Assembly: GCA_001787005.1 (NCBI GenBank) | Contig: MFUV01000010.1 | Location: 73,955 to 137,954, forward strand | Origin: Candidatus Nomurabacteria bacterium RIFCSPLOWO2_01_FULL_39_18 | GTDB taxonomy: Bacteria > Patescibacteriota > Minisyncoccia > Phycocordibacterales > UBA9973 | Direction of reading: 5' to 3' | DNA length: 64,000 nucleotides | Shown: positions 1 to 64,000 of the stretch, in pieces | How positions within the stretch are numbered: position 1 is the stretch's first letter | How the letters are laid out: each line of letters begins with the position of its first letter | Translations under genes and position numbers: made by a program | Notes under the pieces: model-generated | What the model was told of the DNA's origin: nothing | Seen by the model: only the letters and a program-made list of their open reading frames with translations | Database searches by the model: none

Positions 1-189
1 GTGTTCCTTGTGTATTTTTTGAAACTCTTCCGAAACTCCATTTCCATTTCTTGCATATTTTTTCCACATTTTATATTTATAAAAAAAGTGTGTGGCAATC
101 GGCGTCAAAAAAAGGCCTAAAAAGAAGGCAAAAGCGGTCGGAACAAAGATTTTAACCAAGTCTAAATACATCATTACAATATATCATTT

Positions 190-254
190 TTTGCCTTAAA
201 GTTCACCTCACCCCTTCGCCCCTCTCCTTGTCAAGGAGAGGGGTTGGGGAGAGG
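190..254. repeat. GC-rich imperfect hairpin (core cccctctccttg-tca-aggagagggg) immediately 3' of the minus-strand Cys-rich gene; no U-tract
   Basis: An 11-bp perfect inverted repeat with longer imperfect outer pairing. It is GC-rich in an AT-rich intergenic context. No T-run follows on either strand, so it is not a canonical intrinsic terminator. Confidence 0.4.
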
Positions 255-2012
255 TCAATACACTTCCGCCTGGTAACACTTTTCACAATAAACGATTTCC
301 GGGCGGTCTGGAGAATATGAAGTTTCGAATTCTACTTCGCACTTGCTTCCTCCATGAAAATGATTTGTTTTGCTTCGCCCGTCGTAGCTTTGCGAAGTCG
401 GGTCGCACATACAAGTACGGTGCCAAAGCTTAAAAGGATTTCTGCGTTTTAATCTAGCCTCGTGACGACAATAAAAACATCGTCTTGGAATCGGAATACT
501 CATTTTTCTGTAGAATATTAATTCATTGGGAATGATCTTGTAATTTCTTTTACAATTTATGCAAACTAAAATTTCTTCGAGAATGCTGTCTGTCACTTCG
601 GTGATTGAATCAGGAATATCTTCTGGCAATAGTGTTTCCTTCCCCACCGTCCGTTGTAAATTATTTTGCCAGTTAAATCCTTTTTTGAAAGCTTCTTCCC
701 TAGAAAGTGGAAAGTGTTCTTGTGCTTCTGTTTCATTGTAGCCAAATGGAGATAGTTCTGCAGGATAAAATTCGCCAAATTTGTAACCGTTTTCCTTCTT
801 GTCTTTGTAGGGTATCTTGTTCATCTGCTCTATAATTTTCGGCACAAGTTTTTCGTATTCCTCTTTTGTATATTGTTTATTGAAAATACAATATTTGGCA
901 TTACGAAGACCTATACAACCAAAACAGTATTGGCAATTATGACAATGCTGGGTATATTCAATGTCCTGGCTTTTCCAGGAATAAATCCCGAACAAATTCC
1001 TGTTTGATTGATCGCAAGTAACACTTTCATAACATTCACTAAGTTCTCCTCCTCCCGCCATGTCATATGAATCTTTCATATTAGTACCAAAATCACAATA
1101 TTTACAATTCTCTGAATTTTTGGCAAAAAAAGAATTTTTTACATTCTTACAGCCCGAAATAACATCACCACTAACATTGACATTATGAATTCCATCCACA
1201 AAACGCCTCGGGTATTTTAAAATAAATTCATCGTACTCTTTCTGTGCTCTTTCTACTCCAGAAAATGTATCGAGCTTATAACTTGCTAAAATCTTCTCAT
1301 ATTCTTCTTTACTATATTGCTCGTTTTTAAAACAATACTTTTTACCAACCAATTCAGCACACATAAAGCAATTAGAGCAGTCTTTGCACCGATATAAAAA
1401 TTGTGAGTCAATGCAAGCTATATTTAACCGAGAATATTTAAGTTGATATGAGTTTCGAGCATTAAAACATTCATAAAGCCATTCACTTTTTGATCTGATA
1501 TTGATGCAATCCATCATATCTCGCCCTTCTAGAATAAAATAACTATACATCACATTTTCAATTCTCCACGCAATAAAAACCATGTAGCAATTTTTACCAA
1601 ATGCAAAGTCTTGTGTATATTCACAATTGACACTCCCAATTCCATCATCATTTACCAGCGCCATGTGCGGTACTTTTAATACAAGTTCTTTAAATTGTTC
1701 AAAGAATGACCGCGAGAAATCATAATCTTGCCCATAATCTTTTGGATCCCACTTATCGCTCCACCAGCATTTATTACAATAAATAACGGCACTGGACTCT
1801 TTAGAATAAATAGTTACCACAGATTTTTTACATAAATCACAAGTTCTGTTATATAGAGATGTGTTGTTTTTCCAAGCCCATCTCCTTTGCCTTCTGCAAT
1901 CCGGACAAAATGTCGGCGGAGGAACTTTGATCTTTTCATAAAACCCAAAGTCATCAGGCTCGATGGTGAAGTTTTGTTTACAATTTTGACAATTTTTTGT
2001 TTCGCTTTTCAT
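255..2012 (-). CDS. Cysteine-rich paralog A (585 aa), unknown family
   Basis: The N-terminus (CQNCKQNFTIEPDDFGFYEKIKVPPPTFCPDCRRQRR) and C-terminus (IVYCEKCYQAEVY) are shared with ORFs 2057..3751 and 43057..44766. Internal repeated modules are present: CxxCxxCxxC and KYC(I/F)xN(E/K)QYSKEEYEK. N- and C-terminal Zn-ribbon-like FY-K-I-VP-P-xCPxCRxxRR units occur. Confidence 0.75.
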   Translation of the reverse strand: MKSETKNCQNCKQNFTIEPDDFGFYEKIKVPPPTFCPDCRRQRRWAWKNNTSLYNRTCDLCKKSVVTIYSKESSAVIYCNKCWWSDKWDPKDYGQDYDFSRSFFEQFKELVLKVPHMALVNDDGIGSVNCEYTQDFAFGKNCYMVFIAWRIENVMYSYFILEGRDMMDCINIRSKSEWLYECFNARNSYQLKYSRLNIACIDSQFLYRCKDCSNCFMCAELVGKKYCFKNEQYSKEEYEKILASYKLDTFSGVERAQKEYDEFILKYPRRFVDGIHNVNVSGDVISGCKNVKNSFFAKNSENCKYCDFGTNMKDSYDMAGGGELSECYESVTCDQSNRNLFGIYSWKSQDIEYTQHCHNCQYCFGCIGLRNAKYCIFNKQYTKEEYEKLVPKIIEQMNKIPYKDKKENGYKFGEFYPAELSPFGYNETEAQEHFPLSREEAFKKGFNWQNNLQRTVGKETLLPEDIPDSITEVTDSILEEILVCINCKRNYKIIPNELIFYRKMSIPIPRRCFYCRHEARLKRRNPFKLWHRTCMCDPTSQSYDGRSKTNHFHGGSKCEVEFETSYSPDRPEIVYCEKCYQAEVY

Positions 2013-2056
2013 AATTTTAACATTCTCACATTCTTAAGAATGTCGGAATGTTATCT

Positions 2057-3751
2057 TCAATACACCTCCGCTTGGTAACATTTTTCGCAATACACTATCT
2101 CAGGTTTGTCTGCAGACCAAGAAGTTTTTATGTCTTTGCCACACTTGGCGCATTTGCGATCGTGGATTTCAATAGGATTTAGAAGTTTCGTGCGCGCACG
2201 ATCACGACAAAGTGGACAGTTGTGCGGAATGGGAAGATTGAAACGTCGATAGAAATCAATTTCCATTTTAATTAGCCGATAATTTTTACCGCACTTCTCG
2301 CATTTTAAGATTTCATTGACTATATCATCTTTCACATCTCTTATGTGTTTAGGTATTCTAATCGTTGCATCTTGATAATCTTTGGGTTCAACATCACGCC
2401 AGGCAAAACCTTCTTTTATCGCTTTTCCTTTCCCTAAAGGAAACCATTCCATACTTGTTGATTCATTGTAAGCCCAAGGGGAGATTTCTGAGGGCATCAT
2501 TTCGCCGTATTTATGAATTCTCCCAATTTTATCAATATAAGGAATCTCCATCATTTGTTTACGCAATTTTTCTGTGATCTTTAAATATTCTTCCTTTGAA
2601 TATCTTTTATTTAAAATACAGTACTCCCCTTTTTTAATGCCCACACAGCCAAACATATTATTGGACGAGTGACATCCAAAACAAAATTCGAGATTGCTAG
2701 CGTTGTAGTTCCAAACACTAAATTTTATATTAGACACTTGCAATCCAACCCAGCATGACTCATATATTAATTCTCCTCGCTCACCGAACTCGGTGTAATC
2801 ATAGCAATCAGCAATCGGTCCAGCTTTTAAAAACTGACAGTACCGACAGTCTTTCGCTTTGCGCACCATGTATGAATCGTGGACATTTTTAGAATTGTAA
2901 ACGTACTCCCCCGTTGTATTAACACTGTTTCTATCGTTGAATTGTTTGCGTGGTTGTGTGAGAAGAAATTCCATCGTAGATTTGCGAAATTTCTCCAGAC
3001 TTTCAACAGACCCAAAATCGTATTTTTTAAAAATTTTTTGAAATTCTTCTTTAGAATATGGTTCGTTGAAAATATGGTATTTCTTTTTTGTAAGATTGGC
3101 ACAGCCAACACAATCAGAACATCCTACACAACTACGGCAAAACCACATATTCATAGAACCGACGACATCTTCACAGAAAAAAGTTTGATAGCTGGAGTGG
3201 GTAATAACATTGCCATAGCCCATTTGATCATGGCGTGTCCAAGAACAGTCAATGGAGTCTTTAATGTCAGCAACTTCATTTAAATAAGCACAGTTTTCTG
3301 CATAATCAATTCTAAAACATAAATAACAATCTTTGCATTCTGCGGCAGCATTGCAATAATCACTCCGAACCATTGACGCATGTTCAGTATAGAGAGCAGG
3401 CAACGGTACGTCGCGCATAAGTTCACCAAACTGTTCTAGAAAAGATCGTGACCAATCAATTTCTCTGCCATGTTCCTTAGGATCCCACTTATCACTCCAC
3501 CAAATATCCTGACGATAGACTTTATAGGGTGAATCTTTGTGATGCGTCGTGATAACCTCCTCGCCAGTAAAATCGCATTTTCTTTTATATAAAATTTGAT
3601 AGCCCTGCCAAGAAAGCCTGCGCTTAAGTCGACATTCTGGACACCAAGTCGGTGGTGGCACTTTGATTTTCTCATAAAATCCAAAATCCGAAGCGTCTAT
3701 TGTAAAAGAATTTTTACAATTTTGACAAACCCTAGTTTCTTCCATATGCAT
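2057..3751 (-). CDS. Cysteine-rich paralog B (564 aa), tandem with paralog A
   Basis: Same architecture as paralog A: N-terminal CQNCKNSFTIDASDFGFYEKIKVPPPTWCPECRLKRR, internal CRSCVGCSDCVGC and YSKEEY modules, C-terminal IVYCEKCYQAEVY. Confidence 0.75.
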   Translation of the reverse strand: MHMEETRVCQNCKNSFTIDASDFGFYEKIKVPPPTWCPECRLKRRLSWQGYQILYKRKCDFTGEEVITTHHKDSPYKVYRQDIWWSDKWDPKEHGREIDWSRSFLEQFGELMRDVPLPALYTEHASMVRSDYCNAAAECKDCYLCFRIDYAENCAYLNEVADIKDSIDCSWTRHDQMGYGNVITHSSYQTFFCEDVVGSMNMWFCRSCVGCSDCVGCANLTKKKYHIFNEPYSKEEFQKIFKKYDFGSVESLEKFRKSTMEFLLTQPRKQFNDRNSVNTTGEYVYNSKNVHDSYMVRKAKDCRYCQFLKAGPIADCYDYTEFGERGELIYESCWVGLQVSNIKFSVWNYNASNLEFCFGCHSSNNMFGCVGIKKGEYCILNKRYSKEEYLKITEKLRKQMMEIPYIDKIGRIHKYGEMMPSEISPWAYNESTSMEWFPLGKGKAIKEGFAWRDVEPKDYQDATIRIPKHIRDVKDDIVNEILKCEKCGKNYRLIKMEIDFYRRFNLPIPHNCPLCRDRARTKLLNPIEIHDRKCAKCGKDIKTSWSADKPEIVYCEKCYQAEVY

Positions 3752-3797
3752 TTATATTATCACTAATCAGAGCGGAGTCCAGCACCAAGCTCCGGCT

Positions 3798-4691
3798 TTG
3801 GTGCTGCGGATCTGGCTCATTTTTTTGATTAAAATACATTGGTGTGCTATTGTTTTCAGGATGAATCCCCCAGAAATTACAATGAATAAAGACAATTCTT
3901 TACAATCCATTCCTCGCATAATTTTCTTTCTTTTGATGATTACATTGGTTGTTTATTCCTCGTCTTTAAGCATAAGATACAGACGAGAAGAACAAATCAA
4001 AAAAATTGAATCTGAAAAAAAAATCTATTTGACTGGAAAATTTGAGCCGAGCGAGCGAGAAGATTTTGTTTTGATTTCACCGGAAAATGCTTTCGGTGCG
4101 AACGATATGTATTTAAGGAAAGAAGCTTACGGAACATTTATTTTGATGCGCGAAGCCGCCAAAGAAGATGGAATTGATTTAAAGATAGCTTCAGCTACTA
4201 GGAATTTTGATTATCAAAAAAATATCTGGGATGAAAAATGGGCTGAGCTTGAAGTTGTTGATGGAAAAAATATAGATCAAGAAATTCCCGACGGATTAAG
4301 GCGATTTAAAAAAATATTAGAATTCAGTTCGGCTCCTGGCACATCCAGACACCATTGGGGCAGTGATATTGATATAAATAGAGTCAATCCTCTTTATGCT
4401 GGCAGCGCTAGAGATGAAATAGAAAGAGAAAAAATATATGCCTGGCTTGTTAAAAATGCCGCTCAATTTGGATTTTGCCAAACCTACACTCTCAAAAATG
4501 AAGCTAGAAAAACTGGGTACAAAGAAGAAAGGTGGCATTGGTCTTACCTGCCGCTCTCCAAAGCGCTGACGCAAGAATACAAAATTTTAGTAAAAAATGA
4601 AGATATCAAAGGATTTTCGGGCGACGAATTCGTTTCCACTTATGATCTCGTCAACAACTATGTGCTAGCCATCAACCCCGATTGTATCTAG
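3798..4691 (+). CDS. Peptidase M15 (VanY/D-Ala-D-Ala carboxypeptidase-like) with N-terminal TM segment
   Basis: SRHHWGSDIDIN matches the M15 S-x-H-x-x-G-x-A/D-x-D zinc-ligand motif, and the C-terminal EERWHWSY resembles the EPWHxRY motif. The true start is probably the Met at about 3882 (MNKDNSLQ...). Confidence 0.6.
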   Translation: MVLRIWLIFLIKIHWCAIVFRMNPPEITMNKDNSLQSIPRIIFFLLMITLVVYSSSLSIRYRREEQIKKIESEKKIYLTGKFEPSEREDFVLISPENAFGANDMYLRKEAYGTFILMREAAKEDGIDLKIASATRNFDYQKNIWDEKWAELEVVDGKNIDQEIPDGLRRFKKILEFSSAPGTSRHHWGSDIDINRVNPLYAGSARDEIEREKIYAWLVKNAAQFGFCQTYTLKNEARKTGYKEERWHWSYLPLSKALTQEYKILVKNEDIKGFSGDEFVSTYDLVNNYVLAINPDCI

Positions 4692-5213
4692 ATTCTCTGC
4701 TGCAATGTTCATAGAGTTATTGACTTCCCCATAATCTGGCAATTCTTCTACTGATTTTATGCCCATGAAAGATAGTGCTTCAAAACTTGGTTTGTAAATA
4801 TATCGTCTGCTGTCTTTTGCATCCGTAGATTTCTCTATAAGCCCGCGTACCGACAAAGCCCGCAAGGTGAAACTTGAATTTACTCCCCTGATATAATCAA
4901 TCTCTGCCCTACTCACCCCATTTTTATAAAGTATGATAGATAGTGTCTCTAGACTTGCTTTCGAAAGATCCTTGTTTAGTTCTTCCTTCTGTAAATCTTC
5001 AATAAGTTTGGAAAGTTCTGGCGCAGTTCCCAGAGAAATGTCATTTTCCTTTTCGAGCAGGACTATCCCCCGCCCCGCCAGATTTTCTTTCAGTTTTTCT
5101 ATACCTTCATTTATTTCACTTATTCCAACTCTCAAAACATCTCCGAGTTTTTTTCGCGATATTGGTTCTCCTTTCCAAAAAAGCACTGCCTCGATTTTTT
5201 TTTCCAAATCCAT
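4665..5213 (-). CDS. scpB: Segregation and condensation protein B
   Basis: N-terminal IEAVLFWKGEPISRKKL matches the ScpB winged-helix signature (IEALLF..GEP.S). Size is 182 aa. It lies directly downstream of scpA. Confidence 0.7.
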   Translation of the reverse strand: MDLEKKIEAVLFWKGEPISRKKLGDVLRVGISEINEGIEKLKENLAGRGIVLLEKENDISLGTAPELSKLIEDLQKEELNKDLSKASLETLSIILYKNGVSRAEIDYIRGVNSSFTLRALSVRGLIEKSTDAKDSRRYIYKPSFEALSFMGIKSVEELPDYGEVNNSMNIAAENLDTIGVDG

Positions 5214-5221
5214 AATTTTAA

Positions 5222-5974
5222 TTACTGTTTTGTTATGACAATATCTTCGAAGTGATTATTTTGCACCGCGTCCAGAATTCCATTTCTTACTAATTCCAGC
5301 ATTGCTAAAAATCCCACTATCACCGTCACCTTCTCTTCCCGCGTAGATACCTTGCCCGCAAATTCGGAAAAGTTCATCTTGAGAGCAGTTTGTATCCTTT
5401 GCGAAAGTCTATTAATCATTTCTTCTATGCTTATAACCTTTCTCACTTCCGCTTCCGGCAAAATTATTTTTTGGGGCATTCCTCCCAGAACCTCGCGCGC
5501 GAAAGTCATCATTGATTCTCTGGTAATCTGATTATCCGGCAAAAATACAAGAACTTGATTTTTCTGTTCCTGTGGCGCAAAAATTATTTTTTTTCCAAAA
5601 TTACTTTTTATATGTAGAGAAAGTTTCGTAAAAAGTTCATATAAACGCAATTGTTCCTCTAGGCTACGTATATCGCCTTCTTCTTCCGAAGTAAGATTTA
5701 AATTAGGAAGCAATGATTTTGATTTGATCAGAATAAGAGTTGATGCAACCAAAATAAAATTTGAAATTTCCTGTGGGGACAAACCTGCCTGCGCCCCGCC
5801 TGCGCGGGCAGGAGACAGGCCACCTAGTTTGTTCATGTACTCTAGGTAATCTTCCGTTACGGTAGCTAATGAAACATCATTAATAAAAAGTTTCCTTTTT
5901 TCTATGAGATCCAAAAGTAGCCCAAAGGGGCCCTCAAAGCCTGCAGTCTTTATTGTATAGGTATCTCTTTCCAC
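5222..5974 (-). CDS. scpA: Segregation and condensation protein A (kleisin) carrying a 12-aa GC-rich insertion
   Basis: FEGPFGLLLDLIEKRKLFINDVSLATVTEDYL is the canonical ScpA N-terminus. An insertion, LSPARAGGAQAG, is encoded by the 36-nt element at 5784..5819. Confidence 0.8.
   Translation of the reverse strand: MERDTYTIKTAGFEGPFGLLLDLIEKRKLFINDVSLATVTEDYLEYMNKLGGLSPARAGGAQAGLSPQEISNFILVASTLILIKSKSLLPNLNLTSEEEGDIRSLEEQLRLYELFTKLSLHIKSNFGKKIIFAPQEQKNQVLVFLPDNQITRESMMTFAREVLGGMPQKIILPEAEVRKVISIEEMINRLSQRIQTALKMNFSEFAGKVSTREEKVTVIVGFLAMLELVRNGILDAVQNNHFEDIVITKQ
5784..5819. repeat. 36-nt GC-rich palindromic element (cctgcctgcgccccgcctgcgcgggcaggagacagg), copy 1, in-frame in scpA
   Basis: Identical 36-mer also at 21456..21491 inside lepA. 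Both encode LSPARAGGAQAG in the host-gene frame. Contains the hairpin cctgc-gcgg-gcagg. Confidence 0.85.
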
Positions 5975-6019
5975 CTTTATATATTAGCATTTTTTGTAAA
6001 AAAAGATATACTGAAACCC

Positions 6020-8506
6020 ATGAAACCACAAAGCGTCCGCCTGTCGAAAAATGTCATTCCAGAGAGATACAATATAGAGCTTAAGCCTGATTTAAAGAAC
6101 TTTTCTTTCGAGGGTATTGAGACGGTAACTGTTTTAGTAAAAAAGCCGACCAAAATTCTCACCCTGCATTCCAAAGAAATAGAAATTGTCACAGCTGAAG
6201 TCTCCGGAACTTTTGCCAAAATTTCCTACAGCCAAAAATCTGAAACGGCAACTTTTGTTTTTCCTAAAAATATTTCTGCTAGCAAGACAAAGCTCACTAT
6301 CGTTTTCAAGGGAATCCTCAACGACAAAATGCGAGGATTTTACAAAAGCAGCTACCAAGTGGATGGCAAGGAGCGCCACATCGCCACCACCCAGTTCGAA
6401 GCCACCGATGCGCGCCGAGCTTTCCCTTGCTTCGATGAACCCGCCCACAAGGCTGTTTTCCATGTTCGGCTCATTGTACCCAAGGACATGAAGGCAATTT
6501 CAAATACTCTGCCTGTTTCGGTGACCGAACATGAAGCTGGTTTTGAAATTATAAAATTCGCCCCTACGCCAAAAATGTCTACTTACCTCCTCGCATTTAT
6601 AGTAGGTGATTTCGAGTACATAGAAAAAAAGTCCTCTCGTGGCGTCATCGTCCGCGTACACACTACTCCCGGGAAAAAACACCAGGCAAAGTTCGCTCTC
6701 GACGTAACAGTAAAAGTTTTAGAATTTTATGAAAAATATTTTGATATTCCATACCCCCTCAATACACTAGACATGATTGCTATTCCTGATTTTTCATCTC
6801 TCGCCATGGAAAACTGGGGAGCGATAACTTTCCGTGAGGTCGGACTTTTGGTGGATGAAAATCACACCTCGACTGCGTCAAAGGAATTAGTAGCGGAAGT
6901 AATTGCCCACGAACTTGCCCATCAATGGTTTGGCAATTTAGTAACGATGAAATGGTGGACACACTTGTGGTTGAACGAAGGCTTTGCTTCATATATTCCC
7001 TACTTGGTCATAGAAAAATTATTTCCAAAATGGAATATCTGGGAAAGGTTTACCACGCAAACACTAGGGATAGCATTAAAACTTGACGCGCTCCAAAATA
7101 CGCATCCTATTGAAATCGAAGTCCACCACCCGAATGAAATTGGAGAAATTTTCGACGCAGTTTCGTATTCTAAAGGAGCCTCCATCATCCGCATGCTGGC
7201 AGATTATTTGGGTGAAAAAGATTTTAGAGACGGTTTGCGATATTATTTAAAAAAGCACAGCTATAAAAACACCGAAACGATTCATCTCTGGCAAGCTTTT
7301 GAAAAGGTATCTAAAAAACCCGTCGCTAAAATGATGCATAACTGGACTTCTAAACCAGGCTATCCTGTGGTTCAGGCAAAGATGGTTAAAGGAAAAATTA
7401 ATTTCTCTCAAAGTAGATTTTTTGCCAACCCAATATCAGCGAAAAAAAAGAAAGATAAAACAAAATGGGAAATTCCAATAACTTTTAAAAAAAATAAAGT
7501 TAATTTTGGAGAAACCGGATTTTTTCGAACAGCTTACTCAAAAGAATTATTGGAAAAGCTTCGTAAACCTATACAAAATATGGCACTAGGCGCTAGTGAT
7601 AGACTTGGCGTCATACGAGATCTTTTTGCTCTTTCAGAGGCGGGAATAATCCCAACCACAGATGCACTGGAATTTTTATCAAGCTACAAGAGAGAAAATA
7701 ATTACACAGTATGGCTCGAGATTGCCGCAGGACTTGCCCAACTTGAGCAGATTTTAGCTAAAACTAAAAGTAGAGAAAATGTGAAAAGAATTGTCCTTAA
7801 TTTATTCTCCCCCTTAGCTAAAAGCCTAGGCTGGAATAAGAAAAAGAAGGAATCACACACCGATACTCTTCTTCGTTCTCTGGCAATTTCTCGCGCCGGA
7901 CGATCTGGTAACAAAGAAATAATAACTGAGGCTAGAAAAAAATTTATTGCAAAAAAAAGGGGTAAACATATATCCCCCGACATCCGTAGCGCAATATATG
8001 CCATCGTTGCCACTCATGGCAGTATGAAAGAATACCGAGTCCTTGTGGCGAGGTATAAAGAAGAAACACTCCATGAAGAAAAAAACAGGATAGGCAATGC
8101 GCTAGGAGACTTCGCTAGTCCGAAAATATTAAAAATGGCATGTGAATTTGCAATTTCTAAAAATGTCCGCCCCCAGGACACCGTTGGAATAATTTCCGGA
8201 GTTGGGATGAACCCTCTCGGTCGAGATATCTGGTGGAATTTTGTGAAGAAAAATTGGAAAATGTTGGTCTCCCGCTATGGCGACGGCGGACACACGCTCT
8301 CCAGACTTATCAAGGCTATCAACAGTAGTGCCGAAGATCGTCATCTAAACATGTTCAAGAAATTCTTCAAAACGCACGACGCCCCCGGAGCCAAACGCTC
8401 CGTAGAGCAAGTCATCGAGCGCCTCGAAGGCAACATCGCTTGGCTGAAAAGAGATGGGAAAAAGATAGAAAATTTTCTAAAACTCGCAGAGTCTGAAGTT
8501 CGATAA
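6020..8506 (+). CDS. pepN: Aminopeptidase N (M1 family)
   Basis: GAMEN-type motif SLAMENWG. HEXXH-(18)-E zinc site HELAHQWFGNLVTMKWWTHLWLNEGFASY. Size is 828 aa. Confidence 0.9.
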   Translation: MKPQSVRLSKNVIPERYNIELKPDLKNFSFEGIETVTVLVKKPTKILTLHSKEIEIVTAEVSGTFAKISYSQKSETATFVFPKNISASKTKLTIVFKGILNDKMRGFYKSSYQVDGKERHIATTQFEATDARRAFPCFDEPAHKAVFHVRLIVPKDMKAISNTLPVSVTEHEAGFEIIKFAPTPKMSTYLLAFIVGDFEYIEKKSSRGVIVRVHTTPGKKHQAKFALDVTVKVLEFYEKYFDIPYPLNTLDMIAIPDFSSLAMENWGAITFREVGLLVDENHTSTASKELVAEVIAHELAHQWFGNLVTMKWWTHLWLNEGFASYIPYLVIEKLFPKWNIWERFTTQTLGIALKLDALQNTHPIEIEVHHPNEIGEIFDAVSYSKGASIIRMLADYLGEKDFRDGLRYYLKKHSYKNTETIHLWQAFEKVSKKPVAKMMHNWTSKPGYPVVQAKMVKGKINFSQSRFFANPISAKKKKDKTKWEIPITFKKNKVNFGETGFFRTAYSKELLEKLRKPIQNMALGASDRLGVIRDLFALSEAGIIPTTDALEFLSSYKRENNYTVWLEIAAGLAQLEQILAKTKSRENVKRIVLNLFSPLAKSLGWNKKKKESHTDTLLRSLAISRAGRSGNKEIITEARKKFIAKKRGKHISPDIRSAIYAIVATHGSMKEYRVLVARYKEETLHEEKNRIGNALGDFASPKILKMACEFAISKNVRPQDTVGIISGVGMNPLGRDIWWNFVKKNWKMLVSRYGDGGHTLSRLIKAINSSAEDRHLNMFKKFFKTHDAPGAKRSVEQVIERLEGNIAWLKRDGKKIENFLKLAESEVR

Positions 8507-8627
8507 TTATCAAATTAAATAGGTAAAATAACTTATCCACAGTGTCACCCTTGAAGGGTAACTAAAGGAGATATTTCTCACTTAAGTAAAAATTCAAAGT
8601 CAAGAAAATATGATAAAATCTTAAGAA

Positions 8628-9215
8628 ATGAAAAAGATGGAGGAATTGCAAAATCTAAACAAGAAATGGATGGAGGAATGCCAGTGCGAGCTCAAAAAAA
8701 CGGCAACGCAGGCTGTGCCTGGAGACGGTAGCGCGGATGCGGAGATTGTTTTCATCGGTGAAGCGCCGGGAAAGTCTGAAGACGCGCAAGGAAAACCTTT
8801 CGTCGGAGCGGCGGGGAAATTCTTGGCAGAAATGCTCTTCATAATAAATTTTAAAAGAGAAGATATCTATATCACCAACATCGTTAAATACCGCCCGCCG
8901 AATAATCGCGACCCTCTCCCCGAAGAAAAGTCTGCCTGCAGAGAATGGCTTCTTGAAGAATTGAAAATAATTGAGCCGAAACTCATTGTGTTCCTCGGTC
9001 GCCACGCTATGAACAATTTCTTCCCCGCCCTTCAAATTTCGCAAGCACATGGAAAGCTACTGATCAAACCCTTCAAGGGCATGTCCACCAAATATTTCTT
9101 CCCTCTTTACCATCCGGCGGCAGCGCTGTATGACGGCTCGATGCGAGAAGTTCTGATAGAAGATTTTAAAAAAATCCCAAAAGTTTTAAAAGAAATTGCC
9201 AAAAGAGAAATTTAA
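8628..9215 (+). CDS. Uracil-DNA glycosylase, family 4
   Basis: The GEAPGKSED...GKPFVGAAGKFL motif (GEAPG..E / PFVG.AG) is typical of family-4 UDG. Size is 195 aa. Confidence 0.85.
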   Translation: MKKMEELQNLNKKWMEECQCELKKTATQAVPGDGSADAEIVFIGEAPGKSEDAQGKPFVGAAGKFLAEMLFIINFKREDIYITNIVKYRPPNNRDPLPEEKSACREWLLEELKIIEPKLIVFLGRHAMNNFFPALQISQAHGKLLIKPFKGMSTKYFFPLYHPAAALYDGSMREVLIEDFKKIPKVLKEIAKREI

Positions 9216-9233
9216 TTCTATTATATAGTCCTT

Positions 9234-9989
9234 ATGAAAGGAAAAATACAAGTTGTCATATTGGCGGCCGGTCATGGTAAAAGAATGCAATCAGAACTAC
9301 CGAAGGTTTTAATCCCGCTTCATGGTAAGCCGCTTGTCGCGCATGTGCTTGATGCGGTAAGGGAGTCTGGCATCTGTAACAGGCCTGTAGTCATCGTGGG
9401 TCAACAGCGAGAGCTAGTCATGCAAACACTTGGGAGTGATTATGAATACATAGTTCAAGAAGAACAGCTTGGCACTGGACATGCTGTCCGATCTACAAAG
9501 AAAATTCTGGAAGAAAAAGCAGACCATGTGATGGTACTTTATGGCGATCACCCCTTCATCAGCCCAGAAACCATAAAGAAACTGGCAGAGAAACATTTAC
9601 AATCCGACGCAAAGATAACCATGGCAATAGTGAAGCTCATAGATTTCTTAGAATGGAAATCAATTTTTTACACTAATTTTGGACGGGTAGTTAGAAATAG
9701 TAATGGAGAAATTTCAAAAATAATCGAGTTCAAAGACACAAGCAACGACGACGAGAGAAAGATAAAAGAAGTTAATCCTTCTTATTTTTGCTTCGAATCG
9801 AAGTGGCTTTGGAAAAATCTAGAAAAACTCAAAACCGACAACGTTCAGAAGGAATATTATTTAACTGACCTGGTAAAAATAGCCATGCAAGATAAAGAGA
9901 AAATAGAATCCGTAGATATTGATCCGCAAGAAGCATTGGGGGTAAATTCAAGAGCGGAGCTTGAGATATTGGAGAAGCTTGGTGCATAG
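9234..9989 (+). CDS. GlmU-like N-terminal nucleotidyltransferase domain (UDP-GlcNAc pyrophosphorylase-like), no LbH acetyltransferase domain
   Basis: [36 protein letters not shown] is near-identical in pattern to E. coli GlmU [47 protein letters not shown] and YGDHPFIS are conserved. Only 251 aa. Confidence 0.8.
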   Translation: [251 protein letters not shown]

Positions 9990-10045
9990 TCCGGTAGTAA
10001 ATTTTGCCAAAATTTTACTACGGGATATAATGTACAATCAAACGT

Positions 10046-11269
10046 ATGCAAAACCCATTTCAAAACGCAATGGCACAGCTCGACAAAGTCGCCAAAATCA
10101 AAGATTTTGGCGATGAGTTTATCGCGTGCCTCCGACAGCCCGACCGAGATATTAGAATTACAATACCGGTCAAAATGGATGACGGTTCTATGAAAGTTTT
10201 TGAAGGATACCGAGTGGAATATAACAATACTCTGGGTCCCTATAAGGGCGGAATTAGATACCATCCAAACACGGAAATAAACGAGGTGAAAGCATTAGGT
10301 TTCTGGATGATGCTCAAATGCGCCGTAGCTGGAATCCCCATGGGCGGAGGCAAGGGCGGTGTAACTGTCGAGCCAAAAGATTTGTCCAAAAAAGAATCAG
10401 AAAGACTTTCTCGCGGATGGATACAAAAACTTTCTGATGTCTTGGGACCATACAAAGATGTCCCTGCGCCGGATGTAAATACCACGCCCGAGATAATGGA
10501 ATGGATGGCGGACGAATACGGAAAAATAACTGGCGATAAAACCGGAGCAGTAATAACGGGCAAGCCATTGGATAAAGGTGGCTCCGAAGGGCGAAATATA
10601 TCCACAGCACAGGGCGGATTTTATGTCTTTGAGACACTTCGTAGAGAGCTTGGATTGCCAGAGAAATGCAAAGTAGTAATTCAGGGATTTGGAAATGTGG
10701 GAAATAACGCCGCAGATATTTGGAGCAAGGCAGGACATGTAGTAATAGCGGTTTCAGATTCCAAAGGAGGAATTTATAAAGCAGACGGGATTGATATAAA
10801 AAAGCTCGCTGAGCATAAAAAAAATACTGGTTCACTTTCTGGCTTTGAAGGAAGCTCAAATATTACCAATCAAGAATTACTGGAGATAGAGTGTGATTTA
10901 TTAATTCCTGCTGCTTTTGAAAATGTCGTCACCGAAGCCAATGCAGGAAAAATTAAGGCAAAGATCGTCCTAGAGCTCGCCAATGGACCCACAACTCCAG
11001 AAGCGGATGAAATTTTGTTTAAAAAAAACATTCCCGTAATTCCAGATATCTTGGCAAATTCTGGAGGCGTTGTAGTTTCCTATTTTGAATGGGATCAAAA
11101 TTTGAAACAGGAGCACTGGAGTGAAAAAGAAGTCTTCGAAAAATTACGTCCGATGCTTGAAGATGCTTCAAAAAAAATATTAGAAAAGGCAAGAGAGGCA
11201 AACACCTCTCTCCGCATGGGCGCCTTCATCTTGGCACTTGAGAGAATAAAAGAAAAAATGCGCGGTTAG
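10046..11269 (+). CDS. gdhA: Glutamate dehydrogenase
   Basis: Catalytic lysine motif GIPMGGGKGGVTVEP. Rossmann motif GFGNVGNNAA. Size is 407 aa. Confidence 0.9.
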   Translation: MQNPFQNAMAQLDKVAKIKDFGDEFIACLRQPDRDIRITIPVKMDDGSMKVFEGYRVEYNNTLGPYKGGIRYHPNTEINEVKALGFWMMLKCAVAGIPMGGGKGGVTVEPKDLSKKESERLSRGWIQKLSDVLGPYKDVPAPDVNTTPEIMEWMADEYGKITGDKTGAVITGKPLDKGGSEGRNISTAQGGFYVFETLRRELGLPEKCKVVIQGFGNVGNNAADIWSKAGHVVIAVSDSKGGIYKADGIDIKKLAEHKKNTGSLSGFEGSSNITNQELLEIECDLLIPAAFENVVTEANAGKIKAKIVLELANGPTTPEADEILFKKNIPVIPDILANSGGVVVSYFEWDQNLKQEHWSEKEVFEKLRPMLEDASKKILEKAREANTSLRMGAFILALERIKEKMRG

Positions 11270-11331
11270 CTCAGTGGTAGAGCGACCCCTTGACGTGGGG
11301 TAGGCCGGGGGTTCAATCCCCTCACCGCGCA
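11260..11331 (+). tRNA. tRNA-Val (anticodon GAC)
   Basis: Cloverleaf: acceptor gcgcggt/accgcgc; D-arm gctc-agtggta-gagc; anticodon stem acccc/ggggt with loop ttGACgt; T-arm ggggg-ttcaatc-ccctc. Its first 10 nt overlap the gdhA stop region. Confidence 0.85.
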
Positions 11332-11332
11332 C

Positions 11333-12631
11333 ATGAGAATCTTGAGCATCGAGACATCTTGCGATGATACGGCAATAAGCATTATGGAGGCAAAGGGGGG
11401 TGTTACGAACGCCTCCTTCGGCGTATTGGCAAACACTTCAAATTCACAAATAAAAGTCCATATCCCGTACGGTGGAGTTTATCCAGTGCTGGCAAAACGG
11501 GAACATACTAAAAATCTGCCAATCCTTCTAGAACAAGCATTAAAGGAAGCAAAACTAGAGAAAGAAAATAGTCCTGTGGATGTTATTGCTGTCACTTACG
11601 GTCCGGGGCTGGAGATGTGTTTGTGGGAGGGAATAATTTTCGCACAAAAATTAGCGAAAAAGTGGGAAGTGCCGTTAATCCCCGTAAACCATATGGAGGG
11701 GCATGTGTTGTCAGTATTCGGGAAAGATAAAGGGAAGTTTAAAATCCCTAAAATAAAATTTCCCATGCTTTCCTTGCTCGTTTCCGGCAGACATACGCAG
11801 TTAGTACTGTCTAAAAAACCCGCCCGACCGGACGCTAGCCCGACAAGGTCATTCTGGCGGGGTCGTTCGGGCGGGTGGTTGCAATACGAAATTATCGGTA
11901 CAACCTTAGATGACGCAGTTGGTGAAGCTTTCGACAAAGTTGCCAGAATGCTCGATCTTCCCTACCCGGGCGGACCGGAGATTTCTAAACTGGCAGAAGA
12001 AGCCAGAATCTTGCGCAAGGGAAGCATTGCGCAAGCTGGCGACAGGAAAAGAGGGGCTTTGCTCTTACAGAGACTTGGGAGCGCGTCGTCTGCTTTCCAG
12101 CAGACCCCCGCACGAGGAATTTTTCAGCAGAAAAATATCCGTGCTCTGGAAGAGCAAAGCCCCTCTTTAAAGCTTCCTCGCCCAATGCTTCACAGTAAAA
12201 ATTTTGATTTCTCTTTCGCAGGATTGAAAACCGCTGTGCTTTACCTCATACATGATCTGAAAAAAGAACATTCCAACATTTTGCAAAATAACCAAATGAA
12301 AATGCAGATTGCTTTAGAGTTTGAGAATGCGGCGATAGAGTGCCTTACACACAAAACAAAAAAGGCTATAGAAAAATATAAAATCAAAACACTCATCGTG
12401 GCTGGCGGGGTGGCCGCGAATAAACATTTAAGAAATGAGATGCAAAAAATCACCACCCCAGACCCCTCCTCAAAAAGGAGGGGAGGAATTAAACTCCTCT
12501 TCCCCACCAGAGAACTCTCGGGGGACAATTCTCTGATGATCGGCATCGCCGGATACCTAAATTATCTAAAAAATAAGAAGAAAGTTCCCAAACTAGAGAG
12601 CATCAAAGCGACTGGTAATTTAAGGCTCTAA
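11333..12631 (+). CDS. tsaD: tRNA N6-threonylcarbamoyladenosine synthase TsaD (Kae1/Gcp family) with two GC-rich insertions
   Basis: MRILSIETSCDDTAISI, HMEGHVL, GRHTQLVL...YEIIGTTLDDAVGEAFDKVARML, FSFAGLKTAV. Insertions lie at about 11816..11881 and 12010..12170 relative to the TsaD consensus. Confidence 0.85.
   Translation: MRILSIETSCDDTAISIMEAKGGVTNASFGVLANTSNSQIKVHIPYGGVYPVLAKREHTKNLPILLEQALKEAKLEKENSPVDVIAVTYGPGLEMCLWEGIIFAQKLAKKWEVPLIPVNHMEGHVLSVFGKDKGKFKIPKIKFPMLSLLVSGRHTQLVLSKKPARPDASPTRSFWRGRSGGWLQYEIIGTTLDDAVGEAFDKVARMLDLPYPGGPEISKLAEEARILRKGSIAQAGDRKRGALLLQRLGSASSAFQQTPARGIFQQKNIRALEEQSPSLKLPRPMLHSKNFDFSFAGLKTAVLYLIHDLKKEHSNILQNNQMKMQIALEFENAAIECLTHKTKKAIEKYKIKTLIVAGGVAANKHLRNEMQKITTPDPSSKRRGGIKLLFPTRELSGDNSLMIGIAGYLNYLKNKKKVPKLESIKATGNLRL
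11816..11881. repeat. GC-rich hairpin element in-frame in tsaD (cccgcccgac ... gtcgttcgggcggg)
   Basis: An imperfect inverted repeat encodes SKKPARPDASPTRSFWRGRSGGW between the conserved HTQLVL and YEIIGTT segments. It shares a cccgac-aaggtc core with the valS 3' hairpins. Confidence 0.7.
12010..12170. repeat. Composite palindromic element in-frame in tsaD: 25-bp arms aaagaggggctttgctcttacagag / ctctggaagagcaaagcccctcttt (1 mismatch) plus cttgcgcaag palindromes
   Basis: The arms at 12048..12072 and 12144..12168 are reverse complements. The interior has nested hairpins (ctgct-ttcc-agcag). Encodes about 55 extra residues before the FSFAGLKT motif. Confidence 0.7.
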
Positions 12632-12642
12632 TATGATATTAT

Positions 12643-14829
12643 TTGTCTATGGATAGTAGATTACTCAAACCCTATAACCCGAAAGAAACAGAAGAAAGAA
12701 TCTACAAGCTATGGGAAGATAGCGGTTTTTTTAACCCAGACAAGAATACTAATCCAGACGCCGAGCCTTTCACCCTAATAATGCCTCCCGTCAATGCAAA
12801 TGGTTCTCTACACGCGGGACATGGCCTGATACTGACCATCGAAGATGTAATGGTGCGCTACAAAAGGATGCGCGGATTCAAAACGCTCTGGCTTCCAGGA
12901 CTAGACCATGCCGGCTTTGAAACACAAGTCGTTTATGAAAAGAAGTTAGAAAAAGAAGGACGAAGCAGATTCGAGATAGAACCAAAACAACTTTATAAGG
13001 AAATTCTGGACTTTACTCTAGCCAACTCGACTAATATAAAATCTCAGATAAGAAAAATGGGAGCTTCGTGCGATTGGGGACGAGAAAAATTTACACTAGA
13101 CCCAGATGTGGTGAAAACTGTCCATCAAACATTCGAGAGAATGTATGACGATGATTTGATTTATCGAGGAAAACGAATCATCAGCTGGTGTTCCAAGCAT
13201 CAAACATCATTTTCCGATTTAGAAATAAAAGACGAAGAACGCACAGACGATTTTTATTATCTCAAATATGGACCTTTCACTATCGGCACAGCTAGGCCAG
13301 AAACTAAATTTGGTGATAAATATGTAGTTATGCACCCGGATGACGAACGTTATAAAGAATACAAAGAAGGCCAAAAAATAAATTTAGAATGGATAAATGG
13401 TCCCATAGAAGCCACTGTTGTAAAAGATGACTCCATAGATAAGGAATTCGGAACCGGAGTCATGACGATAACTCCCTGGCACGACACTCTAGACTTTGAG
13501 ATCGCAGAGCGACACAAGCTAGACAAAGAACAAGTCATCGACGAAAACGGAAAATTGCTACCCATCGCGGGAGAATTTGCCGGACAACATATCAAAAAAG
13601 CACGACCACTCATAATCGAAAAATTGCAAAAGAAGGGTTTGGTGGAAAAAATAGATACAAGCTACAAGCATGTCGTTCGTACTTGCTATAAATGCGGGAC
13701 AATTATTGAACCTCAAATCAAAAGTCAGTGGTTTGTGAAAATGAAACCTTTGGCCGAGAAAGCCTTGGAGAAAATTGAGAATGGAGAAATAGTTTATATT
13801 CCCGAACATTATAAAAAAATTACGGTTCATTGGTTAGGGAACATAATGGACTGGAATATCTCCCGGCAGATAGTCTGGGGGATCCCCATTCCCGCAAAGA
13901 TATGTAAAGAATGCAGTCACGGAATGGTAGATATAGGGGAGAAAATTACAAAGTGTAAAAAGTGTGATGGCGAAGTTGAAAAAGACAATGACACCTTTGA
14001 TACTTGGTTCTCGTCTGGACAGTGGCCGTTTGTAACACTTGGTTATCCAGATTCTCCTGATTTTAAAAAATTTTATCCCACGGACGTTATGGAAACTGGG
14101 GGCGACATTATATTCTTTTGGATTTCTCGTATGATTATGCTGGGCCTCTATGTGACCGGAAAAATTCCCTTCAAGACGGTATATTTAAATGGCATGGTTC
14201 TCGACGCTAAAAGCCAAAAAATGAGTAAAAGTAAAGGAAATGTTATCGATCCGCTTGTCCTGACAGAAAAATACGGCACCGATGCCTTCAGAATGGGAAT
14301 GGTTGTGGGCAACACGCCAGGGACCTCGCTCGCACTTGCCGAGGAGCGGATTAGAGGATATAAAAATTTCGCAAATAAAATCTGGAATGCTGCACGCTTC
14401 GTGCTCGACAATACGAAAGATTTTAAAATACCGACAACGCCGCCCTATGACGAAGAAGATAAGAAATCAGACGAAGAACTGAAAAATTTAATAACCGAAA
14501 TCACGACAGAAATAGATGAATACAAGTTCTACATTGTCGCAGAAAAACTTTACCACTACTTTTGGCACACTTTTGCTGATATTATTATTGAGAGGTCAAA
14601 AAAGAAAATTGCCGAGAACAAAAATGCAGATGGAGCAAAGGCGCTTTTGTATACACACCTCGAAACATTGCTTGGGGCTTTGCACCCCTTCATGCCATTT
14701 ATTACTGAAGAAATTTGGCAAATTATAAAATCCCGACGCAAGGTCGGGACCCCGACTGAAACGTCGGGGTTACTTATGGTAGAACAATGGCCCTTTGACT
14801 CTGCTCAGGGCAAGCCAAAATCGATATGA
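12643..14829 (+). CDS. valS: Valyl-tRNA synthetase (short form, lacks C-terminal coiled-coil)
   Basis: HIGH region PPVNANGSLHAGHGL. KMSKS motif KMSKSKGN. Anticodon-binding region LHPFMPFITEEIWQ. Size is 728 aa. The last 25 aa are encoded by tandem GC hairpins. Confidence 0.9.
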   Translation: MSMDSRLLKPYNPKETEERIYKLWEDSGFFNPDKNTNPDAEPFTLIMPPVNANGSLHAGHGLILTIEDVMVRYKRMRGFKTLWLPGLDHAGFETQVVYEKKLEKEGRSRFEIEPKQLYKEILDFTLANSTNIKSQIRKMGASCDWGREKFTLDPDVVKTVHQTFERMYDDDLIYRGKRIISWCSKHQTSFSDLEIKDEERTDDFYYLKYGPFTIGTARPETKFGDKYVVMHPDDERYKEYKEGQKINLEWINGPIEATVVKDDSIDKEFGTGVMTITPWHDTLDFEIAERHKLDKEQVIDENGKLLPIAGEFAGQHIKKARPLIIEKLQKKGLVEKIDTSYKHVVRTCYKCGTIIEPQIKSQWFVKMKPLAEKALEKIENGEIVYIPEHYKKITVHWLGNIMDWNISRQIVWGIPIPAKICKECSHGMVDIGEKITKCKKCDGEVEKDNDTFDTWFSSGQWPFVTLGYPDSPDFKKFYPTDVMETGGDIIFFWISRMIMLGLYVTGKIPFKTVYLNGMVLDAKSQKMSKSKGNVIDPLVLTEKYGTDAFRMGMVVGNTPGTSLALAEERIRGYKNFANKIWNAARFVLDNTKDFKIPTTPPYDEEDKKSDEELKNLITEITTEIDEYKFYIVAEKLYHYFWHTFADIIIERSKKKIAENKNADGAKALLYTHLETLLGALHPFMPFITEEIWQIIKSRRKVGTPTETSGLLMVEQWPFDSAQGKPKSI
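14735..14790. repeat. Tandem GC-rich hairpins (cccgac-gcaag-gtcggg; accccgac-tgaaac-gtcggggt) forming the valS 3' coding end
   Basis: Perfect short inverted repeats. They encode the SRRKVGTPTETSGLL tail in place of the usual ValS coiled-coil. Confidence 0.6.
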
Positions 14830-15515
14830 TGACCAGTGATCCAAAAATTTTGTTTCTAGCATTTGTTGGCGGAATCATCCCTGCCCTATTGTGGCTGTGG
14901 TTTTGGCTGAAAGAAGACAAGCAGAAGCCCGAACCGAAGGGGCTACTTTCTGTGATTTTCATAATGGGCGTGATAGCTGTTATTTTCGTTCTGCCAATTC
15001 AAAAGTTTATCCAGGCTCATGTGGTCTCGCATGGATGGGAGCTAGTTTTATGGGCGACAGCAGAAGAAATAATGAAATATCTGGCTGTGATGATTGTACT
15101 TTATAAAACAAATTTTGCTGATGAGCCCGTAGACTGGCCAATATATATGATTACGGGGGCTTTGGGTTTCGCGGCGCTCGAGAATGCTCTATTTTTGATT
15201 AAACCGCTCTCTTTAGGCGCAACTGCGGTGGGTCTCTTAACGGGTCAATTAAGATTCCTCGGATCGACTCTTCTTCATACAGTTTCAAGCGCCATAGTGG
15301 GTATTGCGGTGGGAATCTCGCTCCACATGGGTGGATTTGCTAGAAAATGGCACTTTTTGGTAGGGCTTTTTCTGGCCAGCGCCTTGCATAGTATCTTTAA
15401 TTTCTTTATAATAAAGAACAATGGCAGTGACTTTCTAAAAGTGTTTGCTTTCTTGTGGGTCGTCACCATTATTGTCATGTTACTTTTCGAAAAAATAAGA
15501 AGAATGAATTACTAG
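14826..15515 (+). CDS. PrsW-like intramembrane protease family membrane protein
   Basis: Multi-TM 229-aa protein with EExxK (ATAEEIMKYLAV) and conserved His segments, as in PrsW (PF13367). Tentative. Confidence 0.45.
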   Translation: MMTSDPKILFLAFVGGIIPALLWLWFWLKEDKQKPEPKGLLSVIFIMGVIAVIFVLPIQKFIQAHVVSHGWELVLWATAEEIMKYLAVMIVLYKTNFADEPVDWPIYMITGALGFAALENALFLIKPLSLGATAVGLLTGQLRFLGSTLLHTVSSAIVGIAVGISLHMGGFARKWHFLVGLFLASALHSIFNFFIIKNNGSDFLKVFAFLWVVTIIVMLLFEKIRRMNY

Positions 15516-15532
15516 ATTAATTAACAAAAAAT

Positions 15533-16012
15533 ATGGAACCAAAAAAGAGGGGTTTTTTTGAAAGATTGGCTGGAAGCGTTAGAATGGAAGAAGAACCGGA
15601 AGAGGGAAAGAAAAAATTTACGGGAATGGGTAATGGAGAAAAAGGCAGTAGAAAAAATAATTGGATTGAGGAAGAAAGCGAAGATGCAGAACTGGCCGTC
15701 GATGTTTACCAGACCGAAGGAGACATCATTATACAAACAATGGTTGCTGGGGTGAAGCCGGAAGATTTAGAGCTATCGATTGCCAGAGACATCGTAACTA
15801 TTTCGGGCAAGCGCGAAGAATCTAGAAACGTAGATGAAGAAAATTATTTTGTCAAAGAGCTTTATTGGGGCAAATTTTCTCGCACCATCTCGCTTCCCCA
15901 AGAAATTGAACCGGAAGAAGTTGACGCAACAGAGCGCCACGGACTTGTTACCATCAAACTTCAGAAAGTGGATAAAGAAAAGAAAAACACCATAAAAGTC
16001 AGATCAATCTAG
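15533..16012 (+). CDS. Small heat-shock protein (Hsp20/alpha-crystallin)
   Basis: Alpha-crystallin domain LAVDVYQTEGDIIIQTMVAGVKPEDLELSI...GKFSRTISLP...VDATERHGLVTIKL. Confidence 0.8.
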   Translation: MEPKKRGFFERLAGSVRMEEEPEEGKKKFTGMGNGEKGSRKNNWIEEESEDAELAVDVYQTEGDIIIQTMVAGVKPEDLELSIARDIVTISGKREESRNVDEENYFVKELYWGKFSRTISLPQEIEPEEVDATERHGLVTIKLQKVDKEKKNTIKVRSI

Positions 16013-17259
16013 GAGATCAAATCTGCTTTTTCTTTTATTTCAACTTTTCTCACAAAATAAAAGCCGATGGCCACAAATACTGCCATGGTTATCATGGCAA
16101 TACGGTATCGTACTACTCCAAAATTAATAAAAATATAAGTTATCATCCCCCAAAATAGTGGTCCTATCAGAGTTGATGTTCGCTCTGCTAATGTGTAAAA
16201 ACTAAAACCGAAATTTAGCTTCTCTTTCGGAGTAAGCGCTGTCATAGCAGTTCGACTCACAGTCCATATAGCTCCAAAAAGAAAACCGACCAAAATACAC
16301 AAAACAGTGAATAACTTGAAGTTTGTGTTTAAACCAAGTACGGGTATGAATACGACCCAAACACCAATCACAATCAAGAGAGATTTCTTGAGCCCAATTT
16401 TATCTATAATAAAACCGGAAGAAACAGCTCCGATGATGGAAGTAAGCAAAGCTCCGCCCAGAAGAATTGTTTTTAATTTGTCAGAGACGCCAAAGACATT
16501 CTGGAGGTAAATGGGAAAATTATTAGAAACGGTAAGAATAGCGTCATTGAAAAAGAAATAGGCTAAAAGAAACATTTTCATGTTTCTATCAGAAACTAGG
16601 CTTTTGAATTGCTGCCATAGGCTTCTGTATTCTTCTTTAAAATTAATTTTGTAATCTGGATTTTGTTGCATTTGTAATTTGAAAAACAAAAGCATCGGCA
16701 ACGCAAGAATAAAAAATAAAATAGTTGCGGGCAAGAAAGTCTGTGCGCGACCAGTTTCGCCTATGAGATAAATAGCCCCGCCAGCAAGGGGTAAGGTAAT
16801 TAATAGCCCAGCGATTTGCCCCAGGTAGTTGGCTCCGATACCGATACCGGACACTCTCCCCCATTTTTCTCTAGGGGCAATATGATGCAAGAATGCATTA
16901 TAAAAAACAAAGGAAAATTGGTAAAAATAATTCGCAAGAAGAAAGAATAATGCCGCTAAAAATATTTGATGAGAAAAAAACAAGGCTACCAGAGAAACAC
17001 CAAGAAAGAAGAGGAGTGAAAGCATAGTGATCTTATTGAAATAACTTTGTTGTCTTCCTGTCTTGTCGGCAATGCTTCCTAAAATAGGAGCTGTAAAAAG
17101 AAGCATGGCTGATCCAATTGTAAAAATCATGTTAAACCAAAAATCTGCTATCCCCTTGTCAATTACCAGCCATTGAGAAAAATATAAAAAGAAAACAATG
17201 AAGACCATCGAGTTCGCAAAATCATAGAGAGTCCAGAAAAAAATATTTTTCTTGTTCAT
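16009..17259 (-). CDS. MFS transporter
   Basis: About 12 predicted TM helices and a GxLaDrxGrkx-like loop (GSIADKTGRQQ). The ORF-track start at 17283 overlaps tRNA-Phe, so the start was moved to the Met at 17259 (MNKKNIFF). Confidence 0.7.
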   Translation of the reverse strand: MNKKNIFFWTLYDFANSMVFIVFFLYFSQWLVIDKGIADFWFNMIFTIGSAMLLFTAPILGSIADKTGRQQSYFNKITMLSLLFFLGVSLVALFFSHQIFLAALFFLLANYFYQFSFVFYNAFLHHIAPREKWGRVSGIGIGANYLGQIAGLLITLPLAGGAIYLIGETGRAQTFLPATILFFILALPMLLFFKLQMQQNPDYKINFKEEYRSLWQQFKSLVSDRNMKMFLLAYFFFNDAILTVSNNFPIYLQNVFGVSDKLKTILLGGALLTSIIGAVSSGFIIDKIGLKKSLLIVIGVWVVFIPVLGLNTNFKLFTVLCILVGFLFGAIWTVSRTAMTALTPKEKLNFGFSFYTLAERTSTLIGPLFWGMITYIFINFGVVRYRIAMITMAVFVAIGFYFVRKVEIKEKADLIS

Positions 17260-17262
17260 TTG

Positions 17263-17334
17263 TGCCTGGGGGGTGAATCGCACACCCGGCCACTTCCTCT
17301 TCAGGGAAATGCTCTACTACTGAGCTACCCAGGC
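17263..17334 (-). tRNA. tRNA-Phe (anticodon GAA)
   Basis: Minus-strand cloverleaf: gcctggg-ta-gctc-agtagta-gagc-a-tttcc-ctGAAga-ggaag-tggcc-gggtg-tgcgatt-caccc-cccaggc-a. Confidence 0.85.
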
Positions 17335-17354
17335 ATAATTGTTTTCAATAAAAA

Positions 17355-17600
17355 TTACTGACCGAACTGTTTTATATTATTTAACACATCACCTGCTCCG
17401 CTATATACGCCTATTAATTGCTCTATATACGGCTGGATAAAATAATAAGCGCCAAGAGCAGAGCCTATAATAAGGACCCAATACAATATGGTCATCATCC
17501 TCTGAAAGCGCATTGAGCGCCTCATGGAGTGCAGTATACTATTATTCTCCTTTGCCAGCGCTAGAGTCTCCTCTAAAAGCTTTTTGGATTCGGGATCCAT
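17355..17600 (-). CDS. Small membrane protein, unknown
   Basis: 81-aa ORF with one hydrophobic helix. No recognisable motif. Confidence 0.35.
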   Translation of the reverse strand: MDPESKKLLEETLALAKENNSILHSMRRSMRFQRMMTILYWVLIIGSALGAYYFIQPYIEQLIGVYSGAGDVLNNIKQFGQ

Positions 17601-17730
17601 CCCGTACGAAATTTCATTAAATTAATAAAATGACCAATCCCATATACGAAACTTTATTAGCAAGATTTCGTACGGGATCCATAGCTACAATTTAGCATAA
17701 TAATTAAAGAAATAAAAGGTTACAGGAAAC

Positions 17731-18567
17731 TTATTGAGTAAGAATTGAAGGATTGTTATATCTTGATATTCTGGCTCGTTTTACTTCTTCTTTTTTGTCT
17801 TTTAATTGATTCGTATCAGATGCCCTAACCAATTCACCCGCTAGCTGTTCTGCTTTAATTTTACTAGATTTATTTCTTCCTAGAATTGCGTAGCCCATAG
17901 CTATTGTAATTTTAAAAGAAAAAGGTTCGCCCGAAAAACTCTCGTCCTCATTTATCTTTACGCCTTTAACAATCAAATTGGTATTTACTTTATCTTGAAT
18001 TCTTGTAAAAATTTTTTTCAACTTTACATCATCTAAATTACCTCTAATCGACAATACCATCCGGAATTCATCGCCATGGGGATGAAATACTAGATCCCCT
18101 CCAAGTTCTTTTACTGCTTCCTGCAACCTTTGGGCGACAGCTTTGATTGCTTGATCGCCCACAGGATGACCATGCCTATCATTTATTACCTTAAAATCAT
18201 CTATGTCCGCAGCAATTGCCATGATGGAGTCTGGAGTAGACTCGCTCTTGGGATTCTGATTTAATTGCTTAATCAATGCAGGCAGTTTTCTTTCTAAACC
18301 AAGACGGTTGTAGCAACCAGTAAAGGTATCAATGCCTTGGTTCGTTTCTAGAGAAGAAATTATTCCTTCTTGCTTTCTCGCAAGCACAGTAATTAATTCA
18401 ATATATTGATCTTTTGTTATTGCTTCTCTCGCGAGAGCGCCACTTATCATATTCACCGTGCAAACACCTCTTGCCAACAAATCCTTTAAATCTTTAAGGG
18501 TCTTCGGGTTCTCCATTATTGCTGTTTTTTCTGGAGTATATGGTGGCTTTCTTGGTATCCATTCCAT
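17731..18567 (-). CDS. GGDEF-domain protein (signature reads HGDEF)
   Basis: GCYNRLGLERKL, IAADIDDFKVINDRHGHPVGDQAI and HPHGDEFRMVL are GGDEF-domain landmarks. The first Gly of GG(D/E)EF is replaced by His. Confidence 0.7.
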   Translation of the reverse strand: MEWIPRKPPYTPEKTAIMENPKTLKDLKDLLARGVCTVNMISGALAREAITKDQYIELITVLARKQEGIISSLETNQGIDTFTGCYNRLGLERKLPALIKQLNQNPKSESTPDSIMAIAADIDDFKVINDRHGHPVGDQAIKAVAQRLQEAVKELGGDLVFHPHGDEFRMVLSIRGNLDDVKLKKIFTRIQDKVNTNLIVKGVKINEDESFSGEPFSFKITIAMGYAILGRNKSSKIKAEQLAGELVRASDTNQLKDKKEEVKRARISRYNNPSILTQ

Positions 18568-18616
18568 CTAAAAATCATAACACAAGCCACCATGAAATCC
18601 AATTTTGTAAAATTTG

Positions 18617-18691
18617 TGGTGCCCCCGGCAGGAATTGAACCTACATCTATCCCTTAGGACGGGACTGTTCTATCCGTTGAACTACGAGGAC
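18617..18691 (-). tRNA. tRNA-Arg (anticodon CCT) with encoded CCA
   Basis: Minus strand: gtcctcg-ta-gttc-aacggata-gaac-a-gtccc-gtCCTaa-gggat-agat-gtagg-ttcaatt-cctgc-cgggggc-a-cca. The acceptor stem has two G-U pairs. The anticodon assignment is moderately confident. Confidence 0.65.
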
Positions 18692-18817
18692 ATATATATT
18701 GTTTGTTCCAATCAAATTTAGCATATTTATAATAAACTTGAAATGCTATGTTGATTTTCTTTTTCAAATTTATTAAAGTTTTTTGCGAAAGAGGTGCGCA
18801 ACGTTTCCCTTTTTTAT

Positions 18818-19063
18818 TTAAACTCCAAGCAGTTTAGAAATTAAAGGCTTGCTGAAGCCCACTACGAGATCATTCCCAATGATTATTACCGGCACGCCCA
18901 TTTGCTTGCTTTTTTCTATCATTTCCTTTCTTTTTTCGGCATCGCTCGCTACATCATATTCCGTATAAGGTACGTTTTTTTCCTTGAAAAACTCTTTAGC
19001 CATATGGCAGAAATGGCAGGACGGGGTAGTATAAATTGTTACCTCTGGTGTTATATTTGGCAT
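18818..19063 (-). CDS. Glutaredoxin-like protein (CxxC = CHFC)
   Basis: 81 aa. TIYTTPSCHFCHMAKEFF followed by GVPVIIIGNDLVVGF is a thioredoxin-fold glutaredoxin/NrdH pattern. Confidence 0.7.
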   Translation of the reverse strand: MPNITPEVTIYTTPSCHFCHMAKEFFKEKNVPYTEYDVASDAEKRKEMIEKSKQMGVPVIIIGNDLVVGFSKPLISKLLGV

Positions 19064-19126
19064 TTGATTTTCTGAAATTATCTTCTAATCCTTCTATTGT
19101 ATCATACTTGTCAAGTAAATAAAAAA

Positions 19127-19182
19127 TGTTCAGTGTTAAACACTGTTAAACACTCAGTGTTGAACATTTCGATGTTGAACAT
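19127..19182. repeat. REP-like hairpin repeats, family A (units gtgttgaacac / tgttgaacatttcg), 5' flank of RAYT-1
   Basis: Tandem imperfect palindromes: cagtgttaaacactgttaaacactcagtgttgaacatttcgatgttgaacat. Confidence 0.7.
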
Positions 19183-19573
19183 TTTTATGGCAGTTTTTCA
19201 ATCATTTGTTGGATCGAACATTCACCAGGAAAATCAAAGTTAGGGACATCCCCATACCCAGTAGTGCCACCAATAAGAGCATGCCATAATCGATACTTTT
19301 GTCTTTCTAGGGGGTTGGGATAAGATTGATTGATAATATCTAGGCACCGCTCTTTCCATTTTTGAAACTCGGTAACTCCTATTTTTTCTTGAAAAACAAG
19401 CATCTTTTGCTTAAGTCTAATAATTAACTCTCTCTCTCTGCCGAAGTCTGTAATAATTTTGTACTTTTTTCATCCCTGGATTGTACACCCTCAGCTCCTT
19501 GGGAAAATTTATCTGGTTTTGACATAATATTTGATTTTATCACACCAACAACCCTTTTCCCAATACCCACACT

Positions 19574-19612
19574 AATGTTGAACAATGTTAAACACCGAGT
19601 GTTGAACATTTT
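19574..19612. repeat. REP-like family A copy immediately upstream of RAYT-1 start
   Basis: atgttgaacaatgttaaacaccgagtgttgaacattttt. Confidence 0.7.
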
Positions 19613-19635
19613 TCATAAAGGTATATAATACGGTT

Positions 19636-20301
19636 ATGAGAAATATAAAAATAGCACCCGGAGAATATTATCATATTCTTAATCGTGGAATGAGTAAGCA
19701 ACTAATTTTTCATGACAATAGAGATAGAACAAGATTCCTCTTTCTAATTTTATACTTTCAATCCCCTGTTACAATTCAAAATATACATCGTCCAGTAAAG
19801 TCATTTGTTGAACACTCGGTGTTTAACATTGATAAAGAGATTGAGCAAGAAATTGTTACAAGGAAGTTCGTAGAACTCGTCTCCTTTTGCTTAATGCCAA
19901 ATCATTTTCACTTAATCGTCAAAGAAATCGAGGAAAATGGTATGGCTAGATACATGCAAAGAGTCTTGAATGGTTATACCAAATACTGTAATACAAAATA
20001 CAATAAATCGGGACATCTTTTTCAGGGACCATATAAAGCAGTACATATAAGGAGTAACGAGCAACTTTTATATTTATCTTCATATGTCCACAGGAATCCG
20101 AGAGAACTGAAAGAGTGGTTAAATAAAGAAAGTAGTTATCCATGGTCAAGTTACCAAGATTTTATAAAGAAGAATAGGTTTAAAGAATTACTTGTTCTTG
20201 ATATAATCAGTGGACAATTCAAAAATAAAGACAAGTATAATAAATTTATAAAGGAGAGTACGGCAAAATTATTAAAGGAAGAACTGGATTGGATAGACTA
20301 G
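19636..20301 (+). CDS. REP-associated tyrosine transposase-like (IS200/IS605 Y1 HuH transposase family), RAYT-1
   Basis: GEYYHILNRG near the N-terminus, the HuH motif CLMPNHFHLIV, and the downstream QGPYK with Tyr. Size is 221 aa. A REP-A copy (tgttgaacactcggtgtttaacat, 19806..19829) lies inside the ORF, in-frame. Confidence 0.75.
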   Translation: MRNIKIAPGEYYHILNRGMSKQLIFHDNRDRTRFLFLILYFQSPVTIQNIHRPVKSFVEHSVFNIDKEIEQEIVTRKFVELVSFCLMPNHFHLIVKEIEENGMARYMQRVLNGYTKYCNTKYNKSGHLFQGPYKAVHIRSNEQLLYLSSYVHRNPRELKEWLNKESSYPWSSYQDFIKKNRFKELLVLDIISGQFKNKDKYNKFIKESTAKLLKEELDWID

Positions 20302-20304
20302 TAA

Positions 20305-20351
20305 GTGTTCAGTGTTCAACACCGAGTGTTGAACACTCGGTGTTGAACAAT
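20305..20351. repeat. REP-like family A, 3' flank of RAYT-1 (perfect hairpin gtgttcaacac-cga-gtgttgaacac, then a second overlapping hairpin)
   Basis: The 11-bp stems are exact reverse complements. It sits in inverted orientation relative to the upstream copies, a REPIN-like arrangement. Confidence 0.8.
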
Positions 20352-20428
20352 ATGCGGGATTAGTTTAGTGGCAGAATGAGTCCTTCCCAAGGATTAGACG
20401 GGGTTTCGATTACCCCATCCCGCACCAG

Positions 20429-20803
20429 CTACTTAAATAAATTCCTAAAAAAATTAAAGAACCCACCAGAAGATTCATCCTCTACTTCCACCTTCTCTTT
20501 ATCTTCCACCACTACGATCAGACCCTCTCCTTCCTTCGCCAAACCAAATTTATCCCGAATATTCTCCTCAATCCCGCTCTCTGTCTCTAGTCTGGCTATA
20601 TCGGATGAGAGTTTTGCTTTTTCCCCCTCTAGCTCTGCCACTTTATTCCCTATTATTTTTCTATTTTCCCTTGTTGTTCTCATCTTAACCGTCAGGTCAA
20701 TGACCCCCCAGGCAAAAATCAATACCAAAATCCCCAGAAATAACAAAACTGGCCACGATTCCATGATATTTCTCCATCCTCTCTTTTGTTGAAAACTTCT
20801 CAT
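20429..20803 (-). CDS. FtsB/DivIC-like septum formation initiator
   Basis: N-terminal TM, then a coiled coil (KVAELEGEKAKLSSDIARLE), then IRDKFGLAKEGEGLIVV. This matches the FtsB ARE.LG...GE.V motif. The overlapping plus-strand ORF 20376..20792 is low-complexity. Confidence 0.6.
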   Translation of the reverse strand: MRSFQQKRGWRNIMESWPVLLFLGILVLIFAWGVIDLTVKMRTTRENRKIIGNKVAELEGEKAKLSSDIARLETESGIEENIRDKFGLAKEGEGLIVVVEDKEKVEVEDESSGGFFNFFRNLFK

Positions 20804-20971
20804 GATATGTTATATTACCATATATGCTTTTCAATAAAAAACATCAAAAAAAGATACAGGTGATTTGGGCGGTCGTGAGTATTCTGATTATCGTTAGCAT
20901 GATTTTGCTGTATTCGCCGATTTTTAGACTGGGATAAAACTCGTCGCAGGCGTACTTCCAAGAAAGAGTTT

Positions 20972-22858
20972 TTATTCCACGCTTTTCATCATTTTCAAAA
21001 ATACATCTTGGGGGATGTTCACTCGCCCCCTTTCCTTCATTTTCTTTTTGCCCTTCTTTTGCTTCTCACGAAGTTTCATTTTGCGAGTGATGTCTCCGCC
21101 ATACATGTGCTGAGTAACATCCTTCTTCATGCCAGAGAGAGTGCGTGATGAGATGATGCGCCCTAGCGCACGACCTTGAATTTTCAAAGTGAACATTTGC
21201 CGTGGAAGCAGGCTCTCTAATTTAAGAACAGTTTTTTCAGCTTCAATTTCCACTCTTTTCCTGGAAACCACCTTAGAAAAAGCAGGAACTACTTCATCGG
21301 CAACCAGCACATCAAGTCTAGTAACATTCGCCATCCTCATATCATCTATCTGGTAAGAGATGGAACCATAGCCAGATGATGCGCTTTTCAATTCATCGAA
21401 AAAGTTGCGCATCAGCTCGCGAAGCGGCATTTTCACGGACAAAATAAAACGATTGCCTGCCTGCGCCCCGCCTGCGCGGGCAGGAGACAGGTCGCCGAAG
21501 TTTTCTGTCTCTCCAATCTCGGCTTCGTGGTCAAATAAAATTTGCATAATAGAACCCAGATATTTTGCAGGAGTTATGATCTTAGCTACCACCCACGGTT
21601 CAAAAACAGTTTCAATATTACTATCGTCTGGGAAAAAATATGGAGAATACACTTTTTCCTTTTTACTATTCTTCATTAACACTTCATAGGTGATAGACGG
21701 AGTGGTAATGATTAATTCTAAATTAAATTCCCGCCTTAACCTCTCGGTAATAATCTCCAAATGTAACATTCCCAAAAATCCGCACCGGAAACCGCGACCA
21801 AGAGAGCCGGAAGACTCTTCTTCATAAGAAAAAGCCGAATCTGAGAGTTTAAGCTTTCCAAGGGCTAATTTAAGTTCGGCAAAATCGTCTGCGTCTTCGG
21901 GAAAAACTGAAGCCCAGACCACGGGCATCGGCTGCATATAGCCAGGCAGAGCCGGCAAGGGATTTCTAAGCATCGTAATGGTATCTCCGACAGATGCAAT
22001 TCCGGGTTTCTTAATACCGGTAACAATGTATCCTGTATCACCGGCAGAAAGATGCTCCCGCGGAGTTTCTTCGGGCGAGAAAGTGCCCACCTCGAGAGAG
22101 TTGAATTTCTCGCCCGATATTGCAAAAACTAAATTTTCGCCTTTCTTGATTTTGCCGTCAAGCACTCGTATAAAAACAATTACCCCCCTATGATTGGAAT
22201 ATTTGAAATCAAAGACAAGAGCGCGCAAGCTGTCATCCCCTTTATACGTTTCTTTGGGCTCTGGAACGCGTTTGATTATCTCCTGTAAGAGATTCTCCAC
22301 TCCCTCGCCCGTACGGCCAGAAACCAATAGTATTTCTTCGGGATCACAATTTAAAAGCTTTATAACTTCTTCTCTAACTTCGGATACCCTAGCAAGTGGT
22401 GAATCAATCTTCGAAAGCACAGGAATGATTTGCCTGCCTCCTTCTTTGCCCCCCTCGCGCGCCATATTGAGCGTAGTCAGCGTTTGAGCCTGCACACCCT
22501 GAGTGGAGTCGACTAGTAAAATAGAGCCTTCTACGGCCTTTAGAGCGCGAGAAACTTCATAAGAAAAATCTATGTGCCCAGGGGTATCAATCAGGTTCAG
22601 TACATACTTAGTGGTCGAAGCACCACTTGGTGCTTCGACCACTAAGTCATATTCCATCCTGACTGGCTGCATTTTGATGGTGATCCCCCGCTCGCGCTCA
22701 AGCTCCATGACGTCGAGCACTTGCTCTCTCATTTTGCGAGTCTCGATGGTATGAGTAATCTCGAGCATTCTGTCCGCCAAGGTGCTCTTGCCATGATCAA
22801 TGTGCGCGATGATTGAAAAGTTTCGTATGTGTTTTAAATCCATTTTTTTGTGTGTCAA
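20972..22858 (-). CDS. lepA: Elongation factor 4 (LepA) carrying the 36-nt element insertion
   Basis: G1 motif NFSIIAHIDHGKSTLADR. DTPGHIDF. The LepA-specific C-terminal domain is present. It carries the LSPARAGGAQAG insertion encoded by 21456..21491. Confidence 0.9.
   Translation of the reverse strand: MTHKKMDLKHIRNFSIIAHIDHGKSTLADRMLEITHTIETRKMREQVLDVMELERERGITIKMQPVRMEYDLVVEAPSGASTTKYVLNLIDTPGHIDFSYEVSRALKAVEGSILLVDSTQGVQAQTLTTLNMAREGGKEGGRQIIPVLSKIDSPLARVSEVREEVIKLLNCDPEEILLVSGRTGEGVENLLQEIIKRVPEPKETYKGDDSLRALVFDFKYSNHRGVIVFIRVLDGKIKKGENLVFAISGEKFNSLEVGTFSPEETPREHLSAGDTGYIVTGIKKPGIASVGDTITMLRNPLPALPGYMQPMPVVWASVFPEDADDFAELKLALGKLKLSDSAFSYEEESSGSLGRGFRCGFLGMLHLEIITERLRREFNLELIITTPSITYEVLMKNSKKEKVYSPYFFPDDSNIETVFEPWVVAKIITPAKYLGSIMQILFDHEAEIGETENFGDLSPARAGGAQAGNRFILSVKMPLRELMRNFFDELKSASSGYGSISYQIDDMRMANVTRLDVLVADEVVPAFSKVVSRKRVEIEAEKTVLKLESLLPRQMFTLKIQGRALGRIISSRTLSGMKKDVTQHMYGGDITRKMKLREKQKKGKKKMKERGRVNIPQDVFLKMMKSVE
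21456..21491. repeat. 36-nt GC-rich palindromic element, copy 2, in-frame in lepA
   Basis: Identical to 5784..5819. Same orientation relative to its minus-strand host gene. Confidence 0.85.
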
Positions 22859-22873
22859 AGAGACACTTTGACA

Positions 22874-24637
22874 TTATTCCAAAAATCCTCCAGTTTGGTG
22901 GCTCCAAAGTTCCGCATACACACCATTTTTCCCCAATAATTCTTTATGTGTTCCCCCCTCCACAATTTTCCCCTTGTCTAATACAATAATTCTATCCATT
23001 TTTTGAATAGTGGAAAGTCGGTGAGCAATGACTATCGTGGTTTTCCCTTTCATTAATTCACCGAAGGCTTCTTGAATAAAAGATTCGCTGACGCTATCAA
23101 GTGAACTTGTGGCTTCATCAAGCATCAGTATTGGAGAGTTTTTCAGCATCGCCCGAGCTATCGCCACCCTTTGTCGTTCCCCACCTGAGAGCTTAACTCC
23201 CCGTTCACCAACAAGCGTATCATAACCATGGGGCAGTTTAGAAACGAAGTCATTAGCATGAGCCTTTTTTGCAACGACGATAATTTCTTCATCGCTTGCA
23301 TTCGGCTTGCCGTATGAAATATTCTCTCTAATTGGTCGATGAAAAAGTATCGGCTCCTGCGGAACATACGATATGACACTGCGCAAGTCATCTTGAGTAA
23401 TGTTCCTAATGTCTTGACCATCGATGGTAATCTGTCCAGAAGTCACGTCGTTAAACCGTAAAAGAAGTTTGGTGATAGTAGATTTGCCTGCGCCCGAATG
23501 CCCGACAATACCCACTCGCTCTCCGGATCTAATGTCGAGATTAAAATCTGATAAAACTTCTTGACTCATGTCGTACTTGAAAGAAACATTTTGAAAAACA
23601 ATATTACCTTCTTTTATTTTGAGAATTTCAGGATTTTTGGGATCCAATATATCCGGTGTTATCTCGAAGATATCAACCATTTCTTTCATATCAGAAGCCG
23701 ATTTCATAAATCTAGTCAAAGAATTGCCAAATTCCCATAAATCATTAGAAACCATCACCATGTATGTTTCAATAAGCACGATTGTTCCAGTAGAAATCTT
23801 ACCCTGGAGCCATAGCATTATCATAAGATAAAGGGTGACGCTTTGAACGATTATGATCAGAATGTGCTGGATGAGATCTATTTTGCCTCCCATAAACCAA
23901 GCCTTTTTACTCCTCTTCGCTCCCTCATCAGCATATTTACCAAAAGAAACTATTTCCTGGTTGCGAGCAGAGAAAAATTTTACCGCTAGGATATTAGAAA
24001 AAACATCCGCCAGCCGCCCGCTTATCCTTGAATCTTGCTCGGCTTCAGAGAGATCATAGGCGACTTTTCTTTTGACAAAAAATGATACTATCGTAACATG
24101 TACGACTATCCAGATGCCAAAAACTAAGCTGATGACGGGAGACTGGTAAATAAGCACCGCGAATACGCCTGCCAGAATTACAAAAAATTTTAAAAAGCTG
24201 TAGAGAAATATGTCGAATGTAATTTCGAAGCCTCCAATAAAACGCCTAGCTTTTGTCACTAAGCTTCCGGCAAAAGTATTAGCGAAAAAAGTTTGCGAAT
24301 TCTGCTCAATTTTCTGAAAAGTGTAATTACGAAGGTCACGGATAACATTAACACTAAATTGCAATATGGTAAATTTTACAGTTCTGGCTACAAATAAAAC
24401 AAAAATATGTATTCCAATAATAATAAAAAATAATTGAAAAATGTCTTGCGTTGTCGTCGCCAGATCTCCAATTCCCGTCGTAAAAATATCGATAATTTTC
24501 TTAAAATAGAGTGGAACTACGATTCTGTCTAGAAATGTCCTCAAGCTGAAGCCTACCAGAATAAAGAAAAAAACCCACTTCCGTTTGCGCATTTGGGGCC
24601 ACACATATTTCAATATTCTGGAAAAAAACGAAAACAT
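22874..24637 (-). CDS. ABC transporter, fused permease/ATPase (exporter type)
   Basis: N-terminal 6-TM domain. Walker A GHSGAGKST. ABC signature LSGGERQRVAIARAML. Walker B ILMLDEATS. Confidence 0.85.
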   Translation of the reverse strand: MFSFFSRILKYVWPQMRKRKWVFFFILVGFSLRTFLDRIVVPLYFKKIIDIFTTGIGDLATTTQDIFQLFFIIIGIHIFVLFVARTVKFTILQFSVNVIRDLRNYTFQKIEQNSQTFFANTFAGSLVTKARRFIGGFEITFDIFLYSFLKFFVILAGVFAVLIYQSPVISLVFGIWIVVHVTIVSFFVKRKVAYDLSEAEQDSRISGRLADVFSNILAVKFFSARNQEIVSFGKYADEGAKRSKKAWFMGGKIDLIQHILIIIVQSVTLYLMIMLWLQGKISTGTIVLIETYMVMVSNDLWEFGNSLTRFMKSASDMKEMVDIFEITPDILDPKNPEILKIKEGNIVFQNVSFKYDMSQEVLSDFNLDIRSGERVGIVGHSGAGKSTITKLLLRFNDVTSGQITIDGQDIRNITQDDLRSVISYVPQEPILFHRPIRENISYGKPNASDEEIIVVAKKAHANDFVSKLPHGYDTLVGERGVKLSGGERQRVAIARAMLKNSPILMLDEATSSLDSVSESFIQEAFGELMKGKTTIVIAHRLSTIQKMDRIIVLDKGKIVEGGTHKELLGKNGVYAELWSHQTGGFLE

Positions 24638-24787
24638 CTCGCCATTTTACCAGAAAAAACCTATATTTCAAAGTCTTTTGGGATTTTTGATTTTGGCACA
24701 AAAAAATTGTACTAAACCACGCTATAGCGTATTTTTGTACAATAACCTAAATAACCCATTGATTTGATAGCTGATAAATTAATAAAA

Positions 24788-26467
24788 TCAAAGCCCTTCT
24801 TGAGGAGGTGCGACGACTTTTGCCCTCCAGAATTTGGTTTTGAAAGTTTTTATTATTTCTTTCAATTCTTCATTTCCCAGAAGATGCAAGACCAAAATTG
24901 CCGCCCAAATACCCAGGATGCCAGAGATAAAGCCCTGCAGAAAAACTCCCCAGAATGTGGTGGTGCCAAAAATTGGTGAAAATATATTCAAAGATAGATA
25001 CGCCACAAGTCCCAGAAAAAATGCGGCGCCCAAACTTTGGAAAAAAGTCTTGGTAATGAAGGAATCCCCTTTCATAAAGTCACGCCTCACGAAAAACCAA
25101 AGAATAATTGAATTCAAAATGGTGCCGGAAGAATACGCAAGCGGAAGCATTAATACTTCTGTGCCGGGAATATCCGTGACCTTCAGCATCGACTCAATAA
25201 AATAATGAAAGATTGGAATATTTTTAAATATATATATAAATAAATAAGATAAAATTATAATAAAAATGGAACAGAAGAAATTAGTCGAAAGCGGCCTTCT
25301 GGTATTGCCCTTGGCATAGTAAGCTCGAGACAAAAGAGCAATCATTCCTTGAGCAACAACTGAAATAGAAAAGATGGCGAGCGATGCTGCTACTAGACGG
25401 GTATTTTCCCAAGAAAAAGATCCAGAACCAAGGATTACTCGAACGATCTGCGCTCGAACCACAATAAACAGAAATACTACGGGGAGCGACCAAAACACGA
25501 TGGCACGCGCGGCTTCTTTAAGATGACTTTTAAATTCATCCATTTTTCCAAGAGAGATAGACTTCGCCAGGGTGGGAAAGGCAGCCACTGCATAGGATAT
25601 ACCGATGATGTTAAGAGGCACCGATTGAAGATTGAAGGAAAGGTTGAATATTGAAATGGAACCACTCTCTAGATATGAAGCAAGGGCGATGATAGAAATC
25701 AAAGCCACGTTGTTAAAAGCCAGGCCTAGGGTACGAGGTAGTGAAGTCATCGCTACTTGTTTGACATCTTTAAAATTAATAGGAAAAGAAAATTTAAACG
25801 TAAACCCGAGAGTTTTGGATGCGAATGTTTGAACCAAAAAATGCATCAAGGCACCCAGGACTACCCCCATGGCCAACCCATAAATACCAAAGCGGGGATA
25901 GAAAAATATAACACCAGAAATAATCCCCAAATTATAAAAAACCGGACTTAAGGAATAAATAAAAAACTTCCGAAAAAGCTGGGTAAGGCTCCCAAAAAGA
26001 TTCGAAAGTCCCATTAAAATAGGTGAGAGCAACATTATGCGCGAAAGCATAACTACTTTTGTTTGCATTATCGCAGTAAAACCCGGCGCAATGAAAGACA
26101 CTAAATATGGCATTAGTAAATAGGCTATTAGGGAAACGAGTATCATTACAAGAAAAAAAACAGTAAAAACATTACTTAAGAATTTGCGCGCTTCTTCGCT
26201 TATTTTTTCGCCTGGTATTTTTGACGCTATAAATGGTATTAGCACTGTGACAGAAACCAGAGAAGCAATAGATATGAAGATGAGATCAGGAATTCTAAAC
26301 GCCGCATAATAGGCATCTAGCGTCGCCCCCGGCCCGATGAAGTGCGCAAAAGCGCGGTCACGAAATAACGCCAAAATTTGCGAAAGAAAAGCAAAAGACC
26401 CCAGAAGAAGCGCCGCTTGATTTATGTTCACATATTCCTTGCTGAAAATTTTAAAAATCCTATCCAT
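24788..26467 (-). CDS. murJ: Lipid II flippase MurJ (MviN) family
   Basis: FRDRAFAHFIGPGATLDAYYAAFRIPDLIF matches the MurJ N-terminal signature. About 14 TM helices. Size is 559 aa. Confidence 0.8.
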   Translation of the reverse strand: MDRIFKIFSKEYVNINQAALLLGSFAFLSQILALFRDRAFAHFIGPGATLDAYYAAFRIPDLIFISIASLVSVTVLIPFIASKIPGEKISEEARKFLSNVFTVFFLVMILVSLIAYLLMPYLVSFIAPGFTAIMQTKVVMLSRIMLLSPILMGLSNLFGSLTQLFRKFFIYSLSPVFYNLGIISGVIFFYPRFGIYGLAMGVVLGALMHFLVQTFASKTLGFTFKFSFPINFKDVKQVAMTSLPRTLGLAFNNVALISIIALASYLESGSISIFNLSFNLQSVPLNIIGISYAVAAFPTLAKSISLGKMDEFKSHLKEAARAIVFWSLPVVFLFIVVRAQIVRVILGSGSFSWENTRLVAASLAIFSISVVAQGMIALLSRAYYAKGNTRRPLSTNFFCSIFIIILSYLFIYIFKNIPIFHYFIESMLKVTDIPGTEVLMLPLAYSSGTILNSIILWFFVRRDFMKGDSFITKTFFQSLGAAFFLGLVAYLSLNIFSPIFGTTTFWGVFLQGFISGILGIWAAILVLHLLGNEELKEIIKTFKTKFWRAKVVAPPQEGL

Positions 26468-26471
26468 CCCG

Positions 26472-29390
26472 TTACATTACTATGTTGATCAATCTATTTT
26501 TTATATAAATAAATTTTTTAATTTCTTTGCCCGCTGTATGCCTTGCGATAACCTCGTTGGCAAGAGATTTTTTTTTTACACTTTCTTCATTTTCGTCTGC
26601 CTGTACCATAATCTCCGCCCTGACTTTGCCATTTATCTGCACAACAATTTTGACCTCATCATCTTTAATTTTTTCCTTATCATATTCCGGCCATGAAGAG
26701 AGATGAACGGATTTCTTTTCTCCAAGCATACTCCAAAGCTCTTCAGTGATATGCGGCGCAAAAGGAGAAAGAATCTGTAGAAACTTCTTGAGGTCTTCTA
26801 GGCTGACGCCGCTCTTTTCCATTTCATTTAGAAGTATCATAAGTGAGGACACTGCAGTATTAAAGCGCATACTATCAATGTCTTCACTGACTTTCTTGAT
26901 GGTTTTATGAAGAAGTTTTGCAAGCGAAGCCGGAGAAGATTTCTGAGTCGCGTAAGTCCCACCCGGTACTCCGGGAAGGGTAAAGCGCGAAGAAATCTTC
27001 TCCGGCGAAGCTATTTTATGTCCAATCTTCCAAACTCTTTCTATAAACCTCCTCGGCCCCATTAGGCTGTCTGTGCTCCATGACACTGATTGATCAAATG
27101 GCCCCATAAACATTTCATATAAGCGGAGTGTATCCGCGCCGTATGTAGAAACTATACTATCTGGATTTATAATATTTCCAAACCTTTTCGACATTTTCCT
27201 GCCATCGGAAGCAATAATCAGCCCTACGTGTTGAAGTTTCTTAAAAGGCTCTTTGTTCACCACCACGCCTATGTCGTAAAGGAATTTGTGCCAGAACCTC
27301 GCATATATCAAGTGTCTGGTCGCATGTTCTGCTCCGCCAACATATAAATCCACCTCATTCCAATATTTTTCTATATTTTTATCCACCAGAGCTTTGTTAT
27401 TGTCTGGGTCCATGTAGCGAAGATAGTACCAAGAAGAACCGGCCCATTGGGGCATAGTATTGCTCTCTCTTCTTAAAACTTTTTGGCCAACTTTCACATT
27501 TATCCAGTTTGGCACGTTCGCTAAAGGCGATTCTGCGGTTCCAGTCGGCTTATAAGACTTAACTTTTGGCAATTTCACTGGCAAATCTTTTTCTTTAACT
27601 GGGATAACTTTAGTGCCGTCGCGCAAAACCGGTATCGGTTCGCCCCAATAACGTTGGCGAGAAAATACCCAGTCGTGAAGTTTGTAAGTTACTTTTCTAT
27701 AACCAAATCCTTTTTTCACAATGTAATCAATGATATCTTCGCGTACTTCCCCCCATTCCCTGCCCTTGAATTCTACTGGTTCGGTAAGAATGCCATTTTT
27801 GATGATTGGTTGATTAATTCCGAGATACCTCTTCCAAATCACTTTCATATCTTCTCTGCTTACAAAATCCAAAACTTCTTTTTCGGAAACCCAATGCATA
27901 TCGTAAAAATCTTTTTGTTTCTGTTCTATCTCTCCTTGTTCATTGTTTTGGAGTTTAAAGTAAAGAGGAGTAAAATGCGCAAAACGGTTTTGCTTTTTTA
28001 TATCCTGCCAAAATTTGGAATGAACTACCCCACCTAATTGTTTTACAAATTTTATATTTTTATATCCCGTTTCTTCAGTTATCTCTCGGATTCCGGTTTC
28101 AACTGGATCTTCCCCATCTTCCACCCCTCCTACTACAAAACCCCGCCAATCTGTATTTTTTACGCTATGACAAAGAAATTTATTCTCTGACCAGTGCTTG
28201 ATAATGCAAACAACTGCATTTCTTTCGATAAAAGGTTCGCTCTCTCTCGCCTTATCTAAGCCTTCACTTCTCACCACCAAGGGCTCGACAACTTCTCGAA
28301 GAGGAATGTTATATTTTTTCGCGAAGGCAAAATCTCGCTCGTCATGCACACTTGAATTAACAATACCCGTCCCATAGTCCGCAATAACAAAAGTTGCAAT
28401 CCAAACAGGCAAATCGCCTGTGCCGAAAGGATTGTCCACATATCGCCCAGTAAAAATTCCTTCAATTTCTTTTTCTGTTTCAAACCCTTTTTTTATTTTT
28501 CTTTGTTTGAATTTCTCAACAAAATCTAAAACGGGTTCCTCATATTTTGTTCTCTTTATTAACTTTTTTACCAACGGATGCTCCGGCGCAATAACACAAA
28601 AGGTCTGTGCCATGAAAGTTTGCGGAATAGAATCATAGGCTTCAATTTTAATTCCTAAGTCCTTTACCTTCTGTTTGTACATGATGCCCTCGCTTCGTCC
28701 GATCCAATTTCTTTGACTTTCCTTTATGGATTCCGGCCAGTCTAGGGCGTCTAAATCCGCCAAGAGTCTGTCAGCATAGTCAGTAATCTTCAAAACCCAT
28801 TGGCGAATAGGCTTTTTTTCAACGACGGCTCCGCACCTTTCGCACTTTCCGTCTTCCACATCTTCATTGGCCAGGATAGTCATATCCCTAGGACACCAAT
28901 TCACCGGTTCGTTAGACTCATAAGCAAATCCACGTTCTAGCAATTTTAAAAATATCCACTGAGTCCATTTGTAAAATTTCGGATCTGAAGTATTCACCTC
29001 TCGAGACCAATCATAATCAAATCCGATAATTTCTAATTGTTTTTTAAATCGAGCAATATTTTTTGCCACCGACACGACGGGATTGGTTTTTGTTTTAATG
29101 GCATAATTTTCAGTAGGCAATCCGAAAGAATCAAACCCCATGGGGTGCAGAACATTAAACCCCTGCATTCTTTTTTTCCTAGAGACTACGTCTGTGGCAA
29201 TGTAGCCCTTCGGATGGCCAACATGGATGCCTTCCCCCGAGACATAGGGAAACATATCTAAAATATAGAATTTCCCTTGCCCCGCCGTAGCTTTATGCGA
29301 AGGTGGGTTTTTTGTTTGGTAGATTTTTTTCTTAGCCCATTCTTTCTGCCATTTTTTCTCAATCTTCTTGTGGTCGTATTCCTTCTTCAT
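26472..29390 (-). CDS. leuS: Leucyl-tRNA synthetase with an inserted NUDIX hydrolase domain and a palindromic insertion
   Basis: HIGH region FPYVSGEGIHVGHPKGY. KMSKS motif KMSKRFGN. Editing-domain landmarks GTGIVNSSVHDERDFAFAKKYNIP. The 972-aa length exceeds typical bacterial LeuS because of a Nudix insert of about 155 aa. Confidence 0.9.
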   Translation of the reverse strand: MKKEYDHKKIEKKWQKEWAKKKIYQTKNPPSHKATAGQGKFYILDMFPYVSGEGIHVGHPKGYIATDVVSRKKRMQGFNVLHPMGFDSFGLPTENYAIKTKTNPVVSVAKNIARFKKQLEIIGFDYDWSREVNTSDPKFYKWTQWIFLKLLERGFAYESNEPVNWCPRDMTILANEDVEDGKCERCGAVVEKKPIRQWVLKITDYADRLLADLDALDWPESIKESQRNWIGRSEGIMYKQKVKDLGIKIEAYDSIPQTFMAQTFCVIAPEHPLVKKLIKRTKYEEPVLDFVEKFKQRKIKKGFETEKEIEGIFTGRYVDNPFGTGDLPVWIATFVIADYGTGIVNSSVHDERDFAFAKKYNIPLREVVEPLVVRSEGLDKARESEPFIERNAVVCIIKHWSENKFLCHSVKNTDWRGFVVGGVEDGEDPVETGIREITEETGYKNIKFVKQLGGVVHSKFWQDIKKQNRFAHFTPLYFKLQNNEQGEIEQKQKDFYDMHWVSEKEVLDFVSREDMKVIWKRYLGINQPIIKNGILTEPVEFKGREWGEVREDIIDYIVKKGFGYRKVTYKLHDWVFSRQRYWGEPIPVLRDGTKVIPVKEKDLPVKLPKVKSYKPTGTAESPLANVPNWINVKVGQKVLRRESNTMPQWAGSSWYYLRYMDPDNNKALVDKNIEKYWNEVDLYVGGAEHATRHLIYARFWHKFLYDIGVVVNKEPFKKLQHVGLIIASDGRKMSKRFGNIINPDSIVSTYGADTLRLYEMFMGPFDQSVSWSTDSLMGPRRFIERVWKIGHKIASPEKISSRFTLPGVPGGTYATQKSSPASLAKLLHKTIKKVSEDIDSMRFNTAVSSLMILLNEMEKSGVSLEDLKKFLQILSPFAPHITEELWSMLGEKKSVHLSSWPEYDKEKIKDDEVKIVVQINGKVRAEIMVQADENEESVKKKSLANEVIARHTAGKEIKKFIYIKNRLINIVM
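26930..27005. repeat. Palindromic element in-frame in leuS: perfect 15-bp arms ccggagaagatttct / agaaatcttctccgg with inner hairpin cccgg-tact-ccggg
   Basis: Arms at 26930..26944 and 26991..27005 are exact reverse complements. Encodes the ...LPGVPGGTYATQKSSPASLAK... segment. Confidence 0.75.
27810..28286 (-). other. NUDIX hydrolase domain embedded in LeuS (about aa 369-527)
   Basis: Complete Nudix box GGVEDGEDPVETGIREITEETGY (Gx5Ex7REUxEExGU). It is inserted between the end of the CP1 editing domain (KKYNIPLREVV) and the conserved linker that precedes KLHDWVFSRQRYWGEPIP. Confidence 0.85.
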
Positions 29391-29470
29391 CCCGTTTAGA
29401 AGCAGGTCGCGGTCAAACCGTAACTACTTAATTTAGTCTTATAATTTTTGCGACCGCGGCTTCTAACGGG
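29391..29470 (-). promoter_or_regulatory. Long imperfect inverted repeat abutting the leuS start codon (5' leader hairpin)
   Basis: cccgtttagaagcaggtcgcggtc (29391..29414) pairs with gaccgcggcttctaacggg (29452..29470). On the minus strand the 3' arm ends directly at the ATG. Confidence 0.4.
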
Positions 29471-29517
29471 ACTCATACTCCCATAATACCTAAAAGGTGG
29501 CTTATTTGCAAAAGGAT

Positions 29518-30591
29518 TTAGTACATCGGTACTGGCTTTGGATAGATATTGGGATTATAAGGATTTGGATTTACGGTTTGCTTAAAACAATATTCATCGG
29601 CTGGATGTGTCCACGAGAAACTGTTATAGGAATACAAGCCTCTGTAAGGATCGGAAGTATTTTTGTCGTCTGAAGCTTTATTGAATTCTGCGCAAAGATT
29701 ATATTCAGTGTTACTTATCTTTTCATACTCGTATGGCTTTTCCGTTTGAGGATCCACTTGAGCAATATAATAATTTCCTTTTGCCATTTCCTCAAGAGTA
29801 TTCGGCAAGATTCCTTTATTTGTGTAATAATTTATGATTTGATTGTTTATGTTTGAAAGATCATTTACTTTCTGCTCATCATATTTATAAAGCCTCTGCG
29901 TACGAGGAGAACCCAAAACAGAGAAACCCCAAATAATTGAAGCTAGAATTAAAAGTCCTGAAATTATTCTCCAAATTTTTCTAGATTTTGATGTTAACTT
30001 GTTTCTGAGGTCAGAAATAAAGTAAATAAATATACCAGAAGCAACAACAAGCAAGACCAGAACCTTCAAAAGGAATCCCGTAGTCAATTCTTGTCCATCA
30101 ATAAAGAAGTAGATCACCGTTATTAAATCCCCGGCGATAGCAAGACCAGCAACAAACAAAGTAATGTAAGTGAATCCTCTGTGAGTAAAACTACTCTGTC
30201 TTTCCGGCTCAACCCGATATTCCCTTTCTAAAAACCACATCAGTAAAACGAAGATTGGGAAAAGTACAACCAGAATAGCGACAGGCCAACTTATAGACTG
30301 ACTGCCCCCCGAATAATTGTATCCATTTGTAATTTGCGGATAAGCTGTGTTGATAACATTAAATAATAAACTTAAAAGACTGCCCACTAATGTATATAAT
30401 GCAGTGAAGGCCCCCAAATTTAAGAAAAAATCTTTGGCGCTAGCTTTTGGTTTTATTTGATTTGGATCCATGTTGTTTATACTACGATTACGATTAATAA
30501 AAAATACGACGATGCCAACCACTATAATAATAAATATGACCGGAGAAACAAGTGAATATAAAATATATGGAAAATAATCAAAATTAAACAT
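29518..30591 (-). CDS. Membrane protein, unknown function
   Basis: 357 aa. N-terminal TM helices and a C-terminal soluble Tyr/Asn-rich region. No motif recognised. Confidence 0.5.
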   Translation of the reverse strand: MFNFDYFPYILYSLVSPVIFIIIVVGIVVFFINRNRSINNMDPNQIKPKASAKDFFLNLGAFTALYTLVGSLLSLLFNVINTAYPQITNGYNYSGGSQSISWPVAILVVLFPIFVLLMWFLEREYRVEPERQSSFTHRGFTYITLFVAGLAIAGDLITVIYFFIDGQELTTGFLLKVLVLLVVASGIFIYFISDLRNKLTSKSRKIWRIISGLLILASIIWGFSVLGSPRTQRLYKYDEQKVNDLSNINNQIINYYTNKGILPNTLEEMAKGNYYIAQVDPQTEKPYEYEKISNTEYNLCAEFNKASDDKNTSDPYRGLYSYNSFSWTHPADEYCFKQTVNPNPYNPNIYPKPVPMY

Positions 30592-30629
30592 ACTGATAAA
30601 TTATGTTTATGAATAAAATTACACCGTAA

Positions 30630-31520
30630 TTATATACCCCACACAGCAGTATTGGCAAGTGAAACAAGGCGATTATTCGACTTTTCCAAGACACAGAGCT
30701 CCCCGGCTTCTGTTTGACCCTTAAAATCTTTCATTATTTCAGCAAGCGCATAACTAAGTGAAAGCGCAGAAGAATCGGTAGCATAAGAAGTCAAAATCAC
30801 AAAAAGGGGCTTGTCGGTTAGAACCCTCCCGACCAAAGAAAGCAGTTTCGGCAACATTTCTTCTATCTTCCATACTTCCCCCCTGGGACCACGGCCGTAC
30901 TTGGGCGGATCCATAATCACAGCGTCATACTTATTGCCTCGTTTTATTTCTCGCTCTAGAAATTTTGTGGCGTCATCTTCTATCACCCGCATTGGCATTT
31001 TATCAAGGCTAGATAATTTTTGATTTTCTTTCGTCCAATTTAATACTTGCTTCGAGGCATCCACATGCGTCACATCTCCACCAGCCCTGAGAGCAAATAG
31101 GCTCGCCACACCGGTGTAGCCGAATAAATTAAGAAATTTTATTTTCTTGCCGGAGTTTTTTATTTTATTCTCTATGTAATCCCAGTGATTTGCCTGCTCC
31201 GGGAAAAATCCCAAATGTCTAAATGGTGTGGGAGAAACAAAAAATTTAATTCCCCTGTATTCCATCTCCCACTTCGTGTCAAGGTTCAACCTTGACATTT
31301 GCCACCCGGCTTTGGCACCAACTTTCGAGCTCCAGAATTTTCCATCAACATTTGTCCACTGTTGTTGAACACTCGGTGTTGAACATTTCGGCCAGACAGC
31401 ATCTTCATAAGGACGAATAAAAGTGTATTTCCCGAATCGCTCCAGCTTCTCTCCACCACCCGTATCTAGAAGCTCGTAGTCCACCCAATCCTTTGAACAA
31501 AAAATTTTTATCTGGTTCAT
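30630..31520 (-). CDS. Class I SAM-dependent RNA methyltransferase, RlmI/RlmK-like
   Basis: LNLFGYTGVASLFALRAGGDVTHVDASKQVLNW is SAM-binding motif I with a post-I acidic residue. Motif IV is VIMDPPKYGRG. It parallels E. coli RlmI (VLNVFSYTGGF...VIVMDPPKF). It hosts a REP-A insertion. Confidence 0.65.
   Translation of the reverse strand: MNQIKIFCSKDWVDYELLDTGGGEKLERFGKYTFIRPYEDAVWPKCSTPSVQQQWTNVDGKFWSSKVGAKAGWQMSRLNLDTKWEMEYRGIKFFVSPTPFRHLGFFPEQANHWDYIENKIKNSGKKIKFLNLFGYTGVASLFALRAGGDVTHVDASKQVLNWTKENQKLSSLDKMPMRVIEDDATKFLEREIKRGNKYDAVIMDPPKYGRGPRGEVWKIEEMLPKLLSLVGRVLTDKPLFVILTSYATDSSALSLSYALAEIMKDFKGQTEAGELCVLEKSNNRLVSLANTAVWGI
31361..31392. repeat. REP-like family A copy inserted in-frame within the methyltransferase gene
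   Basis: tgttgttgaacactcggtgttgaacatttcgg encodes ...PKCSTPSVQQQW... on the minus strand. It is identical in core to the RAYT-1 flanking repeats. Confidence 0.75.
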
Positions 31521-31523
31521 TTT

Positions 31524-32351
31524 TTATATCAAAAATTCTATCACATCTCCGTCTTTTACAATGTATTCTTTGCCTTCGGTGCGAACCAAGCCTTTCGAGC
31601 GAGCAGCAACATGTGAACCACAATCTAATAAATCTTTCCAATTTACTACTTCCGCGCGGATAAATTTTTCTTTGAAATCATTGTGTATCGCTTTACCCGC
31701 TTCCGGCGTCGTAGAACCTCTGCGAGTTGTCCAGGCGCGAGTTTCATCTTCGCCAGTGGTTAAAAAGGTAATTAGGTTGAGCAAATCATAGCTTGCCTTG
31801 ATGAGACTATCGAGTCCAGTGCCAAAAACTGGATCAACTTCTATGTACGGACCAGGAATTTTATCTGCCACTTCCCGCATATTTTTCTCGCTAGCTTCCG
31901 ACATATTAAGAACATAAAGAATCGGTTTTCTAATTCCTGCTTGTTCTAGCTCAAAATTTATTACTTCAATATCAAAAAGCGGGTCAATTTTATTATGCAC
32001 ATGGATTGTATTTGCATCCTCGAAAATCCGCACCATTTCGATAATCGCATCCACTTCACGAATGTGGGAAAGGAATTTATTACCGAGCCCGGCGCCCTCG
32101 CTTGCCCCCTTGACCAATCCTGCAATGTCCACAAACTCAACTACCGCCGGAATAACTTTTTTAGATTTGCTCATCGCCGCAAGCTTCTCTAATCTCTCGT
32201 CTGGCACCGGAACAATACCCACCGACGGGTCAATGGTACAAAAAGGATAATTCTCCGCAGGTACGCCTTTCTTCGTCAGCGCATTAAAAAGCGTGGACTT
32301 ACCCACGTTCGGTAAACCGACAATCCCTATTTTCAGAGAAGAACTTGACAT
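31524..32351 (-). CDS. ychF: Ribosome-binding ATPase YchF (Obg-family), compact form
   Basis: IGIVGLPNVGKSTLFNALTK and NYPFCTIDPSVGIVPVPDERL match the YchF N-terminus. The TGS-like C-terminus is EYIVKDGDVIEFLI. At 275 aa it lacks the usual helical insert. Confidence 0.85.
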   Translation of the reverse strand: MSSSSLKIGIVGLPNVGKSTLFNALTKKGVPAENYPFCTIDPSVGIVPVPDERLEKLAAMSKSKKVIPAVVEFVDIAGLVKGASEGAGLGNKFLSHIREVDAIIEMVRIFEDANTIHVHNKIDPLFDIEVINFELEQAGIRKPILYVLNMSEASEKNMREVADKIPGPYIEVDPVFGTGLDSLIKASYDLLNLITFLTTGEDETRAWTTRRGSTTPEAGKAIHNDFKEKFIRAEVVNWKDLLDCGSHVAARSKGLVRTEGKEYIVKDGDVIEFLI

Positions 32352-33954
32352 ATATATCGCTTAGACTAAGTATACCCTCAACTTGTAATGATTTTTGACT
32401 AGCAATGGAAAACGAAAGACACTCGCTTATAACCTTCTGTCGAGCCTGAAAATCAAAGTTTTTGAGGCATTCGGCTGCAGCTGCGGTGAATTCTTTAATT
32501 TCATCCTTGCCGGGGAGTATTATGTCATTTTTAGATGTTTTTTCCAAATCAGCCTGGATTATTTGATCTTCCAACTTTCTTATCTCTTCCCTTATGGGTG
32601 CGACATACTCCTTGAACTTTTCAAGCGAAAAAGCTTCTTTAGAGAATGCGTTAGCAAGACGATCCTCTCTTACTTGCAGTTTTTCTATTTCCTTAAGAGT
32701 GCCTTCAGCACTGATAGCTGACTCTGATTTATAACCTTTATGATTTTCAATCCACCTTTCGGTGTATCTTTGCAGAAGTTCTGGTGAGCTCATTATTTCT
32801 TTCACTCTTCCCCATAATACTTTATCCGCTATTCTTGCGTTGATGCCACGCTCTCTGCAATCAGGTTCAAGTGGAAAACTATAAACGCGATCAGTGCAGC
32901 GATAATATAAATACTTTCCTCGTTGAGGACCCTCACCTGCTCTTCTTTTTCCGCAAGTACACCAAATTTTGCCAGCCAATAAATAATCATTCTTTTTATT
33001 TCGACCTAGAGTTGCAAAATTCTTTTTCAATCGCGCTCCGGCTTGTTTAAAAAGATTATTGTCAGTAATAATCACTGGAACTGTTATCTTATACCACTCA
33101 TCTTTCGGCTTCATCTTTCTGCTAGTTTTTTCTATTTTTTTATACTTTTCATTTTTAAGAGGCTTTTTGGGAACTACTGCAAATGAAGCACCCCAATGCG
33201 TTACTCCAATGTATACCTCGTGGCGCAAAAGAGTACTTAAGGTGCTTGTATTCCAAACTCCCCTTTTACTTTTTCTTGGATAGATTTTTTGTTCATGTAA
33301 TTTTCTAACAACTGCACGGAGAGTCAAACCATCATTAGCAACCCAGGAAAAAATATTTCTAACGATTTCGGCTTCACGATCGTTTATCTTATAATGTCCG
33401 GGATCGTAGTCGCCTGCGCTCTTTTTACCTTTATTGGGAATATAAGTATATCCATAAGGCGCTACGGTGGTAAGAACTTGATTGTTTTTTACACGATTTA
33501 CCTTGCCTATTCTAAAGCGTTCAGCAATTTTAGCCTTTTCATATGCAGCAAATAAACCTCTCACGCCAAATAGCAGCTTGTCTGTAGCGCTTTCTACCGG
33601 TAACATCGTCACAAATAAAATTTCTATACCTAGTTTTTTCAACTCGTTTATTACAATCTGCTGAAGAAAGAGTTCCCGGCCTAGACGGTCAGGATCATAA
33701 ATAACAACCGCATCCCAAATTTTATTTGTTGCATCGTGTCGTAATTGATCTAGTTGGGGCCTAGCAAGAATATCTCCGCTCCAGCCCTCATCTTTGTAGG
33801 TTTTAACGACAACTAACTCATTCTCTTTAATATACTTATCCACTTCAGACAACTGAGCGTCAATGGTTTTCTGATCTTCCTGATTTGAAGTGGAAACACG
33901 AGCATATACTGATACATGCTTTATTCCCATTTTTGCTATATTTTCATTTTTCAT
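32299..33954 (-). mobile_element. Large serine recombinase (resolvase/invertase catalytic domain + recombinase domain + zinc-ribbon)
   Basis: N-terminal VSVYARVSTSNQEDQ carries the catalytic Ser. YDPDRLGRE and the downstream recombinase domain follow. CTCGKRRAGEG...YYRCTDR is a Zn-ribbon. Size is 551 aa. Confidence 0.85.
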
Positions 33955-33961
33955 GTTTTCA

Positions 33962-34201
33962 TTATTTTAATTTATAATAATTATTTTTAATTGTTTCTTT
34001 AAAGAGAACATCGAAGATAGAGTCTAGTTTCCCATCAATATCTTCAGAATCCTCCATCCAGAAAGTGACCTGAACCCCGTCGACTACACAGGAATCAAAG
34101 GTCACCCTGGCACATACATCCAATGAATCAGAACACGACACGAAAAGAGTTTTCTCTAAGTCATTTTCCGATTCTTTAAGATAGTTGTTTGCTTTTTTCA
34201 T
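33962..34201 (-). CDS. Hypothetical small acidic protein
   Basis: 79-aa ORF. A further unlisted ORF of about 52 aa (MEKTKEGKIKIEVEID..., roughly 34208..34366, minus strand) lies adjacent. Confidence 0.3.
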   Translation of the reverse strand: MKKANNYLKESENDLEKTLFVSCSDSLDVCARVTFDSCVVDGVQVTFWMEDSEDIDGKLDSIFDVLFKETIKNNYYKLK

Positions 34202-34660
34202 AACTTTTTAATAATCTTCAGGCCGTAAAAGCCAGTTCATGAGTATCAGATGAAGCGCGCGTGAAATTGATATATTGTCTTGCTTAGCACCAAATTCTAA
34301 TTCACTATAAATTACTTCATCGATTTCAACTTCTATCTTTATTTTACCTTCTTTTGTTTTTTCCATGATATTTTAAATTAAAACTAGTAATAGTTTTAAA
34401 AAACAAACGAAAAACCTCGCTATTACGTAGTGGAGTATTCTTTAAGTACGACCACCACGCAAAAGCGAGGCTTTAAAGAATACTTTCAATCCAAAGAGAT
34501 TTATCGTTATTTTTAAAACGAGGTTGGCGCAGAAGACTAGATTGTCTTACTGAAACCACATAACATAACCTTACACATAGCCAGATACCTTATACGAAAA
34601 ATATAATATTGGATCAATTATACGCCAGTCCCATAATCTGTGAAGTGTGGATAACGAAAA

Positions 34661-34701
34661 AACGGTCCTGCCACGAAATGTAGCAGAACCGTTTTCTTTT
34701 A
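34661..34701. terminator. Bidirectional rho-independent terminator (aacggtcctgc...gcagaaccgtt hairpin flanked by A6 / TTCTTTT)
   Basis: 11-bp stem with 1 mismatch and a 9-nt loop. It has a T-run on the plus strand and an A-run on the minus strand. Lies just 3' of the 34699..35566 minus-strand operon. Confidence 0.6.
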
Positions 34702-35250
34702 CCGAACTGGCACCAAACTTGCAATCAAATCACTCGCATCCTGCCTAGAAAGTCCAGAATTGATTTGATTTAGGTATCGTTCTCGATCCTCTGGATCATC
34801 TAGTTCTAGAACCAGCCTATCTAGGTACTGGCGCTGCTTCTCGGTCATTTCTGGTTCTTCAAATCCTTCCATCTCTTCACTTCCATTAGCTCGAATTGAT
34901 TCCAAGATTTTTACCGCATTGTTTGTTGCAGATAAAAAACTTCCGTTGATACTGGAGGAAATGGTTCTGTCTAAGTATTTATTTAACTTCGAAAATACGG
35001 ATACGCTTCTTCCGAAAGCGATCAAGCTTCCATTTAATTTAAGAGTGCAAAGAACGCCAACCAGTCCAGGAATGTTGAGATTTTTTAACGTCTCTGTGTC
35101 TTCCTGGAAACTGACCTCAAGAGTAAATGGATTTCCACATAATCTTTTAACTTCTTCTCTAACAGGATGATTCTCACCCCTAACATCTATCACCGGCTTA
35201 ACCTTGGGTTGAAGCGGAGACAGTATTCTTTTGTTTAATGTATTATTCAT
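34699..35250 (-). CDS. Hypothetical protein (183 aa), co-transcribed with the ArdC-N-like gene
   Basis: Overlaps the upstream ORF by 8 nt. No motif recognised. Confidence 0.45.
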   Translation of the reverse strand: MNNTLNKRILSPLQPKVKPVIDVRGENHPVREEVKRLCGNPFTLEVSFQEDTETLKNLNIPGLVGVLCTLKLNGSLIAFGRSVSVFSKLNKYLDRTISSSINGSFLSATNNAVKILESIRANGSEEMEGFEEPEMTEKQRQYLDRLVLELDDPEDRERYLNQINSGLSRQDASDLIASLVPVR

Positions 35251-35566
35251 GTTTTTTATATTCTTGAACCTGTCTATAGTAGAACAGGTAGATACTTTTA
35301 ATGCGCTTGGTAATTTTCTTCGGATCTTTCTTGTCTTTAGTTTCTAAGACAACAAAGGAACGAATAGCTTTTTCACCCTTCTTTGGAACCATCCCAAGCT
35401 GAATCCAATTCCTAAAGGTAAGCGCGGACCTCAATGGATCATAGTTTTTTAATTCACTCTGGCCCCAGCGACGGACTATCTCTTCCTCTACAAGAGCACG
35501 AGTTTTATCTGAACCCATGTAATTAGAGACTTCCGGACCTTTTAATATTTCACCTATAGATTTCAT
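35243..35566 (-). CDS. ArdC-N-like (DUF1738) ssDNA-binding domain protein
   Basis: LTFRNWIQLGMVPKKGEKAIRSFVV matches the ArdC N-terminal signature (FxxxxQWxxLGxxVxKGEKgI). 107 aa, with no metalloprotease domain. Confidence 0.55.
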   Translation of the reverse strand: MKSIGEILKGPEVSNYMGSDKTRALVEEEIVRRWGQSELKNYDPLRSALTFRNWIQLGMVPKKGEKAIRSFVVLETKDKKDPKKITKRIKSIYLFYYRQVQEYKKHE

Positions 35567-36048
35567 AATAATTTACTTAACGAGTAATTTGTTCACAAGG
35601 GACTAGCTTGTGCTTAGAAGACCTACATCGACCTTGTCTTCTTAACAAAATAATTGTTGGTATTTTATGGAGTTGAGATAAAGAGGTGCCGGGGGGTTGT
35701 TGGTTTGACTCCCTATAAGTTCGAACGCTGTGGGGTAAACGTACCCATTTATGGTTTTGGAAAAAATCGTCAATTTAGAATTAAGGGCCTTAAAAAAATT
35801 TCTAAAAATTTTACAGAAAAATGGCCTTTGATTTCGGCCGCCGAATTTGATCGATTTGCGAGTGACTTAAAAGGGTTGTATGATAGAGGTATAACTAAAT
35901 AAGAAGTAACCTAAACCAGAAATGGCATGGTGAAAAATCGCAGTGAACAATAAAAAACCCGTTATCAGGGGCGTTCACTGCGTTATGTGGGGAAACCTAC
36001 ATAAGAGCTTCGGCTCTCCTTGGTATCGGGCTTTTTGTTTGGGAAATT

Positions 36049-36333
36049 ATGAAAAATTTTAATAAAAAAGAAATAGATACAGGAGAACCTGCCAAGTGGA
36101 CCGGCTACTGGTTTGGACTGTGTTTAGTTATAGGGGTTTTGTTAACATTAATGGTTGAGAATTATAACGAAAAATTTGTAGATACTGGCTATGTATATAT
36201 TATGATTTTAATAGCTGGTGGGCCGTATATTATTTCTTTATGTTGGCCATTGATTAAAGAAAAATTATTTAGTCGTGAAGGTAAAACAGAAGAAGAGGAA
36301 ACAGAAAGCGAAATAAATTTTTATGGAAAATAA
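36049..36333 (+). CDS. Small membrane protein
   Basis: 94 aa, two TM helices. Confidence 0.4.
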   Translation: MKNFNKKEIDTGEPAKWTGYWFGLCLVIGVLLTLMVENYNEKFVDTGYVYIMILIAGGPYIISLCWPLIKEKLFSREGKTEEEETESEINFYGK

Positions 36334-36904
36334 ACAAAAAGTAATAATAGCATTAATAGTGAGTGCCTTTTTAATTGTTATGGCTATTTCTTATGCCGGT
36401 AAAAAATCAGAGGAAAACATTACCTCACCCCCCATAGCTGTTAATTCCAATTTTAGTGAGATTAGCCAAGCAGATCAAGAAAAAATAAGAGAGATAATGC
36501 TAGGGGTGATGCAAGATACTATTCAAGTTACTCCAGCGGTAAAACAGGAATTTATCTCAATATTTAAAAAATATAATGCGACGAATGAAGAAATAGAAGA
36601 TTTTGGAATGTATGGACCTGCGTTAGCGGTAAATTATCAAAAGATGTTTTTTACTGATGCCTTACAATCTGTGCAGAGTAGTTCTTCTGTTAAAAGCCAA
36701 GAAAGAGCTGATTATGAAGTTGAATTACTTCAGAAAGGTTTGATTACTCAAGAAAGAATAGATCAAAATGATGCAGAGATGTATAAGATTGCAAACCATC
36801 AGCTTAGTAGTAATGGGCAGGTTCTGGTAATTGAAGATATTAAGCAAACTCTAAATGGTATTGATATTGTTGGTGGGCGTATTAAAAGTTTATTTAGCAG
36901 GTAA
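36323..36904 (+). CDS. Membrane-anchored/secreted hypothetical protein
   Basis: 193 aa, N-terminal TM/signal. Start overlaps the previous gene. Confidence 0.45.
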   Translation: MENKQKVIIALIVSAFLIVMAISYAGKKSEENITSPPIAVNSNFSEISQADQEKIREIMLGVMQDTIQVTPAVKQEFISIFKKYNATNEEIEDFGMYGPALAVNYQKMFFTDALQSVQSSSSVKSQERADYEVELLQKGLITQERIDQNDAEMYKIANHQLSSNGQVLVIEDIKQTLNGIDIVGGRIKSLFSR

Positions 36905-36914
36905 TTAAAAATAT

Positions 36915-37232
36915 ATGGAAAATCAAAACAAGTGGAATAAAGAGCTGTTATACTCCGTGATCTTTCTCGTAGCTGCTTTTTTATGGTTTACCTTTAACCC
37001 CTTTTCGCAAATAAGAGATCTAACGAATGGTATTTACAGCGTTTTGAGCGTAATGGCGGTAGGATTTTATGTCTTTACTTTACTTTCCCTCTATTGTGGT
37101 TTAAAAGCTGCTAGGAGAGCCACAAGAGAGCACAGAAGGGATTTATTGGTGTTTTCTTCTATTGTTGTTTTGGCTTCTGCTGCTCTGGCGATTTTCATTA
37201 CTTTGTTCTTAACTGGGGCGATTAAGTATTAG
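36915..37232 (+). CDS. Small membrane protein
   Basis: 105 aa, three hydrophobic helices. Confidence 0.4.
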   Translation: MENQNKWNKELLYSVIFLVAAFLWFTFNPFSQIRDLTNGIYSVLSVMAVGFYVFTLLSLYCGLKAARRATREHRRDLLVFSSIVVLASAALAIFITLFLTGAIKY

Positions 37233-37260
37233 TGGAGAGCTAATCAATAGCAGACATAAA

Positions 37261-37310
37261 TTACCGAATATTCGGTAAAATTGGCACCAAATATGCCGAA
37301 TATTCGGTAA
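37261..37310. promoter_or_regulatory. Tandem operator-like palindromes ttaccgaatattcggtaa (perfect 18-mer) and tgccgaatattcggtaaaa, centres about 31 bp apart
   Basis: Exact dyad symmetry, read directly. They sit at the start of a roughly 750-bp ORF-free region (37233..37988). Confidence 0.5.
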
Positions 37311-37988
37311 AACTAACTGGACGTGCATCCAGAGTTTTGGCGTTGGAGTTATCCACGTTGACAGGGATACGTGGGACTGTGAAATAATGAACTTATTATG
37401 ATATGGAAAAAAGTTATTTTTTCAAAGAACTGACTTCTCTAGTTTAAGTTACGGGAATCCTGAGGGGTTATGGGAGCATTTGCTTAATTGCGGAGTCAAC
37501 CCATCCCTTGGATGCTATTAAAATGACTCCCCCTGATGCGACTTCGACAGCATTCGAAGTTCGAAGGGACTAGTTTATTACTATGCAATGTAGTGAATTA
37601 ATCCCTTCGACAGGTAGCACCTTGAAGGAACTTAACGCAGTATCGTGGCCGACCCTTCTCGTAGAACAGATGCCCCTATCAAAAGACTTGAAAACTACAG
37701 TCTGGCGCCTGGGAAACACATAACATTGATACAGTATCTTCCCATAGAAGTAAAAAGGGATCAAAGATATGAGAAACTTCCGCAGGCAATACGCCATAGG
37801 ATATAAAGCGTAAAAAAATATAGCAATTCCCATTCTTGTCTCAGGGAGAAGTTTTAAATAAAATCTAAACAATATGCACGAATACAGAACACCGAAGTTA
37901 GAAGTTTATAAATTCTGAACTTCGAATATTTGATTAAAAGTGAAAATAATAAGTTTATTGATGGTGAGTTCAATTTTAATAAAAATAA

Positions 37989-38897
37989 CTATTCCTCTGA
38001 GAAATAATCAGAATCTACTTTTTTTATTTCATAAGTAGTGATTGTTGAAACACCAATATTATATTCCACCATCAATTTCGCTAGCTGGATTCCATCAATA
38101 AGAATAACTTTGCTGTCTAATCGCTGGGCATATTCAATTGCGTCTTTAGTAAAATTAGAAGTTGTGATAAAAATTCCTTTTTTCGCAAATTTGCCGTTCA
38201 GCGCACCTACAAAACTTTGTACTTCTGGACGACCCACGCTATTATCATTCCATCTTTTGGCCTGAACATATATTAGATCAAGTCCAAGTTTATCTTCCTT
38301 AATAACCCCATCTATTCCACCGTCCCCAGATCTTCCTATGGCTTGCCCTGCATCTTTCCTAGAACCACCATATCCCATACCCAACAATAGATCTATGACA
38401 GATTGCTCAAAAAAGGCAGGAGAGCTAGATTTAAGACTATTAAGCAGTTCTGCATATAATTCTTTTACGATACTTTGATATCCAGCTTCCATTGTTTCTT
38501 CCGGAGTATTTTCTTCTAAATCTTCTACTTCGTTAGATTTTTCTAGGGTATCAGCTCCGCCTTGAAACTCATTAAAAGACGAAAATTTTCTTAGAAAACT
38601 TGGATCAATTATTTCTGGTTTTTGTGCTAAAACTTTTTGTCCTTGCGGTGTAATTTTAAATAAAGCTTTTTTGGGCGCATCAACTAAACCTGCTTTTTTA
38701 AGATACGTTTTCGCCCACCCTACTCTATTGCTAAAAATAGTCATTCTTCCACTTGGAGTCATCTGACTAAGATCACTTTCTTTTAGATTAAATTTAATCG
38801 CCAAAGAACTTTCGGCTTCTTTCAAGGAGTGCTCTTGGCCATCCGCTAAATATTCCAATAAAGGTTTTATAACGTATTTAAATTGTGGTATTGGCAT
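37989..38897 (-). CDS. Mrr-like restriction endonuclease (type IV)
   Basis: Collinear with E. coli Mrr: N-terminal winged helix (FKYVIKPLLEYL..NRVGWAKTYLKKAGL) and catalytic core GDGGIDGVIKEDKLGLDLIYVQAKRW (D-(E/Q)xK). Confidence 0.85.
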   Translation of the reverse strand: MPIPQFKYVIKPLLEYLADGQEHSLKEAESSLAIKFNLKESDLSQMTPSGRMTIFSNRVGWAKTYLKKAGLVDAPKKALFKITPQGQKVLAQKPEIIDPSFLRKFSSFNEFQGGADTLEKSNEVEDLEENTPEETMEAGYQSIVKELYAELLNSLKSSSPAFFEQSVIDLLLGMGYGGSRKDAGQAIGRSGDGGIDGVIKEDKLGLDLIYVQAKRWNDNSVGRPEVQSFVGALNGKFAKKGIFITTSNFTKDAIEYAQRLDSKVILIDGIQLAKLMVEYNIGVSTITTYEIKKVDSDYFSEE

Positions 38898-38905
38898 TTA
38901 TAATT

Positions 38906-40795
38906 TTATTTTAGCTGATAGTAAAAATAGGTACCGTCAGGGAATTTAATGTTTGGTACCCAGAGAGGTCTTCCTTCCCATCCTTTATTAGTCTCTCCAT
39001 TGAGCCGGTAAAGGGTTAGGACCACTCTATCGTTAAAGTGATTACCGAGGTCTCGGTCTGTCGGAGATAACAGTGTGCCTGTCCCCTTACTTATACTTCT
39101 ACCTGTTCGAATAATCATACGACATTGATATTTTGCACCTTTTTTAAGCGTCCCAACACAGTCAGCAAAAGAATGCTGGTTCCATAAATCAGTTTTCTCC
39201 ACGCTTATTAAATGCAGTATTTTTTCAGTCTCCGCTAAAGATATGTCATCCTCACGATCTTTTGAACCGAGTATTCTATCTAAAGAAGAAAGACCTAAGT
39301 GTGTTGGATTAAGGGGAAAATAATTCACTCCTCCAGCAATAATCATAAGTTCTTCTTTTAAGACCACGCTTAGACGAGTTGGACGAGCTCCTTTTGGAGT
39401 CAAAAGACTAACTGCTTGTGGACCTTTCTTTTGAAGAGTATCAAAAAGCGCATTGTTAGCGTCATTCAATTCACGAAAAAGTTTTATGAGGGGTTGCGGA
39501 CTAAATATGCGACATAATTCACGATCTCTGTCATATCCAAATATACGGGCATGTTGCCACGAGGTATCTGCTTGGGGTGTTTTAGCGCTTCTGCAATAAT
39601 AAACTATTTGCAGACCTGGAAATGTCACCCCTCTTCCCAAAGTATTACCACCTATAACTATGTTGAGGCCTTCATCGTATGCTGTACCTTCTGGCGCCTT
39701 TGAGTTTAGAACTGTAATATTAACTCCGGGCATGTCTGCGCGAAGAAAATCCAAAATAGCTTTGAACGGCTTTATCCTGCTTTTAGTTTTTGATAGTTCT
39801 TCCCATGCATCACGAAGGTCCAGTTCAAGTAAAGTTGAAGAGTCTGCGACTAGATCAGTCTTCAAACCTTCAAGAAATTTTTCCACCTTTGTCCTTACGG
39901 TTGTATGTTCACTTATTTTTGACCCTGGGTGAATTAACATCGTACAAACAGATTTATGGTCACCTAAAAGTAAATCGGATGCTGCGATAAGAAAATGCAA
40001 GACAGCTTTACGAAGCCCTACGGGAATATGTTCCGCCTTTAGTAAATCATCCCGCTCATTGTCCTCTGTCTCTATTAGATTTTTTGAGTCCTCTCCATAA
40101 AAAAAATCCCCTCCCAGATAACCCTTACCGGGCGGAAGATAAAATGAGTATTGAGGTTTCCACCCTGACATTTCTATTTGTAGCACAAGAGACTGAGGAG
40201 TTGCTGTAACATGGAGGTATATTGAAGAAGGCGCCTGTTTATTTATCTTTTCAAGTAGCTTGTTAATTGTACTCTGATCATTCTGGTTAACCCTTGTATT
40301 TAAACTAGATGCATCTGCTTCATCATCCAGTAGAAAAAGTGGCTCTTCTTTGTAAATTGGATTGGAAGCTATGTTATTCGCCCATGTTTTTAGAACGTTA
40401 GGATCTTTCTTAAGAACAATCATAGTCGGCATCTGTAAACCTCTATTTAAAAAAGCTGCCTCATCCGTTTCTCCAAATACATTGAATCCAGCCATGAATC
40501 CTCCTAGAGAATTTTTTGCTCTTTCAAGTGTCTGCTTGTGCAAAATTACATTGCTTGTGGTAACTAGGATAAAAAATTTAAATCCTCTATCGGCAGCTGC
40601 AGCAGCGATAGCAAGCATTTGTCCTGTTTTTCCACTTTGCACATGGCCATATAATAAACCGGATACATGACTATTGTGGTCAAAATTATCTATATGTTTT
40701 TTAGCAAAATCTTCTGCTGTTTTTTCCAACATAGGAACAAGACCCGGGTTAGATGCTCCGGCACGTTTTAAATAATTGTCCAAAAATTTTCTCAT
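38906..40795 (-). CDS. P-loop NTPase (Walker A GHVQSGKTG, Walker B LLDDEAD), possibly Z1-domain family
   Basis: 629 aa. Walker A near the N-terminus is followed by an FFILVTTSN strand and DDEAD, with a long C-terminal region without recognised motifs. The Z1 assignment is from memory of the family pattern, not a search. Confidence 0.5.
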   Translation of the reverse strand: MRKFLDNYLKRAGASNPGLVPMLEKTAEDFAKKHIDNFDHNSHVSGLLYGHVQSGKTGQMLAIAAAAADRGFKFFILVTTSNVILHKQTLERAKNSLGGFMAGFNVFGETDEAAFLNRGLQMPTMIVLKKDPNVLKTWANNIASNPIYKEEPLFLLDDEADASSLNTRVNQNDQSTINKLLEKINKQAPSSIYLHVTATPQSLVLQIEMSGWKPQYSFYLPPGKGYLGGDFFYGEDSKNLIETEDNERDDLLKAEHIPVGLRKAVLHFLIAASDLLLGDHKSVCTMLIHPGSKISEHTTVRTKVEKFLEGLKTDLVADSSTLLELDLRDAWEELSKTKSRIKPFKAILDFLRADMPGVNITVLNSKAPEGTAYDEGLNIVIGGNTLGRGVTFPGLQIVYYCRSAKTPQADTSWQHARIFGYDRDRELCRIFSPQPLIKLFRELNDANNALFDTLQKKGPQAVSLLTPKGARPTRLSVVLKEELMIIAGGVNYFPLNPTHLGLSSLDRILGSKDREDDISLAETEKILHLISVEKTDLWNQHSFADCVGTLKKGAKYQCRMIIRTGRSISKGTGTLLSPTDRDLGNHFNDRVVLTLYRLNGETNKGWEGRPLWVPNIKFPDGTYFYYQLK

Positions 40796-40798
40796 AAT

Positions 40799-41851
40799 TT
40801 ATCTAGAAAAATCTAACAACCATACTTTAGGATCAGCTGTTTCTTTTAGTGATATGGTAGTGCGTCCATATTTTTGTAGAACCTCCGGCGTAACTGGCTG
40901 ACCCACCTTAAGACACCCTGCCCTTTCGAGCCTTCCCTTAATCCACCGACCTAGGGTCCTCAAATCACCCTCTGATCTAAAATTCTTACCATAATCTCCC
41001 TGTATTTTGCAATTAAACTGCCATCCATCATCGGTATAAACACGAATGATTGAATCCTGCTCCGGATAACCGTCTGCCTGGGTTATCTCTATTGGAACAA
41101 TAAGCTCTACTTCATACCAATGTCTAGGACGTATCGCCCCTGTTTTGGTAGCAAGTCTTCCTTTTCCAAAGTAAGCATTAAGATTGCTCTTTGCTTCTGT
41201 TTTAAGAGGAAGATCGAACACTCGGTCAGTTAAAGTACTTTCTATTTTACGATACTCCTCCTCATCTGCTTTGTCTACATCAATTCTATCCTTCAGTAGA
41301 TCGGGTGTTTCAATAAAAGATTCTGGTTTAGGCCAATTAAGAATATCTTTTGATGCTTTTTTAATTAATTCTTCGTGTAACGTATTAAGTTCTGATAAAA
41401 TATTTTCTTCTTTAAAAAGAGCGTCCACTTCCCACTGTCTACTATCAAGAATGTTCCCCAGATTAGATGACCCCATCATTCCAGACACGGGAATAGGTTT
41501 TTCCGCCTTACTGAATAGGTAAGTTTTTCCATGAAATTTAAATGCTGTAGAAACATGAACGCTTCCTATACCTTTATCTTTTAAGAAAGTTGCAAGATCT
41601 ATGGCTGCCTCATATTGCGCTTGTGTAAATCCTTCCCTCCCATGCATTCCAATTACAAGACTACATGTTTTAGTTTGATTTTCTTCACTATAAAAAAGTA
41701 GCACCGCTTTTAGTTCCAGCAGCGACTCTTCAGTAATGTAACCTGTAGCTATTTTTATATTGTCAGAATTTACAACACCATACTCAAAAGCCTCACTAAA
41801 GGAAGAATTGTCGTACTCGCAAGGTTTGATTTTTGAGTAAAGAAGTTCCAT
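40799..41851 (-). CDS. PLD-family nuclease-like protein (NgoFVII/BfiI-like restriction endonuclease candidate)
   Basis: FHGKTYLFS...GSSN approximates the HxK(x)4D(x)6GSxN motif, with Ser at the Asp position. 350 aa with a distinct C-terminal domain. Tentative. Confidence 0.45.
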   Translation of the reverse strand: MELLYSKIKPCEYDNSSFSEAFEYGVVNSDNIKIATGYITEESLLELKAVLLFYSEENQTKTCSLVIGMHGREGFTQAQYEAAIDLATFLKDKGIGSVHVSTAFKFHGKTYLFSKAEKPIPVSGMMGSSNLGNILDSRQWEVDALFKEENILSELNTLHEELIKKASKDILNWPKPESFIETPDLLKDRIDVDKADEEEYRKIESTLTDRVFDLPLKTEAKSNLNAYFGKGRLATKTGAIRPRHWYEVELIVPIEITQADGYPEQDSIIRVYTDDGWQFNCKIQGDYGKNFRSEGDLRTLGRWIKGRLERAGCLKVGQPVTPEVLQKYGRTTISLKETADPKVWLLDFSR

Positions 41852-41875
41852 GCAAGTTTGGCTTATAAATCATCA

Positions 41876-42931
41876 TTATAATTCATCTAAAAATTTCTTA
41901 ATTGCCCTAGCTATTGGCTTAATCCCAGCTGGAGGGACAGAATTACCTATTTGTCTTCTAACTTCAGCTATGGACCCCACAAACTCAAAATCATCAGGAT
42001 AGCCAAAGAGGCGGGCACGTTCCCGGTTGGTAAGAGGCCTATTTTCCTTATAGTGATACCCCCAAGTACCGCCGCCGCCACCTGCAATGATAGTAGTCGA
42101 TGGTTTGTCTGGATGCAAGCGACGATAGACGTGAGATATCATTCCTTTTACATAGTGGGGAGAGTTTTTTGGTATGTCGGTAAAATTTCCGCCAGGGGGT
42201 ATCAGTCGTAATTTTGCTACTGTACTTGGCGCAATATTTTGATTTTCATTATTAAAACTAATTTTCTCTACTCCTTTTAGGGCTTCCCTTGCGGTAATAT
42301 AATTTTCTGGTGTATGAGTTGGAGCTGGCAACTTGAATTCTTTATTTAGATCATTGCGAACACCGATTATTAGCACACGTTGACGAAGCTGAGGAGCACC
42401 GTAATCAGCAAAATTTATAGGATATACATCTACCCTATATCCCGCTTCTCCAAAATCGTTTACAATCTGAGTTACTGCTTTACCTTTATTAGCGCTAAGA
42501 AGACCTCTGACATTTTCAGCCACGAACATCTTGGGCTGTTTCGCAAGAACAACACGAACAAATTGTCGGTATAAATTTCCACGATCTGTTTTAAGACCCA
42601 TGCGCTTCCATATCATTGAAAAGTCCTGACATGGAAAACCACCCAGAATTATTTCACAATCTGGAACATCTTCATCCTTAACAGCTGTAATACTTCCCTC
42701 TACAATATGGTCACCAAAGTTTTTTTTAAATGTTTCGCAAGCCCAGTGGTTTACATCATTTGCCCAAATTATTTCGAACCCAGCATCTTTAAAACCCAAA
42801 TCCATCCCTCCAGATCCAGAGAAAAGTGATGCTATCCTGTAAACTCTTTTTTTTAGGTTCTTCATATCTGCTTTGTCTACTTTAGAATTTACTATATTTA
42901 TATTTGGTTTTCGCAAAGCAGCTATTGGCAT
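41876..42931 (-). CDS. DNA (cytosine-5)-methyltransferase
   Basis: Motif I LFSGSGGMDLGF. Motif IV GGFPCQDFS. Motif VI ENVRGL. Size is 351 aa. Confidence 0.9.
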   Translation of the reverse strand: MPIAALRKPNINIVNSKVDKADMKNLKKRVYRIASLFSGSGGMDLGFKDAGFEIIWANDVNHWACETFKKNFGDHIVEGSITAVKDEDVPDCEIILGGFPCQDFSMIWKRMGLKTDRGNLYRQFVRVVLAKQPKMFVAENVRGLLSANKGKAVTQIVNDFGEAGYRVDVYPINFADYGAPQLRQRVLIIGVRNDLNKEFKLPAPTHTPENYITAREALKGVEKISFNNENQNIAPSTVAKLRLIPPGGNFTDIPKNSPHYVKGMISHVYRRLHPDKPSTTIIAGGGGGTWGYHYKENRPLTNRERARLFGYPDDFEFVGSIAEVRRQIGNSVPPAGIKPIARAIKKFLDEL

Positions 42932-43056
42932 ACATTCATTATACCTTAATAAGTTCTAAAAAGCCGCTATTTGAGAACGCAGAAAAGCACCAATTCTCAA
43001 TCGCGGCTTATTTTAAGCGGCAATTTTGGAAAAAGTTTTCCACAGCTATTGCTTAT

Positions 43057-44766
43057 TTAATACACCTCCTGCTGATAGCATTTTTCACAATATATTATGG
43101 GTGCGTATTTTTCGGGATATACCGTCTCTACCTCTGTGCTGCATTTAGAGCAATTGCGGTTGATAATTTGCAAAGGTGGACGCTTATCCATCCGCCGTAT
43201 ATGCCTGATATCAAAACACACTCGCGGTAGTGGTAAATTCATTCTTCTGTAAAAAGATAATTCATTTTCAGTAATTCTATAGGCTCCTACAGAGTTGGGG
43301 TTGTCTTTTTCGGCACACTCAATAACCTCGTTTAAAATCGAATCACTTACCTCCTTGATGGTTTCAGGCAATTCCGAGGCCTTAAGGGTGACTTTGTAAT
43401 TTTTCTTACCTTTATCTATCCAGCGATAACCATTTTTAATTGCCTCTTCTTTAGTGAGGGGATAATAATAATTCGCAATTGTTTCATTGTAAGCAAAATC
43501 AGAAAAATTGGCCGGAAAGTTCTCTCCAAATCGATACTCCAGACCTCTATTATCTATATAAGGTACTTTTTTCATAGAATCAATGATTTCATTTTTAAGC
43601 TTTTCATACTCTTCCTTGGAATATTCTTTATTTAGAATGGAATATTTCCCTTTTTTCAAACCCACACAACCGAAGCAATCATGAGCGCCTGGACAATTAT
43701 TGCAGTAGTATAAGTCGTGCGCACCCATCCAGCACTGATTACAAAAATAAAGGCGAGCAATATCAATGCCACAATTCTGGGATTCGTAGATTTGCTCCGC
43801 CTTATTGCCCCATTCAAAATAATCCATACAATCCTCAGCGTTGAAAACCATAAATAGGTACTTACCGTCTCTTACGCTTTCGCAGTCGAAAGATTCCTTA
43901 ACGTTTTTACTATTCATAAACCAGTTACCTGAAACACTCTCAGACTTAATAGACATTATGGCCCTCTGTGGAAATTTCTTCCTAAATTCTTCAAATTCAA
44001 CCTTCATTTTTTCAATTCCAAGAAAAGTATCTAGTCTCATTTCTTCCAGCTTTTTGAAATATTCCTCTTTTGAATACTTTTTGTTCCAAATACAGTACTC
44101 CGCATTAACCAAATTCACGCAACCCACACAATTCGAAGAATTTCTGCATGCGTAAATAAAAGAACAATCACGGGAATCCTTACTCTCTTGGCCAAATTTC
44201 ACATTGTAGCAGTTCGCGCAATTAACACACTCATAACACAGCTCGCATTCGAAAAGCCATGAGCCATCACAACAATCAAGAATATGTTTTTTGCCGTTGT
44301 AAAGATATAAAGAATTTTCTGGATAAGAACTACGAAAAACCATATAAGAATTTTTAGGATCGGTGACGCGATGAGCATAGGGGCTGTTTATGGCAAACCC
44401 TTGCCGAACTATAGACATTCTAGGCACTTTATTTTGAAGTTCTAAAAATTGTTCGAAGAAAGATCGGCTTGGGTCATAGTCCATGCCGTAGGAATAGGGG
44501 TCCCAAACATCGGAGTACCAAATATCAGTTTCGTAAACAGGAAACTGGGTGTCCTCCGAATACATGCTAAAAATCTCTTTACCGGAAAAACTGCATTTTC
44601 TTTTATATAAAACAGTCTCGCTTGTATGTATAAAGCGCCGAAGCAGTCTACATCCTGGGCAAAAAGTCGGAGGAGGTACTTTTATTTTTTTATAAAATCC
44701 GAAATCATCAACTTCAATAGTAAAGTCCTTTTTGCAGTTTTGACAGACCTTGGTTTCAGCTTCCAT
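43057..44766 (-). CDS. Cysteine-rich paralog C (569 aa)
   Basis: Same N-terminal (CQNCKKDFTIEVDDFGFYKKIKVPPPTFCPGCRLLRR) and C-terminal (IIYCEKCYQQEVY) ends and internal YSKEEY/CxxC modules as ORFs 255..2012 and 2057..3751. Confidence 0.75.
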   Translation of the reverse strand: MEAETKVCQNCKKDFTIEVDDFGFYKKIKVPPPTFCPGCRLLRRFIHTSETVLYKRKCSFSGKEIFSMYSEDTQFPVYETDIWYSDVWDPYSYGMDYDPSRSFFEQFLELQNKVPRMSIVRQGFAINSPYAHRVTDPKNSYMVFRSSYPENSLYLYNGKKHILDCCDGSWLFECELCYECVNCANCYNVKFGQESKDSRDCSFIYACRNSSNCVGCVNLVNAEYCIWNKKYSKEEYFKKLEEMRLDTFLGIEKMKVEFEEFRKKFPQRAIMSIKSESVSGNWFMNSKNVKESFDCESVRDGKYLFMVFNAEDCMDYFEWGNKAEQIYESQNCGIDIARLYFCNQCWMGAHDLYYCNNCPGAHDCFGCVGLKKGKYSILNKEYSKEEYEKLKNEIIDSMKKVPYIDNRGLEYRFGENFPANFSDFAYNETIANYYYPLTKEEAIKNGYRWIDKGKKNYKVTLKASELPETIKEVSDSILNEVIECAEKDNPNSVGAYRITENELSFYRRMNLPLPRVCFDIRHIRRMDKRPPLQIINRNCSKCSTEVETVYPEKYAPIIYCEKCYQQEVY

Positions 44767-45024
44767 AAGAGCATTATACTCGTTTTAGTGGCTTAAAACC
44801 ATAATTTACACACCTTCAGGCTCCGGCGCTGCGGATTTTAAAATCCTCCCTTGTTTATCCCGACTTATAATATTCCGCTGATAACGAGGTGCTGGAAGCT
44901 TTATCGTAAATTCGAACGGGACTTGTTTTGTGGCAATATTAGTGTTAAAAAGTTGGGTTGCATTCGTGGTATTCCGACGGAAATACTCATAATTGGCAGA
45001 TTATATCATAAGATAGAGCAAAAT

Positions 45025-47460
45025 CTATTCAGTATTAGTTTGTTTATTATTTTTTCCAAGCGCCAAGATAGTTTTAATAACTGTATCGGGGTTAAGAGAT
45101 ATGCTTTCTATCCCCTCGGATAACAGAAAGTCCGCAAAGTCCGGATAATCCGAAGGCGCTTGACCGCAAATGCCAATGTATTTGTTTTTCTCTTTGCATT
45201 TGTGAATAATCTCGGTAATTAATTTTTTTACCGAAAGATTGTTTTCATTTGCAATATGGGTCACGATGCCGGAATCACGATCAAGCCCAAGGATAAGCTG
45301 GGTTAAATCATTAGAACCGATTGACATTCCATCGAAGATCTCAAGAAACTCATCGGCCAAAATTATATTCGATGGAATCTCGCACATTACATAAACTTTA
45401 AGCGATTTATCTTTTCCGCGGTCAAGCCCGTTTTCAGCCATCACTTCCATCACCTTTTTCCCCTCTTCTGGCGTCCGGCAAAATGGAATCATGCCAACGA
45501 CATTTGTAAGACCCATTTCTTCACGCACGCGCTTCAATGCCTTGCACTCTAGACCAAAAGCGGCTTTAAATTTCGGATCATAATAACGAGACGCCCCGCG
45601 CCATCCCAGCATCGGATTTTCTTCATGCGGTTCATAAAGTTCACCGCCGACAAGGGTGCGATATTCGTTTGTTTTAAAATCAGAAAAGCGAGTGATAACT
45701 TCATGGGGATAAAATGTTGCAGCAATTTTAGCAATGCCAAAAGCAAGTTCATCCACATAAAATTGCGTTTTGTCTTTATAAAGGGGAGCTAGTTTATCAA
45801 TTTCTTTAATTGTTTTTCGGATATACGCGCTTTTTGCGCTCGAAGCAGATAATTTCTTATAATCAATCAAGGCATTGGGATGCACGCGGATGTGCGAGGC
45901 GATAATAAATTCTAGACGCCCCAATCCGACCCCTTCTACTGGAAGATAATGATTCTTAAACGCCTCATTGGGAGAACCGATATTGACCATGATTTTTGTA
46001 CCTATTTTGGGAATTTTATCTAAGCGATGCTCTTTTACCTCAAATGGCAAAATACCTTTAAACACATTTCCTGTCTCGCCAGACGAACAATCCACCGTCA
46101 CCTCTTCTCCATTTTTCAAAATTTTCGTGGAATTACCCGTTCCAACGATACAAGGAATGCCGAGTTCGCGCGACACAATTGCCGCATGCGAAGTGCGCCC
46201 GCCCTTGTCCGTTACAATCGCTCCCGCAATTTTCATAATCGGCTCCCAGTCTGGATCAGTAATTTCCGTTACCAGCACTTCTCCCTTTTTAAAAGCAATA
46301 ATATTTTTCGCATTTTTAAAAATATGAACTTTGCCCATGCCTATTTTTGCGCCAACTGGAATGCCCGTTACCCGCACATCGCTTCGCCCCTTGAGCTGAT
46401 ATTCTTTCAGCACATTTTTGTCCTCGCTGGAGTGAACCGTCTCAGGGCGCGCCTGCACAATGAAAAGCTTTCCGGTCTTGCCGTCTTTTGCCCACTCAAT
46501 ATCCATTGGTTGATAGTGATTATGTTTTTGGGAAAAATATTTTTCTATTTCCAAACACCACTTAGCAAGTTTCGTAATTTCAGCATCAGTCAAACAAAAT
46601 TTCTGCTGGTCAAGATTCGAGACAGGTTTTTGCTTGGTGTTTTGCGTCGCATACACGAGTTTTATATTTTTTTTGCCAAGATTCTTGGTGATAATCGCAT
46701 TATGCCCATTTTCTAAAGTGGGTTTAAAAATTATAAATTCATCTGGAATAACTTTCCCTTGCACAATGAATTCGCCCAAGCCGTATATGCCATTTATAAC
46801 TATGACTTTGTCAAAACCAGTTTCTGTATCAAGAGTAAAAGCAACCCCAGAAGAAGCGAGGTCCGAGCGAACCATCACCTGCACCCCCACCGAGAGAGCC
46901 GCATCAAAATGGGAAAATCCTTTATCCTTGCGATAAGAAATAGCCCGATCGGTAAAAAGAGAGGCTATGCACTTCTTTGTCGCAATGAGCACATCGTCAA
47001 TACCACGCACATTAAGATAAGTCTCCTGCTGTCCGGCAAAAGAGGCGCCCGGCAAGTCTTCGGCGGTCGCTGAAGAACGCACTGCCACATCCACATTTTC
47101 ACCATATTTTTTCGCCAATTCTTTATATGCTTCCGAAATGGCATTTTGCAGAGATTCCGGTAAAATCGCTTTTAGAATCGCTTCGCGCACTTTTCTTGCC
47201 CTGCTTTGAAGATTGCGAATATCGCTAGTATTAAGATCGGCCAGAATAATTCGAATCTCAGAGCCCAGCCCGGTTTCCTTGAAAAAAAATCTATAAGCTT
47301 GGGCTGTGATAGCGAAACCGTCCGGAACATTCACACCAAGTGGCACTAAGTTAGAATACATTTCCCCGAGCGCGGCATTTTTCCCGCCCACGGACAGAAC
47401 ATCGGCAATGCCTACCTCGCTATACCATTTAATGAAATCTTGTTCTTTTTCTTCTGTCAT
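45025..47460 (-). CDS. ppsA: Phosphoenolpyruvate synthase (pyruvate, water dikinase)
   Basis: Phospho-His motif GGRTSHAAIVSRELGIPCIVG. N-terminal ATP-grasp. C-terminal PEP-utilising domain. Size is 811 aa. Confidence 0.9.
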   Translation of the reverse strand: MTEEKEQDFIKWYSEVGIADVLSVGGKNAALGEMYSNLVPLGVNVPDGFAITAQAYRFFFKETGLGSEIRIILADLNTSDIRNLQSRARKVREAILKAILPESLQNAISEAYKELAKKYGENVDVAVRSSATAEDLPGASFAGQQETYLNVRGIDDVLIATKKCIASLFTDRAISYRKDKGFSHFDAALSVGVQVMVRSDLASSGVAFTLDTETGFDKVIVINGIYGLGEFIVQGKVIPDEFIIFKPTLENGHNAIITKNLGKKNIKLVYATQNTKQKPVSNLDQQKFCLTDAEITKLAKWCLEIEKYFSQKHNHYQPMDIEWAKDGKTGKLFIVQARPETVHSSEDKNVLKEYQLKGRSDVRVTGIPVGAKIGMGKVHIFKNAKNIIAFKKGEVLVTEITDPDWEPIMKIAGAIVTDKGGRTSHAAIVSRELGIPCIVGTGNSTKILKNGEEVTVDCSSGETGNVFKGILPFEVKEHRLDKIPKIGTKIMVNIGSPNEAFKNHYLPVEGVGLGRLEFIIASHIRVHPNALIDYKKLSASSAKSAYIRKTIKEIDKLAPLYKDKTQFYVDELAFGIAKIAATFYPHEVITRFSDFKTNEYRTLVGGELYEPHEENPMLGWRGASRYYDPKFKAAFGLECKALKRVREEMGLTNVVGMIPFCRTPEEGKKVMEVMAENGLDRGKDKSLKVYVMCEIPSNIILADEFLEIFDGMSIGSNDLTQLILGLDRDSGIVTHIANENNLSVKKLITEIIHKCKEKNKYIGICGQAPSDYPDFADFLLSEGIESISLNPDTVIKTILALGKNNKQTNTE

Positions 47461-47475
47461 AATTTGAATTATTTT

Positions 47476-48723
47476 TTAGGCTGATAATTCCGCTATCTTT
47501 ATCAGTCTTTGATATTTTACCATTCTTTCAGGCCTAGTGGGAGCGCCAGCCTTAAAACCAAAACAGCCGAAGGCATAAGCAAGATCGGCGATAAAATCAT
47601 CCTCGGTTTCTTTGCCTCGATGGCTTACAATTATCTCAATATTGTTTTCCCTCGCTAATTGCATTGTTTCAAGAGTTTCAGTCAAGGTGCCGATTTGATT
47701 CGGCTTGATAATTATCGCGTTAATACTCCTCCGGTCTATCGCTTTTTGTAAAAGCATCTTGTTTGAAACAGTCAGGTCATCCCCCACTATCAAAAGACCT
47801 TCGTGATTTTCTTTTAATTCTCGAAAACTGTCGAAATCTTCCTGTTCGAAAGGGTCTTCAATGGAAAATAAATTAAATTCTTTGATTAAAGAATAATAAA
47901 TACCCATAAGCTCTGCTCTGGAAATATTTTTGTCATTAATTTTATATGAATTAGATTCAAAAAATGATGATGCCGCCACGTCTAAAGACAATCTTGCCTT
48001 ATCCTTTAAATTATTCTGCTTTATGGCTTGATTAAGATAAAAAAGCGGTTTTTTTACATCGCTTGTTTCTGGCATAAAACCTCCTTCATCGCCCAGAACA
48101 ACCGAGTTTGCGCTCAACTCTTTTTTTATTATTTCTTTTAAAGTATTGTCTATGCCTATGCCGATTTCGACTGCTTCTCTGATATTCTCCGTTTGGGGCA
48201 CAATATGATATTCTTGAAAAGCTAATTTATTTTTTGCATGCTTGCCGCCTTCAAGTAAATTCAAAAAAAGAAACGGCACTTTGCGCGATGATTTTATTTT
48301 TGCTTGCGCCTGACCTGAACCCAGTCGAAGGGTTCGCAAATATTGATAAGTTTCGACGCCAGACGCTTTGGCGGCTAATTTAGCGCAGGCAATACTTACG
48401 CCAACCATCGCGTTCCCGCCTAGATTATCCTTATTAGGTGTTCCATCCAATTTAATCATTGTTCTATCTATCTTGCCCTGATTAAAAATATTCTGACCAA
48501 CCAAAGCCTTCGCGATAACATTATTTATTTTTTTCACGACATTTCTGACGCCCTTTCCATCGCCATCCCGCAACTCATGCGCCTCGCGCAAACCGGTACT
48601 TGCTCCGGACGGCACGGCAAAACTGTCGAATATATCATTGCTCCATACTGTCACTTTTATGGTTGGATCCCCGCAAGAATCCTTTATTTCCTCGGCTAAA
48701 ATTTTATCAATTTTATTGTTCAT
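47476..48723 (-). CDS. eno: Enolase
   Basis: SGASTGLREAHELRDGD. IVSHRGKETEDDFIADLAYA (SHRSGETED motif). Size is 415 aa. Confidence 0.9.
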   Translation of the reverse strand: MNNKIDKILAEEIKDSCGDPTIKVTVWSNDIFDSFAVPSGASTGLREAHELRDGDGKGVRNVVKKINNVIAKALVGQNIFNQGKIDRTMIKLDGTPNKDNLGGNAMVGVSIACAKLAAKASGVETYQYLRTLRLGSGQAQAKIKSSRKVPFLFLNLLEGGKHAKNKLAFQEYHIVPQTENIREAVEIGIGIDNTLKEIIKKELSANSVVLGDEGGFMPETSDVKKPLFYLNQAIKQNNLKDKARLSLDVAASSFFESNSYKINDKNISRAELMGIYYSLIKEFNLFSIEDPFEQEDFDSFRELKENHEGLLIVGDDLTVSNKMLLQKAIDRRSINAIIIKPNQIGTLTETLETMQLARENNIEIIVSHRGKETEDDFIADLAYAFGCFGFKAGAPTRPERMVKYQRLIKIAELSA

Positions 48724-49993
48724 TTTTAGTCAATAAAATCATTAAATCAGAGACGTTCGCGCCGGTCGGACCAGTCATAATCATATCGCCCGTTTTTTCG
48801 AAAACTGAATACGAATCAAAACGATTTAAATAATCGCCAATATTCAGGCCTATTTTTTTTATCTTTTCTATTGTATTTTTATCCACTATCGCCCCAGCCC
48901 CATCGGTATTATCCAAACCATCGGAAGCAAAAGATATAAAAACAGAATTTTGATCAATTAAATTCATTCTAACCGCTTCTAGCCCCGCGTGCATATTTCT
49001 CCCGCCTTTTCCTTCTTTATTTTTTATATCTATTCCGGGCTCACCGGCGCCCAAGACCACTGTATTTTCCGCTCGGGCTGAAAAAATTTTCTTTAGCACT
49101 TCATCGATTTCATCATAAAATTCCGTGGAGATAATATCGGCTTTAAAACCAAGTTCTTCGGACTTTTTCTTCATTCCCTCCATGGCATTTTTGTTAGAAA
49201 CCAAGATAAAATTATGAACTTTTTCAAAATATTTATCTTCCTTGGGAGTTTCATTTAAAATAAAAGCGCCTAGGTTGTGCTCTTTTATTATCCTCTCTGC
49301 ATCATGAACGGTCGTCTCGTCTTTATAGGTTGGTCCAGACGCCACATCCTCGAAATTATTCCCCGGCACATCAGAAAAAATTAATCCAATAACGGTTGCC
49401 GGATATGCAATTTTAGCTAAACCGCCGCCCTTGAGCAAAGATAAATGTTTTCTGATTGTATTTAATTCAGTTATTTTTTCCCCGCATTGTATTGATAAAT
49501 CATAGAGCTTTATTCCCTGTTCGCATTCAGCATTGGTGGGACAAAGCAACGCTGAGCCCCCGCCAGAGACAATCGCAATAATTAAATCATCTTCTTTCGA
49601 CTGATTGGCAATATCATATATTTTTTTACCTGCCGCAATATTCATCGTTGAGGGTCTGGGGTGAGAACCAGCAAAAGTTTGGACTCTTTCGCAAACAGTT
49701 TTTTCTAATCCTATAACAACCCCTTCTTCAATTTTATTGCCTAGAATCCTCTCCAAAGCCATAGCGGCCTGGCACGAAGCCTTACCAAAACCAACAATCT
49801 TTATTCTCTTGAATTTCGATAAATCAAAGTTTTCTTCGTGGATACTGAGAATATTATCTTTCAACTTTATGGAATTAAAAACAACTTTTTCCGTATCAAT
49901 AAAGTCGAGTCCCGCCTCGACAATAGAAAGAATGGACTTGCGATTATCATTTATTGCAAGCTCGTTGAAATTTTTTATCCGCCCCTTTTTCAT
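48713..49993 (-). CDS. Glycerate kinase, MOFRL/GckA-type (glycerate 2-kinase)
   Basis: IVGFGKASCQAAMALERILG and the C-terminal GGRNMHAGLEA pattern are as in DUF4147/MOFRL glycerate kinases. Context with eno and a hydroxyacid dehydrogenase supports this. Confidence 0.65.
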   Translation of the reverse strand: MKKGRIKNFNELAINDNRKSILSIVEAGLDFIDTEKVVFNSIKLKDNILSIHEENFDLSKFKRIKIVGFGKASCQAAMALERILGNKIEEGVVIGLEKTVCERVQTFAGSHPRPSTMNIAAGKKIYDIANQSKEDDLIIAIVSGGGSALLCPTNAECEQGIKLYDLSIQCGEKITELNTIRKHLSLLKGGGLAKIAYPATVIGLIFSDVPGNNFEDVASGPTYKDETTVHDAERIIKEHNLGAFILNETPKEDKYFEKVHNFILVSNKNAMEGMKKKSEELGFKADIISTEFYDEIDEVLKKIFSARAENTVVLGAGEPGIDIKNKEGKGGRNMHAGLEAVRMNLIDQNSVFISFASDGLDNTDGAGAIVDKNTIEKIKKIGLNIGDYLNRFDSYSVFEKTGDMIMTGPTGANVSDLMILLTKNEQ

Positions 49994-51006
49994 TTTATAA
50001 TGTTAGTTAAATTGTTATTCAAAAAACCATTAATATTAGCAACAGTGGTTTTCATAATTTCTTTTTCTGCTTCTTTAGAATAAAAAGCAATGTGCGGAGT
50101 AACAATAACATTCGGCATATCTATCAGGGCTCGATCTTCGAGAAGTGTTTTGTAATCTCTAATCCTTTCAGACTTTGAAGGAGAGGAGAGAATTTCGATT
50201 TCTTCCTTCAGTTCGCGTTCTCCTTCCAGAACATCCAGTCCAGCCCCGGCGATAACCCCCTCTTTAAGCGCGCCGATAAGCGCGTCAGTGTCAACAAGTT
50301 CTCCGCGAGCAGTATTTATCAGGTAAATACCTCTTTTCATTTGAGAAATATTATCTTTATTGATTAAATGATGATTCTCTTTATTATAAGGGGTATGCAA
50401 AGTTAAAATATCGGATTGCGATAGAAGTTCCGGTAGATTTTTATATTCAAAATTATTTTCTTTGGCAAATGGAATATCTGGATGCAAGTCGCAGGCAATG
50501 ACATTCATTCTGAAACTTTTTGCAATTTTGATTACATTTCTCCCTATTTTCCCCGTACCGACAACTCCGAGAATTTTTTCTTTTAAATCAAAACCTTTAA
50601 GTTTTGAAATCGAAAAATCACCCCCTTCTTTTAATTGATGGCTGGCATCAAAAATTTTCCGTGAAAGATTCAAAATAAGAGCAAAAGTAAATTCAGCAAC
50701 TGTGTAAGAGCCGTAGGCTGGAACATTGGAAACATTTATTCCTTTGGAATTGCAGTAAGAAACATCAATATGGTCAAAACCGGTCGAACGGGTACAAATT
50801 AGCTTTAAGTTCGGCAAGGCATCAATAACATTTTTCTTCAGCTCGGAATTAATGAAAACGGAAACAATTTTAGCATCTTTGGCCAAATTAGCATTCTCTT
50901 CATTCAATTTTTCTTCAGAGAAAAAAACTTCCAAACCGCCAAACAACTTACGAAATATCTCTTGCTCATCTTTTGAAACCTCAAACAATGCGACTTTCAT
51001 AGCCAA
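49990..51006 (-). CDS. D-isomer-specific 2-hydroxyacid dehydrogenase (hydroxypyruvate/glycerate dehydrogenase candidate)
   Basis: NAD-binding site GVVGTGKIGRNV. Catalytic region INTARGELVD..DVLEGE..TPHIAFYS (Arg-Glu-His triad). Confidence 0.8.
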   Translation of the reverse strand: MAMKVALFEVSKDEQEIFRKLFGGLEVFFSEEKLNEENANLAKDAKIVSVFINSELKKNVIDALPNLKLICTRSTGFDHIDVSYCNSKGINVSNVPAYGSYTVAEFTFALILNLSRKIFDASHQLKEGGDFSISKLKGFDLKEKILGVVGTGKIGRNVIKIAKSFRMNVIACDLHPDIPFAKENNFEYKNLPELLSQSDILTLHTPYNKENHHLINKDNISQMKRGIYLINTARGELVDTDALIGALKEGVIAGAGLDVLEGERELKEEIEILSSPSKSERIRDYKTLLEDRALIDMPNVIVTPHIAFYSKEAEKEIMKTTVANINGFLNNNLTNIIK

Positions 51007-51020
51007 ATTATACCATGAAA

Positions 51021-52403
51021 CTAGTGGATGCGGTCTATGTAGTTATTAGGATTATCGTTGTTTTCAGATAACGGTTTTTCCATGTCTCCCACTTTTTCTC
51101 CGTTTTGGGGAATGTCGTCTGTTTGCGGAAACATTTTTTCTTCTTCGGCTACCTCTTCCTTCGCTAGCATTTGTCTCACCCGGCGAATAGAACGAATGAT
51201 GTGGTGCCCTACAAGATAGTGCAGAATCAGAATAATCAAGCCCAGCAGGATAATTCCAATCAATATATAAACCAAGTAATCCTGAATAAACTTCGTGATA
51301 GAGGAAGGCACTTTTACGTCAATGGATTCGTCGCGTGCATTACCGGCGCGGTCGAGAGCTCGCACGACAACTTCCAACCTCCCGCCGGCGGAAAGCGGAA
51401 CTTGAAATGGACTTTCAGCTTGGACGAACGCCGGAGACTCTGTCGGAGGCTGATCTTTGTCTATGATGCCGACTTCATAATGATCAATGCCAGAGAGATT
51501 GTCAGTGGTAAAAAAGGAAACCAGCACCCTCTCGGTTTCAACAACGGCCGCAACTAGATAATTTACTTCCGGTTTGAATTCTGCCGGTGGCGCCGTGTCT
51601 ATTCGTAAGAGAAAATTGCCAGTGGTGCTCCACACATTATTTCTACTTCCCTTGATGTGAAAATACCAAAGCCCGTCAGTAAGATTTTCGAAGCTTTTTG
51701 TTGTTTCATCTCCATCGGCTATATTGTCCGGTATGGTATTGGGCTTGTTGTCTAGTTCGAAACTGAAACCGGCAACGCCGGGATCTCTTATCCAGGAGAG
51801 AGTTGGGCTATTGTTATTATACCAGTCTGATTGGATGGGATGAGTCTCTGAGAAAATCTGGACGCCTCCGGGCGCTTTGGTTAAAATAGTATAATTCGCC
51901 CTGCCCAAACCTACGATCGTCTCCGTTCCCAGCCCGTCGTTTAATAAAATTTTTGAATTGGAAGCGGTGCTGACAACTGCCTGGCCGGCAGATTTAGCTT
52001 TGAAAGTAATTGTACCCACAAGCCCGGCCTCAGTGATGATACCACCAGGAATCACGCCGACATAGCTCGCCGTACCGCGCGTATTGTCATATCGAGGCGG
52101 CTCAACCCAGACGCCGATGATAGAAGTGCCGCCAGTCTGATTGATGATTGAAAGCCTGTCTTTGTCGAAATTAATTCTTACCTCAATCCCATTAATACTT
52201 TTTCCTCTCGTATTAACAAGGATTGAAACCTGAAAAACAGAATCTTCCTCGAAACTTCCGAAGCGCGGGGAAAATGAAATATCAGTATGAGAAAGAAGTT
52301 TAGAAGCATCAACATTGACCGTCTCCGCATAGAGAAAAATGGGAGCAGAAAAAGATATGAATATAAACGGTAAAATCAGAAGTTTTTTAATTGAAAAATT
52401 CAT
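51021..52403 (-). CDS. Cohesin-like domain surface protein, C-terminal TM anchor (paralog 1)
   Basis: Signal peptide. An N-terminal domain shared with 52405..53760 (VSFFTTDNLSGIDHYEVGIIDK). A C-terminal TM (ILIGIILLGLIILILHYLV) plus an acidic cytoplasmic tail. Confidence 0.6.
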   Translation of the reverse strand: MNFSIKKLLILPFIFISFSAPIFLYAETVNVDASKLLSHTDISFSPRFGSFEEDSVFQVSILVNTRGKSINGIEVRINFDKDRLSIINQTGGTSIIGVWVEPPRYDNTRGTASYVGVIPGGIITEAGLVGTITFKAKSAGQAVVSTASNSKILLNDGLGTETIVGLGRANYTILTKAPGGVQIFSETHPIQSDWYNNNSPTLSWIRDPGVAGFSFELDNKPNTIPDNIADGDETTKSFENLTDGLWYFHIKGSRNNVWSTTGNFLLRIDTAPPAEFKPEVNYLVAAVVETERVLVSFFTTDNLSGIDHYEVGIIDKDQPPTESPAFVQAESPFQVPLSAGGRLEVVVRALDRAGNARDESIDVKVPSSITKFIQDYLVYILIGIILLGLIILILHYLVGHHIIRSIRRVRQMLAKEEVAEEEKMFPQTDDIPQNGEKVGDMEKPLSENNDNPNNYIDRIH

Positions 52404-52404
52404 T

Positions 52405-53760
52405 TTATGGTTGATTCTCTATTTGTTTTTCTATTTCCGCTTTGACATTTTCCAGACCTTTTTCTAAAGCTGCTATTTTTTCTCTTTCGAGAATATTTTC
52501 TTCATTCGTTTTTTCTTTTACTTGGAGATAATCTGCAATTTCATGTTCGATGATATCAAGAGTATTTTTGCGTCTGAAAGGATTAATTCTTCTATTCTTA
52601 ACCAAGAAATACCCTAAATAAACCGCTATAAGAACGATTATCGCAGTCAATGCGATGTTATTTTCGATTAATTCCCAAATTATAAAGGGGGGATCAGTGT
52701 TAATGAAACTCTCTTGTATATTACCGGCTTTATCAATAGCGCGTACTATCACTTTTAAAGTACTATTTTCTAAAAGGGGAACTTGAAAAGGGCTACTGTT
52801 TTCAATAAATACTGGCGCTTCTGAAATTGGTTGATTTTTATCTATGCTACCTATCTCATAATGATCCACGCCAGAAAGATTGTCCACGGTAAAAAAAGAG
52901 ACTAGGGTTCTTCCGGCCAAAAGAACGCTGGCAGGAAAATGATTAACCTTTAGTTGGAATGGAGCAGGTGGTATAGTATCAATTCGCAAGAGAAAATGAC
53001 CTGTTGCTCCCCACGCACCATTTTTGATAGCTTTTATATGAAAATACCACAAACCGTCAGTAAGATTTTCAAAAGATTTAGTGTTTTCGTTGGAATCTGT
53101 AATATTATCCGGTATTGTAAACGGCTTATTGTCTAAAATAAAACTAAAACCACTCGCGCCATTAACTTCTTGCCAGGACAATATCGGACTGTTGTTATTG
53201 TACCATTTTCCTTCTGATGGATGAGTTTCGGAAAAAACTGACACGCCTTCAGAAATCTTTTTTAAAATACTATATTCTGCCCTACCTAAATCAAGTACCG
53301 CGCTAGTTTCAAGTCCGTCGTTTAAAAGTATTTCTGAAGTAAAACTTACGCTGATTGTGGCTTGACCGTAACTAATGGCATTAAAGGTAATGGTTGCTAC
53401 CAATCCTGACTCCGTAACAATACCATCAGCAATCGTGCCGACATAGCTTACTGTGCCTAAGGTATTATCATAACTTGGTGATTCAGACCATAGTCCGACA
53501 ATCGATTTACCGCCAGAAGGTTGCACAATTGCGAGTTTGTCTTTATCAAAATTAATTTTTATTTTTATTGCTTCGACACTATTATTGTTAGTATTTATGA
53601 GAATAGGAACGTCAAAAGTAGTCCCCTCTACAAAACTTCCCGAACGGGGCGATAAAAAAACTTCCACGCGATTTTCATTATTTTGAGCTTGAGCAAATGG
53701 AGAAGTAAAAAAAACCAAAAATATAATTCCTAAAAAAATATTTTTAATTTGTGTTTTCAT
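52405..53760 (-). CDS. Cohesin-like domain surface protein, C-terminal TM anchor (paralog 2)
   Basis: Collinear with 51021..52403. FLSPRSGSFVEGTTFDVPILINT...IKIKINFDKDKLAIVQPSGG is cohesin-like. Confidence 0.6.
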   Translation of the reverse strand: MKTQIKNIFLGIIFLVFFTSPFAQAQNNENRVEVFLSPRSGSFVEGTTFDVPILINTNNNSVEAIKIKINFDKDKLAIVQPSGGKSIVGLWSESPSYDNTLGTVSYVGTIADGIVTESGLVATITFNAISYGQATISVSFTSEILLNDGLETSAVLDLGRAEYSILKKISEGVSVFSETHPSEGKWYNNNSPILSWQEVNGASGFSFILDNKPFTIPDNITDSNENTKSFENLTDGLWYFHIKAIKNGAWGATGHFLLRIDTIPPAPFQLKVNHFPASVLLAGRTLVSFFTVDNLSGVDHYEIGSIDKNQPISEAPVFIENSSPFQVPLLENSTLKVIVRAIDKAGNIQESFINTDPPFIIWELIENNIALTAIIVLIAVYLGYFLVKNRRINPFRRKNTLDIIEHEIADYLQVKEKTNEENILEREKIAALEKGLENVKAEIEKQIENQP

Positions 53761-54902
53761 TAAAATCCAATATTTTTAATTTTCTTATCGATTATCTTTT
53801 CTGCTTCAGAAATATCTTTTTTGATACCCGTCATCCTTTTGTGCTCAGCAAGGGGTAATTTCTGATTATCATAATCAATAATATCTTCGCGCAGAATATC
53901 AAAGGACTTATGCACAACATTCTCAGCATCGTGGATTTCATGTTTTATATTTTTATCTAAATCTTGACCCAGGTGGAAGTGAATGCGTAGCAGTAAGTAA
54001 AGTATTAAAAGTATCAGAAGCAAGATGAGCAGAGATATCTCCCAGCCGACATCGTCTAATATGTTGCCAATCTTTACAATAATCATATTTGATGTCTCGC
54101 TGTTCGTCTTGTCCGCCTTGACCAACACTGCCGTTACATTATAGGTGCCACGCCTGAGTGACGAGGGAACCAGAAGGGTAAACTCTCCCTCCAGGTCAGC
54201 CTCACCGAGAATGAAAATTTTTGTTCCGTCTGTTGCGACAAAGGTCAGAAGCGCTTGCGCCCCCGGATACTCTGACGTACCGACTATAGCCTGTGCGCCA
54301 TACTTAGCGCCAAGCGCAATTTCTGGCGCCCGGAGAGTAGGTTCTGGCTGTATTTCTTCCGGAATTACCTCGGGCTTGGGTTCTGGCGTTTTTGGTTTAA
54401 CTGTCGCCTGTTGAACAGAAAAAGTCGCGCCGATTAAATTGCCTGTGATGTCGGTGCCTTCTCCGTCATTGGCGAGAATTTGCCCTGATTGAAAAGAAAA
54501 ATTACCAGTCCCAGGATTAATTGCGCGTAAATTTATTGTAACGACAGCGCCAGAGGAACCGGGGAAACCACCCAATGCCACACCTTCAAACCTGATTGTG
54601 TTCGCAGTTTTTGAAACAGTCGGTTGAGTAACCCAAAAATCAAGAATGGAGCCTGCCTTTGACACAGATTCTACGGAAAAAACCGCGGATGGAAACGATA
54701 ATAATCCAGAAACGGCATTGAAAGGGGTATTAGAAGTGGCTATGACTTTAACCACCACGCGATTCCCTACTTCAAAATTCCCAGATGAGGGACTAATGGA
54801 TAACGCGGCGGCATTGGCCACAAGCGGTCCTAAAACGAATAGCAAAAAAGGTACTACCGTTTTAAAAACTTTGACAATATTTTCCCTAGAAAAAAGACGC
54901 AT
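53760..54902 (-). CDS. Cohesin-like domain surface protein with Pro-rich linker and C-terminal TM
   Basis: LSISPSSGNFEVGNRVVVKVIATSNTPFNAVSGLLSFPSAVF is cohesin-like. A PKTPEPKPEVIPEE linker and a TM helix near the C-terminus follow. Confidence 0.55.
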   Translation of the reverse strand: MRLFSRENIVKVFKTVVPFLLFVLGPLVANAAALSISPSSGNFEVGNRVVVKVIATSNTPFNAVSGLLSFPSAVFSVESVSKAGSILDFWVTQPTVSKTANTIRFEGVALGGFPGSSGAVVTINLRAINPGTGNFSFQSGQILANDGEGTDITGNLIGATFSVQQATVKPKTPEPKPEVIPEEIQPEPTLRAPEIALGAKYGAQAIVGTSEYPGAQALLTFVATDGTKIFILGEADLEGEFTLLVPSSLRRGTYNVTAVLVKADKTNSETSNMIIVKIGNILDDVGWEISLLILLLILLILYLLLRIHFHLGQDLDKNIKHEIHDAENVVHKSFDILREDIIDYDNQKLPLAEHKRMTGIKKDISEAEKIIDKKIKNIGF

Positions 54903-55726
54903 ATAACTAGAAGTATACCAAGAATTAAGTTGACTGGGAAGCGTAATAATGAATTTTGCGCTTTGATTTTTACTGTTCTTTCATTGCCAGACTTATCAAT
55001 TGCTCTGATATATAGATTTTTACTTAAAGATTGGTCTTTCAAGAGATATGGACTCTCGGCCACAACATATTCCCCCCAGAAACTCCAGAAGTTTCTTTCG
55101 CGTATTTCGTAGTGGTCAATCCCTCCCCCCTTATCCACTGTGCTAAAGGCGATAAAATACTTGCCGTCAAACAAAGAAGGATCGCTCCCCACAATAGGCT
55201 TGAAGTCTTCTGGAGGATCGATGTCCCTTATTGTTAAATCAAACTGTAAACCATCAGAACTTTGGGAAATATAGAGAGAGAGAGGAATTTCTTTGGTGGA
55301 AATTTTGGTACCCAAGCCATCGTTTTGTAAAACTTGAATATCACCAAAGCGGATTAGGCTACGCCCTGATCTCTTGGAATGAAAGACTAATTCAAACAAA
55401 AAAACTTTTTCCCCAGAAAGTCCTCCGGTAATTATTCCAGAAAAGGCAACTTGTCCATTCTCGACATCATGTGGTTTTTCTATCCAAAAATTGATAGACG
55501 AATTACCATCTCTAATTTCTTTTAATTCTAGAAGCTCGCTAGGGAATAAGACTGTTCCTCCAATAGCATTGACTGCCAGATCTTCGGTGTTCATCAATAC
55601 TCGCACTAAAAAATCTTCATTGGGAGCAAAGCTACCCTTGTCAACACCAAAAAATATTTCAGCCGCAAAAGAAACAGTCGGTGTGAAAATTAATAAAAGT
55701 AAAATTGGAATTAATATTTTTTTCAT
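54854..55726 (-). CDS. Cohesin-like domain surface protein with C-terminal TM
   Basis: GVDKGSFAPNEDFLVRVLMNTEDLAVNAIGGTVLFPSELLEL is cohesin-like. C-terminal TM LILGILLVICVFFLG. Confidence 0.55.
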   Translation of the reverse strand: MKKILIPILLLLIFTPTVSFAAEIFFGVDKGSFAPNEDFLVRVLMNTEDLAVNAIGGTVLFPSELLELKEIRDGNSSINFWIEKPHDVENGQVAFSGIITGGLSGEKVFLFELVFHSKRSGRSLIRFGDIQVLQNDGLGTKISTKEIPLSLYISQSSDGLQFDLTIRDIDPPEDFKPIVGSDPSLFDGKYFIAFSTVDKGGGIDHYEIRERNFWSFWGEYVVAESPYLLKDQSLSKNLYIRAIDKSGNERTVKIKAQNSLLRFPVNLILGILLVICVFFLGKILSKFLKR

Positions 55727-55784
55727 AATTTTTCCCCAGATAGAGCTTTAGACTCTATCTAGAGTCTAAAGCTCTATCTGGCTA

Positions 55785-56843
55785 CTACCCCGTCCAATAA
55801 AAGGCCATGATACTAAAATCAACCAAATCAACTTTGCCATCCCCGTTTAAATGCTTGATTTCTCTTGGTATAAATTCGGCGCTAAGCGGACGCTTGTACC
55901 AGAATGCGGCGATGGAAAAATCTACCAAGTTACAGCGACCATCTTCATTCAAATCGCATTTTGCGGATTTTGCCGTCGGATCTACGAGCACATTTTCTGT
56001 ACCAACAAGAAAACCGACGGTATTGCTGAAAGAGCTGATTTCGTTTCCTTTCTGCGCTTTGGATTTGGTAGAGTGAGATCCTAACTCAAGAAGTGAAGTG
56101 TCAAAATTGTGCAAATAGATGCCGTTCGTGTCAGATAGTGTATTTTCGAAAAATTCTTGCGCAGAATTAACGCTGATAATGACACTGGCAGTTTGAGCGC
56201 TTTGTCCAAAAATGGCTATATTGTCTCCGCGCTTGACCACGCTCTTGTCAACCGCAATGGTCGGAGCAATAAATATACCGCTTATATTCGTGATTATGTT
56301 GGCAGTTATAAAAATCTGGAAGGTGAACGGACTTGAGCGCAAACCGTTCTTGTCTTCGCCATAGACAGAAAATGTATAATTACCGGAAGCGAGATTGGTC
56401 AAAGACGCAGAGAAGTTGCTGTCCGGACCCGCTATGGTTGAGAGCACCAATTGTCCATCCTTGAGAATACTTACTTTAGACAATGGATATGCTCTTCCAG
56501 AAAAATTAACTCCAGTATTTGTGGATCCGCCACTTCCGCTACTTCCACCACCCCCGCCGCTACCGGGTGAAGATTCCTCTTCTACGAATGGAAAATAAAG
56601 AAATCCGAAACGGCCGAGAAAAGTGCTTGACGAAGAAGCGCCGATAACCGACTCATCTAGAGACTGGAACACTCGAAAACTCCCAGAGGTTCCATATCCC
56701 CCGCCAACACCTACCACTGGATCACGGATGATAAAGCTGGGACTGGTTAAATCAGAAGCAAGAGCAGTAGATACCCATAGTGTAAAAGTTAGAAGTAAAA
56801 AAAACAAACAGGAAAAAAGATTAAAGTATATTTTCTTTTTCAT
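55785..56843 (-). CDS. Secreted protein with C-terminal dockerin (two Ca-binding repeats)
   Basis: DLNEDGRCNLVDFSI and LNGDGKVDLVDFSIMA match the dockerin D-x-N/D-x-D-G-x-V-x-x-x-D duplicated repeat. Signal peptide and Gly/Ser linker present. Confidence 0.65.
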   Translation of the reverse strand: MKKKIYFNLFSCLFFLLLTFTLWVSTALASDLTSPSFIIRDPVVGVGGGYGTSGSFRVFQSLDESVIGASSSSTFLGRFGFLYFPFVEEESSPGSGGGGGSSGSGGSTNTGVNFSGRAYPLSKVSILKDGQLVLSTIAGPDSNFSASLTNLASGNYTFSVYGEDKNGLRSSPFTFQIFITANIITNISGIFIAPTIAVDKSVVKRGDNIAIFGQSAQTASVIISVNSAQEFFENTLSDTNGIYLHNFDTSLLELGSHSTKSKAQKGNEISSFSNTVGFLVGTENVLVDPTAKSAKCDLNEDGRCNLVDFSIAAFWYKRPLSAEFIPREIKHLNGDGKVDLVDFSIMAFYWTG

Positions 56844-56890
56844 ATACTATGCAATATATCGAACAGAGCACAAGTTACTATTTTTTACTT

Positions 56891-57280
56891 TTACGGAGTA
56901 GCTGGTGCGGAGGAAGTTTTCTGACTTTCTCCAATATTCAGAGGCGCTACTTCGATAATTTTGTTCATTGATACACTGTAAAGAAAAGCCTTCTTGGCAG
57001 TGGTATAAATAAGTACCTTATCTCCCTTTGCCGCCCCCGCAAAAAAGGCTTGGCTTTTTAACGCCTCGGGATCAGCTACAGTGGCCACTGTCGGCACCTC
57101 ACCTTCAGGCAGAATCACTAAACGACCCACTTTCGCCACTAGATCGGCTGTTTCTTTTTGAGTTACTGCTTGAGGATTTTGTTTAATTAAACTCCACTGA
57201 TAATAAAAGTATGCAGCGAAAATCACCGCAACGACTGCAATCAACAAAACTACCCTATCTATCATTTTTTGTCTATCCAT
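56891..57280 (-). CDS. Small N-terminally anchored protein (paralog family, member 1)
   Basis: 129 aa. N-terminal TM. Collinear with 57787..58188: (D/A)xxKxxxxLxxLxxLPxxVPTxATVxDP...QAFFA.A.G.KVL. Confidence 0.5.
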   Translation of the reverse strand: MDRQKMIDRVVLLIAVVAVIFAAYFYYQWSLIKQNPQAVTQKETADLVAKVGRLVILPEGEVPTVATVADPEALKSQAFFAGAAKGDKVLIYTTAKKAFLYSVSMNKIIEVAPLNIGESQKTSSAPATP

Positions 57281-57372
57281 AATAATTATGATATTAACTT
57301 ATAATAAAACTAATGCTAATGTTCAGTATATAACAAGGCAGTATGAAGCGCAATGTTTAAAAACTCCCAAAT

Positions 57373-57768
57373 CTACGGGGACTTATATTTCTTTATCGCC
57401 TCCACGACCTTGCCATTATCTTTCATATTTTCCCAAAATAAAATTTTATCTTTCTCGATGTACATAGCGTCGGTTGGCCCATGGAGCTCTGATCCTAGCT
57501 TGATTAGCTGAAGTTTTTGGTTGGGATCACTTGACGAAATTTTGCTTCCAGCTTGTTGAAGCAAGTCGGTAGCTTGTAAATAATAAACATCAGTTAATTT
57601 AATAAAGCGGCCGCTAGCAGAAATCTTGCCAAAATACACTTGGCCGTTATCAAGGAAAACTGCCTGGTATCCCTCGGCATTAATCTTGAACCAGATATTT
57701 TGCCCATAAAAATAGCAAACAACGGCTCCAACTAATAAAACTGAAAAAAATATTTTCCTTATATCCAT
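57373..57768 (-). CDS. Small N-terminally anchored protein (related architecture)
   Basis: 131 aa. N-terminal TM. Weak similarity to the neighbours. Confidence 0.45.
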   Translation of the reverse strand: MDIRKIFFSVLLVGAVVCYFYGQNIWFKINAEGYQAVFLDNGQVYFGKISASGRFIKLTDVYYLQATDLLQQAGSKISSSDPNQKLQLIKLGSELHGPTDAMYIEKDKILFWENMKDNGKVVEAIKKYKSP

Positions 57769-57786
57769 AAATGTTTTACAAATAAA

Positions 57787-58188
57787 TTATTCATTTATTT
57801 TCTCTATGTTGGGAGTTATTGCGCTGCCCCCTTCCTCTTCTGTCAGGTTAACGGGGCCGACTTCAATGACTTTATGTGTAAATGGGTCGTAGAGAATAGC
57901 TTTCTTGGCAATCGAAAAAACTAAAACTTTGTAGCCAACCTTTGCATTAGCAAAAAAAGCTTGATCAGAAAGTTTAGACGGATCTGTAACTGTCGCGATA
58001 GTTGGCACTTCATCCGGCAGTAAAATTAATTTGCTCAAGTCTCTAATCAGTTTTTTATTTTCATCTTCTGTCGCAATTCCCGGATTGTTTTTAAGAGTGT
58101 TCCACTGCCAGTAGAAATATCCCCCTGCAAGGAGACTGCCCACAAACAATATTATAAAAGACAATATAAGTATTTTTATTTTTCTCAT
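57787..58188 (-). CDS. Small N-terminally anchored protein (paralog family, member 2)
   Basis: 133 aa. Clear paralog of 56891..57280. Confidence 0.5.
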   Translation of the reverse strand: MRKIKILILSFIILFVGSLLAGGYFYWQWNTLKNNPGIATEDENKKLIRDLSKLILLPDEVPTIATVTDPSKLSDQAFFANAKVGYKVLVFSIAKKAILYDPFTHKVIEVGPVNLTEEEGGSAITPNIEKINE

Positions 58189-58230
58189 GGTTCCATAATT
58201 ATAACAAATTCTAATTTGGAAGCCAATCCT

Positions 58231-58292
58231 ACCAAGGATTTACCAAGGGGAACCCTTGGTAAATTTAGTTGCTACCAAGGGGAACCCTTGGT
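58231..58292. repeat. REP-like hairpin repeats, family B (taccaaggggaacccttggta), two copies 5' of RAYT-2
   Basis: Stem ccaaggg/cccttgg with loop gaa. The copies are 20 bp apart. Confidence 0.75.
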
Positions 58293-58303
58293 ATGATGAC
58301 TAG

Positions 58304-58960
58304 ATGCAACGAAAAACAAAATTTGTGATCGGAGAGTTTTATCATATTTACAATCGTGGAGTAGAAAAAAGAATTATTTTCCCAAATATATCTGATTATA
58401 AAAGATTTCTAGCTCTTTTATATCTTGCAAACAGTAATGAAATAATACAATTCCGAAATGATTTTTCTAGAACTTTCCTTGAGAAAATTTTCGAGAAAGA
58501 TCGAGGCGAGCCGTTAGTTGCCATTGGAGCATATTGCTTAATGCCAAACCATTTTCATTTATTACTCACTCCCCTGGTGGAGGGAGGGATATCAAAATTC
58601 ATGTTAAAGCTTCAGACTGGGTATTCTATGTATTTCAATAAAAAGAATGATCGGGTTGGGGGGCTTTTCCAGGGAGTTTTTAAATCACAACATATAGATA
58701 AAAATGAATATTTAATGTATATTTATGCGTATATTCATTTAAATCCAACGAAGTTAAAAAATTCAGAATGGAAAACACAACCAAAAAGTTTTTTAAATAA
58801 ACTAAAAAAATTTATTGCTGAATATCCATATTCTAGCTTGCAAGAATATTTATCTGGAAATTATAGAATACTAAACCCTAAGCCATTCCCGATGGAGAAA
58901 AAAGATCTTATTGACCACGATTCTATGATAGATGATTTTAGCGAGGTATTACCAAGGTGA
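58304..58960 (+). CDS. REP-associated tyrosine transposase-like (IS200/IS605 Y1 HuH family), RAYT-2
   Basis: GEFYHIYNRG. HuH motif AYCLMPNHFHLLLTP. Downstream catalytic Tyr region GGLFQGVFKSQHI. Collinear with RAYT-1 and about 30% identical by eye. Confidence 0.8.
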   Translation: MQRKTKFVIGEFYHIYNRGVEKRIIFPNISDYKRFLALLYLANSNEIIQFRNDFSRTFLEKIFEKDRGEPLVAIGAYCLMPNHFHLLLTPLVEGGISKFMLKLQTGYSMYFNKKNDRVGGLFQGVFKSQHIDKNEYLMYIYAYIHLNPTKLKNSEWKTQPKSFLNKLKKFIAEYPYSSLQEYLSGNYRILNPKPFPMEKKDLIDHDSMIDDFSEVLPR

Positions 58961-58986
58961 ACCCTTGGTAAATTAGTAAATTAGTG
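58950..58986. repeat. REP-like family B copy (taccaaggtgaacccttggta) overlapping the RAYT-2 stop, followed by a direct repeat aaattagtaaattagt
   Basis: Same stem as the upstream copies. Located between RAYT-2 and the end of the giant surface-protein gene. Confidence 0.7.
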
Positions 58987-61900
58987 AAGAAGCCAATTCC
59001 AAAGTCTCTGTAGCCAATCCGGGGCGGCATTGATAACTGAAGCTCCTCCGCCACCGCCACCGCCACCCTGAGAAGACAAGCTACCAGCATAGAAATCATC
59101 ACCTCTAGTGTCCGTGAGGTTGCCATATCCAACCAATCCCGGTCGCCCGCTTGAATATGTAGAATCAGACACATTCGTTACTGTTGTGCCATTTTGTTTG
59201 AGAGTCAAATTAGTTCCAGAAATTTCCAAACGCAACACATCGCCTGGAGAAAACGCAGTGCCAGTATAGTGCGTAGTCGGAGTACCCGCATTCCATTCAA
59301 TTATTTTTACCGCGGTATTGCTATCTGAATAAGCTCCGTACCCGCTTTGGTCAGACTGAAGTCTGACTCCCCCACCTATATAGCCACCAGAAGCCAAAGC
59401 TCCCAGGGTAATTTCTATATATTGATTATCATTGAAACTGCCAATATTCCATTTCGCCATTGTGTCTGTGGCACTGGCATTACTGTGAATGGCATTGGTG
59501 TTTATAGCAAAGGCGGAACTTCCGCCAAGCAATGCCCAATTGGAATCATATGTGGTCAAAGCTGTGGCATCGCTGCCCGTAAATGCTTGGGGCAATGTTC
59601 CCCCGCCACCGCCAGAGATTTCCCCGCCGCTTCCGCTACCACTGTTTCCGCCACCGCTCTGAGGAGTTCCTGCTCCTGAAACATTTTCCGCGCCGGGAGC
59701 AACAATACCCTGTAAAACAAATGCCCAACAACTGCCGTTGTTGCCGCCGTTTAGGATTGTTATGCTTTTGGGAACTGACTGCGTACTTGGAGCGCAGGCG
59801 GAATTTCGCACAACTATATAGCTCAAACTAATGGTGGCGCCCGCATCAATATAAACCGTCCATTGACTGGTCCCATCTATAGAATCCAAAACAATATTAC
59901 CACTTTCCGAAGAACCAGTCAGAGTTATATCATTGTAAAAGCCGAAGGTCGAGCCTTGATTGAAACTGATTTTTTTGTTAGGACTGGTGGATGTAAAATT
60001 ATGAAAATCCGTCGAACTGGTTCCTTGGAAGTTGATGTTTTCAACTTGTACACCATTTACTGAGGCGGGCGCAACCACCACCGTGCTAGTTCCTTTATTA
60101 AATGTGCCGTCGTTTGTAAAAGTGGCTCCGACATCAGAACCCGCGATAGTGATAGTGGAATTGTTGGCAGTCAAGGTTCCTTTGCTTGTAATTGTGATAG
60201 AGCCAACGGTGAGGGGGAAATTGCTCGCGGCGGAAGTATTTAAAATATCGGCATTGGTAGAACCAGTGTTACCGATAGTCAAGGCATTTGTAGTTGTAGT
60301 CGCCGCTCCTAGAGTAAAAGTAGAAGCCGCATTACTATCAGAAGTAGTGCCAACGCCAAGATTATAATAATCAGCTGGTGTCACGGTGATACTACCAGCT
60401 CCAGTGGGATAAGTATAATTAAACGTAGAAGTATTCGTAGGGCAAGTAGCAAATGAACAAATCGTGCTAGAAGCGTTGAAAACCAGCGGGGTGCCGTTGG
60501 CTGATAAGCTCCAGACAATATCTCCGGGATCTAATACGGTTGCGGCGCCATCACCTGCTTTACCAATGTTGAGTGTTCCAGAAATAGTAACATTGCCCGT
60601 ACCGCCTACTTGGGTGGTAATCGTTGGAGTAACGGCAGTTCTGCCGAAAGTCAGGTTAACAAAATTCCAATCATTAGAACCAGTAGGTCCGAAATTTTGA
60701 TTGGCGCCCACCAGCTGTTCAAAAGTCCCGGCAGTGGTTAAGTTAACAGTTCCAGTTCCTGTAACATCCCCCGCTCCGGTTATCGTACCGTTGGCAGTTC
60801 CAGACAGAGTACCCGTTACAACCAAGCTACCGGTCTGAGTCCAAGCCCCCGTTCCTGTGGTAGCTGTCGCGCCAGTTGAAATAGTAGTCATCCCACCAAC
60901 CACAATGGCAGAAGAAGGCATAGTATAAGTACCTGTTCCACCCAAGGTAAGATCATTAAATGTTGTGGCCGTAACATTCGCAGTGGTGCCAGAATATGTA
61001 ACCGTACTGCCAGTTACTGTAAATGTATTGGATCCAGACAAGGTAAGTGGTGAAGAAGTTCCTGTTAATTCTAAAGTATCGCCACTAATATTTAAATTCT
61101 GTGAATCGTCAACTGTTATGGAAGTGGCTTTAACATTCGATGAGGTTGAAAGGGTGGTCGCACCGACATTGGCGGAAACTTGCACAATTCCGATACTTTT
61201 TGATGTTACGTTATCATCCGTCCAAGTTTGAGTACCGCCACCCCCTTTGGCGAATACAACAATTCCAGCGCCGGTAGTAATTTCTGCCCCAGAAGTAATG
61301 ACCAAATTCCCTCGCAAGGTTGTATTCGTAGCTGGCATGGTATAAGTGCCGGTGCCGCCTAAAGTTAAATTATTATATGTGGTAGCGGTAACATTAGAAG
61401 TGGTGCCGGTATATTCCACTGTCGAGGTACTCGCGGTAAATGTGCCTCCTGCCGTGATATTGAGAGGAGTAGCACCGCTTCCGGCGGATAGGGTCAAAGT
61501 TCTAGTTGATAAATCTAAAATATCTTTGAAAGAACCATCGGAGGCATGACCAATGTTTATGCCTCCCGCAGCTGTAGCGTCCCCAGCCAGGGTATATGTG
61601 ACTGCCGTGCTGTCGGATGTCGAGCCGACACCCAGATTATTATAAGTAGCGACCGCAACATTGGTCGCAGTCGTGCCGATGTAATTCATCGTATGCGTGC
61701 CACTGCCTGTAAAAGTTCCGGAATTTACGAACGGCGTACCTGATGCGGAAAGAGTGATGCTGCCGGAGCTTGGAGCAATAGTGCAAGTCGCGCCATTAGT
61801 CAAAGTTCCCGCCACCGTGAAAGAAGTGTTGGCAGTAACAGAAGTAGATGAACAAGCAGTGGTCAAATTTTGAAATGTCAGAGTGCCGGAATTTGTAATC

Positions 61901-64000
61901 GCTCCGCCGCCGTTCACCGTGATCGTGCCGGCCCCCGGTGTGAAAGTTCCCGTAACATTGAAAGTCCCGCCCACTATCGCAGTCTGCGTGCCACTACTGA
62001 TTGTTCCGCTAATTGTTAAATTATTAAACGTAGTATTGGCAATGGTAGGACTCGAAGCGCTTGAATAATCCACCGTGCTTCCTGTTACCGTAAAGGTATT
62101 GCTTCCGGATAAAGTCAGGCCGGTCCCAGTCAATGTTAAAGTATCAGAACTGATGTCAAGATTCTGGCTGGTATCAACTGTGACAGATGAGGCTTTAACA
62201 TTCGAAGAAGTTGAAAGAGTCGTGGGCGTGCCATTTACTGAAACTTGAACCGTTCCAATATCTTGCACTCCAGCTGTACTATCCGTCCAAGTTTGCGTCC
62301 CACCTTTGGCAAAGATAATCGTCCCGGCTCCGGTGGTTACAGTTGTGTTTACGCCGATAGCAAGATTCCCGCGCAAAGTTAAATTAGACCCAGGAAGTGT
62401 GTATGTCGCGGAACTGCTAGGCGCAAATGTCAGATTGTCGTAGGTTGCGGCCGTAATGTTCGTGGCGCTCGTCCCAGTATAGGATATGGTATTGCCGGCT
62501 GTTGGAGTAAAGGTTCCAGTTTTAACAAAAGGCGTCCCCGAACCAGAGAGAGTAATGGTCCCCGTGCCAGTGGCAAGAGTCGCGCCACTGGCAATAGTCA
62601 AAACTCCAGCCACTCCGAAGCTCGGGTTGTTCGCAGTGCCTGTCGCTCCGGCATTGGTACTATCGCCAATGGTAAGATTCCCGGCAATATCGCTAAGAGT
62701 TCCCGGTAAAACTAAGGGCGTAACATCAGCTGGTTTTAAATTCAAGTGTCCATAAGTGGCGTTCGTAATTGTGAGACCATTGGTTTGAAAATAAGAGACC
62801 GTGCTAGTGGCCCCATAAGTATAAGTAGAGAAGCTTGCCGGATATGCCGAGGCTCCGGACATTTCAAAAAATGCGCCGTTGGAAACTGAAAAGGTGTCCG
62901 ACGCTCCATTGCCGGTAATAGAAAATCCTCCGTTTTTCAAAGTACCTAGAGAGACGGAAAGAGCTGTGGCGCTAGCTTTGTCTGTCTCAAGATTAGCTCC
63001 AAGCGTCCACTCTCCATTCGAACCATTAAAATTTAAAGCGCTAAAATCAGAAGTTCCGGATAAAGTTCCGCCCAAAGTATTGCCTGTGTCCGTCGCGGTA
63101 AAGGCGACCGTCCCGCCATTGTTGGCAAAAGTTCCAGAGTTTGAATAATTGCCGCTCAACGTGAGCGTACCGGAAGTCGAAGTAAATGTGCCGGAAGTAA
63201 TAGCGAGGTCTACCCCGCTTATTGCTCCGCTTCCGCCGTTAAATGTTCCAGTTTGAGTTATATTTCCGCTGGCTGTGATTATCCCAGTGGTTGTTTGGGT
63301 AAGTGTTCCAGTGATAACTGCATTGTCCGTAGTCAGAGTTTCATCCGAGTCAACGGTCAAAGTGTCTCCGGATTCGACTTGAATAGTTTCATCCGAGTAA
63401 GAATTGGAACAACCCTGGACATCGAGCGCTGTAACCGAACCAGCGTACATAATATCTTCATCAGCATTGCAATCATACAGATCTAGATCCGCCACTGTCA
63501 GACTTTTGTCGTCCACCGAACCGACCGATAGAACATTTGTATTGAGAACAATTCCAGTCATGTCTCCTGTGCCGTCATATTTTGCCACAGCGGTCGCTTC
63601 CGAAGAATCGGCAATGTCTCCGTCTCCATCGGTCAGGAAAACCGTGATGGCTTGGTCGGACTGCACGCTTACGCTTGAAATGGACCAAATGCCACCACTG
63701 GTCGTGCCGGTTTGAGCCGCTAGCGATCCATTGACTGCCACTCGCACCGTTAGAGAGTCAGCCGCATTGGTAGTGCCGGAAACCGTAGCGGCCGCTGGAA
63801 AGATCCAGCAAGTTCCATTATTGCCTCCATTAGTGGAAGTCGCATCGAGAGTCACATTCTCCGAAGTAGAGCAAGCTCCGTAAGCAATACTGGCATAGGT
63901 AACGGATGATGGCTGAGCCACGGCAAAATCCGCCAGCCACGGATTGGCCCCGTCGTCCGAGGTGATGGTAATTAAATTGCCCGATGTCCCGGTGATTGTA
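58981..64000 (-). CDS. Giant Thr/Gly/Ser-rich beta-repeat surface protein (adhesin-like), 5'-partial: continues beyond the window end
   Basis: At least 1670 aa. Repeated about 75-aa units (…TLSTSSNVKASS(V/I)TVDxSQNL(D/N)ISxDTL(T/E)LTG…SGSNTFTVTGSTV…). Gly-rich tail GGGGGGGGASVINAAPDWLQRLWNWLLH. The reading frame stays open upstream of the GTG at 63921 to position 64000. Confidence 0.7.
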   Translation of the reverse strand, partial: TITGTSGNLITITSDDGANPWLADFAVAQPSSVTYASIAYGACSTSENVTLDATSTNGGNNGTCWIFPAAATVSGTTNAADSLTVRVAVNGSLAAQTGTTSGGIWSISSVSVQSDQAITVFLTDGDGDIADSSEATAVAKYDGTGDMTGIVLNTNVLSVGSVDDKSLTVADLDLYDCNADEDIMYAGSVTALDVQGCSNSYSDETIQVESGDTLTVDSDETLTTDNAVITGTLTQTTTGIITASGNITQTGTFNGGSGAISGVDLAITSGTFTSTSGTLTLSGNYSNSGTFANNGGTVAFTATDTGNTLGGTLSGTSDFSALNFNGSNGEWTLGANLETDKASATALSVSLGTLKNGGFSITGNGASDTFSVSNGAFFEMSGASAYPASFSTYTYGATSTVSYFQTNGLTITNATYGHLNLKPADVTPLVLPGTLSDIAGNLTIGDSTNAGATGTANNPSFGVAGVLTIASGATLATGTGTITLSGSGTPFVKTGTFTPTAGNTISYTGTSATNITAATYDNLTFAPSSSATYTLPGSNLTLRGNLAIGVNTTVTTGAGTIIFAKGGTQTWTDSTAGVQDIGTVQVSVNGTPTTLSTSSNVKASSVTVDTSQNLDISSDTLTLTGTGLTLSGSNTFTVTGSTVDYSSASSPTIANTTFNNLTISGTISSGTQTAIVGGTFNVTGTFTPGAGTITVNGGGAITNSGTLTFQNLTTACSSTSVTANTSFTVAGTLTNGATCTIAPSSGSITLSASGTPFVNSGTFTGSGTHTMNYIGTTATNVAVATYNNLGVGSTSDSTAVTYTLAGDATAAGGINIGHASDGSFKDILDLSTRTLTLSAGSGATPLNITAGGTFTASTSTVEYTGTTSNVTATTYNNLTLGGTGTYTMPATNTTLRGNLVITSGAEITTGAGIVVFAKGGGGTQTWTDDNVTSKSIGIVQVSANVGATTLSTSSNVKATSITVDDSQNLNISGDTLELTGTSSPLTLSGSNTFTVTGSTVTYSGTTANVTATTFNDLTLGGTGTYTMPSSAIVVGGMTTISTGATATTGTGAWTQTGSLVVTGTLSGTANGTITGAGDVTGTGTVNLTTAGTFEQLVGANQNFGPTGSNDWNFVNLTFGRTAVTPTITTQVGGTGNVTISGTLNIGKAGDGAATVLDPGDIVWSLSANGTPLVFNASSTICSFATCPTNTSTFNYTYPTGAGSITVTPADYYNLGVGTTSDSNAASTFTLGAATTTTNALTIGNTGSTNADILNTSAASNFPLTVGSITITSKGTLTANNSTITIAGSDVGATFTNDGTFNKGTSTVVVAPASVNGVQVENINFQGTSSTDFHNFTSTSPNKKISFNQGSTFGFYNDITLTGSSESGNIVLDSIDGTSQWTVYIDAGATISLSYIVVRNSACAPSTQSVPKSITILNGGNNGSCWAFVLQGIVAPGAENVSGAGTPQSGGGNSGSGSGGEISGGGGGTLPQAFTGSDATALTTYDSNWALLGGSSAFAINTNAIHSNASATDTMAKWNIGSFNDNQYIEITLGALASGGYIGGGVRLQSDQSGYGAYSDSNTAVKIIEWNAGTPTTHYTGTAFSPGDVLRLEISGTNLTLKQNGTTVTNVSDSTYSSGRPGLVGYGNLTDTRGDDFYAGSLSSQGGGGGGGGASVINAAPDWLQRLWNWLLH

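Follow-up and report, generated by a model that had tools for sequence, protein, structure and literature searches.

An identical 36-nt GC-rich hairpin lies in-frame within scpA and lepA of a Nomurabacteria genome and is likely a selfish mini-palindrome

The window, by which is meant the whole 64,000-nt stretch of DNA analysed here, carries on its minus strand the genes for segregation and condensation protein A (scpA) and elongation factor 4 (lepA, EF4) (Table 1). The longest ORF of lepA reaches position 22858, with the likely start (MDLKH) at 22843 corresponding to the consensus start of its orthologues. Both genes contain an exact copy of the same 36-nt element, namely CCTGCCTGCGCCCCGCCTGCGCGGGCAGGAGACAGG as read on the plus strand. 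The two copies have the same orientation and codon phase within their ORFs (xxC/CTG...GG/N, strokes marking codon boundaries), and both are read in-frame as the 12 residues LSPARAGGAQAG. That the insert is translated is an inference resting on its unbroken frame alone, the peptide itself being unobserved. No third copy is present in the window at up to three mismatches, and the element had no match in 100 dinucleotide-preserving shuffles.

Table 1. Coordinates of the genes, inserts and related features discussed in the text.
Feature	Position	Strand	Remarks
scpA (segregation and condensation protein A)	5222..5974	-	250 aa; Pfam PF02616 SMC_ScpA, E 2.7e-16
36-mer copy 1	5784..5819	-	In-frame in scpA, residues 53-64; exact match, translation, fold
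Copy 1, arms	5784-5794 / 5802-5812	+	
Copy 1, loop	5795-5801	+	
Copy 1, tail	5813-5819	+	AGACAGG
GC-rich hairpin in tsaD, ~57 nt	11819..11875	+	In-frame (PARPDASPTRSFWRGRSGG); missing from L002 orthologue
Long palindromic insert in tsaD, ~121 nt	12046..12170	+	In-frame (40 aa); missing from L002 orthologue
Arms of the ~121-nt insert, 25 nt each	12048-12072 / 12144-12168		Inverted repeat I12; alignment, fold
RAYT-like Y1 (HUH) transposase gene 1	19636..20301	+	PF01797; own GTGTTGAACAC-type hairpins either side
lepA (elongation factor 4)	20972..22843	-	Pfam GTP_EFTU, EFG_III, EFG_C, LepA_C; PDB EF4 matches
36-mer copy 2	21456..21491	-	In-frame in lepA; domain V beta-hairpin loop
RAYT-like Y1 transposase gene 2	58304..58960	+	PF01797; repeat family D13
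ACCAAGGGGAACCCTTGGT hairpins bracketing gene 2	58230-58297 and 58939-58974		
Inserts at lepA position GA^Y AAT, other lineages			CCTGTCTGCGCAGGCAGG (L044), CCTGTCTGGCCGGCAGGCAGG (L002), CCTGCCTGGCCGGCAGGCAGG (L042)
Insert at scpA position GG^T, other lineage			CCTGCCTGCGCAGGCAGG (L048)

With a G+C content of 81% against 39.8% for the window, the 36-mer holds the most GC-rich 30-nt stretch of the entire sequence. Its ends are CCTGCC... and ...AGACAGG, and when single-stranded, the DNA forms a hairpin with an 11-bp stem and with a loop and a tail of 7 nt each, the free energy being -12.9 kcal/mol for the plus strand and -11.0 kcal/mol for the gene strand. The element is exactly 12 codons long and all six of its reading frames are free of stop codons, a property shared by 55% of composition-matched shuffles but by only 3.3% of the 36-mers in the window itself. 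It fails the criterion for elements of the byp or T4 gene 60 type, its length being a multiple of three with no stop in any frame. A preliminary description had reported a GC-rich, hairpin-forming, 12-codon module occurring verbatim and in the same gene-relative orientation in scpA and lepA of an AT-rich genome, and this is confirmed by exact matching, ORF and Pfam analysis, base composition and folding. Also upheld is its claim that the common in-frame peptide has no counterpart in the ScpA and LepA consensus, the segment being missing from aligned orthologues.

The 36-mer is a true insertion relative to close orthologues, as the closest of these have clean empty sites. For LepA, the closest orthologue (L045) is 91% identical overall and 94.7% over conserved columns, and its gene reads GAT/AAT across the site; for ScpA, the closest (L047) is 82% identical overall and 85% over conserved columns, its gene reading GGC/GGT. 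At the junctions, target bases are neither lost nor gained and in-frame gene sequence continues on both sides. Among 120 LepA and 120 ScpA orthologues, those with inserts are scattered and the nearest neighbours of each are insert-free, so the peptide is not ancestral at either site.

It could be argued that the repeat arose during library preparation or assembly, say from a synthetic oligonucleotide or through a chimeric join. In favour of this, the same short sequence occurs in data sets of different projects, and CTGTCTC at the end of the 36-mer has 7 nt in common with the Tn5 mosaic end. However, the resemblance to the adapter ends after these 7 nt, and the gene sequence is uninterrupted and in-frame on both sides with target bases intact. 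The inserts also occur in assemblies made separately with k=141, a value exceeding the element length. Two ENA contigs of the same strain contain them, L001 with the lepA copy (99.986% identity, 2 mismatches in 14,156 nt) and L046 with the scpA copy (1 mismatch in 2,600 nt). That sole mismatch is a point variant inside the element, at position 5802, which alters the closing stem pair. In addition, shorter natural relatives occur at the same sites in many ENA, NCBI, JGI and Logan assemblies. An artefact can thus be all but ruled out.

Both inserts are placed in loops, as the preliminary description had anticipated, and both sites are loops of variable length in many orthologues. The placement rests on alignment to PDB structures and on AlphaFold models, which were used for secondary structure only given their low confidence (mean pLDDT 44.5 and 52.4).

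Identical copies of the 36-mer were found in three contexts outside the window. In L036, a GTDB species-representative genome with no second copy, it is intergenic between rpsT and ruvA. In L040 the host is a UPF0182 protein, whose C-terminal tail contains the element outside the conserved domain and with the same reading as in the window; the exact sequence of this protein is recorded from three contigs. In L041 it is reversed within a Ddl-like ORF and is read as LPAPRLRGQETG. It is possible that L040 and L041 derive from the species of the window, overlapping genes for comparison being lacking. All four coding copies have the codon phase xxC/CTG. The copy number of the element is low, with two copies in the 64-kb window, a single GTDB representative genome among 185,579 species and two JGI contigs.

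Across the five contexts of the 36-mer there is no flank similarity past 1-3 nt and no target-site duplication, nor is there a fixed target motif 3' of which insertion occurs in either orientation, although the last of these results rests on only five copies. With no duplicated flank in any of the five, the criterion for a miniature inverted-repeat element (MITE) derived from a DDE transposon is not met, and with no fixed tetra- or pentanucleotide target by the flanks (n=5), neither is that for an IS200/IS605-type element. The residues LSP are repeated on either side of the insert in ScpA only. A preference for G-purine before the insert holds relative to the gene and not to the element, and may merely reflect Gly and Asp codons in loops. 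Neither a transposition event nor an excision footprint nor a presence/absence polymorphism within a population was seen.

A number of other identities for the 36-mer were considered and rejected. It is not a CRISPR repeat, as no locus has more than one copy. A phage or plasmid source is not supported, with no copies in IMG/VR and only chance partial matches in phages and plasmids, these being in GC-rich ones. It is not a known RNA family, as Rfam at gathering thresholds gave no match over the whole window, including both copies. A search of a large protein database with a 42-column profile of the peptide with random flanks gave 29 word-sharing candidates, none with an E-value of 10 or below. 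A DNA-uptake sequence was set aside, as the density of the 36-mer is far too low, as was off-target spacer integration by Cas1-Cas2, there being no repeat duplication and the sequence being identical at each site.

The 36-mer belongs to a family of 18-36-nt hairpins of the form CCTGYCTG...CAGGCAGG, in which shorter relatives of 18 and 21 nt have these same ends. Members of this family occupy the identical nucleotide positions of lepA and scpA in scattered Paceibacteria lineages, the nearest relatives of which lack them (Table 1), and the inserts at the one lepA site have common ends. The same lepA site can also be occupied by an unrelated hairpin of 33 nt, which differs at just one position (97% identity) between L043 and L049. 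The lepA genes of these two are only 74% identical and identity drops at once to 73-87% in the flanks of the 33-mer, with no co-conversion tract around it. Such inserts can therefore be much better conserved than their host gene. Since inserts occur at the same sites in scattered lineages and the 33-mer is younger than its host, the evidence points to repeated, recent and site-selective gain at these positions of lepA and scpA. It should be mentioned, though, that recurrence at the same positions could also mean structural tolerance, or could arise if recombination between shared ends swapped one element for another. Similar hairpins are also found just 3' of genes, in terminator-like positions. 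The 18- and 21-mer palindromes are frequent in GC-rich viral contigs, where they are uninformative, and were rejected as markers; only low-GC matches look meaningful (L013, L019/L022 and L052), and low-GC phage contigs bear the 18-mer in-frame. This broader family and the reuse of the two gene positions in other lineages had escaped the preliminary description, as had two inserts in tsaD described below.

A non-mobile explanation would hold that the LepA and ScpA loops evolve fast, with slippage at hairpins, and that the peptides are convergent or are inherited vertically with frequent loss. In many orthologues both loops vary in length, and inserts at one site have common ends, which speaks for it. 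However, local slippage cannot yield an identical 36 nt in two unrelated genes and in three further contexts, one of them intergenic and one inverted. Furthermore, the inserts are 81% G+C within genes of 40% G+C, the insert-free neighbours (94-96% over conserved columns) would demand many precise losses, and the 33-mer is much better conserved than its host gene. This explanation is largely refuted by the extra copies and is all but excluded.

Alternatively, the element may have spread by homologous or microhomology-mediated recombination or by gene conversion rather than by transposition, perhaps after DNA uptake. The anchors would be the shared ends (CCTGYCTG and CAGGCAGG) or similar flanks, with elements at a hot spot being replaced by the current variant. 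This agrees with the finding that the two gene positions hold different members of the family from lineage to lineage, and with the similarity of the empty scpA site of L047 (GGT TTG TCT CCT) to the element's 5' end (GGC CTG TCT CCT). The yeast mitochondrial GC cluster GC42 provides a precedent, its exchange between species being reported to proceed by recombination at conserved flanks (PMC4478555), and the low-GC phage contigs with an in-frame 18-mer could be vectors. Against this, the five contexts of the 36-mer have no flank similarity past 1-3 nt and the 33-mer is without a co-conversion tract. In the nearest relatives of the strain of the window the sites are empty, which leaves no older element for conversion to act on, and the scpA target of L048 has no similarity to the end of the element. 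Recombination is considered unlikely.

A third possibility is that of a domesticated functional module, in which an RNA or DNA hairpin or a Gly/Ala-rich linker is useful and function fixes the sequence; the module might, for instance, pause translation at a domain boundary, stabilise the mRNA or be bound by a protein as a palindrome. The perfect identity of the copies across contexts, including invariance of free loop positions, the conservation of the 33-mer far above its host gene and the similar terminator-like hairpins 3' of genes are in its favour. However, the closest orthologues function without the insert and the 36-mer is found in either orientation and also between genes. Moreover, the host proteins are unrelated, with the UPF0182 copy lying in a tail beyond the conserved domain, and the one SNP that separates a near-identical strain over 2.6 kb hits the closing stem pair. 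Domestication is thus regarded as very unlikely.

The tsaD gene of the window has two further palindromic in-frame inserts (Table 1), and other inserts of this kind are seen at lepA among the orthologues. The shorter tsaD insert, a GC-rich hairpin, is judged to be the same phenomenon with a different sequence family. Rfam gave no match at E <= 1 around the tsaD inserts.

The reading preferred here is that the 36-mer is a non-autonomous selfish mini-palindrome, copied to new places by machinery encoded elsewhere. This is considered likely (probability roughly 0.68); it supports the selfish palindromic insertion put forward in the preliminary description, with transposition itself being inferred. 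Persistence in essential genes would be permitted by a length of 12 codons free of stops in six frames, and the surviving copies would be those in surface loops and in the one codon phase that gives a small, Cys-free, Gly/Ala-rich peptide. Movement is presumed to proceed via a single-stranded hairpin intermediate and a trans-acting enzyme, with insertion being site-selective or homing-like and spread between genomes being horizontal. The 36-mer itself may have originated from one 18-mer-like unit nested within another.

The enzyme behind such movement is inferred to be most likely a REP-associated (RAYT) transposase of the HUH/Y1 class. Such enzymes leave no target duplication, and two RAYT-like genes are present in the window. 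The best NCBIfam match of the first of these genes is the REP-associated tyrosine transposase, whose score of 40 bits falls short of the cut-off, and the gene is syntenic in L002. However, the 36-mer is absent from beside either gene, both being flanked by unrelated cognate hairpins, and no HUH gene was found near the copies in L036, L040 and L041. The two genes are thus put forward as a candidate enzyme class only, action on the 36-mer being undemonstrated.

Of the known systems, the Rickettsia palindromic elements (RPEs) were named as an analogue in the preliminary description. Like the 36-mer, RPEs are palindromes found in-frame in unrelated, often essential genes of a small-genome bacterial host, where they are read as an extra peptide at tolerated surface positions, and they too have intergenic copies. 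RPEs are approximately 100-150 bp in length. The 36-mer and its 18-21-bp relatives differ in being three to four times shorter and in having no sequence relationship to them; RPEs also have many copies per genome as opposed to two in 64 kb, and repeated insertion at the same position across lineages is undescribed for them. The comparison therefore holds as a functional analogy and not as membership. It may be added that the ~121-nt tsaD palindrome, unlike the 36-mer, is within the RPE size range.

A functional analogy likewise holds with the GC clusters of yeast mitochondria, such as GC42, whose GC-rich palindromes measure 30-50 nt and lie in a genome richer in AT. These are sporadic among close relatives, with rapid turnover, sequence constraint and horizontal exchange between species, and new ones arise from merged smaller units (PMC4478555), just as the 36-mer reads as nested 18-mer-like units. 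The 36-mer meets the criterion for such elements, being a GC-rich palindrome in an AT-richer genome, sporadic and better conserved than its surroundings. Some GC clusters are also in-frame in genes, as in the case of var1/rps3 (PMC4478555), and their mechanism is likewise unresolved. However, their host is organellar and not bacterial, most are intergenic, and putative AG/TAG target duplications are described for them as opposed to none at the 36-mer.

With REP/RAYT systems the 36-mer shares an imperfect GC-rich palindrome, 20-40 nt long and ending in a short asymmetric tail, the lack of target-site duplication expected of HUH chemistry, and the presence in the window of RAYT-like genes with cognate hairpins. 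Nevertheless, REPs are extragenic and high-copy, whereas the two 36-mers in the window's 64 kb are both intragenic, and the conserved GTAG or CGTC tag of REPs (PMC3733652) is absent from the ends of the 36-mer. Bacterial MITEs are similarly non-autonomous and are occasionally tolerated in-frame within ORFs (PMC10969869), but differ from the 36-mer in having IS-derived terminal inverted repeats, target-site duplications and a usual length of 50-500 bp.

No prior description of such an element in Patescibacteria was found in the literature searched, and it appears to be undescribed in these bacteria, as the preliminary description had supposed. A bolder reading is that Paceibacteria harbour ultra-short hairpin elements (18-36 nt) of a class so far unrecognised, homing to nucleotide positions in conserved genes, crossing species, merging into larger units and integrating without target duplication, either through a new kind of enzyme or through RAYT-like HUH proteins acting on intragenic targets. 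So broad a claim is considered less likely than not. If it were true, no smaller site-selective mobile elements would be known, and these would be a general source of protein loop-length variation in these reduced genomes.

The genomes of Patescibacteria are tiny and gene-dense and are thought to be poor in mobile elements. Hairpin elements within lepA, scpA, tsaD and other genes would mean that selfish DNA hides in protein loops, and would account for part of the puzzling length variation in conserved Patescibacteria proteins. Their recurrence at the same positions, together with inserts younger than their hosts, makes both target choice and mechanism open to direct tests. In the marker proteins used for these uncultivated groups, such inserts upset alignments, phylogenies and domain models alike, and they could also serve as strain-level markers.

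The element CCTGCCTGCGCCCCGCCTGCGCGGGCAGGAGACAGG occurs as two exact copies in the window, one in scpA and one in lepA; no third copy was found there at ≤3 mismatches, and none in 100 dinucleotide-preserving shuffles. It begins on the third codon base in both genes (xxC CTG TCT ... GCA GGn) and is read as LSPARAGGAQAG in ScpA and LepA alike. With a G+C content of 81%, compared to 39.8% for the window, it is the strongest GC island present. Folded as single-stranded DNA, the + strand gives a hairpin with a stem of 11 bp (one G·T pair), a loop of 7 nt and, at the 3′ end, the 7-nt tail AGACAGG; its free energy is -12.9 kcal/mol, and that of the gene strand -11.0 kcal/mol.

Among 120 LepA orthologues (80-100% identical; source names Nomurabacteria, Parcubacteria, Paceibacterota or Minisyncoccia), the peptide was found only in P0001, a same-strain sequence. 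The next relatives, P0002 and P0003 (90-91% identity overall, approximately 94.5% over conserved columns), are without it, and the DNA of P0002 (contig L045) reads GGC GAT|AAT CGC where the window has GGC GA[36-mer]C AAT CGT. Likewise, the scpA of P0122 (82% identical; contig L047) reads GGC|GGT TTG TCT CCT, against GGT GG[36-mer]T TTG TCC CCA in the window. The element is an insertion relative to its closest orthologues. The preliminary description of a verbatim, GC-rich, hairpin-forming segment, in the same orientation and with the same peptide in both genes and missing from the ScpA/LepA consensus, held, and these empty sites are clean; the case that would have refuted it, an ancestral peptide at the same site in unrelated lineages, was not borne out among the 120 LepA sequences.

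That the segment is an assembly artefact is contradicted by several results. Two ENA contigs from other assemblies carry the inserts and match the window closely: L001 (ERZ4903137) differs from positions 11153-25308 at 2 of 14,156 nt, both in a tRNA gene, and includes the lepA copy, and L046 (ERZ27254756) differs from positions 3480-6079 at 1 of 2,600 nt, this being position 5802 within the scpA copy (L046 version LSPAREGGAQAG). Both are MEGAHIT k141 contigs, and as this assembly word exceeds the 36 nt of the element, an artefact is very unlikely, albeit without read-level data.

As had been expected, both inserts appear to sit in loops, with the support of weak structure models and of alignments. 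In LepA, residues 453-464 (numbered from MDLKH) form the loop that joins domain V strands 446-449 and 465-473 (AlphaFold model, low mean pLDDT of 52), corresponding in Thermus EF4 (5imq) to the short loop NYLP-GAQ-KRV. In ScpA, residues 53-64 lie between helices 36-49 and 67-88 (low mean pLDDT of 44.5). Both loops are length-variable across the orthologue alignments. Slippage-driven evolution of such loops is contradicted by several results and is very unlikely; a domesticated function is also contradicted by several results and is considered unlikely.

Copies were also sought elsewhere, as previously suggested, and were found in three contigs (L036, L040 and L041). A scan of GTDB, with one genome per species and the pattern CCTGCCTGC-N(4-24)-GGCAGGAGACAGG, gave eight matches, seven of which appear to be chance: six on contigs of 57-70% G+C and one (L037) on a non-Patescibacteria contig with unrelated internal sequence. 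One match was on a Woesearchaeota contig (L035). One was the exact element, in L036 (JALYJR010000015.1, 'bacterium CAM bin9'), whose genome has no second copy that could be found and so belongs to a strain other than the window's. Either the species that the window comes from is not a GTDB representative, or it has one without the element. A scan of JGI metagenomes that placed no constraint on the loop yielded L040 and L041, both with the identical 36-mer including its loop. In L041 it lies inside a Ddl-like ORF in reversed orientation (peptide LPAPRLRGQETG), and the exact 902-aa L040 protein that begins at the second Met is on record from three contigs (JGI and ENA). As both scans accepted only exact stems, they missed diverged copies. 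Similarity of the three loci to the window is confined to 36-39 nt; L040 and L041 could possibly derive from its species, there being no genes in common to compare. None of the five contexts shows a duplicated flank, nor do they share a target motif, and all four coding copies are in one phase, xxC|CTG.

Coordinates and sequences of the element, its host genes and other features (window positions unless a contig is named)
Feature	Position	Strand	Remarks
36-mer, copy 1	5784-5819	+	in scpA
scpA	5222-5974	-	host of copy 1; PF02616
36-mer, copy 2	21456-21491	+	in lepA
lepA (LepA/EF4)	20972-22858	-	host of copy 2; GTP_EFTU, EFG_III, EFG_C, LepA_C
36-mer, L036	89-bp spacer between divergent rpsT and ruvA		intergenic
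36-mer, L040	residues 840-851 of 906, UPF0182 protein		past Pfam domain (16-774); reads LSPARAGGAQAG
lepA-site insert, L044			CCTGTCTGCGCAGGCAGG
lepA-site insert, L002			CCTGTCTGGCCGGCAGGCAGG
lepA-site insert, L042			CCTGCCTGGCCGGCAGGCAGG
lepA-site insert, L043			CCCCGAAGGAAAGCGAGCTTCCTACGGGGCAGG; hairpin of different type
Viral in-frame palindromes	L013 4017-4034; L019 893-910 (= L022); L052 1376-1396		18 or 21 nt
RAYT-like Y1/HUH (IS200-like) transposase 1	19636-20301	+	PF01797
RAYT-like Y1/HUH (IS200-like) transposase 2	58304-58960	+	PF01797
Hairpin repeats around RAYT-like genes	19134-19169, 19576-19611, 20303-20352, 58230-58297, 58939-58974		
GTGTTGAACAC-type hairpins within ORFs	19805-19830; 31362-31387		VEHSVFN; KCSTPSVQQ
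SAM-dependent methyltransferase gene	30630-31520		
tsaD	11333-12631	+	essential gene; two more in-frame palindromic inserts
tsaD insert 1	11819-11875		GC-rich hairpin, ~57 nt, 19 aa
tsaD insert 2	12046-12170		long hairpin, ~121 nt, 25-nt arms, 40 aa
CCCCTCTCC...GGAGAGGGG hairpin	219-243		directly downstream of gene, terminator-like position
CCCCTCTCC...GGAGAGGGG hairpin	L043 8115-8139		spacer, terminator-like position
Leucyl-tRNA synthetase	26472-29390	-	NUDIX hydrolase domain, residues 405-508
LOOT RNA	35908-36017	+	RF03000, 68 bits
Large serine recombinase gene	32299-33954	-	
Restriction/defence cluster	37989-42931	-	
Paralogous ORFs, ~570 aa	255-2012, 2057-3751, 43057-44766	-	

The same sites are hit repeatedly by inserts. 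Short inserts, among them LSAQAG, LSGRQAG, LPGRQAG, LPDGKAG and PEGKRASYGAG, are present at the lepA site (GA^Y AAT) of 13 other orthologues; insert DNA could be compared only where it was retrievable, and in four such contigs (L044, L002, L042 and L043) it lies at exactly one nucleotide position. At the scpA site (GG^T), contig L048 carries CCTGCCTGCGCAGGCAGG, and six more orthologues have LPAQAG, LSAQAG, PSAQAG, MSAQAG, LSTHTG or a GRQA-type peptide in this loop. Insert-bearing sequences are scattered, and every one has insert-free nearest neighbours (for LepA, at up to 94-96% identity over conserved columns). The lepA genes of contigs L043 and L049 are 74% identical, yet their 33-nt inserts differ at one base, identity returning to 73-87% just outside; the inserts are therefore younger than their host lineages or under much stronger constraint. 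Of the three phases, only the one that reads L[S/P]...QAG occurs among 240 LepA and ScpA orthologues; the remaining two, with their Cys- and Arg-rich peptides, are absent. This fits selection on the peptide and is by itself no proof of target specificity. By our own reading, the 36-mer can be seen as an 18-mer, CCTGTCT^GCGCAGGCAGG, with a slightly diverged second unit, CCTGCCCGCGCAGGCGGG, nested at ^.

The main rival is recombination or gene conversion, as described for the yeast mitochondrial GC cluster GC42 (PMC4478555), which would explain replacement at hot spots. It is considered unlikely, being weakened by two results: co-conversion tracts are lacking, and the sites are empty in the nearest relatives.

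The 21-mer CCTGCCTGGCCGGCAGGCAGG was also seen in a long ORF of three GC-rich IMG/VR contigs (L051, L054 and L055) with an Asp codon before it and an Asn codon after it (GA^C AAC, D-LPGRQAG-N). These residues also flank the site in lepA, which may be coincidental or may point to a preference for GA^CAA targets. Palindromes (18 or 21 nt) of the wider family to which the 36-mer belongs also lie in-frame in low-GC (38-42%) IMG/VR viral contigs (L013, L019 and L052), reading LSAQAG, LPAQAG or LPAGQAG. L013 and L019 encode a terminase and L013 also a portal protein. Such phages are possible vectors of these elements.

The best-supported account takes the 36-mer to be a selfish hairpin that is non-autonomous and depends on a trans-acting activity for its copying (likely, at a probability of about 0.68), the copying being inferred. 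Such an activity would copy the hairpin to new places and selection would filter the copies, with those in loop positions and a benign reading phase remaining. HUH/Y1 chemistry acting on single-stranded DNA, of the kind proposed for REP/RAYT (REP-associated tyrosine transposase), may be involved, as there is no target duplication, the hairpin has an asymmetric tail, both orientations and spacers are occupied, and RAYT-like genes with cognate hairpins are present. No link between any enzyme and the element was found. The two RAYT-like genes are each bracketed by their own, differing hairpin repeats (GTGTTGAACAC and ACCAAGGGGAACCCTTGGT types respectively), and the 36-mer was not found beside either. 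The first possesses the HUH motif (NHFH) and YVHRNP; its best NCBIfam match, 'REP-associated tyrosine transposase', scores 40 bits, under the 80-bit cut-off. It is syntenic with lepA in L001 and in L002, a constant place that suggests a resident, non-moving gene; in L043 this position holds no more than a weak match to Y1_Tnp, and a more divergent one. GTGTTGAACAC-type hairpins also occur within this gene itself and within a SAM-dependent methyltransferase gene.

Among other features of the window, the leucyl-tRNA synthetase has a NUDIX domain inserted between its editing and catalytic parts, an architecture identical in the L002 orthologue. A LOOT RNA lies in a gene-poor stretch next to a large serine recombinase gene, and the restriction/defence cluster encodes an Mrr-type endonuclease, a Z1-domain protein, an NgoFVII-like endonuclease and a C5 cytosine methyltransferase. 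Three paralogous ORFs account for direct-repeat families D1, D2 and D7; they gave no significant Pfam family, one having a sub-threshold treble-clef zinc-finger match.

The 36-mer does not satisfy the definition of any named family. It behaves like Rickettsia palindromic elements (RPE) and mitochondrial GC clusters but differs from RPE in length and sequence, so that the analogy drawn earlier holds for behaviour only. It lacks the REP tag, extragenic high copy number (judged on 64 kb of the source genome only) and flanking RAYT gene, the terminal inverted repeats and target duplication of MITEs, the fixed target of IS200/IS605-type elements, and the stop codon and matching take-off/landing codons of bypass elements. 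It is unusual in being so small, in being identical across genomes and in that insertions recur at identical nucleotide positions of conserved genes. The full-text literature searched held no paper joining Patescibacteria, CPR or Parcubacteria to REP, MITE, selfish or palindromic in-frame elements, consistent with the earlier claim that it is undescribed in Patescibacteria.

Other hairpins are also found within genes here. The two palindromic inserts of tsaD, present in L001 and absent from the L002 orthologue, have no Rfam match and are each single-copy in the data examined, the longer falling within the RPE size range. Another GC-rich family, CCCCTCTCC-loop-GGAGAGGGG, lies in-frame in the lepA of L042 and L043, giving peptides such as PLLSGEG and PLLSEEGV. 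These genomes thus show palindromic ORF inserts as a general trait, one not peculiar to a single 36-mer.

What the first reader, a model, noticed from the sequence alone, without database searches (positions are those of the whole stretch)
11816..12170. tsaD carries two separate palindromic GC-rich in-frame insertions
(1) 11816..11881 carries the inverted repeat cccgcccgac…gtcgttcgggcggg, which encodes about 22 aa between HTQLVL and YEIIGTT. (2) 12010..12170 has arms aaagaggggctttgctcttacagag / ctctggaagagcaaagcccctcttt that are reverse complements with one mismatch. It has nested hairpins and two cttgcgcaag palindromes, and adds about 55 aa before FSFAGLKT. Both are absent from the TsaD/Kae1 consensus. 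This is a different element family from the 36-mer but follows the same in-frame, hairpin, GC-rich theme.
Basis: seen in the sequence. Interest (0 to 1): 0.75.

Follow-up and report, generated by a model that had tools for sequence, protein, structure and literature searches.

The report
Hairpin repeat elements inserted inside tsaD
The essential tRNA-modification gene tsaD of this candidate-phylum (Patescibacteria) bacterium carries three in-frame copies of GC-rich hairpin repeats that also sit inside many other housekeeping genes of its relatives. One of them belongs to a previously undescribed, very widespread family whose short core is almost invariant but whose flanking stems differ at every locus.

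Summary
tsaD (11333-12631, +) carries a 57-nt hairpin insert (11819-11875) and a composite insert (about 12008-12168) whose 25-nt arms differ by one mismatch. Both are absent from solved TsaD structures and from many close orthologues, and both are low-confidence in AlphaFold. I also found a third hairpin insert (12463-12483).

Insert 2 contains a full copy of an element with a 54-57-nt core shaped as a three-way junction. Its exact 28-mer occurs in at least 120 metagenome stretches. Forty-four of 111 copies lie inside ORFs (tsaD, pheT, iscS, uvrD, recG, comEC, dus). They use five of the six reading frames and both orientations. The rest are intergenic.

The stems flanking the core are locus-specific, and 66 of 111 are perfect. 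There are no target-site duplications, no nearby transposase and no Rfam match. The core is about 90% identical between tsaD genes whose third codon positions are saturated (39% identity).

Insert 1 is a REP-like hairpin (CCCGCCCGA...TCGGGCGGG) with a second hairpin nested in its loop. The same hairpin also occurs in frame in gyrB and other genes.

Best reading: these are selfish, translated-through palindromic DNA elements, analogous to Rickettsia RPEs. Two features look new, namely insertion into hairpin loops and stems kept perfect, probably by template switching. A host function for the core is not excluded.

The parts
11333..12631 (+). tsaD coding sequence (432 aa). It is the host gene and is intact, with the HMEGH and GDN motifs present.
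   Evidence: The AlphaFold core is confident.
11819..11875 (+). Insert 1. This is a 57-nt in-frame palindromic element (19 aa, PARPDASPTRSFWRGRSGG) placed between KK and W of the empty site aaaaaa|tgg.
   Evidence: Empty, 30-nt and 57-nt alleles occur among orthologues. Inverted repeat. DNA fold z = -3.25. pLDDT is below 50 at residues 166-180.
11819..11836 (+). Insert 1, 5' part of the outer REP-like hairpin (CCCGCCCGA...). Its partner is 11863-11875 (...TCGTTCGGGCGGG).
   Evidence: The same 27-36-nt hairpin is found in frame in gyrB-like and other ORFs of relatives. A minimal 30-nt version sits at the same tsaD site in L002 and L062.
11837..11862 (+). Insert 1, inner 26-nt hairpin AGCCCGACAAGGTCATTCTGGCGGGG, nested in the apical loop of the outer hairpin.
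   Evidence: It is present as the exact reverse complement in L007, and in similar inverted form in L049, at the same site.
11863..11875 (+). Insert 1, 3' part of the outer hairpin (TCGTTCGGGCGGG).
12008..12047 (+). Remnant (5' half) of an older, diverged copy of the insert-2 family. It encodes ..LRKGSIAQAGD and contains the CTTGCGCAAG and ATTGCGCAAG palindromes.
   Evidence: It aligns with the 5' half of the 'SIAQADEPSIANFQQKIMRAES' copies of L049 and L001. L049 is the nearest tsaD relative.
12048..12072 (+). 5' arm of the canonical element. The outer ~13 nt are locus-specific. The inner ~12 nt (GCTCTTACAGAG) resemble the arms of a subfamily of the element.
12073..12143 (+). Conserved core of the element (three-way junction). 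It runs ACTTGGGAG, then P2, then GCACGAGGAATTTTTCAGCAGAAAAATATCCGTG. Here P2 is enlarged by an extra hairpin at 12088-12105.
   Evidence: The covariance model R1 hit at 12063-12153 scores 68.5 bits, E 1.3e-15, and is the only copy in the window. The exact 28-mer occurs in at least 120 metagenome stretches.
12144..12168 (+). 3' arm of the canonical element (one mismatch to the 5' arm).
12463..12483 (+). Third in-frame hairpin insert, CCCCTCCT-CAAAA-AGGAGGGG, within TTPDPSSKRRGG.
   Evidence: DNA fold z = -2.9. The segment is absent from most orthologues (alignment A1, columns ~580-600).

Best explanation
All three inserts are copies of dispersed, GC-rich, hairpin-forming DNA repeats that colonise the AT-rich genomes of Nomurabacteria/Paceibacterota (Patescibacteria). 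They have landed in frame in surface loops of TsaD and are simply translated through. The result is disordered loop extensions with no protein-level role.

Shown:
- Insert 2 is a full member of a family with a near-invariant 54-57-nt core. The core has a closing stem P1, a 2-bp helix, a covarying P2 hairpin, and a P3 hairpin AATTTTTC-AGCA-GAAAAAT.
- That core sits in many unrelated genes, in five reading frames and both orientations, and also in intergenic DNA.
- Insert 1 is a REP-like hairpin family that is likewise found in frame in other genes.

Inferred:
- The elements move or are copied as DNA through a single-stranded, folded intermediate. This would explain an orientation bias relative to GC skew.
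- They preferentially enter the apical loops of hairpins that already exist. This would explain the nesting and the shared hot spots.
- The locus-specific stems are created and kept perfect by intra-strand template switching, that is, quasi-palindrome correction or inverted duplication of the flank.
- Inversion between the arms flips the element at a fixed site.

No mobilising enzyme was identified. The confidence of 0.6 is for the whole statement. The part 'dispersed selfish palindromic elements, translated through' I would put near 0.8. The mechanistic steps marked as inferred I would put near 0.35.
For: Absent from the TsaD fold and from relatives. Solved TsaDs have gaps at both sites. Orthologues show empty, short and long alleles.

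Disordered. pLDDT is below 50 at residues 166-180 and 236-276, with a confident core.

Dispersal.
- There are 122 distinct copies.
- 44 of 111 lie in ORFs of at least 200 aa (tsaD, pheT, iscS, uvrD, recG, comEC, dus, a GT39-like gene).
- They use five frame/orientation combinations. The only frame with a stop codon is never used.
- The same iscS and dus sites carry the element in both orientations.

No gene-splitting copies: only 3 of 67 non-ORF copies have long open frames on both sides.

The window copy scores 68.5 bits with the family model. Forty-five of 62 tsaD loci have a family hit at the same site, on either strand. Density is about one extra copy per 50 kb.

Stems.
- 66 of 111 are perfect, with 62 mismatches in 1980 positions and lengths up to 33 nt, and each is unique to its locus.
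- 97% of cells are paired against 81.6% in shuffles. The covariation score is 0.398 against 0.113 (0 of 500 shuffles reached it).
- G-T is not enriched among mismatches (about 11 of 37). This points to DNA-level palindromes rather than RNA-level selection.
- L090 shows the imperfect stem of its subfamily converted to a perfect one.
- P0135 carries the arm peptide SKNLSLPFF without the core, which suggests one arm derives from the host.

Nesting in apical loops. Examples are the inner hairpin of insert 1, the enlarged P2 of the window copy, L079 and L146, and the window's composite structure.

Hot spots are shared by several families, both at tsaD site C and in the iscS loop.

Orientation bias. 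The element's + form lies on the C-rich strand in 55 of 80 loci (p = 0.001), and in 57 of 80 by third-position skew. This includes the window.

Insert 1 family. It occurs in frame in gyrB-like and other ORFs.
Against: - No transposase or other enriched neighbour gene was found, so mobility is inferred from distribution only.
- There are no target-site duplications.
- The core is about 90% identical between tsaD genes that share 62% amino-acid identity and 39% third-position identity. Passive junk at orthologous sites should not behave like this. It requires repeated re-insertion, gene conversion, or a host function. One retrieval pattern (GIFQQKNI) lay inside the element, which inflates this contrast.
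- P2 covaries, as expected for any structure under constraint.
- The origin of the stems is not proven. In L080 iscS nearly both arms are extra relative to solved structures.
- No nucleotide-level empty site for a recent insertion was recovered.
Confidence: 0.6

Rival explanations
1. The conserved core is a host-beneficial nucleic-acid element. It could be a DNA structure or protein-binding site acting like REP/BIME sequences in chromosome organisation or replication, or a structured RNA. On this view it is kept by purifying selection, and the ORF insertions are merely places where it is tolerated.
For: Core identity is about 90% against 39% at host third codon positions. P2 and a 2-bp helix covary. 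The family is very widely distributed with an exact 28-mer. No transposase lies nearby. Orientation is biased relative to GC skew. The 7-4-7 palindrome ATTTTTC-AGCA-GAAAAAT looks like a dimer-binding site (read directly from the sequence).
Against: Many tsaD and iscS lineages carry decayed, flipped or replaced copies, or none at all, so no individual copy is indispensable. Both orientations occur inside mRNAs, which argues against a cis-acting RNA role. G-U pairs are not enriched. There is no Rfam family. The conservation estimate is partly biased by how the loci were retrieved.
Confidence: 0.2
2. The small hairpins arose locally, without any transposition. On this view insert 1, the third insert and the stems were produced by replication template switching that turns chance quasi-palindromes into hairpins.
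For: Stems are locus-specific and often perfect. L090 shows a correction event. The host iscS codons TGGAAAAAA and TTTTTTCCA are naturally complementary. Template switching is the mechanism proposed for perfect coding palindromes in PMC6649704.
Against: The same CCCGCCCGA...TCGGGCGGG sequence occurs in unrelated genes. The 56-nt core is identical at unrelated loci. Local origin cannot produce shared sequence. It can explain the stems but not the elements themselves.
Confidence: 0.1
3. The inserts are lineage-specific functional extensions of the TsaD protein. For example, they could be new interaction surfaces in organisms with a reduced t6A machinery.
For: The inserts are in frame and retained in an essential gene. 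The same two loops carry inserts in many relatives.
Against: The same DNA is read in five frames in other genes. At the tsaD site, relatives carry different families and orientations that give unrelated peptides. pLDDT is below 50. Close relatives lack the inserts.
Confidence: 0.03
4. The inserts are not translated. They would be excised from the mRNA like an intron, or skipped by ribosomes as the byp elements of Magnusiomyces mitochondria are.
For: The hairpin is very stable (-66 kcal/mol). Palindromic GC-rich inserts bypassed during translation are known (cited in PMC6649704).
Against: Every intragenic copy keeps the host frame open. The one stop-containing frame is never used. There are no split-gene copies. 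No ribozyme or intron family matches.
Confidence: 0.03

Closest known systems
Rickettsia palindromic elements (RPE)
   Same: Both are palindromic repeats of tens to about 150 bp. Both are inserted in frame into unrelated housekeeping genes as well as intergenic DNA. Both are translated as extra peptide segments compatible with the host fold (PMC10969869). Both occur in small, AT-rich, reduced genomes.
   Different: The phylum and the sequence are unrelated. RPE copies lose repeat identity with time (statement in PMC6649704), whereas here the core stays near-invariant and the stems stay perfect. The stems here are locus-specific. The same DNA is used in five frames, whereas each RPE family is described as encoding a conserved peptide.
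REP / REPIN sequences mobilised by RAYT (IS200/IS605-like Y1 transposases)
   Same: Both are short GC-rich hairpins with many copies per genome. Both involve recognition of structure rather than sequence and a single-strand, replication-linked mechanism. The orientation bias seen here fits that model. Insert 1 has REP size (27-36 nt).
   Different: REPs are extragenic and carry a GTAG or CGTC tag (PMC3733652 title and abstract), which is not evident here. No RAYT gene was seen near any copy. REPIN arms are the conserved part, whereas here the arms are the variable part.
Classical bacterial MITEs (ERIC, Correia, BOX and others)
   Same: Both are non-autonomous, small, hairpin-forming and occasionally intragenic with in-frame fusions (PMC10969869, PMC2759123).
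   Different: No target-site duplications. There are no conserved terminal inverted repeats beyond about 10 nt. No parent insertion sequence was found.
Perfect coding palindromes of Nematomorpha mitochondrial genes
   Same: Both have perfect inverted repeats inside translated genes. In both, arm identity seems actively maintained, and template switching is the proposed mechanism (PMC6649704).
   Different: There, both arms encode conserved protein and there is no shared mobile core. Here the arms bracket a conserved core and encode non-conserved loop residues.
Mitochondrial GC clusters and byp elements of yeasts
   Same: Both are GC-rich palindromic inserts in AT-rich genomes and can lie inside coding regions.
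   Different: Byp elements break the frame and are bypassed by the ribosome. Here the frame is always kept.

Membership tests
Rickettsia palindromic elements (RPE) | Repeated palindromic DNA inserted in frame into unrelated protein-coding genes | tested here: met
Rickettsia palindromic elements (RPE) | Sequence homology to RPE-1 to RPE-10; confined to Rickettsia | not tested
   No RPE sequences were available to compare. The hosts here are Patescibacteria (record titles), so membership by descent is very unlikely.
Rickettsia palindromic elements (RPE) | Each family encodes one conserved peptide (a single reading frame is used) | tested here: not met
   Five frame/orientation combinations are used.
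Classical MITE | Direct target-site duplications flanking the element | tested here: not met
   Flanking direct repeats are no longer than in shifted controls (mean 1.73 against 1.84 nt).
Classical MITE | Conserved terminal inverted repeats related to a parent insertion sequence with a transposase | tested here: not met
   The arms are locus-specific apart from a weak ~10-nt consensus TTTTnnAGAG/CTCTnnAAAA. No transposase is enriched among 866 neighbouring ORFs.
REP/REPIN-RAYT | Short (20-40 bp) GC-rich palindromes in many copies | tested here: met
   The insert-1 family is 27-36 nt, with 12 instances in 1.3 Mb.
REP/REPIN-RAYT | Extragenic location | tested here: not met
   The copies examined lie inside ORFs of 219-697 aa.
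REP/REPIN-RAYT | A cognate RAYT gene in the same genome | not testable with these tools
   Only contig fragments are held. None was seen in the fetched flanks.
Known structured RNA families (Rfam 15), including self-cleaving ribozymes and introns | Match to a curated covariance model | tested here: not met
   Only the tRNA matched in 11200-12700. Nothing credible matched the canonical copy in L077 at E up to 10.
Translational-bypass (byp) elements / introns | The element interrupts the reading frame and must be removed or skipped | tested here: not met
   All 44 intragenic copies keep the frame open, and no split genes were seen.

The most novel reading that the evidence does not exclude
The 56-nt three-way-junction core would define a new class of bacterial mobile or maintained DNA element specific to Patescibacteria. 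It would enter the single-stranded apical loops of existing hairpins and build locus-specific perfect palindromes around itself. A dedicated, still unknown machinery or host function would keep it nearly invariant across genomes whose housekeeping genes are saturated at synonymous sites. Together with several companion hairpin families, it would form an 'ecosystem' of nested intragenic palindromes at shared hot spots in essential genes.
Probability: 0.35. Interest if true: 0.8.

Novelty: new variant of a known kind. Interest (0 to 1): 0.68.

Why it matters
Patescibacteria have tiny, streamlined genomes that are usually thought to be poor in mobile DNA. Yet at least five families of GC-rich hairpins sit inside essential genes here (tsaD, pheT, gyrB, iscS, uvrD, recG).

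This has four consequences:
- It explains much of the unexplained length variation and the 'low-complexity' segments in Patescibacteria proteins. These confound alignment, phylogeny and structure prediction.
- It provides a second, independent case of the Rickettsia RPE phenomenon, which suggests that reduced AT-rich genomes are generally prone to it.
- It offers a natural system for studying how perfect palindromes are created and maintained inside translated genes.
- The near-invariant core is a handle for finding the enzyme or function behind it, and a sequence marker for these lineages in metagenomes.

Tried and rejected
- Searching the window for the 25-nt arm found only the two arms themselves. 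The arm is unique, so it was the wrong probe. The core was the right one.
- Rfam scans of the window region and of a canonical copy gave no family.
- A scan of viral contigs for the 28-mer gave zero hits, so there is no evidence for a phage vector.
- Five literature searches found no description of such elements in Patescibacteria.
- Pre-existing terminators as the source of the stems: rejected as a general explanation. The 8 nt beyond the arms are not T-rich or A-rich (0.31 and 0.34 against a background of 0.29 and 0.31). Arm length and composition are the same for intragenic and intergenic copies.
- Target-site duplications: none.
- An autonomous partner gene: clustering 866 neighbouring ORFs gave only housekeeping genes.
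- An attempt to show from iscS that one arm is host sequence gave mixed results. P0135 supports it. The L080 comparison with solved structures shows nearly both arms as extra.
- The 119-nt 'arms' of L133 were set aside as a probable fold-back assembly artefact at a contig end.
Full report
WHAT IS THERE

The ORF 11333-12631 (+) encodes a 432-aa TsaD (Pfam PF00814, E 2.9e-73). It immediately follows a tRNA-Val gene. The window is 39.8% G+C, and the two flagged stretches reach 0.55-0.63.

One is 13 nt at 11818-11830 and 11864-11876. The other is 25 nt with one mismatch at 12048-12072 and 12144-12168. The long repeat is far beyond chance: 0 of 100 shuffles gave a match, and the fold z-scores are -7.3 as RNA and -7.7 as DNA. 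The short repeat would not be significant on its own in 64 kb. Its fold (z = -3.25) and the comparative data below show that it is real.

Alignment to solved TsaD structures shows two gaps in the references exactly at these places. About 19 extra residues lie after LVLSKK, and 53 extra residues (227-279) lie before LPRPM. An AlphaFold model built on 31 orthologues is confident for the core but has pLDDT below 50 at residues 166-180 and 236-276.

ORTHOLOGUES

The closest proteins come from Patescibacteria MAGs, mostly Candidatus Nomurabacteria/Paceibacterota. They are 70-80% identical in the core yet range from 349 to 464 aa. The length variation is concentrated in a few loops.

At site B most orthologues read KK|WM (aaaaaa|tggatg). 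Some carry a 30-nt hairpin there, either CCCGCCCGActgaacagtcgtTCGGGCGGG or a second type. The window, L007 and L049 carry 57 nt. That is the 30-mer plus a 26-nt hairpin in its apical loop, and this inner piece is the reverse complement in L007 and L049 relative to the window.

The CCCGCCCGA...TCGGGCGGG hairpin (27-36 nt) also occurs in frame in a gyrB-like ORF (peptide PARTAEASRSGG just before IQRYKGLG) and in three other ORFs of relatives. Insert 1 is therefore a nested copy of a dispersed, REP-sized hairpin family.

INSERT 2 BELONGS TO A LARGE, UNDESCRIBED FAMILY

The genome scan for TsaD relatives also returned two loci that matched only the insert peptide. One is inside pheT, read from the opposite strand (EHGYFSAEKFLV). 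The other lies between efp and recA.

These loci share with the window the sequence ACTTGGGAGCGCGACGGCGCGAGCACGAGGAATTTTTCAGCAGAAAAATATCCGTG, but they have different flanking stems.

The 122 distinct copies have the following properties:
- The core between the stems is 54-57 nt in most.
- The stems have a median length of 16 nt and reach 33 nt. They are unique to each locus, and 66 of 111 are perfect (62 mismatches in 1980 positions).
- The consensus structure is a closing stem P1, a 2-bp helix, a 4-bp P2 hairpin and the P3 hairpin.
- 97% of cells are paired against 81.6% in shuffles. The covariation score is 0.398 against 0.113 (0 of 500 shuffles reached it) and 0.045-0.094 for slid partners.
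- P2 shows clean compensatory changes (CGCG/CGCG, GCTT/AAGC, GAGC/GCTC, GGCT/AGCC, GCCC/GGGC).
- Neither the window region nor a canonical copy matches any Rfam family.

A covariance model built from 55 copies finds the window copy at 12063-12153 with 68.5 bits (E 1.3e-15). It is the only copy in the window, and its P2 is enlarged from 14 to 29 nt by the hairpin at 12088-12105. The same model finds a hit at the same tsaD site, on one strand or the other, in 45 of 62 orthologous loci. Elsewhere it finds about one further copy per 50 kb.

THE WINDOW'S INSERT 2 IS COMPOSITE

Positions 12008-12047 align with the 5' half of the diverged 'SIAQADEPSIANFQQKIMRAES' copy of the nearest relative, L049. 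Positions 12048-12168 align with a canonical copy with its own stems.

NOT A PROTEIN FEATURE, AND NOT REMOVED

Forty-four of 111 copies lie in ORFs of at least 200 aa. The hosts are tsaD, pheT, iscS/nifS, uvrD/pcrA, recG, comEC, dus and a GT39-like membrane protein.

Five frame/orientation combinations are used, which gives unrelated peptides:
- RLGSATARARGIFQQKNIRA
- ASTRNFSAEKYP
- EHEEFFSRKISV
- HGYFSAEKFLVLAPSRSQ
- TDIFLLKNSSCS

The sixth frame contains TGA and is never used. Only 3 of 67 remaining copies have long open frames on both sides on one strand, so there is no sign of genes split by the element. The element is therefore tolerated only where it can be read through. This argues against splicing or ribosomal bypass.

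HOT SPOTS, FLIPS AND NESTING

The same iscS loop (IRH...FHTDA) shows four states among orthologues at 65-75% identity:
- empty;
- the canonical element in one orientation;
- the canonical element in the other orientation;
- members of other hairpin families, namely PLLSKERAGER, WSGWGRDPENRGPEK and NF..S..PRPARPDHSKN.

The last family also occupies tsaD site C in L002, L028 and L039. dus shows both orientations as well.

New hairpins repeatedly sit in the apical loops of older ones. Examples are the inner piece of insert 1, the enlarged P2 of the window copy, and the P2 insertions in L079 and L146.

THE STEMS

Several observations bear on how the stems arise.
- They have host-like composition (35-37% G+C). 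They are equally long inside and outside genes and are not followed by T-runs. Pre-existing terminators therefore do not explain them.
- There are no target-site duplications.
- G-T pairs make up about 30% of stem mismatches, which is the share expected from random mutation. The pairing is therefore maintained at the DNA level, not as RNA.
- L090 shows the characteristic imperfect stem of its subfamily (TCTTATCAG / CTGAGAAGAG) converted to a perfect one.
- L008 and L041 differ at four stem positions, and all four are mirrored in the other arm.
- In iscS, P0135 has the arm peptide SKNLSLPFF without a core. The host codons TGGAAAAAA and TTTTTTCCA are naturally complementary.

These facts fit intra-strand template switching, that is, quasi-palindrome correction and outward extension. 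That mechanism is discussed for perfect coding palindromes in PMC6649704. It is an inference, however. The L080 comparison shows nearly both arms as extra relative to solved structures, and I recovered no nucleotide-level empty site for a recent insertion.

STRAND BIAS

The flanking DNA, read in the element's + orientation, has negative GC skew in 55 of 80 loci (p = 0.001). At third codon positions it is negative in 57 of 80. Gene orientation is unbiased (36 of 80). The window copy follows the majority. This suggests a process tied to one replicative strand, as for hairpin-recognising single-strand transposition. Orthologous copies are not independent, and closed genomes are needed to confirm it.

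WHAT DOES NOT FIT A PURELY SELFISH PICTURE

I compared nine tsaD genes that carry the canonical copy at the same site. TsaD identity is 62% at the amino-acid level and 39% at third positions. Yet 34 nt of the core lying outside the 28-mer used for the metagenome search are 90% identical. One of the retrieval patterns (GIFQQKNI) lay inside the element, which biases this sample.

Even so, an almost identical core at one site in such diverged genes needs an explanation: repeated re-invasion, gene conversion, or selection. Many lineages with decayed, flipped or replaced copies argue that no single copy is needed by the host. I therefore favour turnover by an active element, but I keep a host function as the main rival. 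No transposase is enriched near the copies, and the 28-mer is absent from viral contigs.

COMPARISON WITH KNOWN ELEMENTS

The nearest analogue is the Rickettsia palindromic element family, which also makes in-frame insertions in unrelated genes (PMC10969869). The differences are the phylum, the use of five frames, the near-invariant core and the locus-specific perfect stems. RPEs are reported to lose repeat identity with time (PMC6649704).

Classical MITE criteria fail: there are no target-site duplications and no conserved terminal repeats or parent insertion sequence. REP criteria fail on the extragenic requirement. Five literature searches found no description of these elements in Patescibacteria.

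VERDICT

The inserts are members of dispersed palindromic element families. Insert 2 leads to a widespread, apparently undescribed element with unusual anatomy. I rate it a new variant of a known kind, with interest 0.68.

Noticed in passing
window 12463-12483: A third in-frame hairpin sits in tsaD: CCCCTCCT-CAAAA-AGGAGGGG, within the peptide TTPDPSSKRRGG. It is absent from most orthologues and present in a few (P0003, P0006, P0017).
   Followed up: partly
window 5784-5824 and 21456-21496: A 41-nt GC-rich palindromic repeat, CCTGCCTGCGCCCCGCCTGCGCGGGCAGGAGACAGG, occurs twice at 95% identity. Both copies lie in frame inside two different minus-strand ORFs (253 and 633 aa) and encode GLSPARAGGAQAG.
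   Followed up: partly
window 14729-14777: Two adjacent GC-rich hairpins (TCCCGAC..GTCGGGA and CCCCGAC..GTCGGGG) lie near the 3' end of valS. They encode SRRKVGTPTETSGLL, followed by a FDSAQGKPKSI tail.
   Followed up: no
window 204-259: The hairpin CCCCTCTCCTTGTCAAGGAGAGGGG has flanking GGGGAG/CCCCTC motifs. It is the same kind of sequence that encodes the PLLSKERAGER insert found in the iscS loop of relatives (P0126, P0128, P0155).
   Followed up: no
window 11260-11333: tRNA-Val(GAC) at 11260-11332 overlaps the stop of the upstream glutamate-dehydrogenase-like ORF (which ends at 11269). It abuts the tsaD ATG at 11333, leaving no room for a separate promoter or ribosome-binding site.
   Followed up: partly
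window 19134-20364 and 31353-31388: At least six copies of a 23-26-nt palindromic motif, TGTTGAACACTCGGTGTTGAACA, are clustered within 1.2 kb, with one more copy 11 kb away. The arrangement looks like an operator or iteron array.
   Followed up: no
window 55736-55781: A perfect 22-nt inverted repeat is separated by 2 nt: CCAGATAGAGCTTTAGACTCTA / TAGAGTCTAAAGCTCTATCTGG.
   Followed up: no
window 58230-58297 and 58939-58974: There are three copies of a 36-nt repeat containing the palindrome TACCAAGGGGAACCCTTGGTA.
   Followed up: no
window 254-3739 and 43056-44757: Direct-repeat families D1, D2, D5 and D7 mark three diverged paralogous segments (about 70% identity), at roughly 250-2100, 2050-3740 and 43050-44760.
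   Followed up: no
L063 1681-4305: Three family copies lie within 2.6 kb, one in each intergenic space around efp and recA. They come from the same MAG (fen_1328) as the tsaD copy in L047. The core is identical between L047 and L063:3023, but the stems differ.
   Followed up: partly
L133 1823-2091: The element has 119-nt perfect 'arms' that run to the contig end. This is most likely a fold-back assembly artefact caused by the hairpin. It is a warning for assemblies of these genomes.
   Followed up: no
L079 about 1340-1455: The P2 loop of this canonical copy carries a nested hairpin, CCTGCCCGCAATGC...GCGTTGCAGGCGGG. It resembles the insert-1 family, so one family appears to have inserted into the loop of the other.
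   Followed up: no

Follow-up and report, generated by a model that had tools for sequence, protein, structure and literature searches.

The RAYT-like gene in the 64-kb window (the whole stretch of DNA that was analyzed, from a groundwater Nomurabacteria bacterium with a tiny genome) is probably a vertically inherited, domesticated gene of the RAYT/TnpA_REP class of Y1 HUH enzymes that sits within a REPtron-like set of its own recognition hairpins. The locus is not a canonical REP/REPIN system. One hairpin overlaps the predicted promoter of the gene, one lies within its coding sequence and others follow its stop codon (Table 1).

Table 1. Features of the RAYT-like locus and of the distant solo hairpin, in window coordinates
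Feature	Position	Strand	Remarks
Degenerate extra hairpin cluster (cluster A)	19127..19182		full unit at 19144-19166; specific to this genome
Small accessory ORF	19185..19403	-	72 aa from ATG; between clusters A and B; homologous frame extends upstream
Upstream hairpin, TGTTAAACAC-CGA-GTGTTGAACA	19586..19608		overlaps core promoter; in cluster B, 19574-19612
Predicted sigma-70-like promoter, TTGAAC/16-nt spacer/TATAAT	19602..19629	+	top plus-strand scan match, 10/12
RAYT-class (TnpA_Y1 class 2-like) gene	19636..20301	+	221 aa
Intragenic hairpin, TGTTGAACAC-TCG-GTGTTTAACA	19806..19828		in frame; encodes residues 57-65, FVEHSVFNI
HuH motif codons, H90-F91-H92	19903..19911	+	within N89-H-F-H; from alignment
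Catalytic Tyr motif, Y150-V-H-R-N-P	20083..20100	+	class 2 pattern Y---NP; from alignment
Downstream hairpin cluster	20305..20351		overlapping units 20313-20335 and 20327-20349
tRNA-Gly(CCC)	20354..20427	+	directly after downstream hairpin; syntenic neighbor, not a component
Solo hairpin	31363..31385		in frame in ORF 30630..31520 (-); sequence identical to 20327-20349

The RAYT-like gene and its product

The sequence-only reading had assigned IS200/RAYT signatures to the ORF at 19636..20301, and both motifs (GEYYHILNRG and CLMPNHFHLIV) do lie within the product of that frame. The product scores 35.8 bits with Y1_Tnp (Pfam PF01797; cutoff 23, E = 1e-8). Its score with NCBIfam NF047646 (REP_Tyr_transpos) is 40.1 bits, below the curated cutoff of 80, and the protein is a distant member rather than an equivalog of the curated NF047646 set. 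A profile search of the PDB with the 221-aa protein returned only ISDra2 TnpA (E = 0.03) and no solved RAYT structure, so a fold comparison was needed to link the protein to a RAYT structure. The AF2 model (pLDDT 79.4) has as its top PDB fold match 4er8_A, which is E. coli TnpA_REP with a REP hairpin (E = 7.2e-6; TM-score 0.65, normalized to the target), and IS608 TnpA ranks behind it (E = 1.5e-3).

The window protein was aligned with 25 homologues of 62-83% identity, all of which start with MRNIKIAPGEYYH. Residues N89, H90, F91 and H92 are invariant in the 26 sequences, as are Y150, H152 and N154, and P155 is nearly so (at least 90% conserved). Class 2 TnpA_Y1 proteins have a Y-x-x-x-N-P motif, which is the pattern found here, whereas those of class 1 have Y---Q (PMC6006769). 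Further motifs of the family are FQ, Y[IV]HRNP and a C-terminal WSSY. As judged from the alignment, the HUH/Tyr catalytic set is intact. The RAYT class that had been proposed earlier is borne out by the invariant H90, H92 and Y150, the class 2 motif and the match to 4ER8; the motifs, the alignment and the best fold match support placement of the protein in the RAYT/TnpA_REP branch of the Y1 HUH superfamily. The gene is not the decayed IS200 remnant that had been named as an alternative, since the Tyr is present by alignment and additional hairpin copies exist.

The hairpin unit and its distribution in the window

The unit is a symmetric hairpin of 23 nt, in which a stem of 10 bp is capped by a conserved triloop, CGA/TCG. 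Six copies of the full unit (TGTTNAACAC-NNN-GTGTTNAACA, up to 3 mismatches allowed) are present in the 64-kb window compared with 0.03 expected. Five of these copies lie around the RAYT-like gene (19144-19166, 19586-19608, 19806-19828, 20313-20335 and 20327-20349) and one is in a methyltransferase ORF (31363-31385). For the 10-mer GTGTTGAACA, the window contains 21 matches with up to 1 mismatch compared with 3.49 expected, a count that was reached in 0 of 100 shuffles, and 17 of the 21 matches fall in 19133-20349 and 3 in 31362-31385.

Hairpin clusters bracket the gene at the places where the sequence-only reading had put them, and the arms of the downstream cluster (12 nt) are 100% complementary. 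The two overlapping units of this cluster form a palindrome with perfect 18-nt arms which begins 12 nt past the stop codon, and the cluster has a predicted energy of -20 kcal/mol (z = -8.2) as folded single-stranded DNA. No counterpart of cluster A was found in the close relatives L120-L123. When Rfam families were sought, only the tRNAs matched and the hairpins were without a match.

Three hairpin sites are conserved across related loci

The layout was compared in 96 loci (95 related loci and the window) that were chosen by protein homology only. An upstream hairpin is present in 84 of the 96, between about -35 and -86 relative to the start codon and mostly at -35 to -61, and a downstream cognate hairpin is present in 75, mostly within about 30 nt past the stop codon. 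The internal copy had been described as a REP inside the ORF of its own transposase. The in-frame copy at 19806-19828 is real, but it is not a REP that landed there, as a hairpin is fixed at about +170 nt of the ORF in 87 of the 96 loci.

Stem variants are specific to lineages and paralogs and are common to all three sites. Stem positions are paired in 92.5% of cells across the loci compared with 76.6% in shuffles (reached by 0 of 500), statistics that are somewhat inflated because the sites were picked in part as the best palindrome per search window. Double (compensatory) changes occur in 9 of the 10 stem pairs, a shifted pairing register leaves at most 44% paired, and 8-9 stem positions are free to vary while pairing holds. 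Paralogs on one contig illustrate the specificity of the variants, with L160a having TGGTCAACAC at all three sites and L160b having TGGTCAAAGC at the upstream and internal sites; the hairpins of L133a and L133b differ as well. The center pair is alike in 78 of 104 within-genome comparisons versus 34.5 in shuffles. Loop orientations at the upstream, internal and downstream sites take the forms GCG (21 loci), GGG (16), GCC (11), CGG (9), CCC (6), CGC (5) and GGC (5), and stem mismatches have no strand preference (55 of the G.T type and 55 of the A.C type). The equal mismatch counts and the variable loop orientation argue against a strand-specific hairpin, whether in RNA or in one DNA strand; a single-stranded hairpin and a double-stranded palindrome would fit these data alike.

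Homologues that share words with the protein number about 2000, with 148 clusters at E <= 1e-30, and a scan of a genome collection found the hairpin motif in at least about 77 species genomes. From these searches, the gene and its three hairpin sites are widespread in Parcubacteria, and the earlier impression that such a system is unusual for the lineage does not hold. Back-translation of distant relatives gave a window that is fully compatible with the palindrome in 37 of 150 proteins versus roughly 25 expected by our own estimate from how the window scores are distributed, which is only suggestive of an internal site in those relatives.

The upstream hairpin and the promoter

The predicted -35 hexamer TTGAAC (19602-19607) is the right arm of the upstream hairpin, and the predicted -10 hexamer TATAAT (19624-19629) is followed by the ATG 6 nt downstream. 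A -10-like hexamer follows the hairpin in relatives at offsets of 0 (26 sites), 3 (11 sites) or 15-18 (30 sites) among 84 sites. Based on this promoter geometry, the RAYT-like gene appears to be leaderless. The -10 hexamer lies 5-7 nt before the ATG, and the upstream hairpin would therefore be outside the transcript. Solo sites have no register between the hairpin and a -10 hexamer, such a register being found only at the gene's own upstream site, and this argues against the solo sites as operators of a regulon.

The intragenic copy is constrained as DNA

Codon usage within the ORF copy departs strongly from that elsewhere, with His encoded by CAC in 90% of cases versus 33% elsewhere, Asn by AAC in 90% versus 32%, and Val by GTA in 0% versus 31%. 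The synonymous codons in the copy are forced because of the palindrome. The peptide it encodes takes the form of 38 different heptapeptides among 78 genes, and residues 53-62 of the model, within the loop 41-66, have pLDDT below 50. Because the peptide varies while synonymous positions stay fixed, the copy is attributable neither to chance nor to a conserved protein motif. The codon and peptide comparisons show that selection at the level of the DNA, not of the peptide, maintains the intragenic copy. With its synonymous sites fixed and its peptide drifting, the copy is a clear case of DNA structure constraining a coding sequence, and coding palindromes constrained in this way bear on gene annotation, on codon-based tests of selection and on the CPR housekeeping genes that contain in-frame palindromes.

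Inheritance and genomic context

The gene order in close relatives is Grx, RAYT-like gene, tRNA-Gly, FtsB and LepA, and in these genomes the RAYT-like protein is 79-83% identical and LepA 78-82% identical. Synteny of the RAYT-like gene is kept in relatives at 73% identity or above, with a spacer of 113 to 1250 nt between the Grx gene and the RAYT-like gene. Synteny and LepA-like divergence point to vertical inheritance and, together with low copy number, to housekeeping-like behavior of the RAYT-like gene. The tRNA-Gly(CCC) gene lies 30-46 nt past the stop codon in 7 close relatives. tRNA genes were rejected as integration targets, as a tRNA gene is found within 150 nt in just 10 of 95 loci and the association reflects lineage-specific synteny (tRNA-Gly, tRNA-Thr).

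A second, divergent copy of the RAYT-like gene occurs nearby in 5 of about 96 loci, within a few kilobases in L133, L146, L160 and L172. Adjacent copies share only 61-81% identity and differ in their hairpins, so they are old paralogs rather than products of recent transposition. The small ORF between clusters A and B has no match in Pfam or NCBIfam, and its only homologue among about 200 loci is in L131 (3586..3855, 89 aa, 64% identity), where this ORF and the RAYT-like gene are again divergently oriented; its presence in 2 of about 200 loci rejects it as a conserved partner. An association with phages was likewise rejected, given that the hairpin motif has 1 match in 2.9 million viral contigs. 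A replication terminus or dif-like site was considered on account of a switch in gene orientation and GC skew near 16-18 kb, which is uninformative because the skew tracks the coding strand throughout the window.

Solo copies and the methyltransferase site

Solo copies are rare, at roughly 1 per 50-100 kb, and there is one in the 64-kb window. The flanks of related loci (424 kb) contain about 16 extra sites, most of which are from second gene copies. Among the matches listed, there are at most 5 hairpin stretches in a genome, and such per-genome numbers are lower bounds. Solo copies share the stem or loop variant of their genome. They are mostly outside long ORFs; 42 of 101 fall within stop-to-stop frames that are 150 aa or longer, and for 6 orthologous pairs it is clear that the copy is in frame in a real protein. 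Some housekeeping genes carry an in-frame solo copy at one and the same position in different genomes. The GT[AG]G foot is absent: in profiles built from the flanks of 143 gene-linked and 91 solo sites, no position exceeds 0.5 bit, and the only trend is a weak excess of A to the left and of T to the right. Readings of the hairpin as a parS site or LexA box were rejected for mismatches in half-site and spacing, and a DNA uptake sequence for a density that is far too low.

The solo copy in the window had been taken as a sign that the repeat has spread into a housekeeping gene. ORF 30630..31520 is indeed a SAM-dependent RNA methyltransferase gene (Pfam PF10672; PDB 2igt, E = 5.5e-68) with an in-frame copy, which encodes KCSTPSVQQ. 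The copy is not a recent local spread, however, as it is at the same position in orthologues from other genomes: the same hairpin is found there in L066 and L051, and CSTPSVQQ occurs in 10 of the 30 homologues sampled. A clean insertion of 24 nt was rejected because homologues carry a segment of the same length (ALTKEVKE) or one that is 3 aa shorter. PDB 2igt differs in this region by only 3 residues, and the hairpin-bearing region of the methyltransferase is a variable loop.

Possible roles of the hairpins

It is conceivable, if unlikely, that the protein is a transposase-derived transcription factor which binds double-stranded DNA and regulates its own gene, the 23-bp palindromes serving as operators without single-stranded hairpins or cleavage. 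One operator would lie on the promoter, auxiliary operators inside and after the gene (compare lac O2 in lacZ) and a few more in other parts of the genome. The element is a near-perfect dyad, its copy number is low, neither loop orientation nor mismatch type is strand-biased, and the upstream copy overlaps the -35 hexamer and spacer in a fixed register with the -10 hexamer, all of which an autoregulator would accommodate; compensatory changes would also be expected from a symmetric dimer that reads both half-sites. Throughout the family, however, the HUH motif and the catalytic Tyr do not vary, which argues for retained catalysis, and the nearest structure is that of an enzyme on a single-stranded hairpin. 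The central CGA/TCG is not self-complementary and so breaks the dyad at its center, as a loop would predict, and the 8-9 paired positions that vary freely fit shape recognition better than base-specific contacts with a duplex. Solo sites, moreover, are without promoter register and many are deep within ORFs. An active insertion sequence of the IS200/IS605 type, with the flanking hairpins as its left and right ends and the solo copies as excision scars or miniature derivatives, is highly improbable. The Y1_Tnp fold, the subterminal-looking hairpins on both sides, the occasional second gene copy within a few kilobases and the variable Grx-gene spacer might suggest such an element, but the syntenic position in relatives, protein divergence equal to that of LepA and the differing hairpins of adjacent, only 61-81% identical copies do not. 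The Tyr motif is of class 2 and not the IS200-type Y---Q, and viral contigs are essentially devoid of the motif. IS608-type chemistry requires both ends on one strand, whereas the flanking hairpins vary between loci in their orientation to each other.

It is also quite improbable that the hairpins work in RNA, as a terminator, mRNA stabilizer or translation attenuator, with a tie to the gene that is incidental to recognition by the protein. REPs are known to affect mRNA stability (background cited in PMC3479197), the flanks are weakly A-rich on the left and T-rich on the right, and the downstream copy immediately follows the stop codon, the place expected of a terminator. In the window, however, a tRNA gene and no T-run comes after that copy, and with 5-7 nt between the -10 hexamer and the ATG the upstream copy would be outside the transcript. 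The free flipping of loop orientation, the lack of an excess of G.U-type mismatches on either strand and the lack of a matching Rfam family are likewise at odds with a function in RNA, which would leave the paralog-specific co-variation with the protein unexplained.

For a domesticated RAYT-class enzyme with its own recognition hairpins, the reading favored here, the protein would bind its own hairpin. By analogy with E. coli TnpA_REP on the REP hairpin, it is most likely the folded single-stranded form that would be bound, nicked and rejoined. Occupation of the promoter-overlapping and intragenic copies may result in negative autoregulation, so that the enzyme would be expressed according to the state of its own sites. 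Solo copies, which are rare and in some cases lie in frame in surface-tolerant loops of housekeeping proteins, might be additional substrates of this activity or its products, and co-evolution or copying would keep their sequences matched to the enzyme. A more doubtful proposal is that the hairpin and the HUH enzyme form a host-beneficial cis/trans system throughout Parcubacteria, in which an active single-strand nuclease/ligase services a small fixed set of sites, some of them long preserved in housekeeping ORFs under DNA-level selection, and the copies in its own promoter, ORF and 3' region provide a self-sensing feedback loop. If true, a RAYT-class protein would for the first time have a concrete cellular role and a regulatory logic, and that in organisms whose genomes are minimal.

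Comparison with known systems

The locus resembles the REPtron, an E. coli-type RAYT/TnpA_REP gene between REPs (Nunvar 2010, PMC2817692; Ton-Hoang/Messing 2012, PMC3479197, PDB 4ER8; Bertels & Rainey 2011, PMC3116915). In both, an HUH/Tyr gene with a Y---NP motif is present in low copy number and inherited vertically, and the palindromic repeat on either side of it is its own and has further copies in the genome. As in the REPtron, repeat and gene co-evolve and paralogs have different repeats, and the best fold match is 4ER8. The sequence-only reading had gone further and called the locus REPIN-like, with inverted REP hairpins, a description that has to be withdrawn. Whereas REPs are imperfect, the Nomurabacteria unit is a single, symmetric, perfect 23-nt hairpin with a conserved triloop and without a GT[AG]G foot. 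There is no conserved inverted doublet as in REPINs, doublets being occasional (the downstream cluster of the window, L007, L053 and L119). A genome contains a handful of solo copies rather than the hundreds of a REPtron, and the hairpin, with one solo site in the 64-kb window and about 16 extra sites in 424 kb of related flanks, falls short of the more than 100 copies per genome that are usual for canonical REPs. Canonical REPs are extragenic; in this family most solo sites lie outside long ORFs, some are in frame in proteins, one copy is obligatorily inside the RAYT-like ORF and another overlaps the promoter. The host also differs, being a member of the CPR/Parcubacteria, and the protein stays below the cutoff of the NCBIfam RAYT model.

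In TnpA_Y1 subclass 2.4 (Bertels group 4), REPs occur in frame within tnpA_REP (Quentin et al. 2018, PMC6006769). The present family shares with it an in-frame cognate palindrome in its own ORF that is structurally peripheral and leaves the frame undisrupted. It differs in that the copy is single, fixed on the N-terminal side of HuH (residues 57-65, in the loop that joins helices aA and aB), conserved family-wide and under synonymous-site constraint, and in having FQ and Y[IV]HRNP where subclass 2.4 has WQ and YIxNNP (PMC6006769). Judged by motifs only, the protein is like subclass 2.1 (Bertels group 1 RAYTs; 'TIRYT') in its NH[YF]H, FQ, Y[IV]H.NP and C-terminal tail with a conserved SS (WSSY), and it is like that subclass in length (about 220-240 aa) and low copy number. 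Members of subclass 2.1 are reported to have no REP-like structures near the gene, although some have terminal inverted repeats (PMC6006769), whereas the cognate hairpin triplet is the defining feature here. With TnpA of IS200/IS605 elements (IS608, ISDra2) the locus shares the HUH/Y1 fold and small hairpins on both sides of the gene. Unlike those elements, it is not multi-copy, is immobile on the timescale examined, has a class 2 Y motif and no conserved hairpin orientation, and is without tnpB.

No RAYT/REP-like system in Patescibacteria was found described in the searchable literature. RAYTs are widespread domesticated transposases whose cellular function and regulation have been unexplained since 2010 (conclusion of Bertels et al. 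2017). The present family is an unusually clean case among them, with very small genomes, a handful of targets and a hairpin that changes between lineages and paralogs, and its fixed promoter, intragenic and post-stop architecture leads to a testable prediction of autoregulation.

The hairpin unit and its three sites

The repeat unit in the window is 23 nt long, TGTTNAACAC-NNN-GTGTTNAACA, with a stem of 10 bp closed by a loop of 3 nt. Because both arms are almost palindromes in their own right, the sequence-only reading came upon runs of GTGTTGAACAC with a 14-nt period. Six units with three or fewer mismatches occur in the window, compared with 0.03 expected by chance. Two units downstream of the RAYT-like gene (for REP-associated, TnpA_REP-class Y1 HUH protein) overlap to form a palindrome with perfect 18-nt arms, whose folding energy as single-stranded DNA is -20 kcal/mol (z = -8.2). 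The ORF, its GEYYHILNRG and CLMPNHFHLIV motifs and the surrounding hairpin clusters were confirmed just as that reading had described them. The locus lies at a convergent switch of gene orientation together with three tRNA genes, and GC skew closely tracks the coding strand, being positive at 6-17 kb (plus-strand genes) and negative from 20 kb (minus-strand block).

Features of the RAYT-like locus and of the separate hairpin site in the window
Feature	Position	Strand	Remarks
tRNA-Phe	17262-17334		
tRNA-Arg	18617-18691		
Spacer, Grx to RAYT-like gene	19064-19635		
Hairpin cluster A	19127-19182		unit start 19144
Small ORF	19185-19403	-	in frame to about 19445; between clusters A and B, divergent from RAYT-like gene
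Hairpin cluster B	19574-19612		unit start 19586
-35 hexamer TTGAAC	19602-19607		best sigma-70-like match in window; 16-nt spacer
-10 hexamer TATAAT	19624-19629		ATG 6 nt past -10
RAYT-like ORF	19636-20301	+	221 aa
Internal hairpin	19806-19828		unit start 19806; encodes FVEHSVFNI
Downstream hairpin cluster	20305-20351		unit starts 20313 and 20327
tRNA-Gly(CCC)	20354-20427		begins 3 nt past downstream cluster
SAM-dependent RNA methyltransferase ORF	30630-31520	-	contains in-frame unit, start 31363

To survey related loci, 79 were picked by protein homology alone, using peptide patterns far from the internal site, and with those in which a scan for the DNA pattern had met the gene the set came to 96 complete gene loci. 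In 87 of the 96 the gene itself contains, at about +170 nt (+161 to +191 in a few loci), a 23-nt palindrome in which 8 or more of the 10 stem positions pair. A matching copy lies upstream in 84, between about -35 and -86 relative to the start codon and mostly at -35 to -61, and downstream in 75, mostly within about 30 nt past the stop codon. The stem varies by lineage (TGTTAAACAC, TGTCAAACAC, TATTAAACAC, TGGTCAACAC, TGTCCAAAGC, TGGTCAAAGC, TGTTAAACAT and TGTTCAACCC, among others), and one stem variant is common to all three sites within a locus. At 87 distinct sites paired cells make up 92.5%, versus 76.6% in shuffles (none of 500 as high) and at most 44% when the register is slid; double-sided changes occur at nine of the ten stem pairs. 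Near-constancy is limited to the loop and two stem pairs, 1 (T-A) and 7 (A-T). The loop is mostly CGA/TCG, less often CGG/CCG or TGA/TCA, and its relative orientation across the three sites is not conserved. In one locus (L146, Ga0155315_111, 3900-5950) the gene and hairpins form a tandem duplicate with at least eight hairpin units, both copies being 59.7% identical to the window protein; they reflect recent duplication or else an error of assembly.

Constraint on the internal copy

The repeat that the sequence-only reading had noticed inside the ORF is indeed in frame, and it is a conserved feature of the family rather than an insertion. In the protein alignment the encoded FVEHSVFNI lines up, gap-free, with FV[KQE]H[SR]V[FL][ND] of homologues. 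Codon use within the internal site differs from that elsewhere in the same 78 genes. His is encoded by CAC in 90% of cases inside the site versus 33% elsewhere, Asn by AAC in 90% versus 32%, Asp by GAC in 95% versus 28%, and Leu by TTG in 88% versus 16%, while GTA is used for Val in 0% versus 31%. The encoded heptapeptide takes 38 forms in the 78 genes (e.g. VKHSVFN, VQSRALD and GQHSVLT), and inverting the loop turns a Ser codon (TCG) into an Arg codon (CGA). In the structural model the peptide belongs to a coil between helices (residues 41-66, with pLDDT <50 at residues 53-62), which probably tolerates almost any sequence. Codon bias and peptide diversity together indicate that selection on the intragenic copy acts at the DNA level.

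Overlap with the promoter

The -35 hexamer of the predicted promoter is the right arm of the upstream hairpin. Relatives likewise have a TATAAT-like hexamer 5-7 nt ahead of the start codon, implying that the transcript would be leaderless. The hairpin abuts the -10 hexamer at offset 0 in 26 of 84 sites and at offset 3 in 11, and it supplies the -35 hexamer at offsets 15-18 in 30 of 84. No such register between hairpin and -10 hexamer was found at solo sites, the copies away from any RAYT-like gene.

The spacer between Grx and the RAYT-like gene ranges from 113 to 1250 nt in the window and otherwise syntenic loci (L120, L121, L122, L123, L078, L128 and L129), and the region beside the upstream hairpin looks like a hot spot for small indels. 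The small ORF in this spacer (72-89 aa, ending ...WHALIGGT.GY.D.PNFDF.GE.SIQ.MIEKLP) has a single homologue among about 200 fetched loci, at 3586-3855 of L131, directly upstream of a RAYT-like gene and with PurD instead of Grx as neighbour. It has no match in Pfam or NCBIfam. The window frame is without an ATG where that of L131 starts, and a CT-repeat tract lies just upstream.

The RAYT-like protein

The protein matches Pfam Y1_Tnp (35.8 bits; threshold 23) and scores 40 bits against the NCBIfam RAYT equivalog model, below the cutoff of 80. An identical protein is recorded for Candidatus Nomurabacteria bacterium RIFCSPLOWO2_01_FULL_39_18. The best 120 of about 2000 word-sharing homologues are full-length, 61-83% identical, and named as Nomurabacteria, Parcubacteria, Minisyncoccia or Patescibacteria; an exhaustive search of cluster representatives gave 7062 clusters with E <= 1e-10, of which 148 have E <= 1e-30. 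N89-H90-F91-H92 (HuH), Y150, H152 and N154 are invariant in a 26-sequence alignment, and the C-terminal W170-S171-S172-Y173 is invariant or nearly so. The catalytic motifs, whose Tyr (Y150) and HuH residues (H90, H92) the sequence-only reading had singled out for alignment, are intact. The protein's Tyr motif has the form Y-x-x-x-N-P, which distinguishes TnpA_Y1 class 2 (TnpA_REP/RAYT) from IS200 transposases with their Y---Q (Quentin et al. 2018, PMC6006769). An AlphaFold2 model (pLDDT 79.4, pTM 0.81) has as its top match among solved structures E. coli TnpA_REP with its REP hairpin (4er8_A, E = 7e-6), ahead of the IS608 and ISDra2 TnpA proteins; a sequence-profile search of the PDB returned only ISDra2 TnpA (E = 0.03). 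The core idea of the sequence-only reading, a RAYT with a cognate hairpin, holds.

At the protein level, some homologues (P0120, P0248, P0298, P0302, P0348, P0356, P0364 and P0389) run into or end in a hairpin-like peptide, for example ...NLNVQHRVLDK in P0120 and VQHSMLH at residues 55 and 199 of P0248, and a more distant clade has a C-terminal IKH..LD motif resembling a translated hairpin. Judging by these peptides, the ORF of some lineages may extend at its 3' end over the downstream hairpin. Distant relatives from other sub-lineages of the superfamily (P0329, P0316, P0330, P0310, P0377 and P0322; 35-40% identity) have repeated heptapeptides which can be back-translated to perfect palindromes of different sequence. 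LRSEASQ, compatible with CTGCGAAGC-GAA-GCTTCGCAG, occurs twice in the protein P0329, and CGHSMSA three times in the protein P0377. These repeats hint at in-frame cognate hairpins of other specificities.

Solo copies

When one genome per species was scanned for the exact pattern, at least 119 stretches matched. Nearly all of those listed come from Parcubacteria-type MAGs (Nomura-, Niyogi-, Zambryski-, Sung-, Kaiser-, Nealson-, Taga- and Vogelbacteria, and Paceibacterota), with a few evident chance or mis-binned matches (Pseudomonas, Idiomarina, a Methanosarcinales MAG and an Omnitrophota MAG). The contigs of the latter two MAGs (L053 and L100) are short, carry exact units that include the overlapping 14-nt-offset doublet of the window, and are probably mis-binned Parcubacteria. 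Among the matches listed, about 27 stretches carry the gene and the remainder are solo sites, with a maximum per genome of at least five stretches. Solo sites are sparse: the 64-kb window has one, and 424 kb of flanks have about 16 extra sites, mostly of second gene copies. Flank profiles showed neither a GT[AG]G foot nor any other conserved sequence beside the sites.

Solo sites fall within stop-to-stop frames of at least 150 aa in 42 of 101 cases, and six genome pairs share a hairpin position within a given protein, the peptides on either side being clearly homologous. The methyltransferase site of the window is paired in this way with a related locus, L066, and another, L051, shares its DNA context too. 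The site-encoded CSTPSVQQ is present in 10 of 30 methyltransferase homologues (73-79% identity), findings which run against the recent spread into a housekeeping gene that had been proposed. Other homologues have an ALTKEVKE-like segment of the same length or are 3 aa shorter, as is the solved homologue 2igt by 3 residues, indicating a variable surface segment in which the site is patchily present. Its history is either ancient gain with later decay or recurrent acquisition. In two Fmt-like genes (L052 1330 and L106 4586) a hairpin lies just ahead of the conserved ...VVASYGKIIPK in differing reading frames (LLNTECST and IVKHSVFN, respectively), a pattern suggestive of two separate acquisitions at almost one position, or of local indels that restored the frame.

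Inheritance and proposed mechanism

Two gene copies on one contig are old paralogs, 61-81% identical, whose hairpins differ: in one such pair L160a has TGGTCAACAC at all three sites and L160b has TGGTCAAAGC at the promoter and internal sites, and L133a and L133b differ likewise. Two or more sites, in many cases from separate contigs, are available for 34 genomes among the matches listed. Within-genome comparisons agree in the free centre pair in 78 of 104 cases versus 34.5 when shuffled (maximum 51), and in the loop variant in 86 of 104 versus 64.6 (maximum 80); all four sites of assembly VMFT01 have the rare CGG loop. The sites therefore track one another and the gene, as described in the literature for REP/RAYT pairs.

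A mobile insertion sequence would also place hairpins beside a Y1 protein gene. The order Grx, variable spacer, RAYT-like gene, tRNA-Gly(CCC), FtsB, LepA is kept in relatives at least 73% identical, more distant members having other contexts, e.g. beside tRNA-Thr. In syntenic relatives the RAYT-like protein is 79-83% identical to the window copy versus 78-82% for LepA, and the hairpin motif gave one match among 2.9 million viral contigs. The variable loop orientation is incompatible with IS608-type chemistry, which uses one strand only. Together these observations make a mobile insertion sequence very unlikely, and gene order and divergence indicate that the gene is vertically inherited.

The RAYT-like protein would recognise the hairpin, probably through the loop, a few stem positions and stem shape, since the stem sequence may change if pairing is kept. 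By analogy with 4ER8, it would probably act on a folded single strand by nick-and-rejoin chemistry, and by occupying its promoter and intragenic sites it would probably exert negative feedback on the expression of its gene. Least certain is whether the target is this single-stranded hairpin or a duplex palindrome. Mismatches are split evenly (55 G.T-type versus 55 A.C-type) and the loop flips orientation, so neither strand is privileged. The hairpin is nevertheless clearly the favoured form because the conserved central triplet is not self-complementary and the catalytic residues are invariant.

Comparison with known systems

Text searches of the literature for RAYT/REP in Patescibacteria/CPR found no paper, the one match being a KEGG RAYT annotation in an archaeon, and Parcubacteria/Patescibacteria are absent from the main text of Quentin et al. 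2018 (PMC6006769). Judged by motifs, the protein (NHFH, FQ, Y[IV]HRNP, WSSY tail, about 221 aa) fits subclass 2.1 (Bertels group 1), which was reported to be without REP-like structures, and in-frame REPs within tnpA_REP genes and unrelated genes were described for subclass 2.4 (Quentin et al. 2018, PMC6006769). Unlike canonical REPs, the hairpins have no GT[AG]G foot, do not exceed 100 copies per genome among the matches listed, and include copies inside ORFs; nor is their conserved unit the inverted doublet of REPINs, and the earlier REPIN-like framing is not supported. Among known systems the REPtron, in which REPs flank a RAYT gene, comes closest. The system is real and well defined, a domesticated transposase of the RAYT class with its cognate hairpin, and what is new is the obligatory promoter, intragenic and post-stop triplet, the very low copy number, the lack of a GTAG foot, and the persistence of in-frame copies under DNA-level selection across a large CPR radiation.
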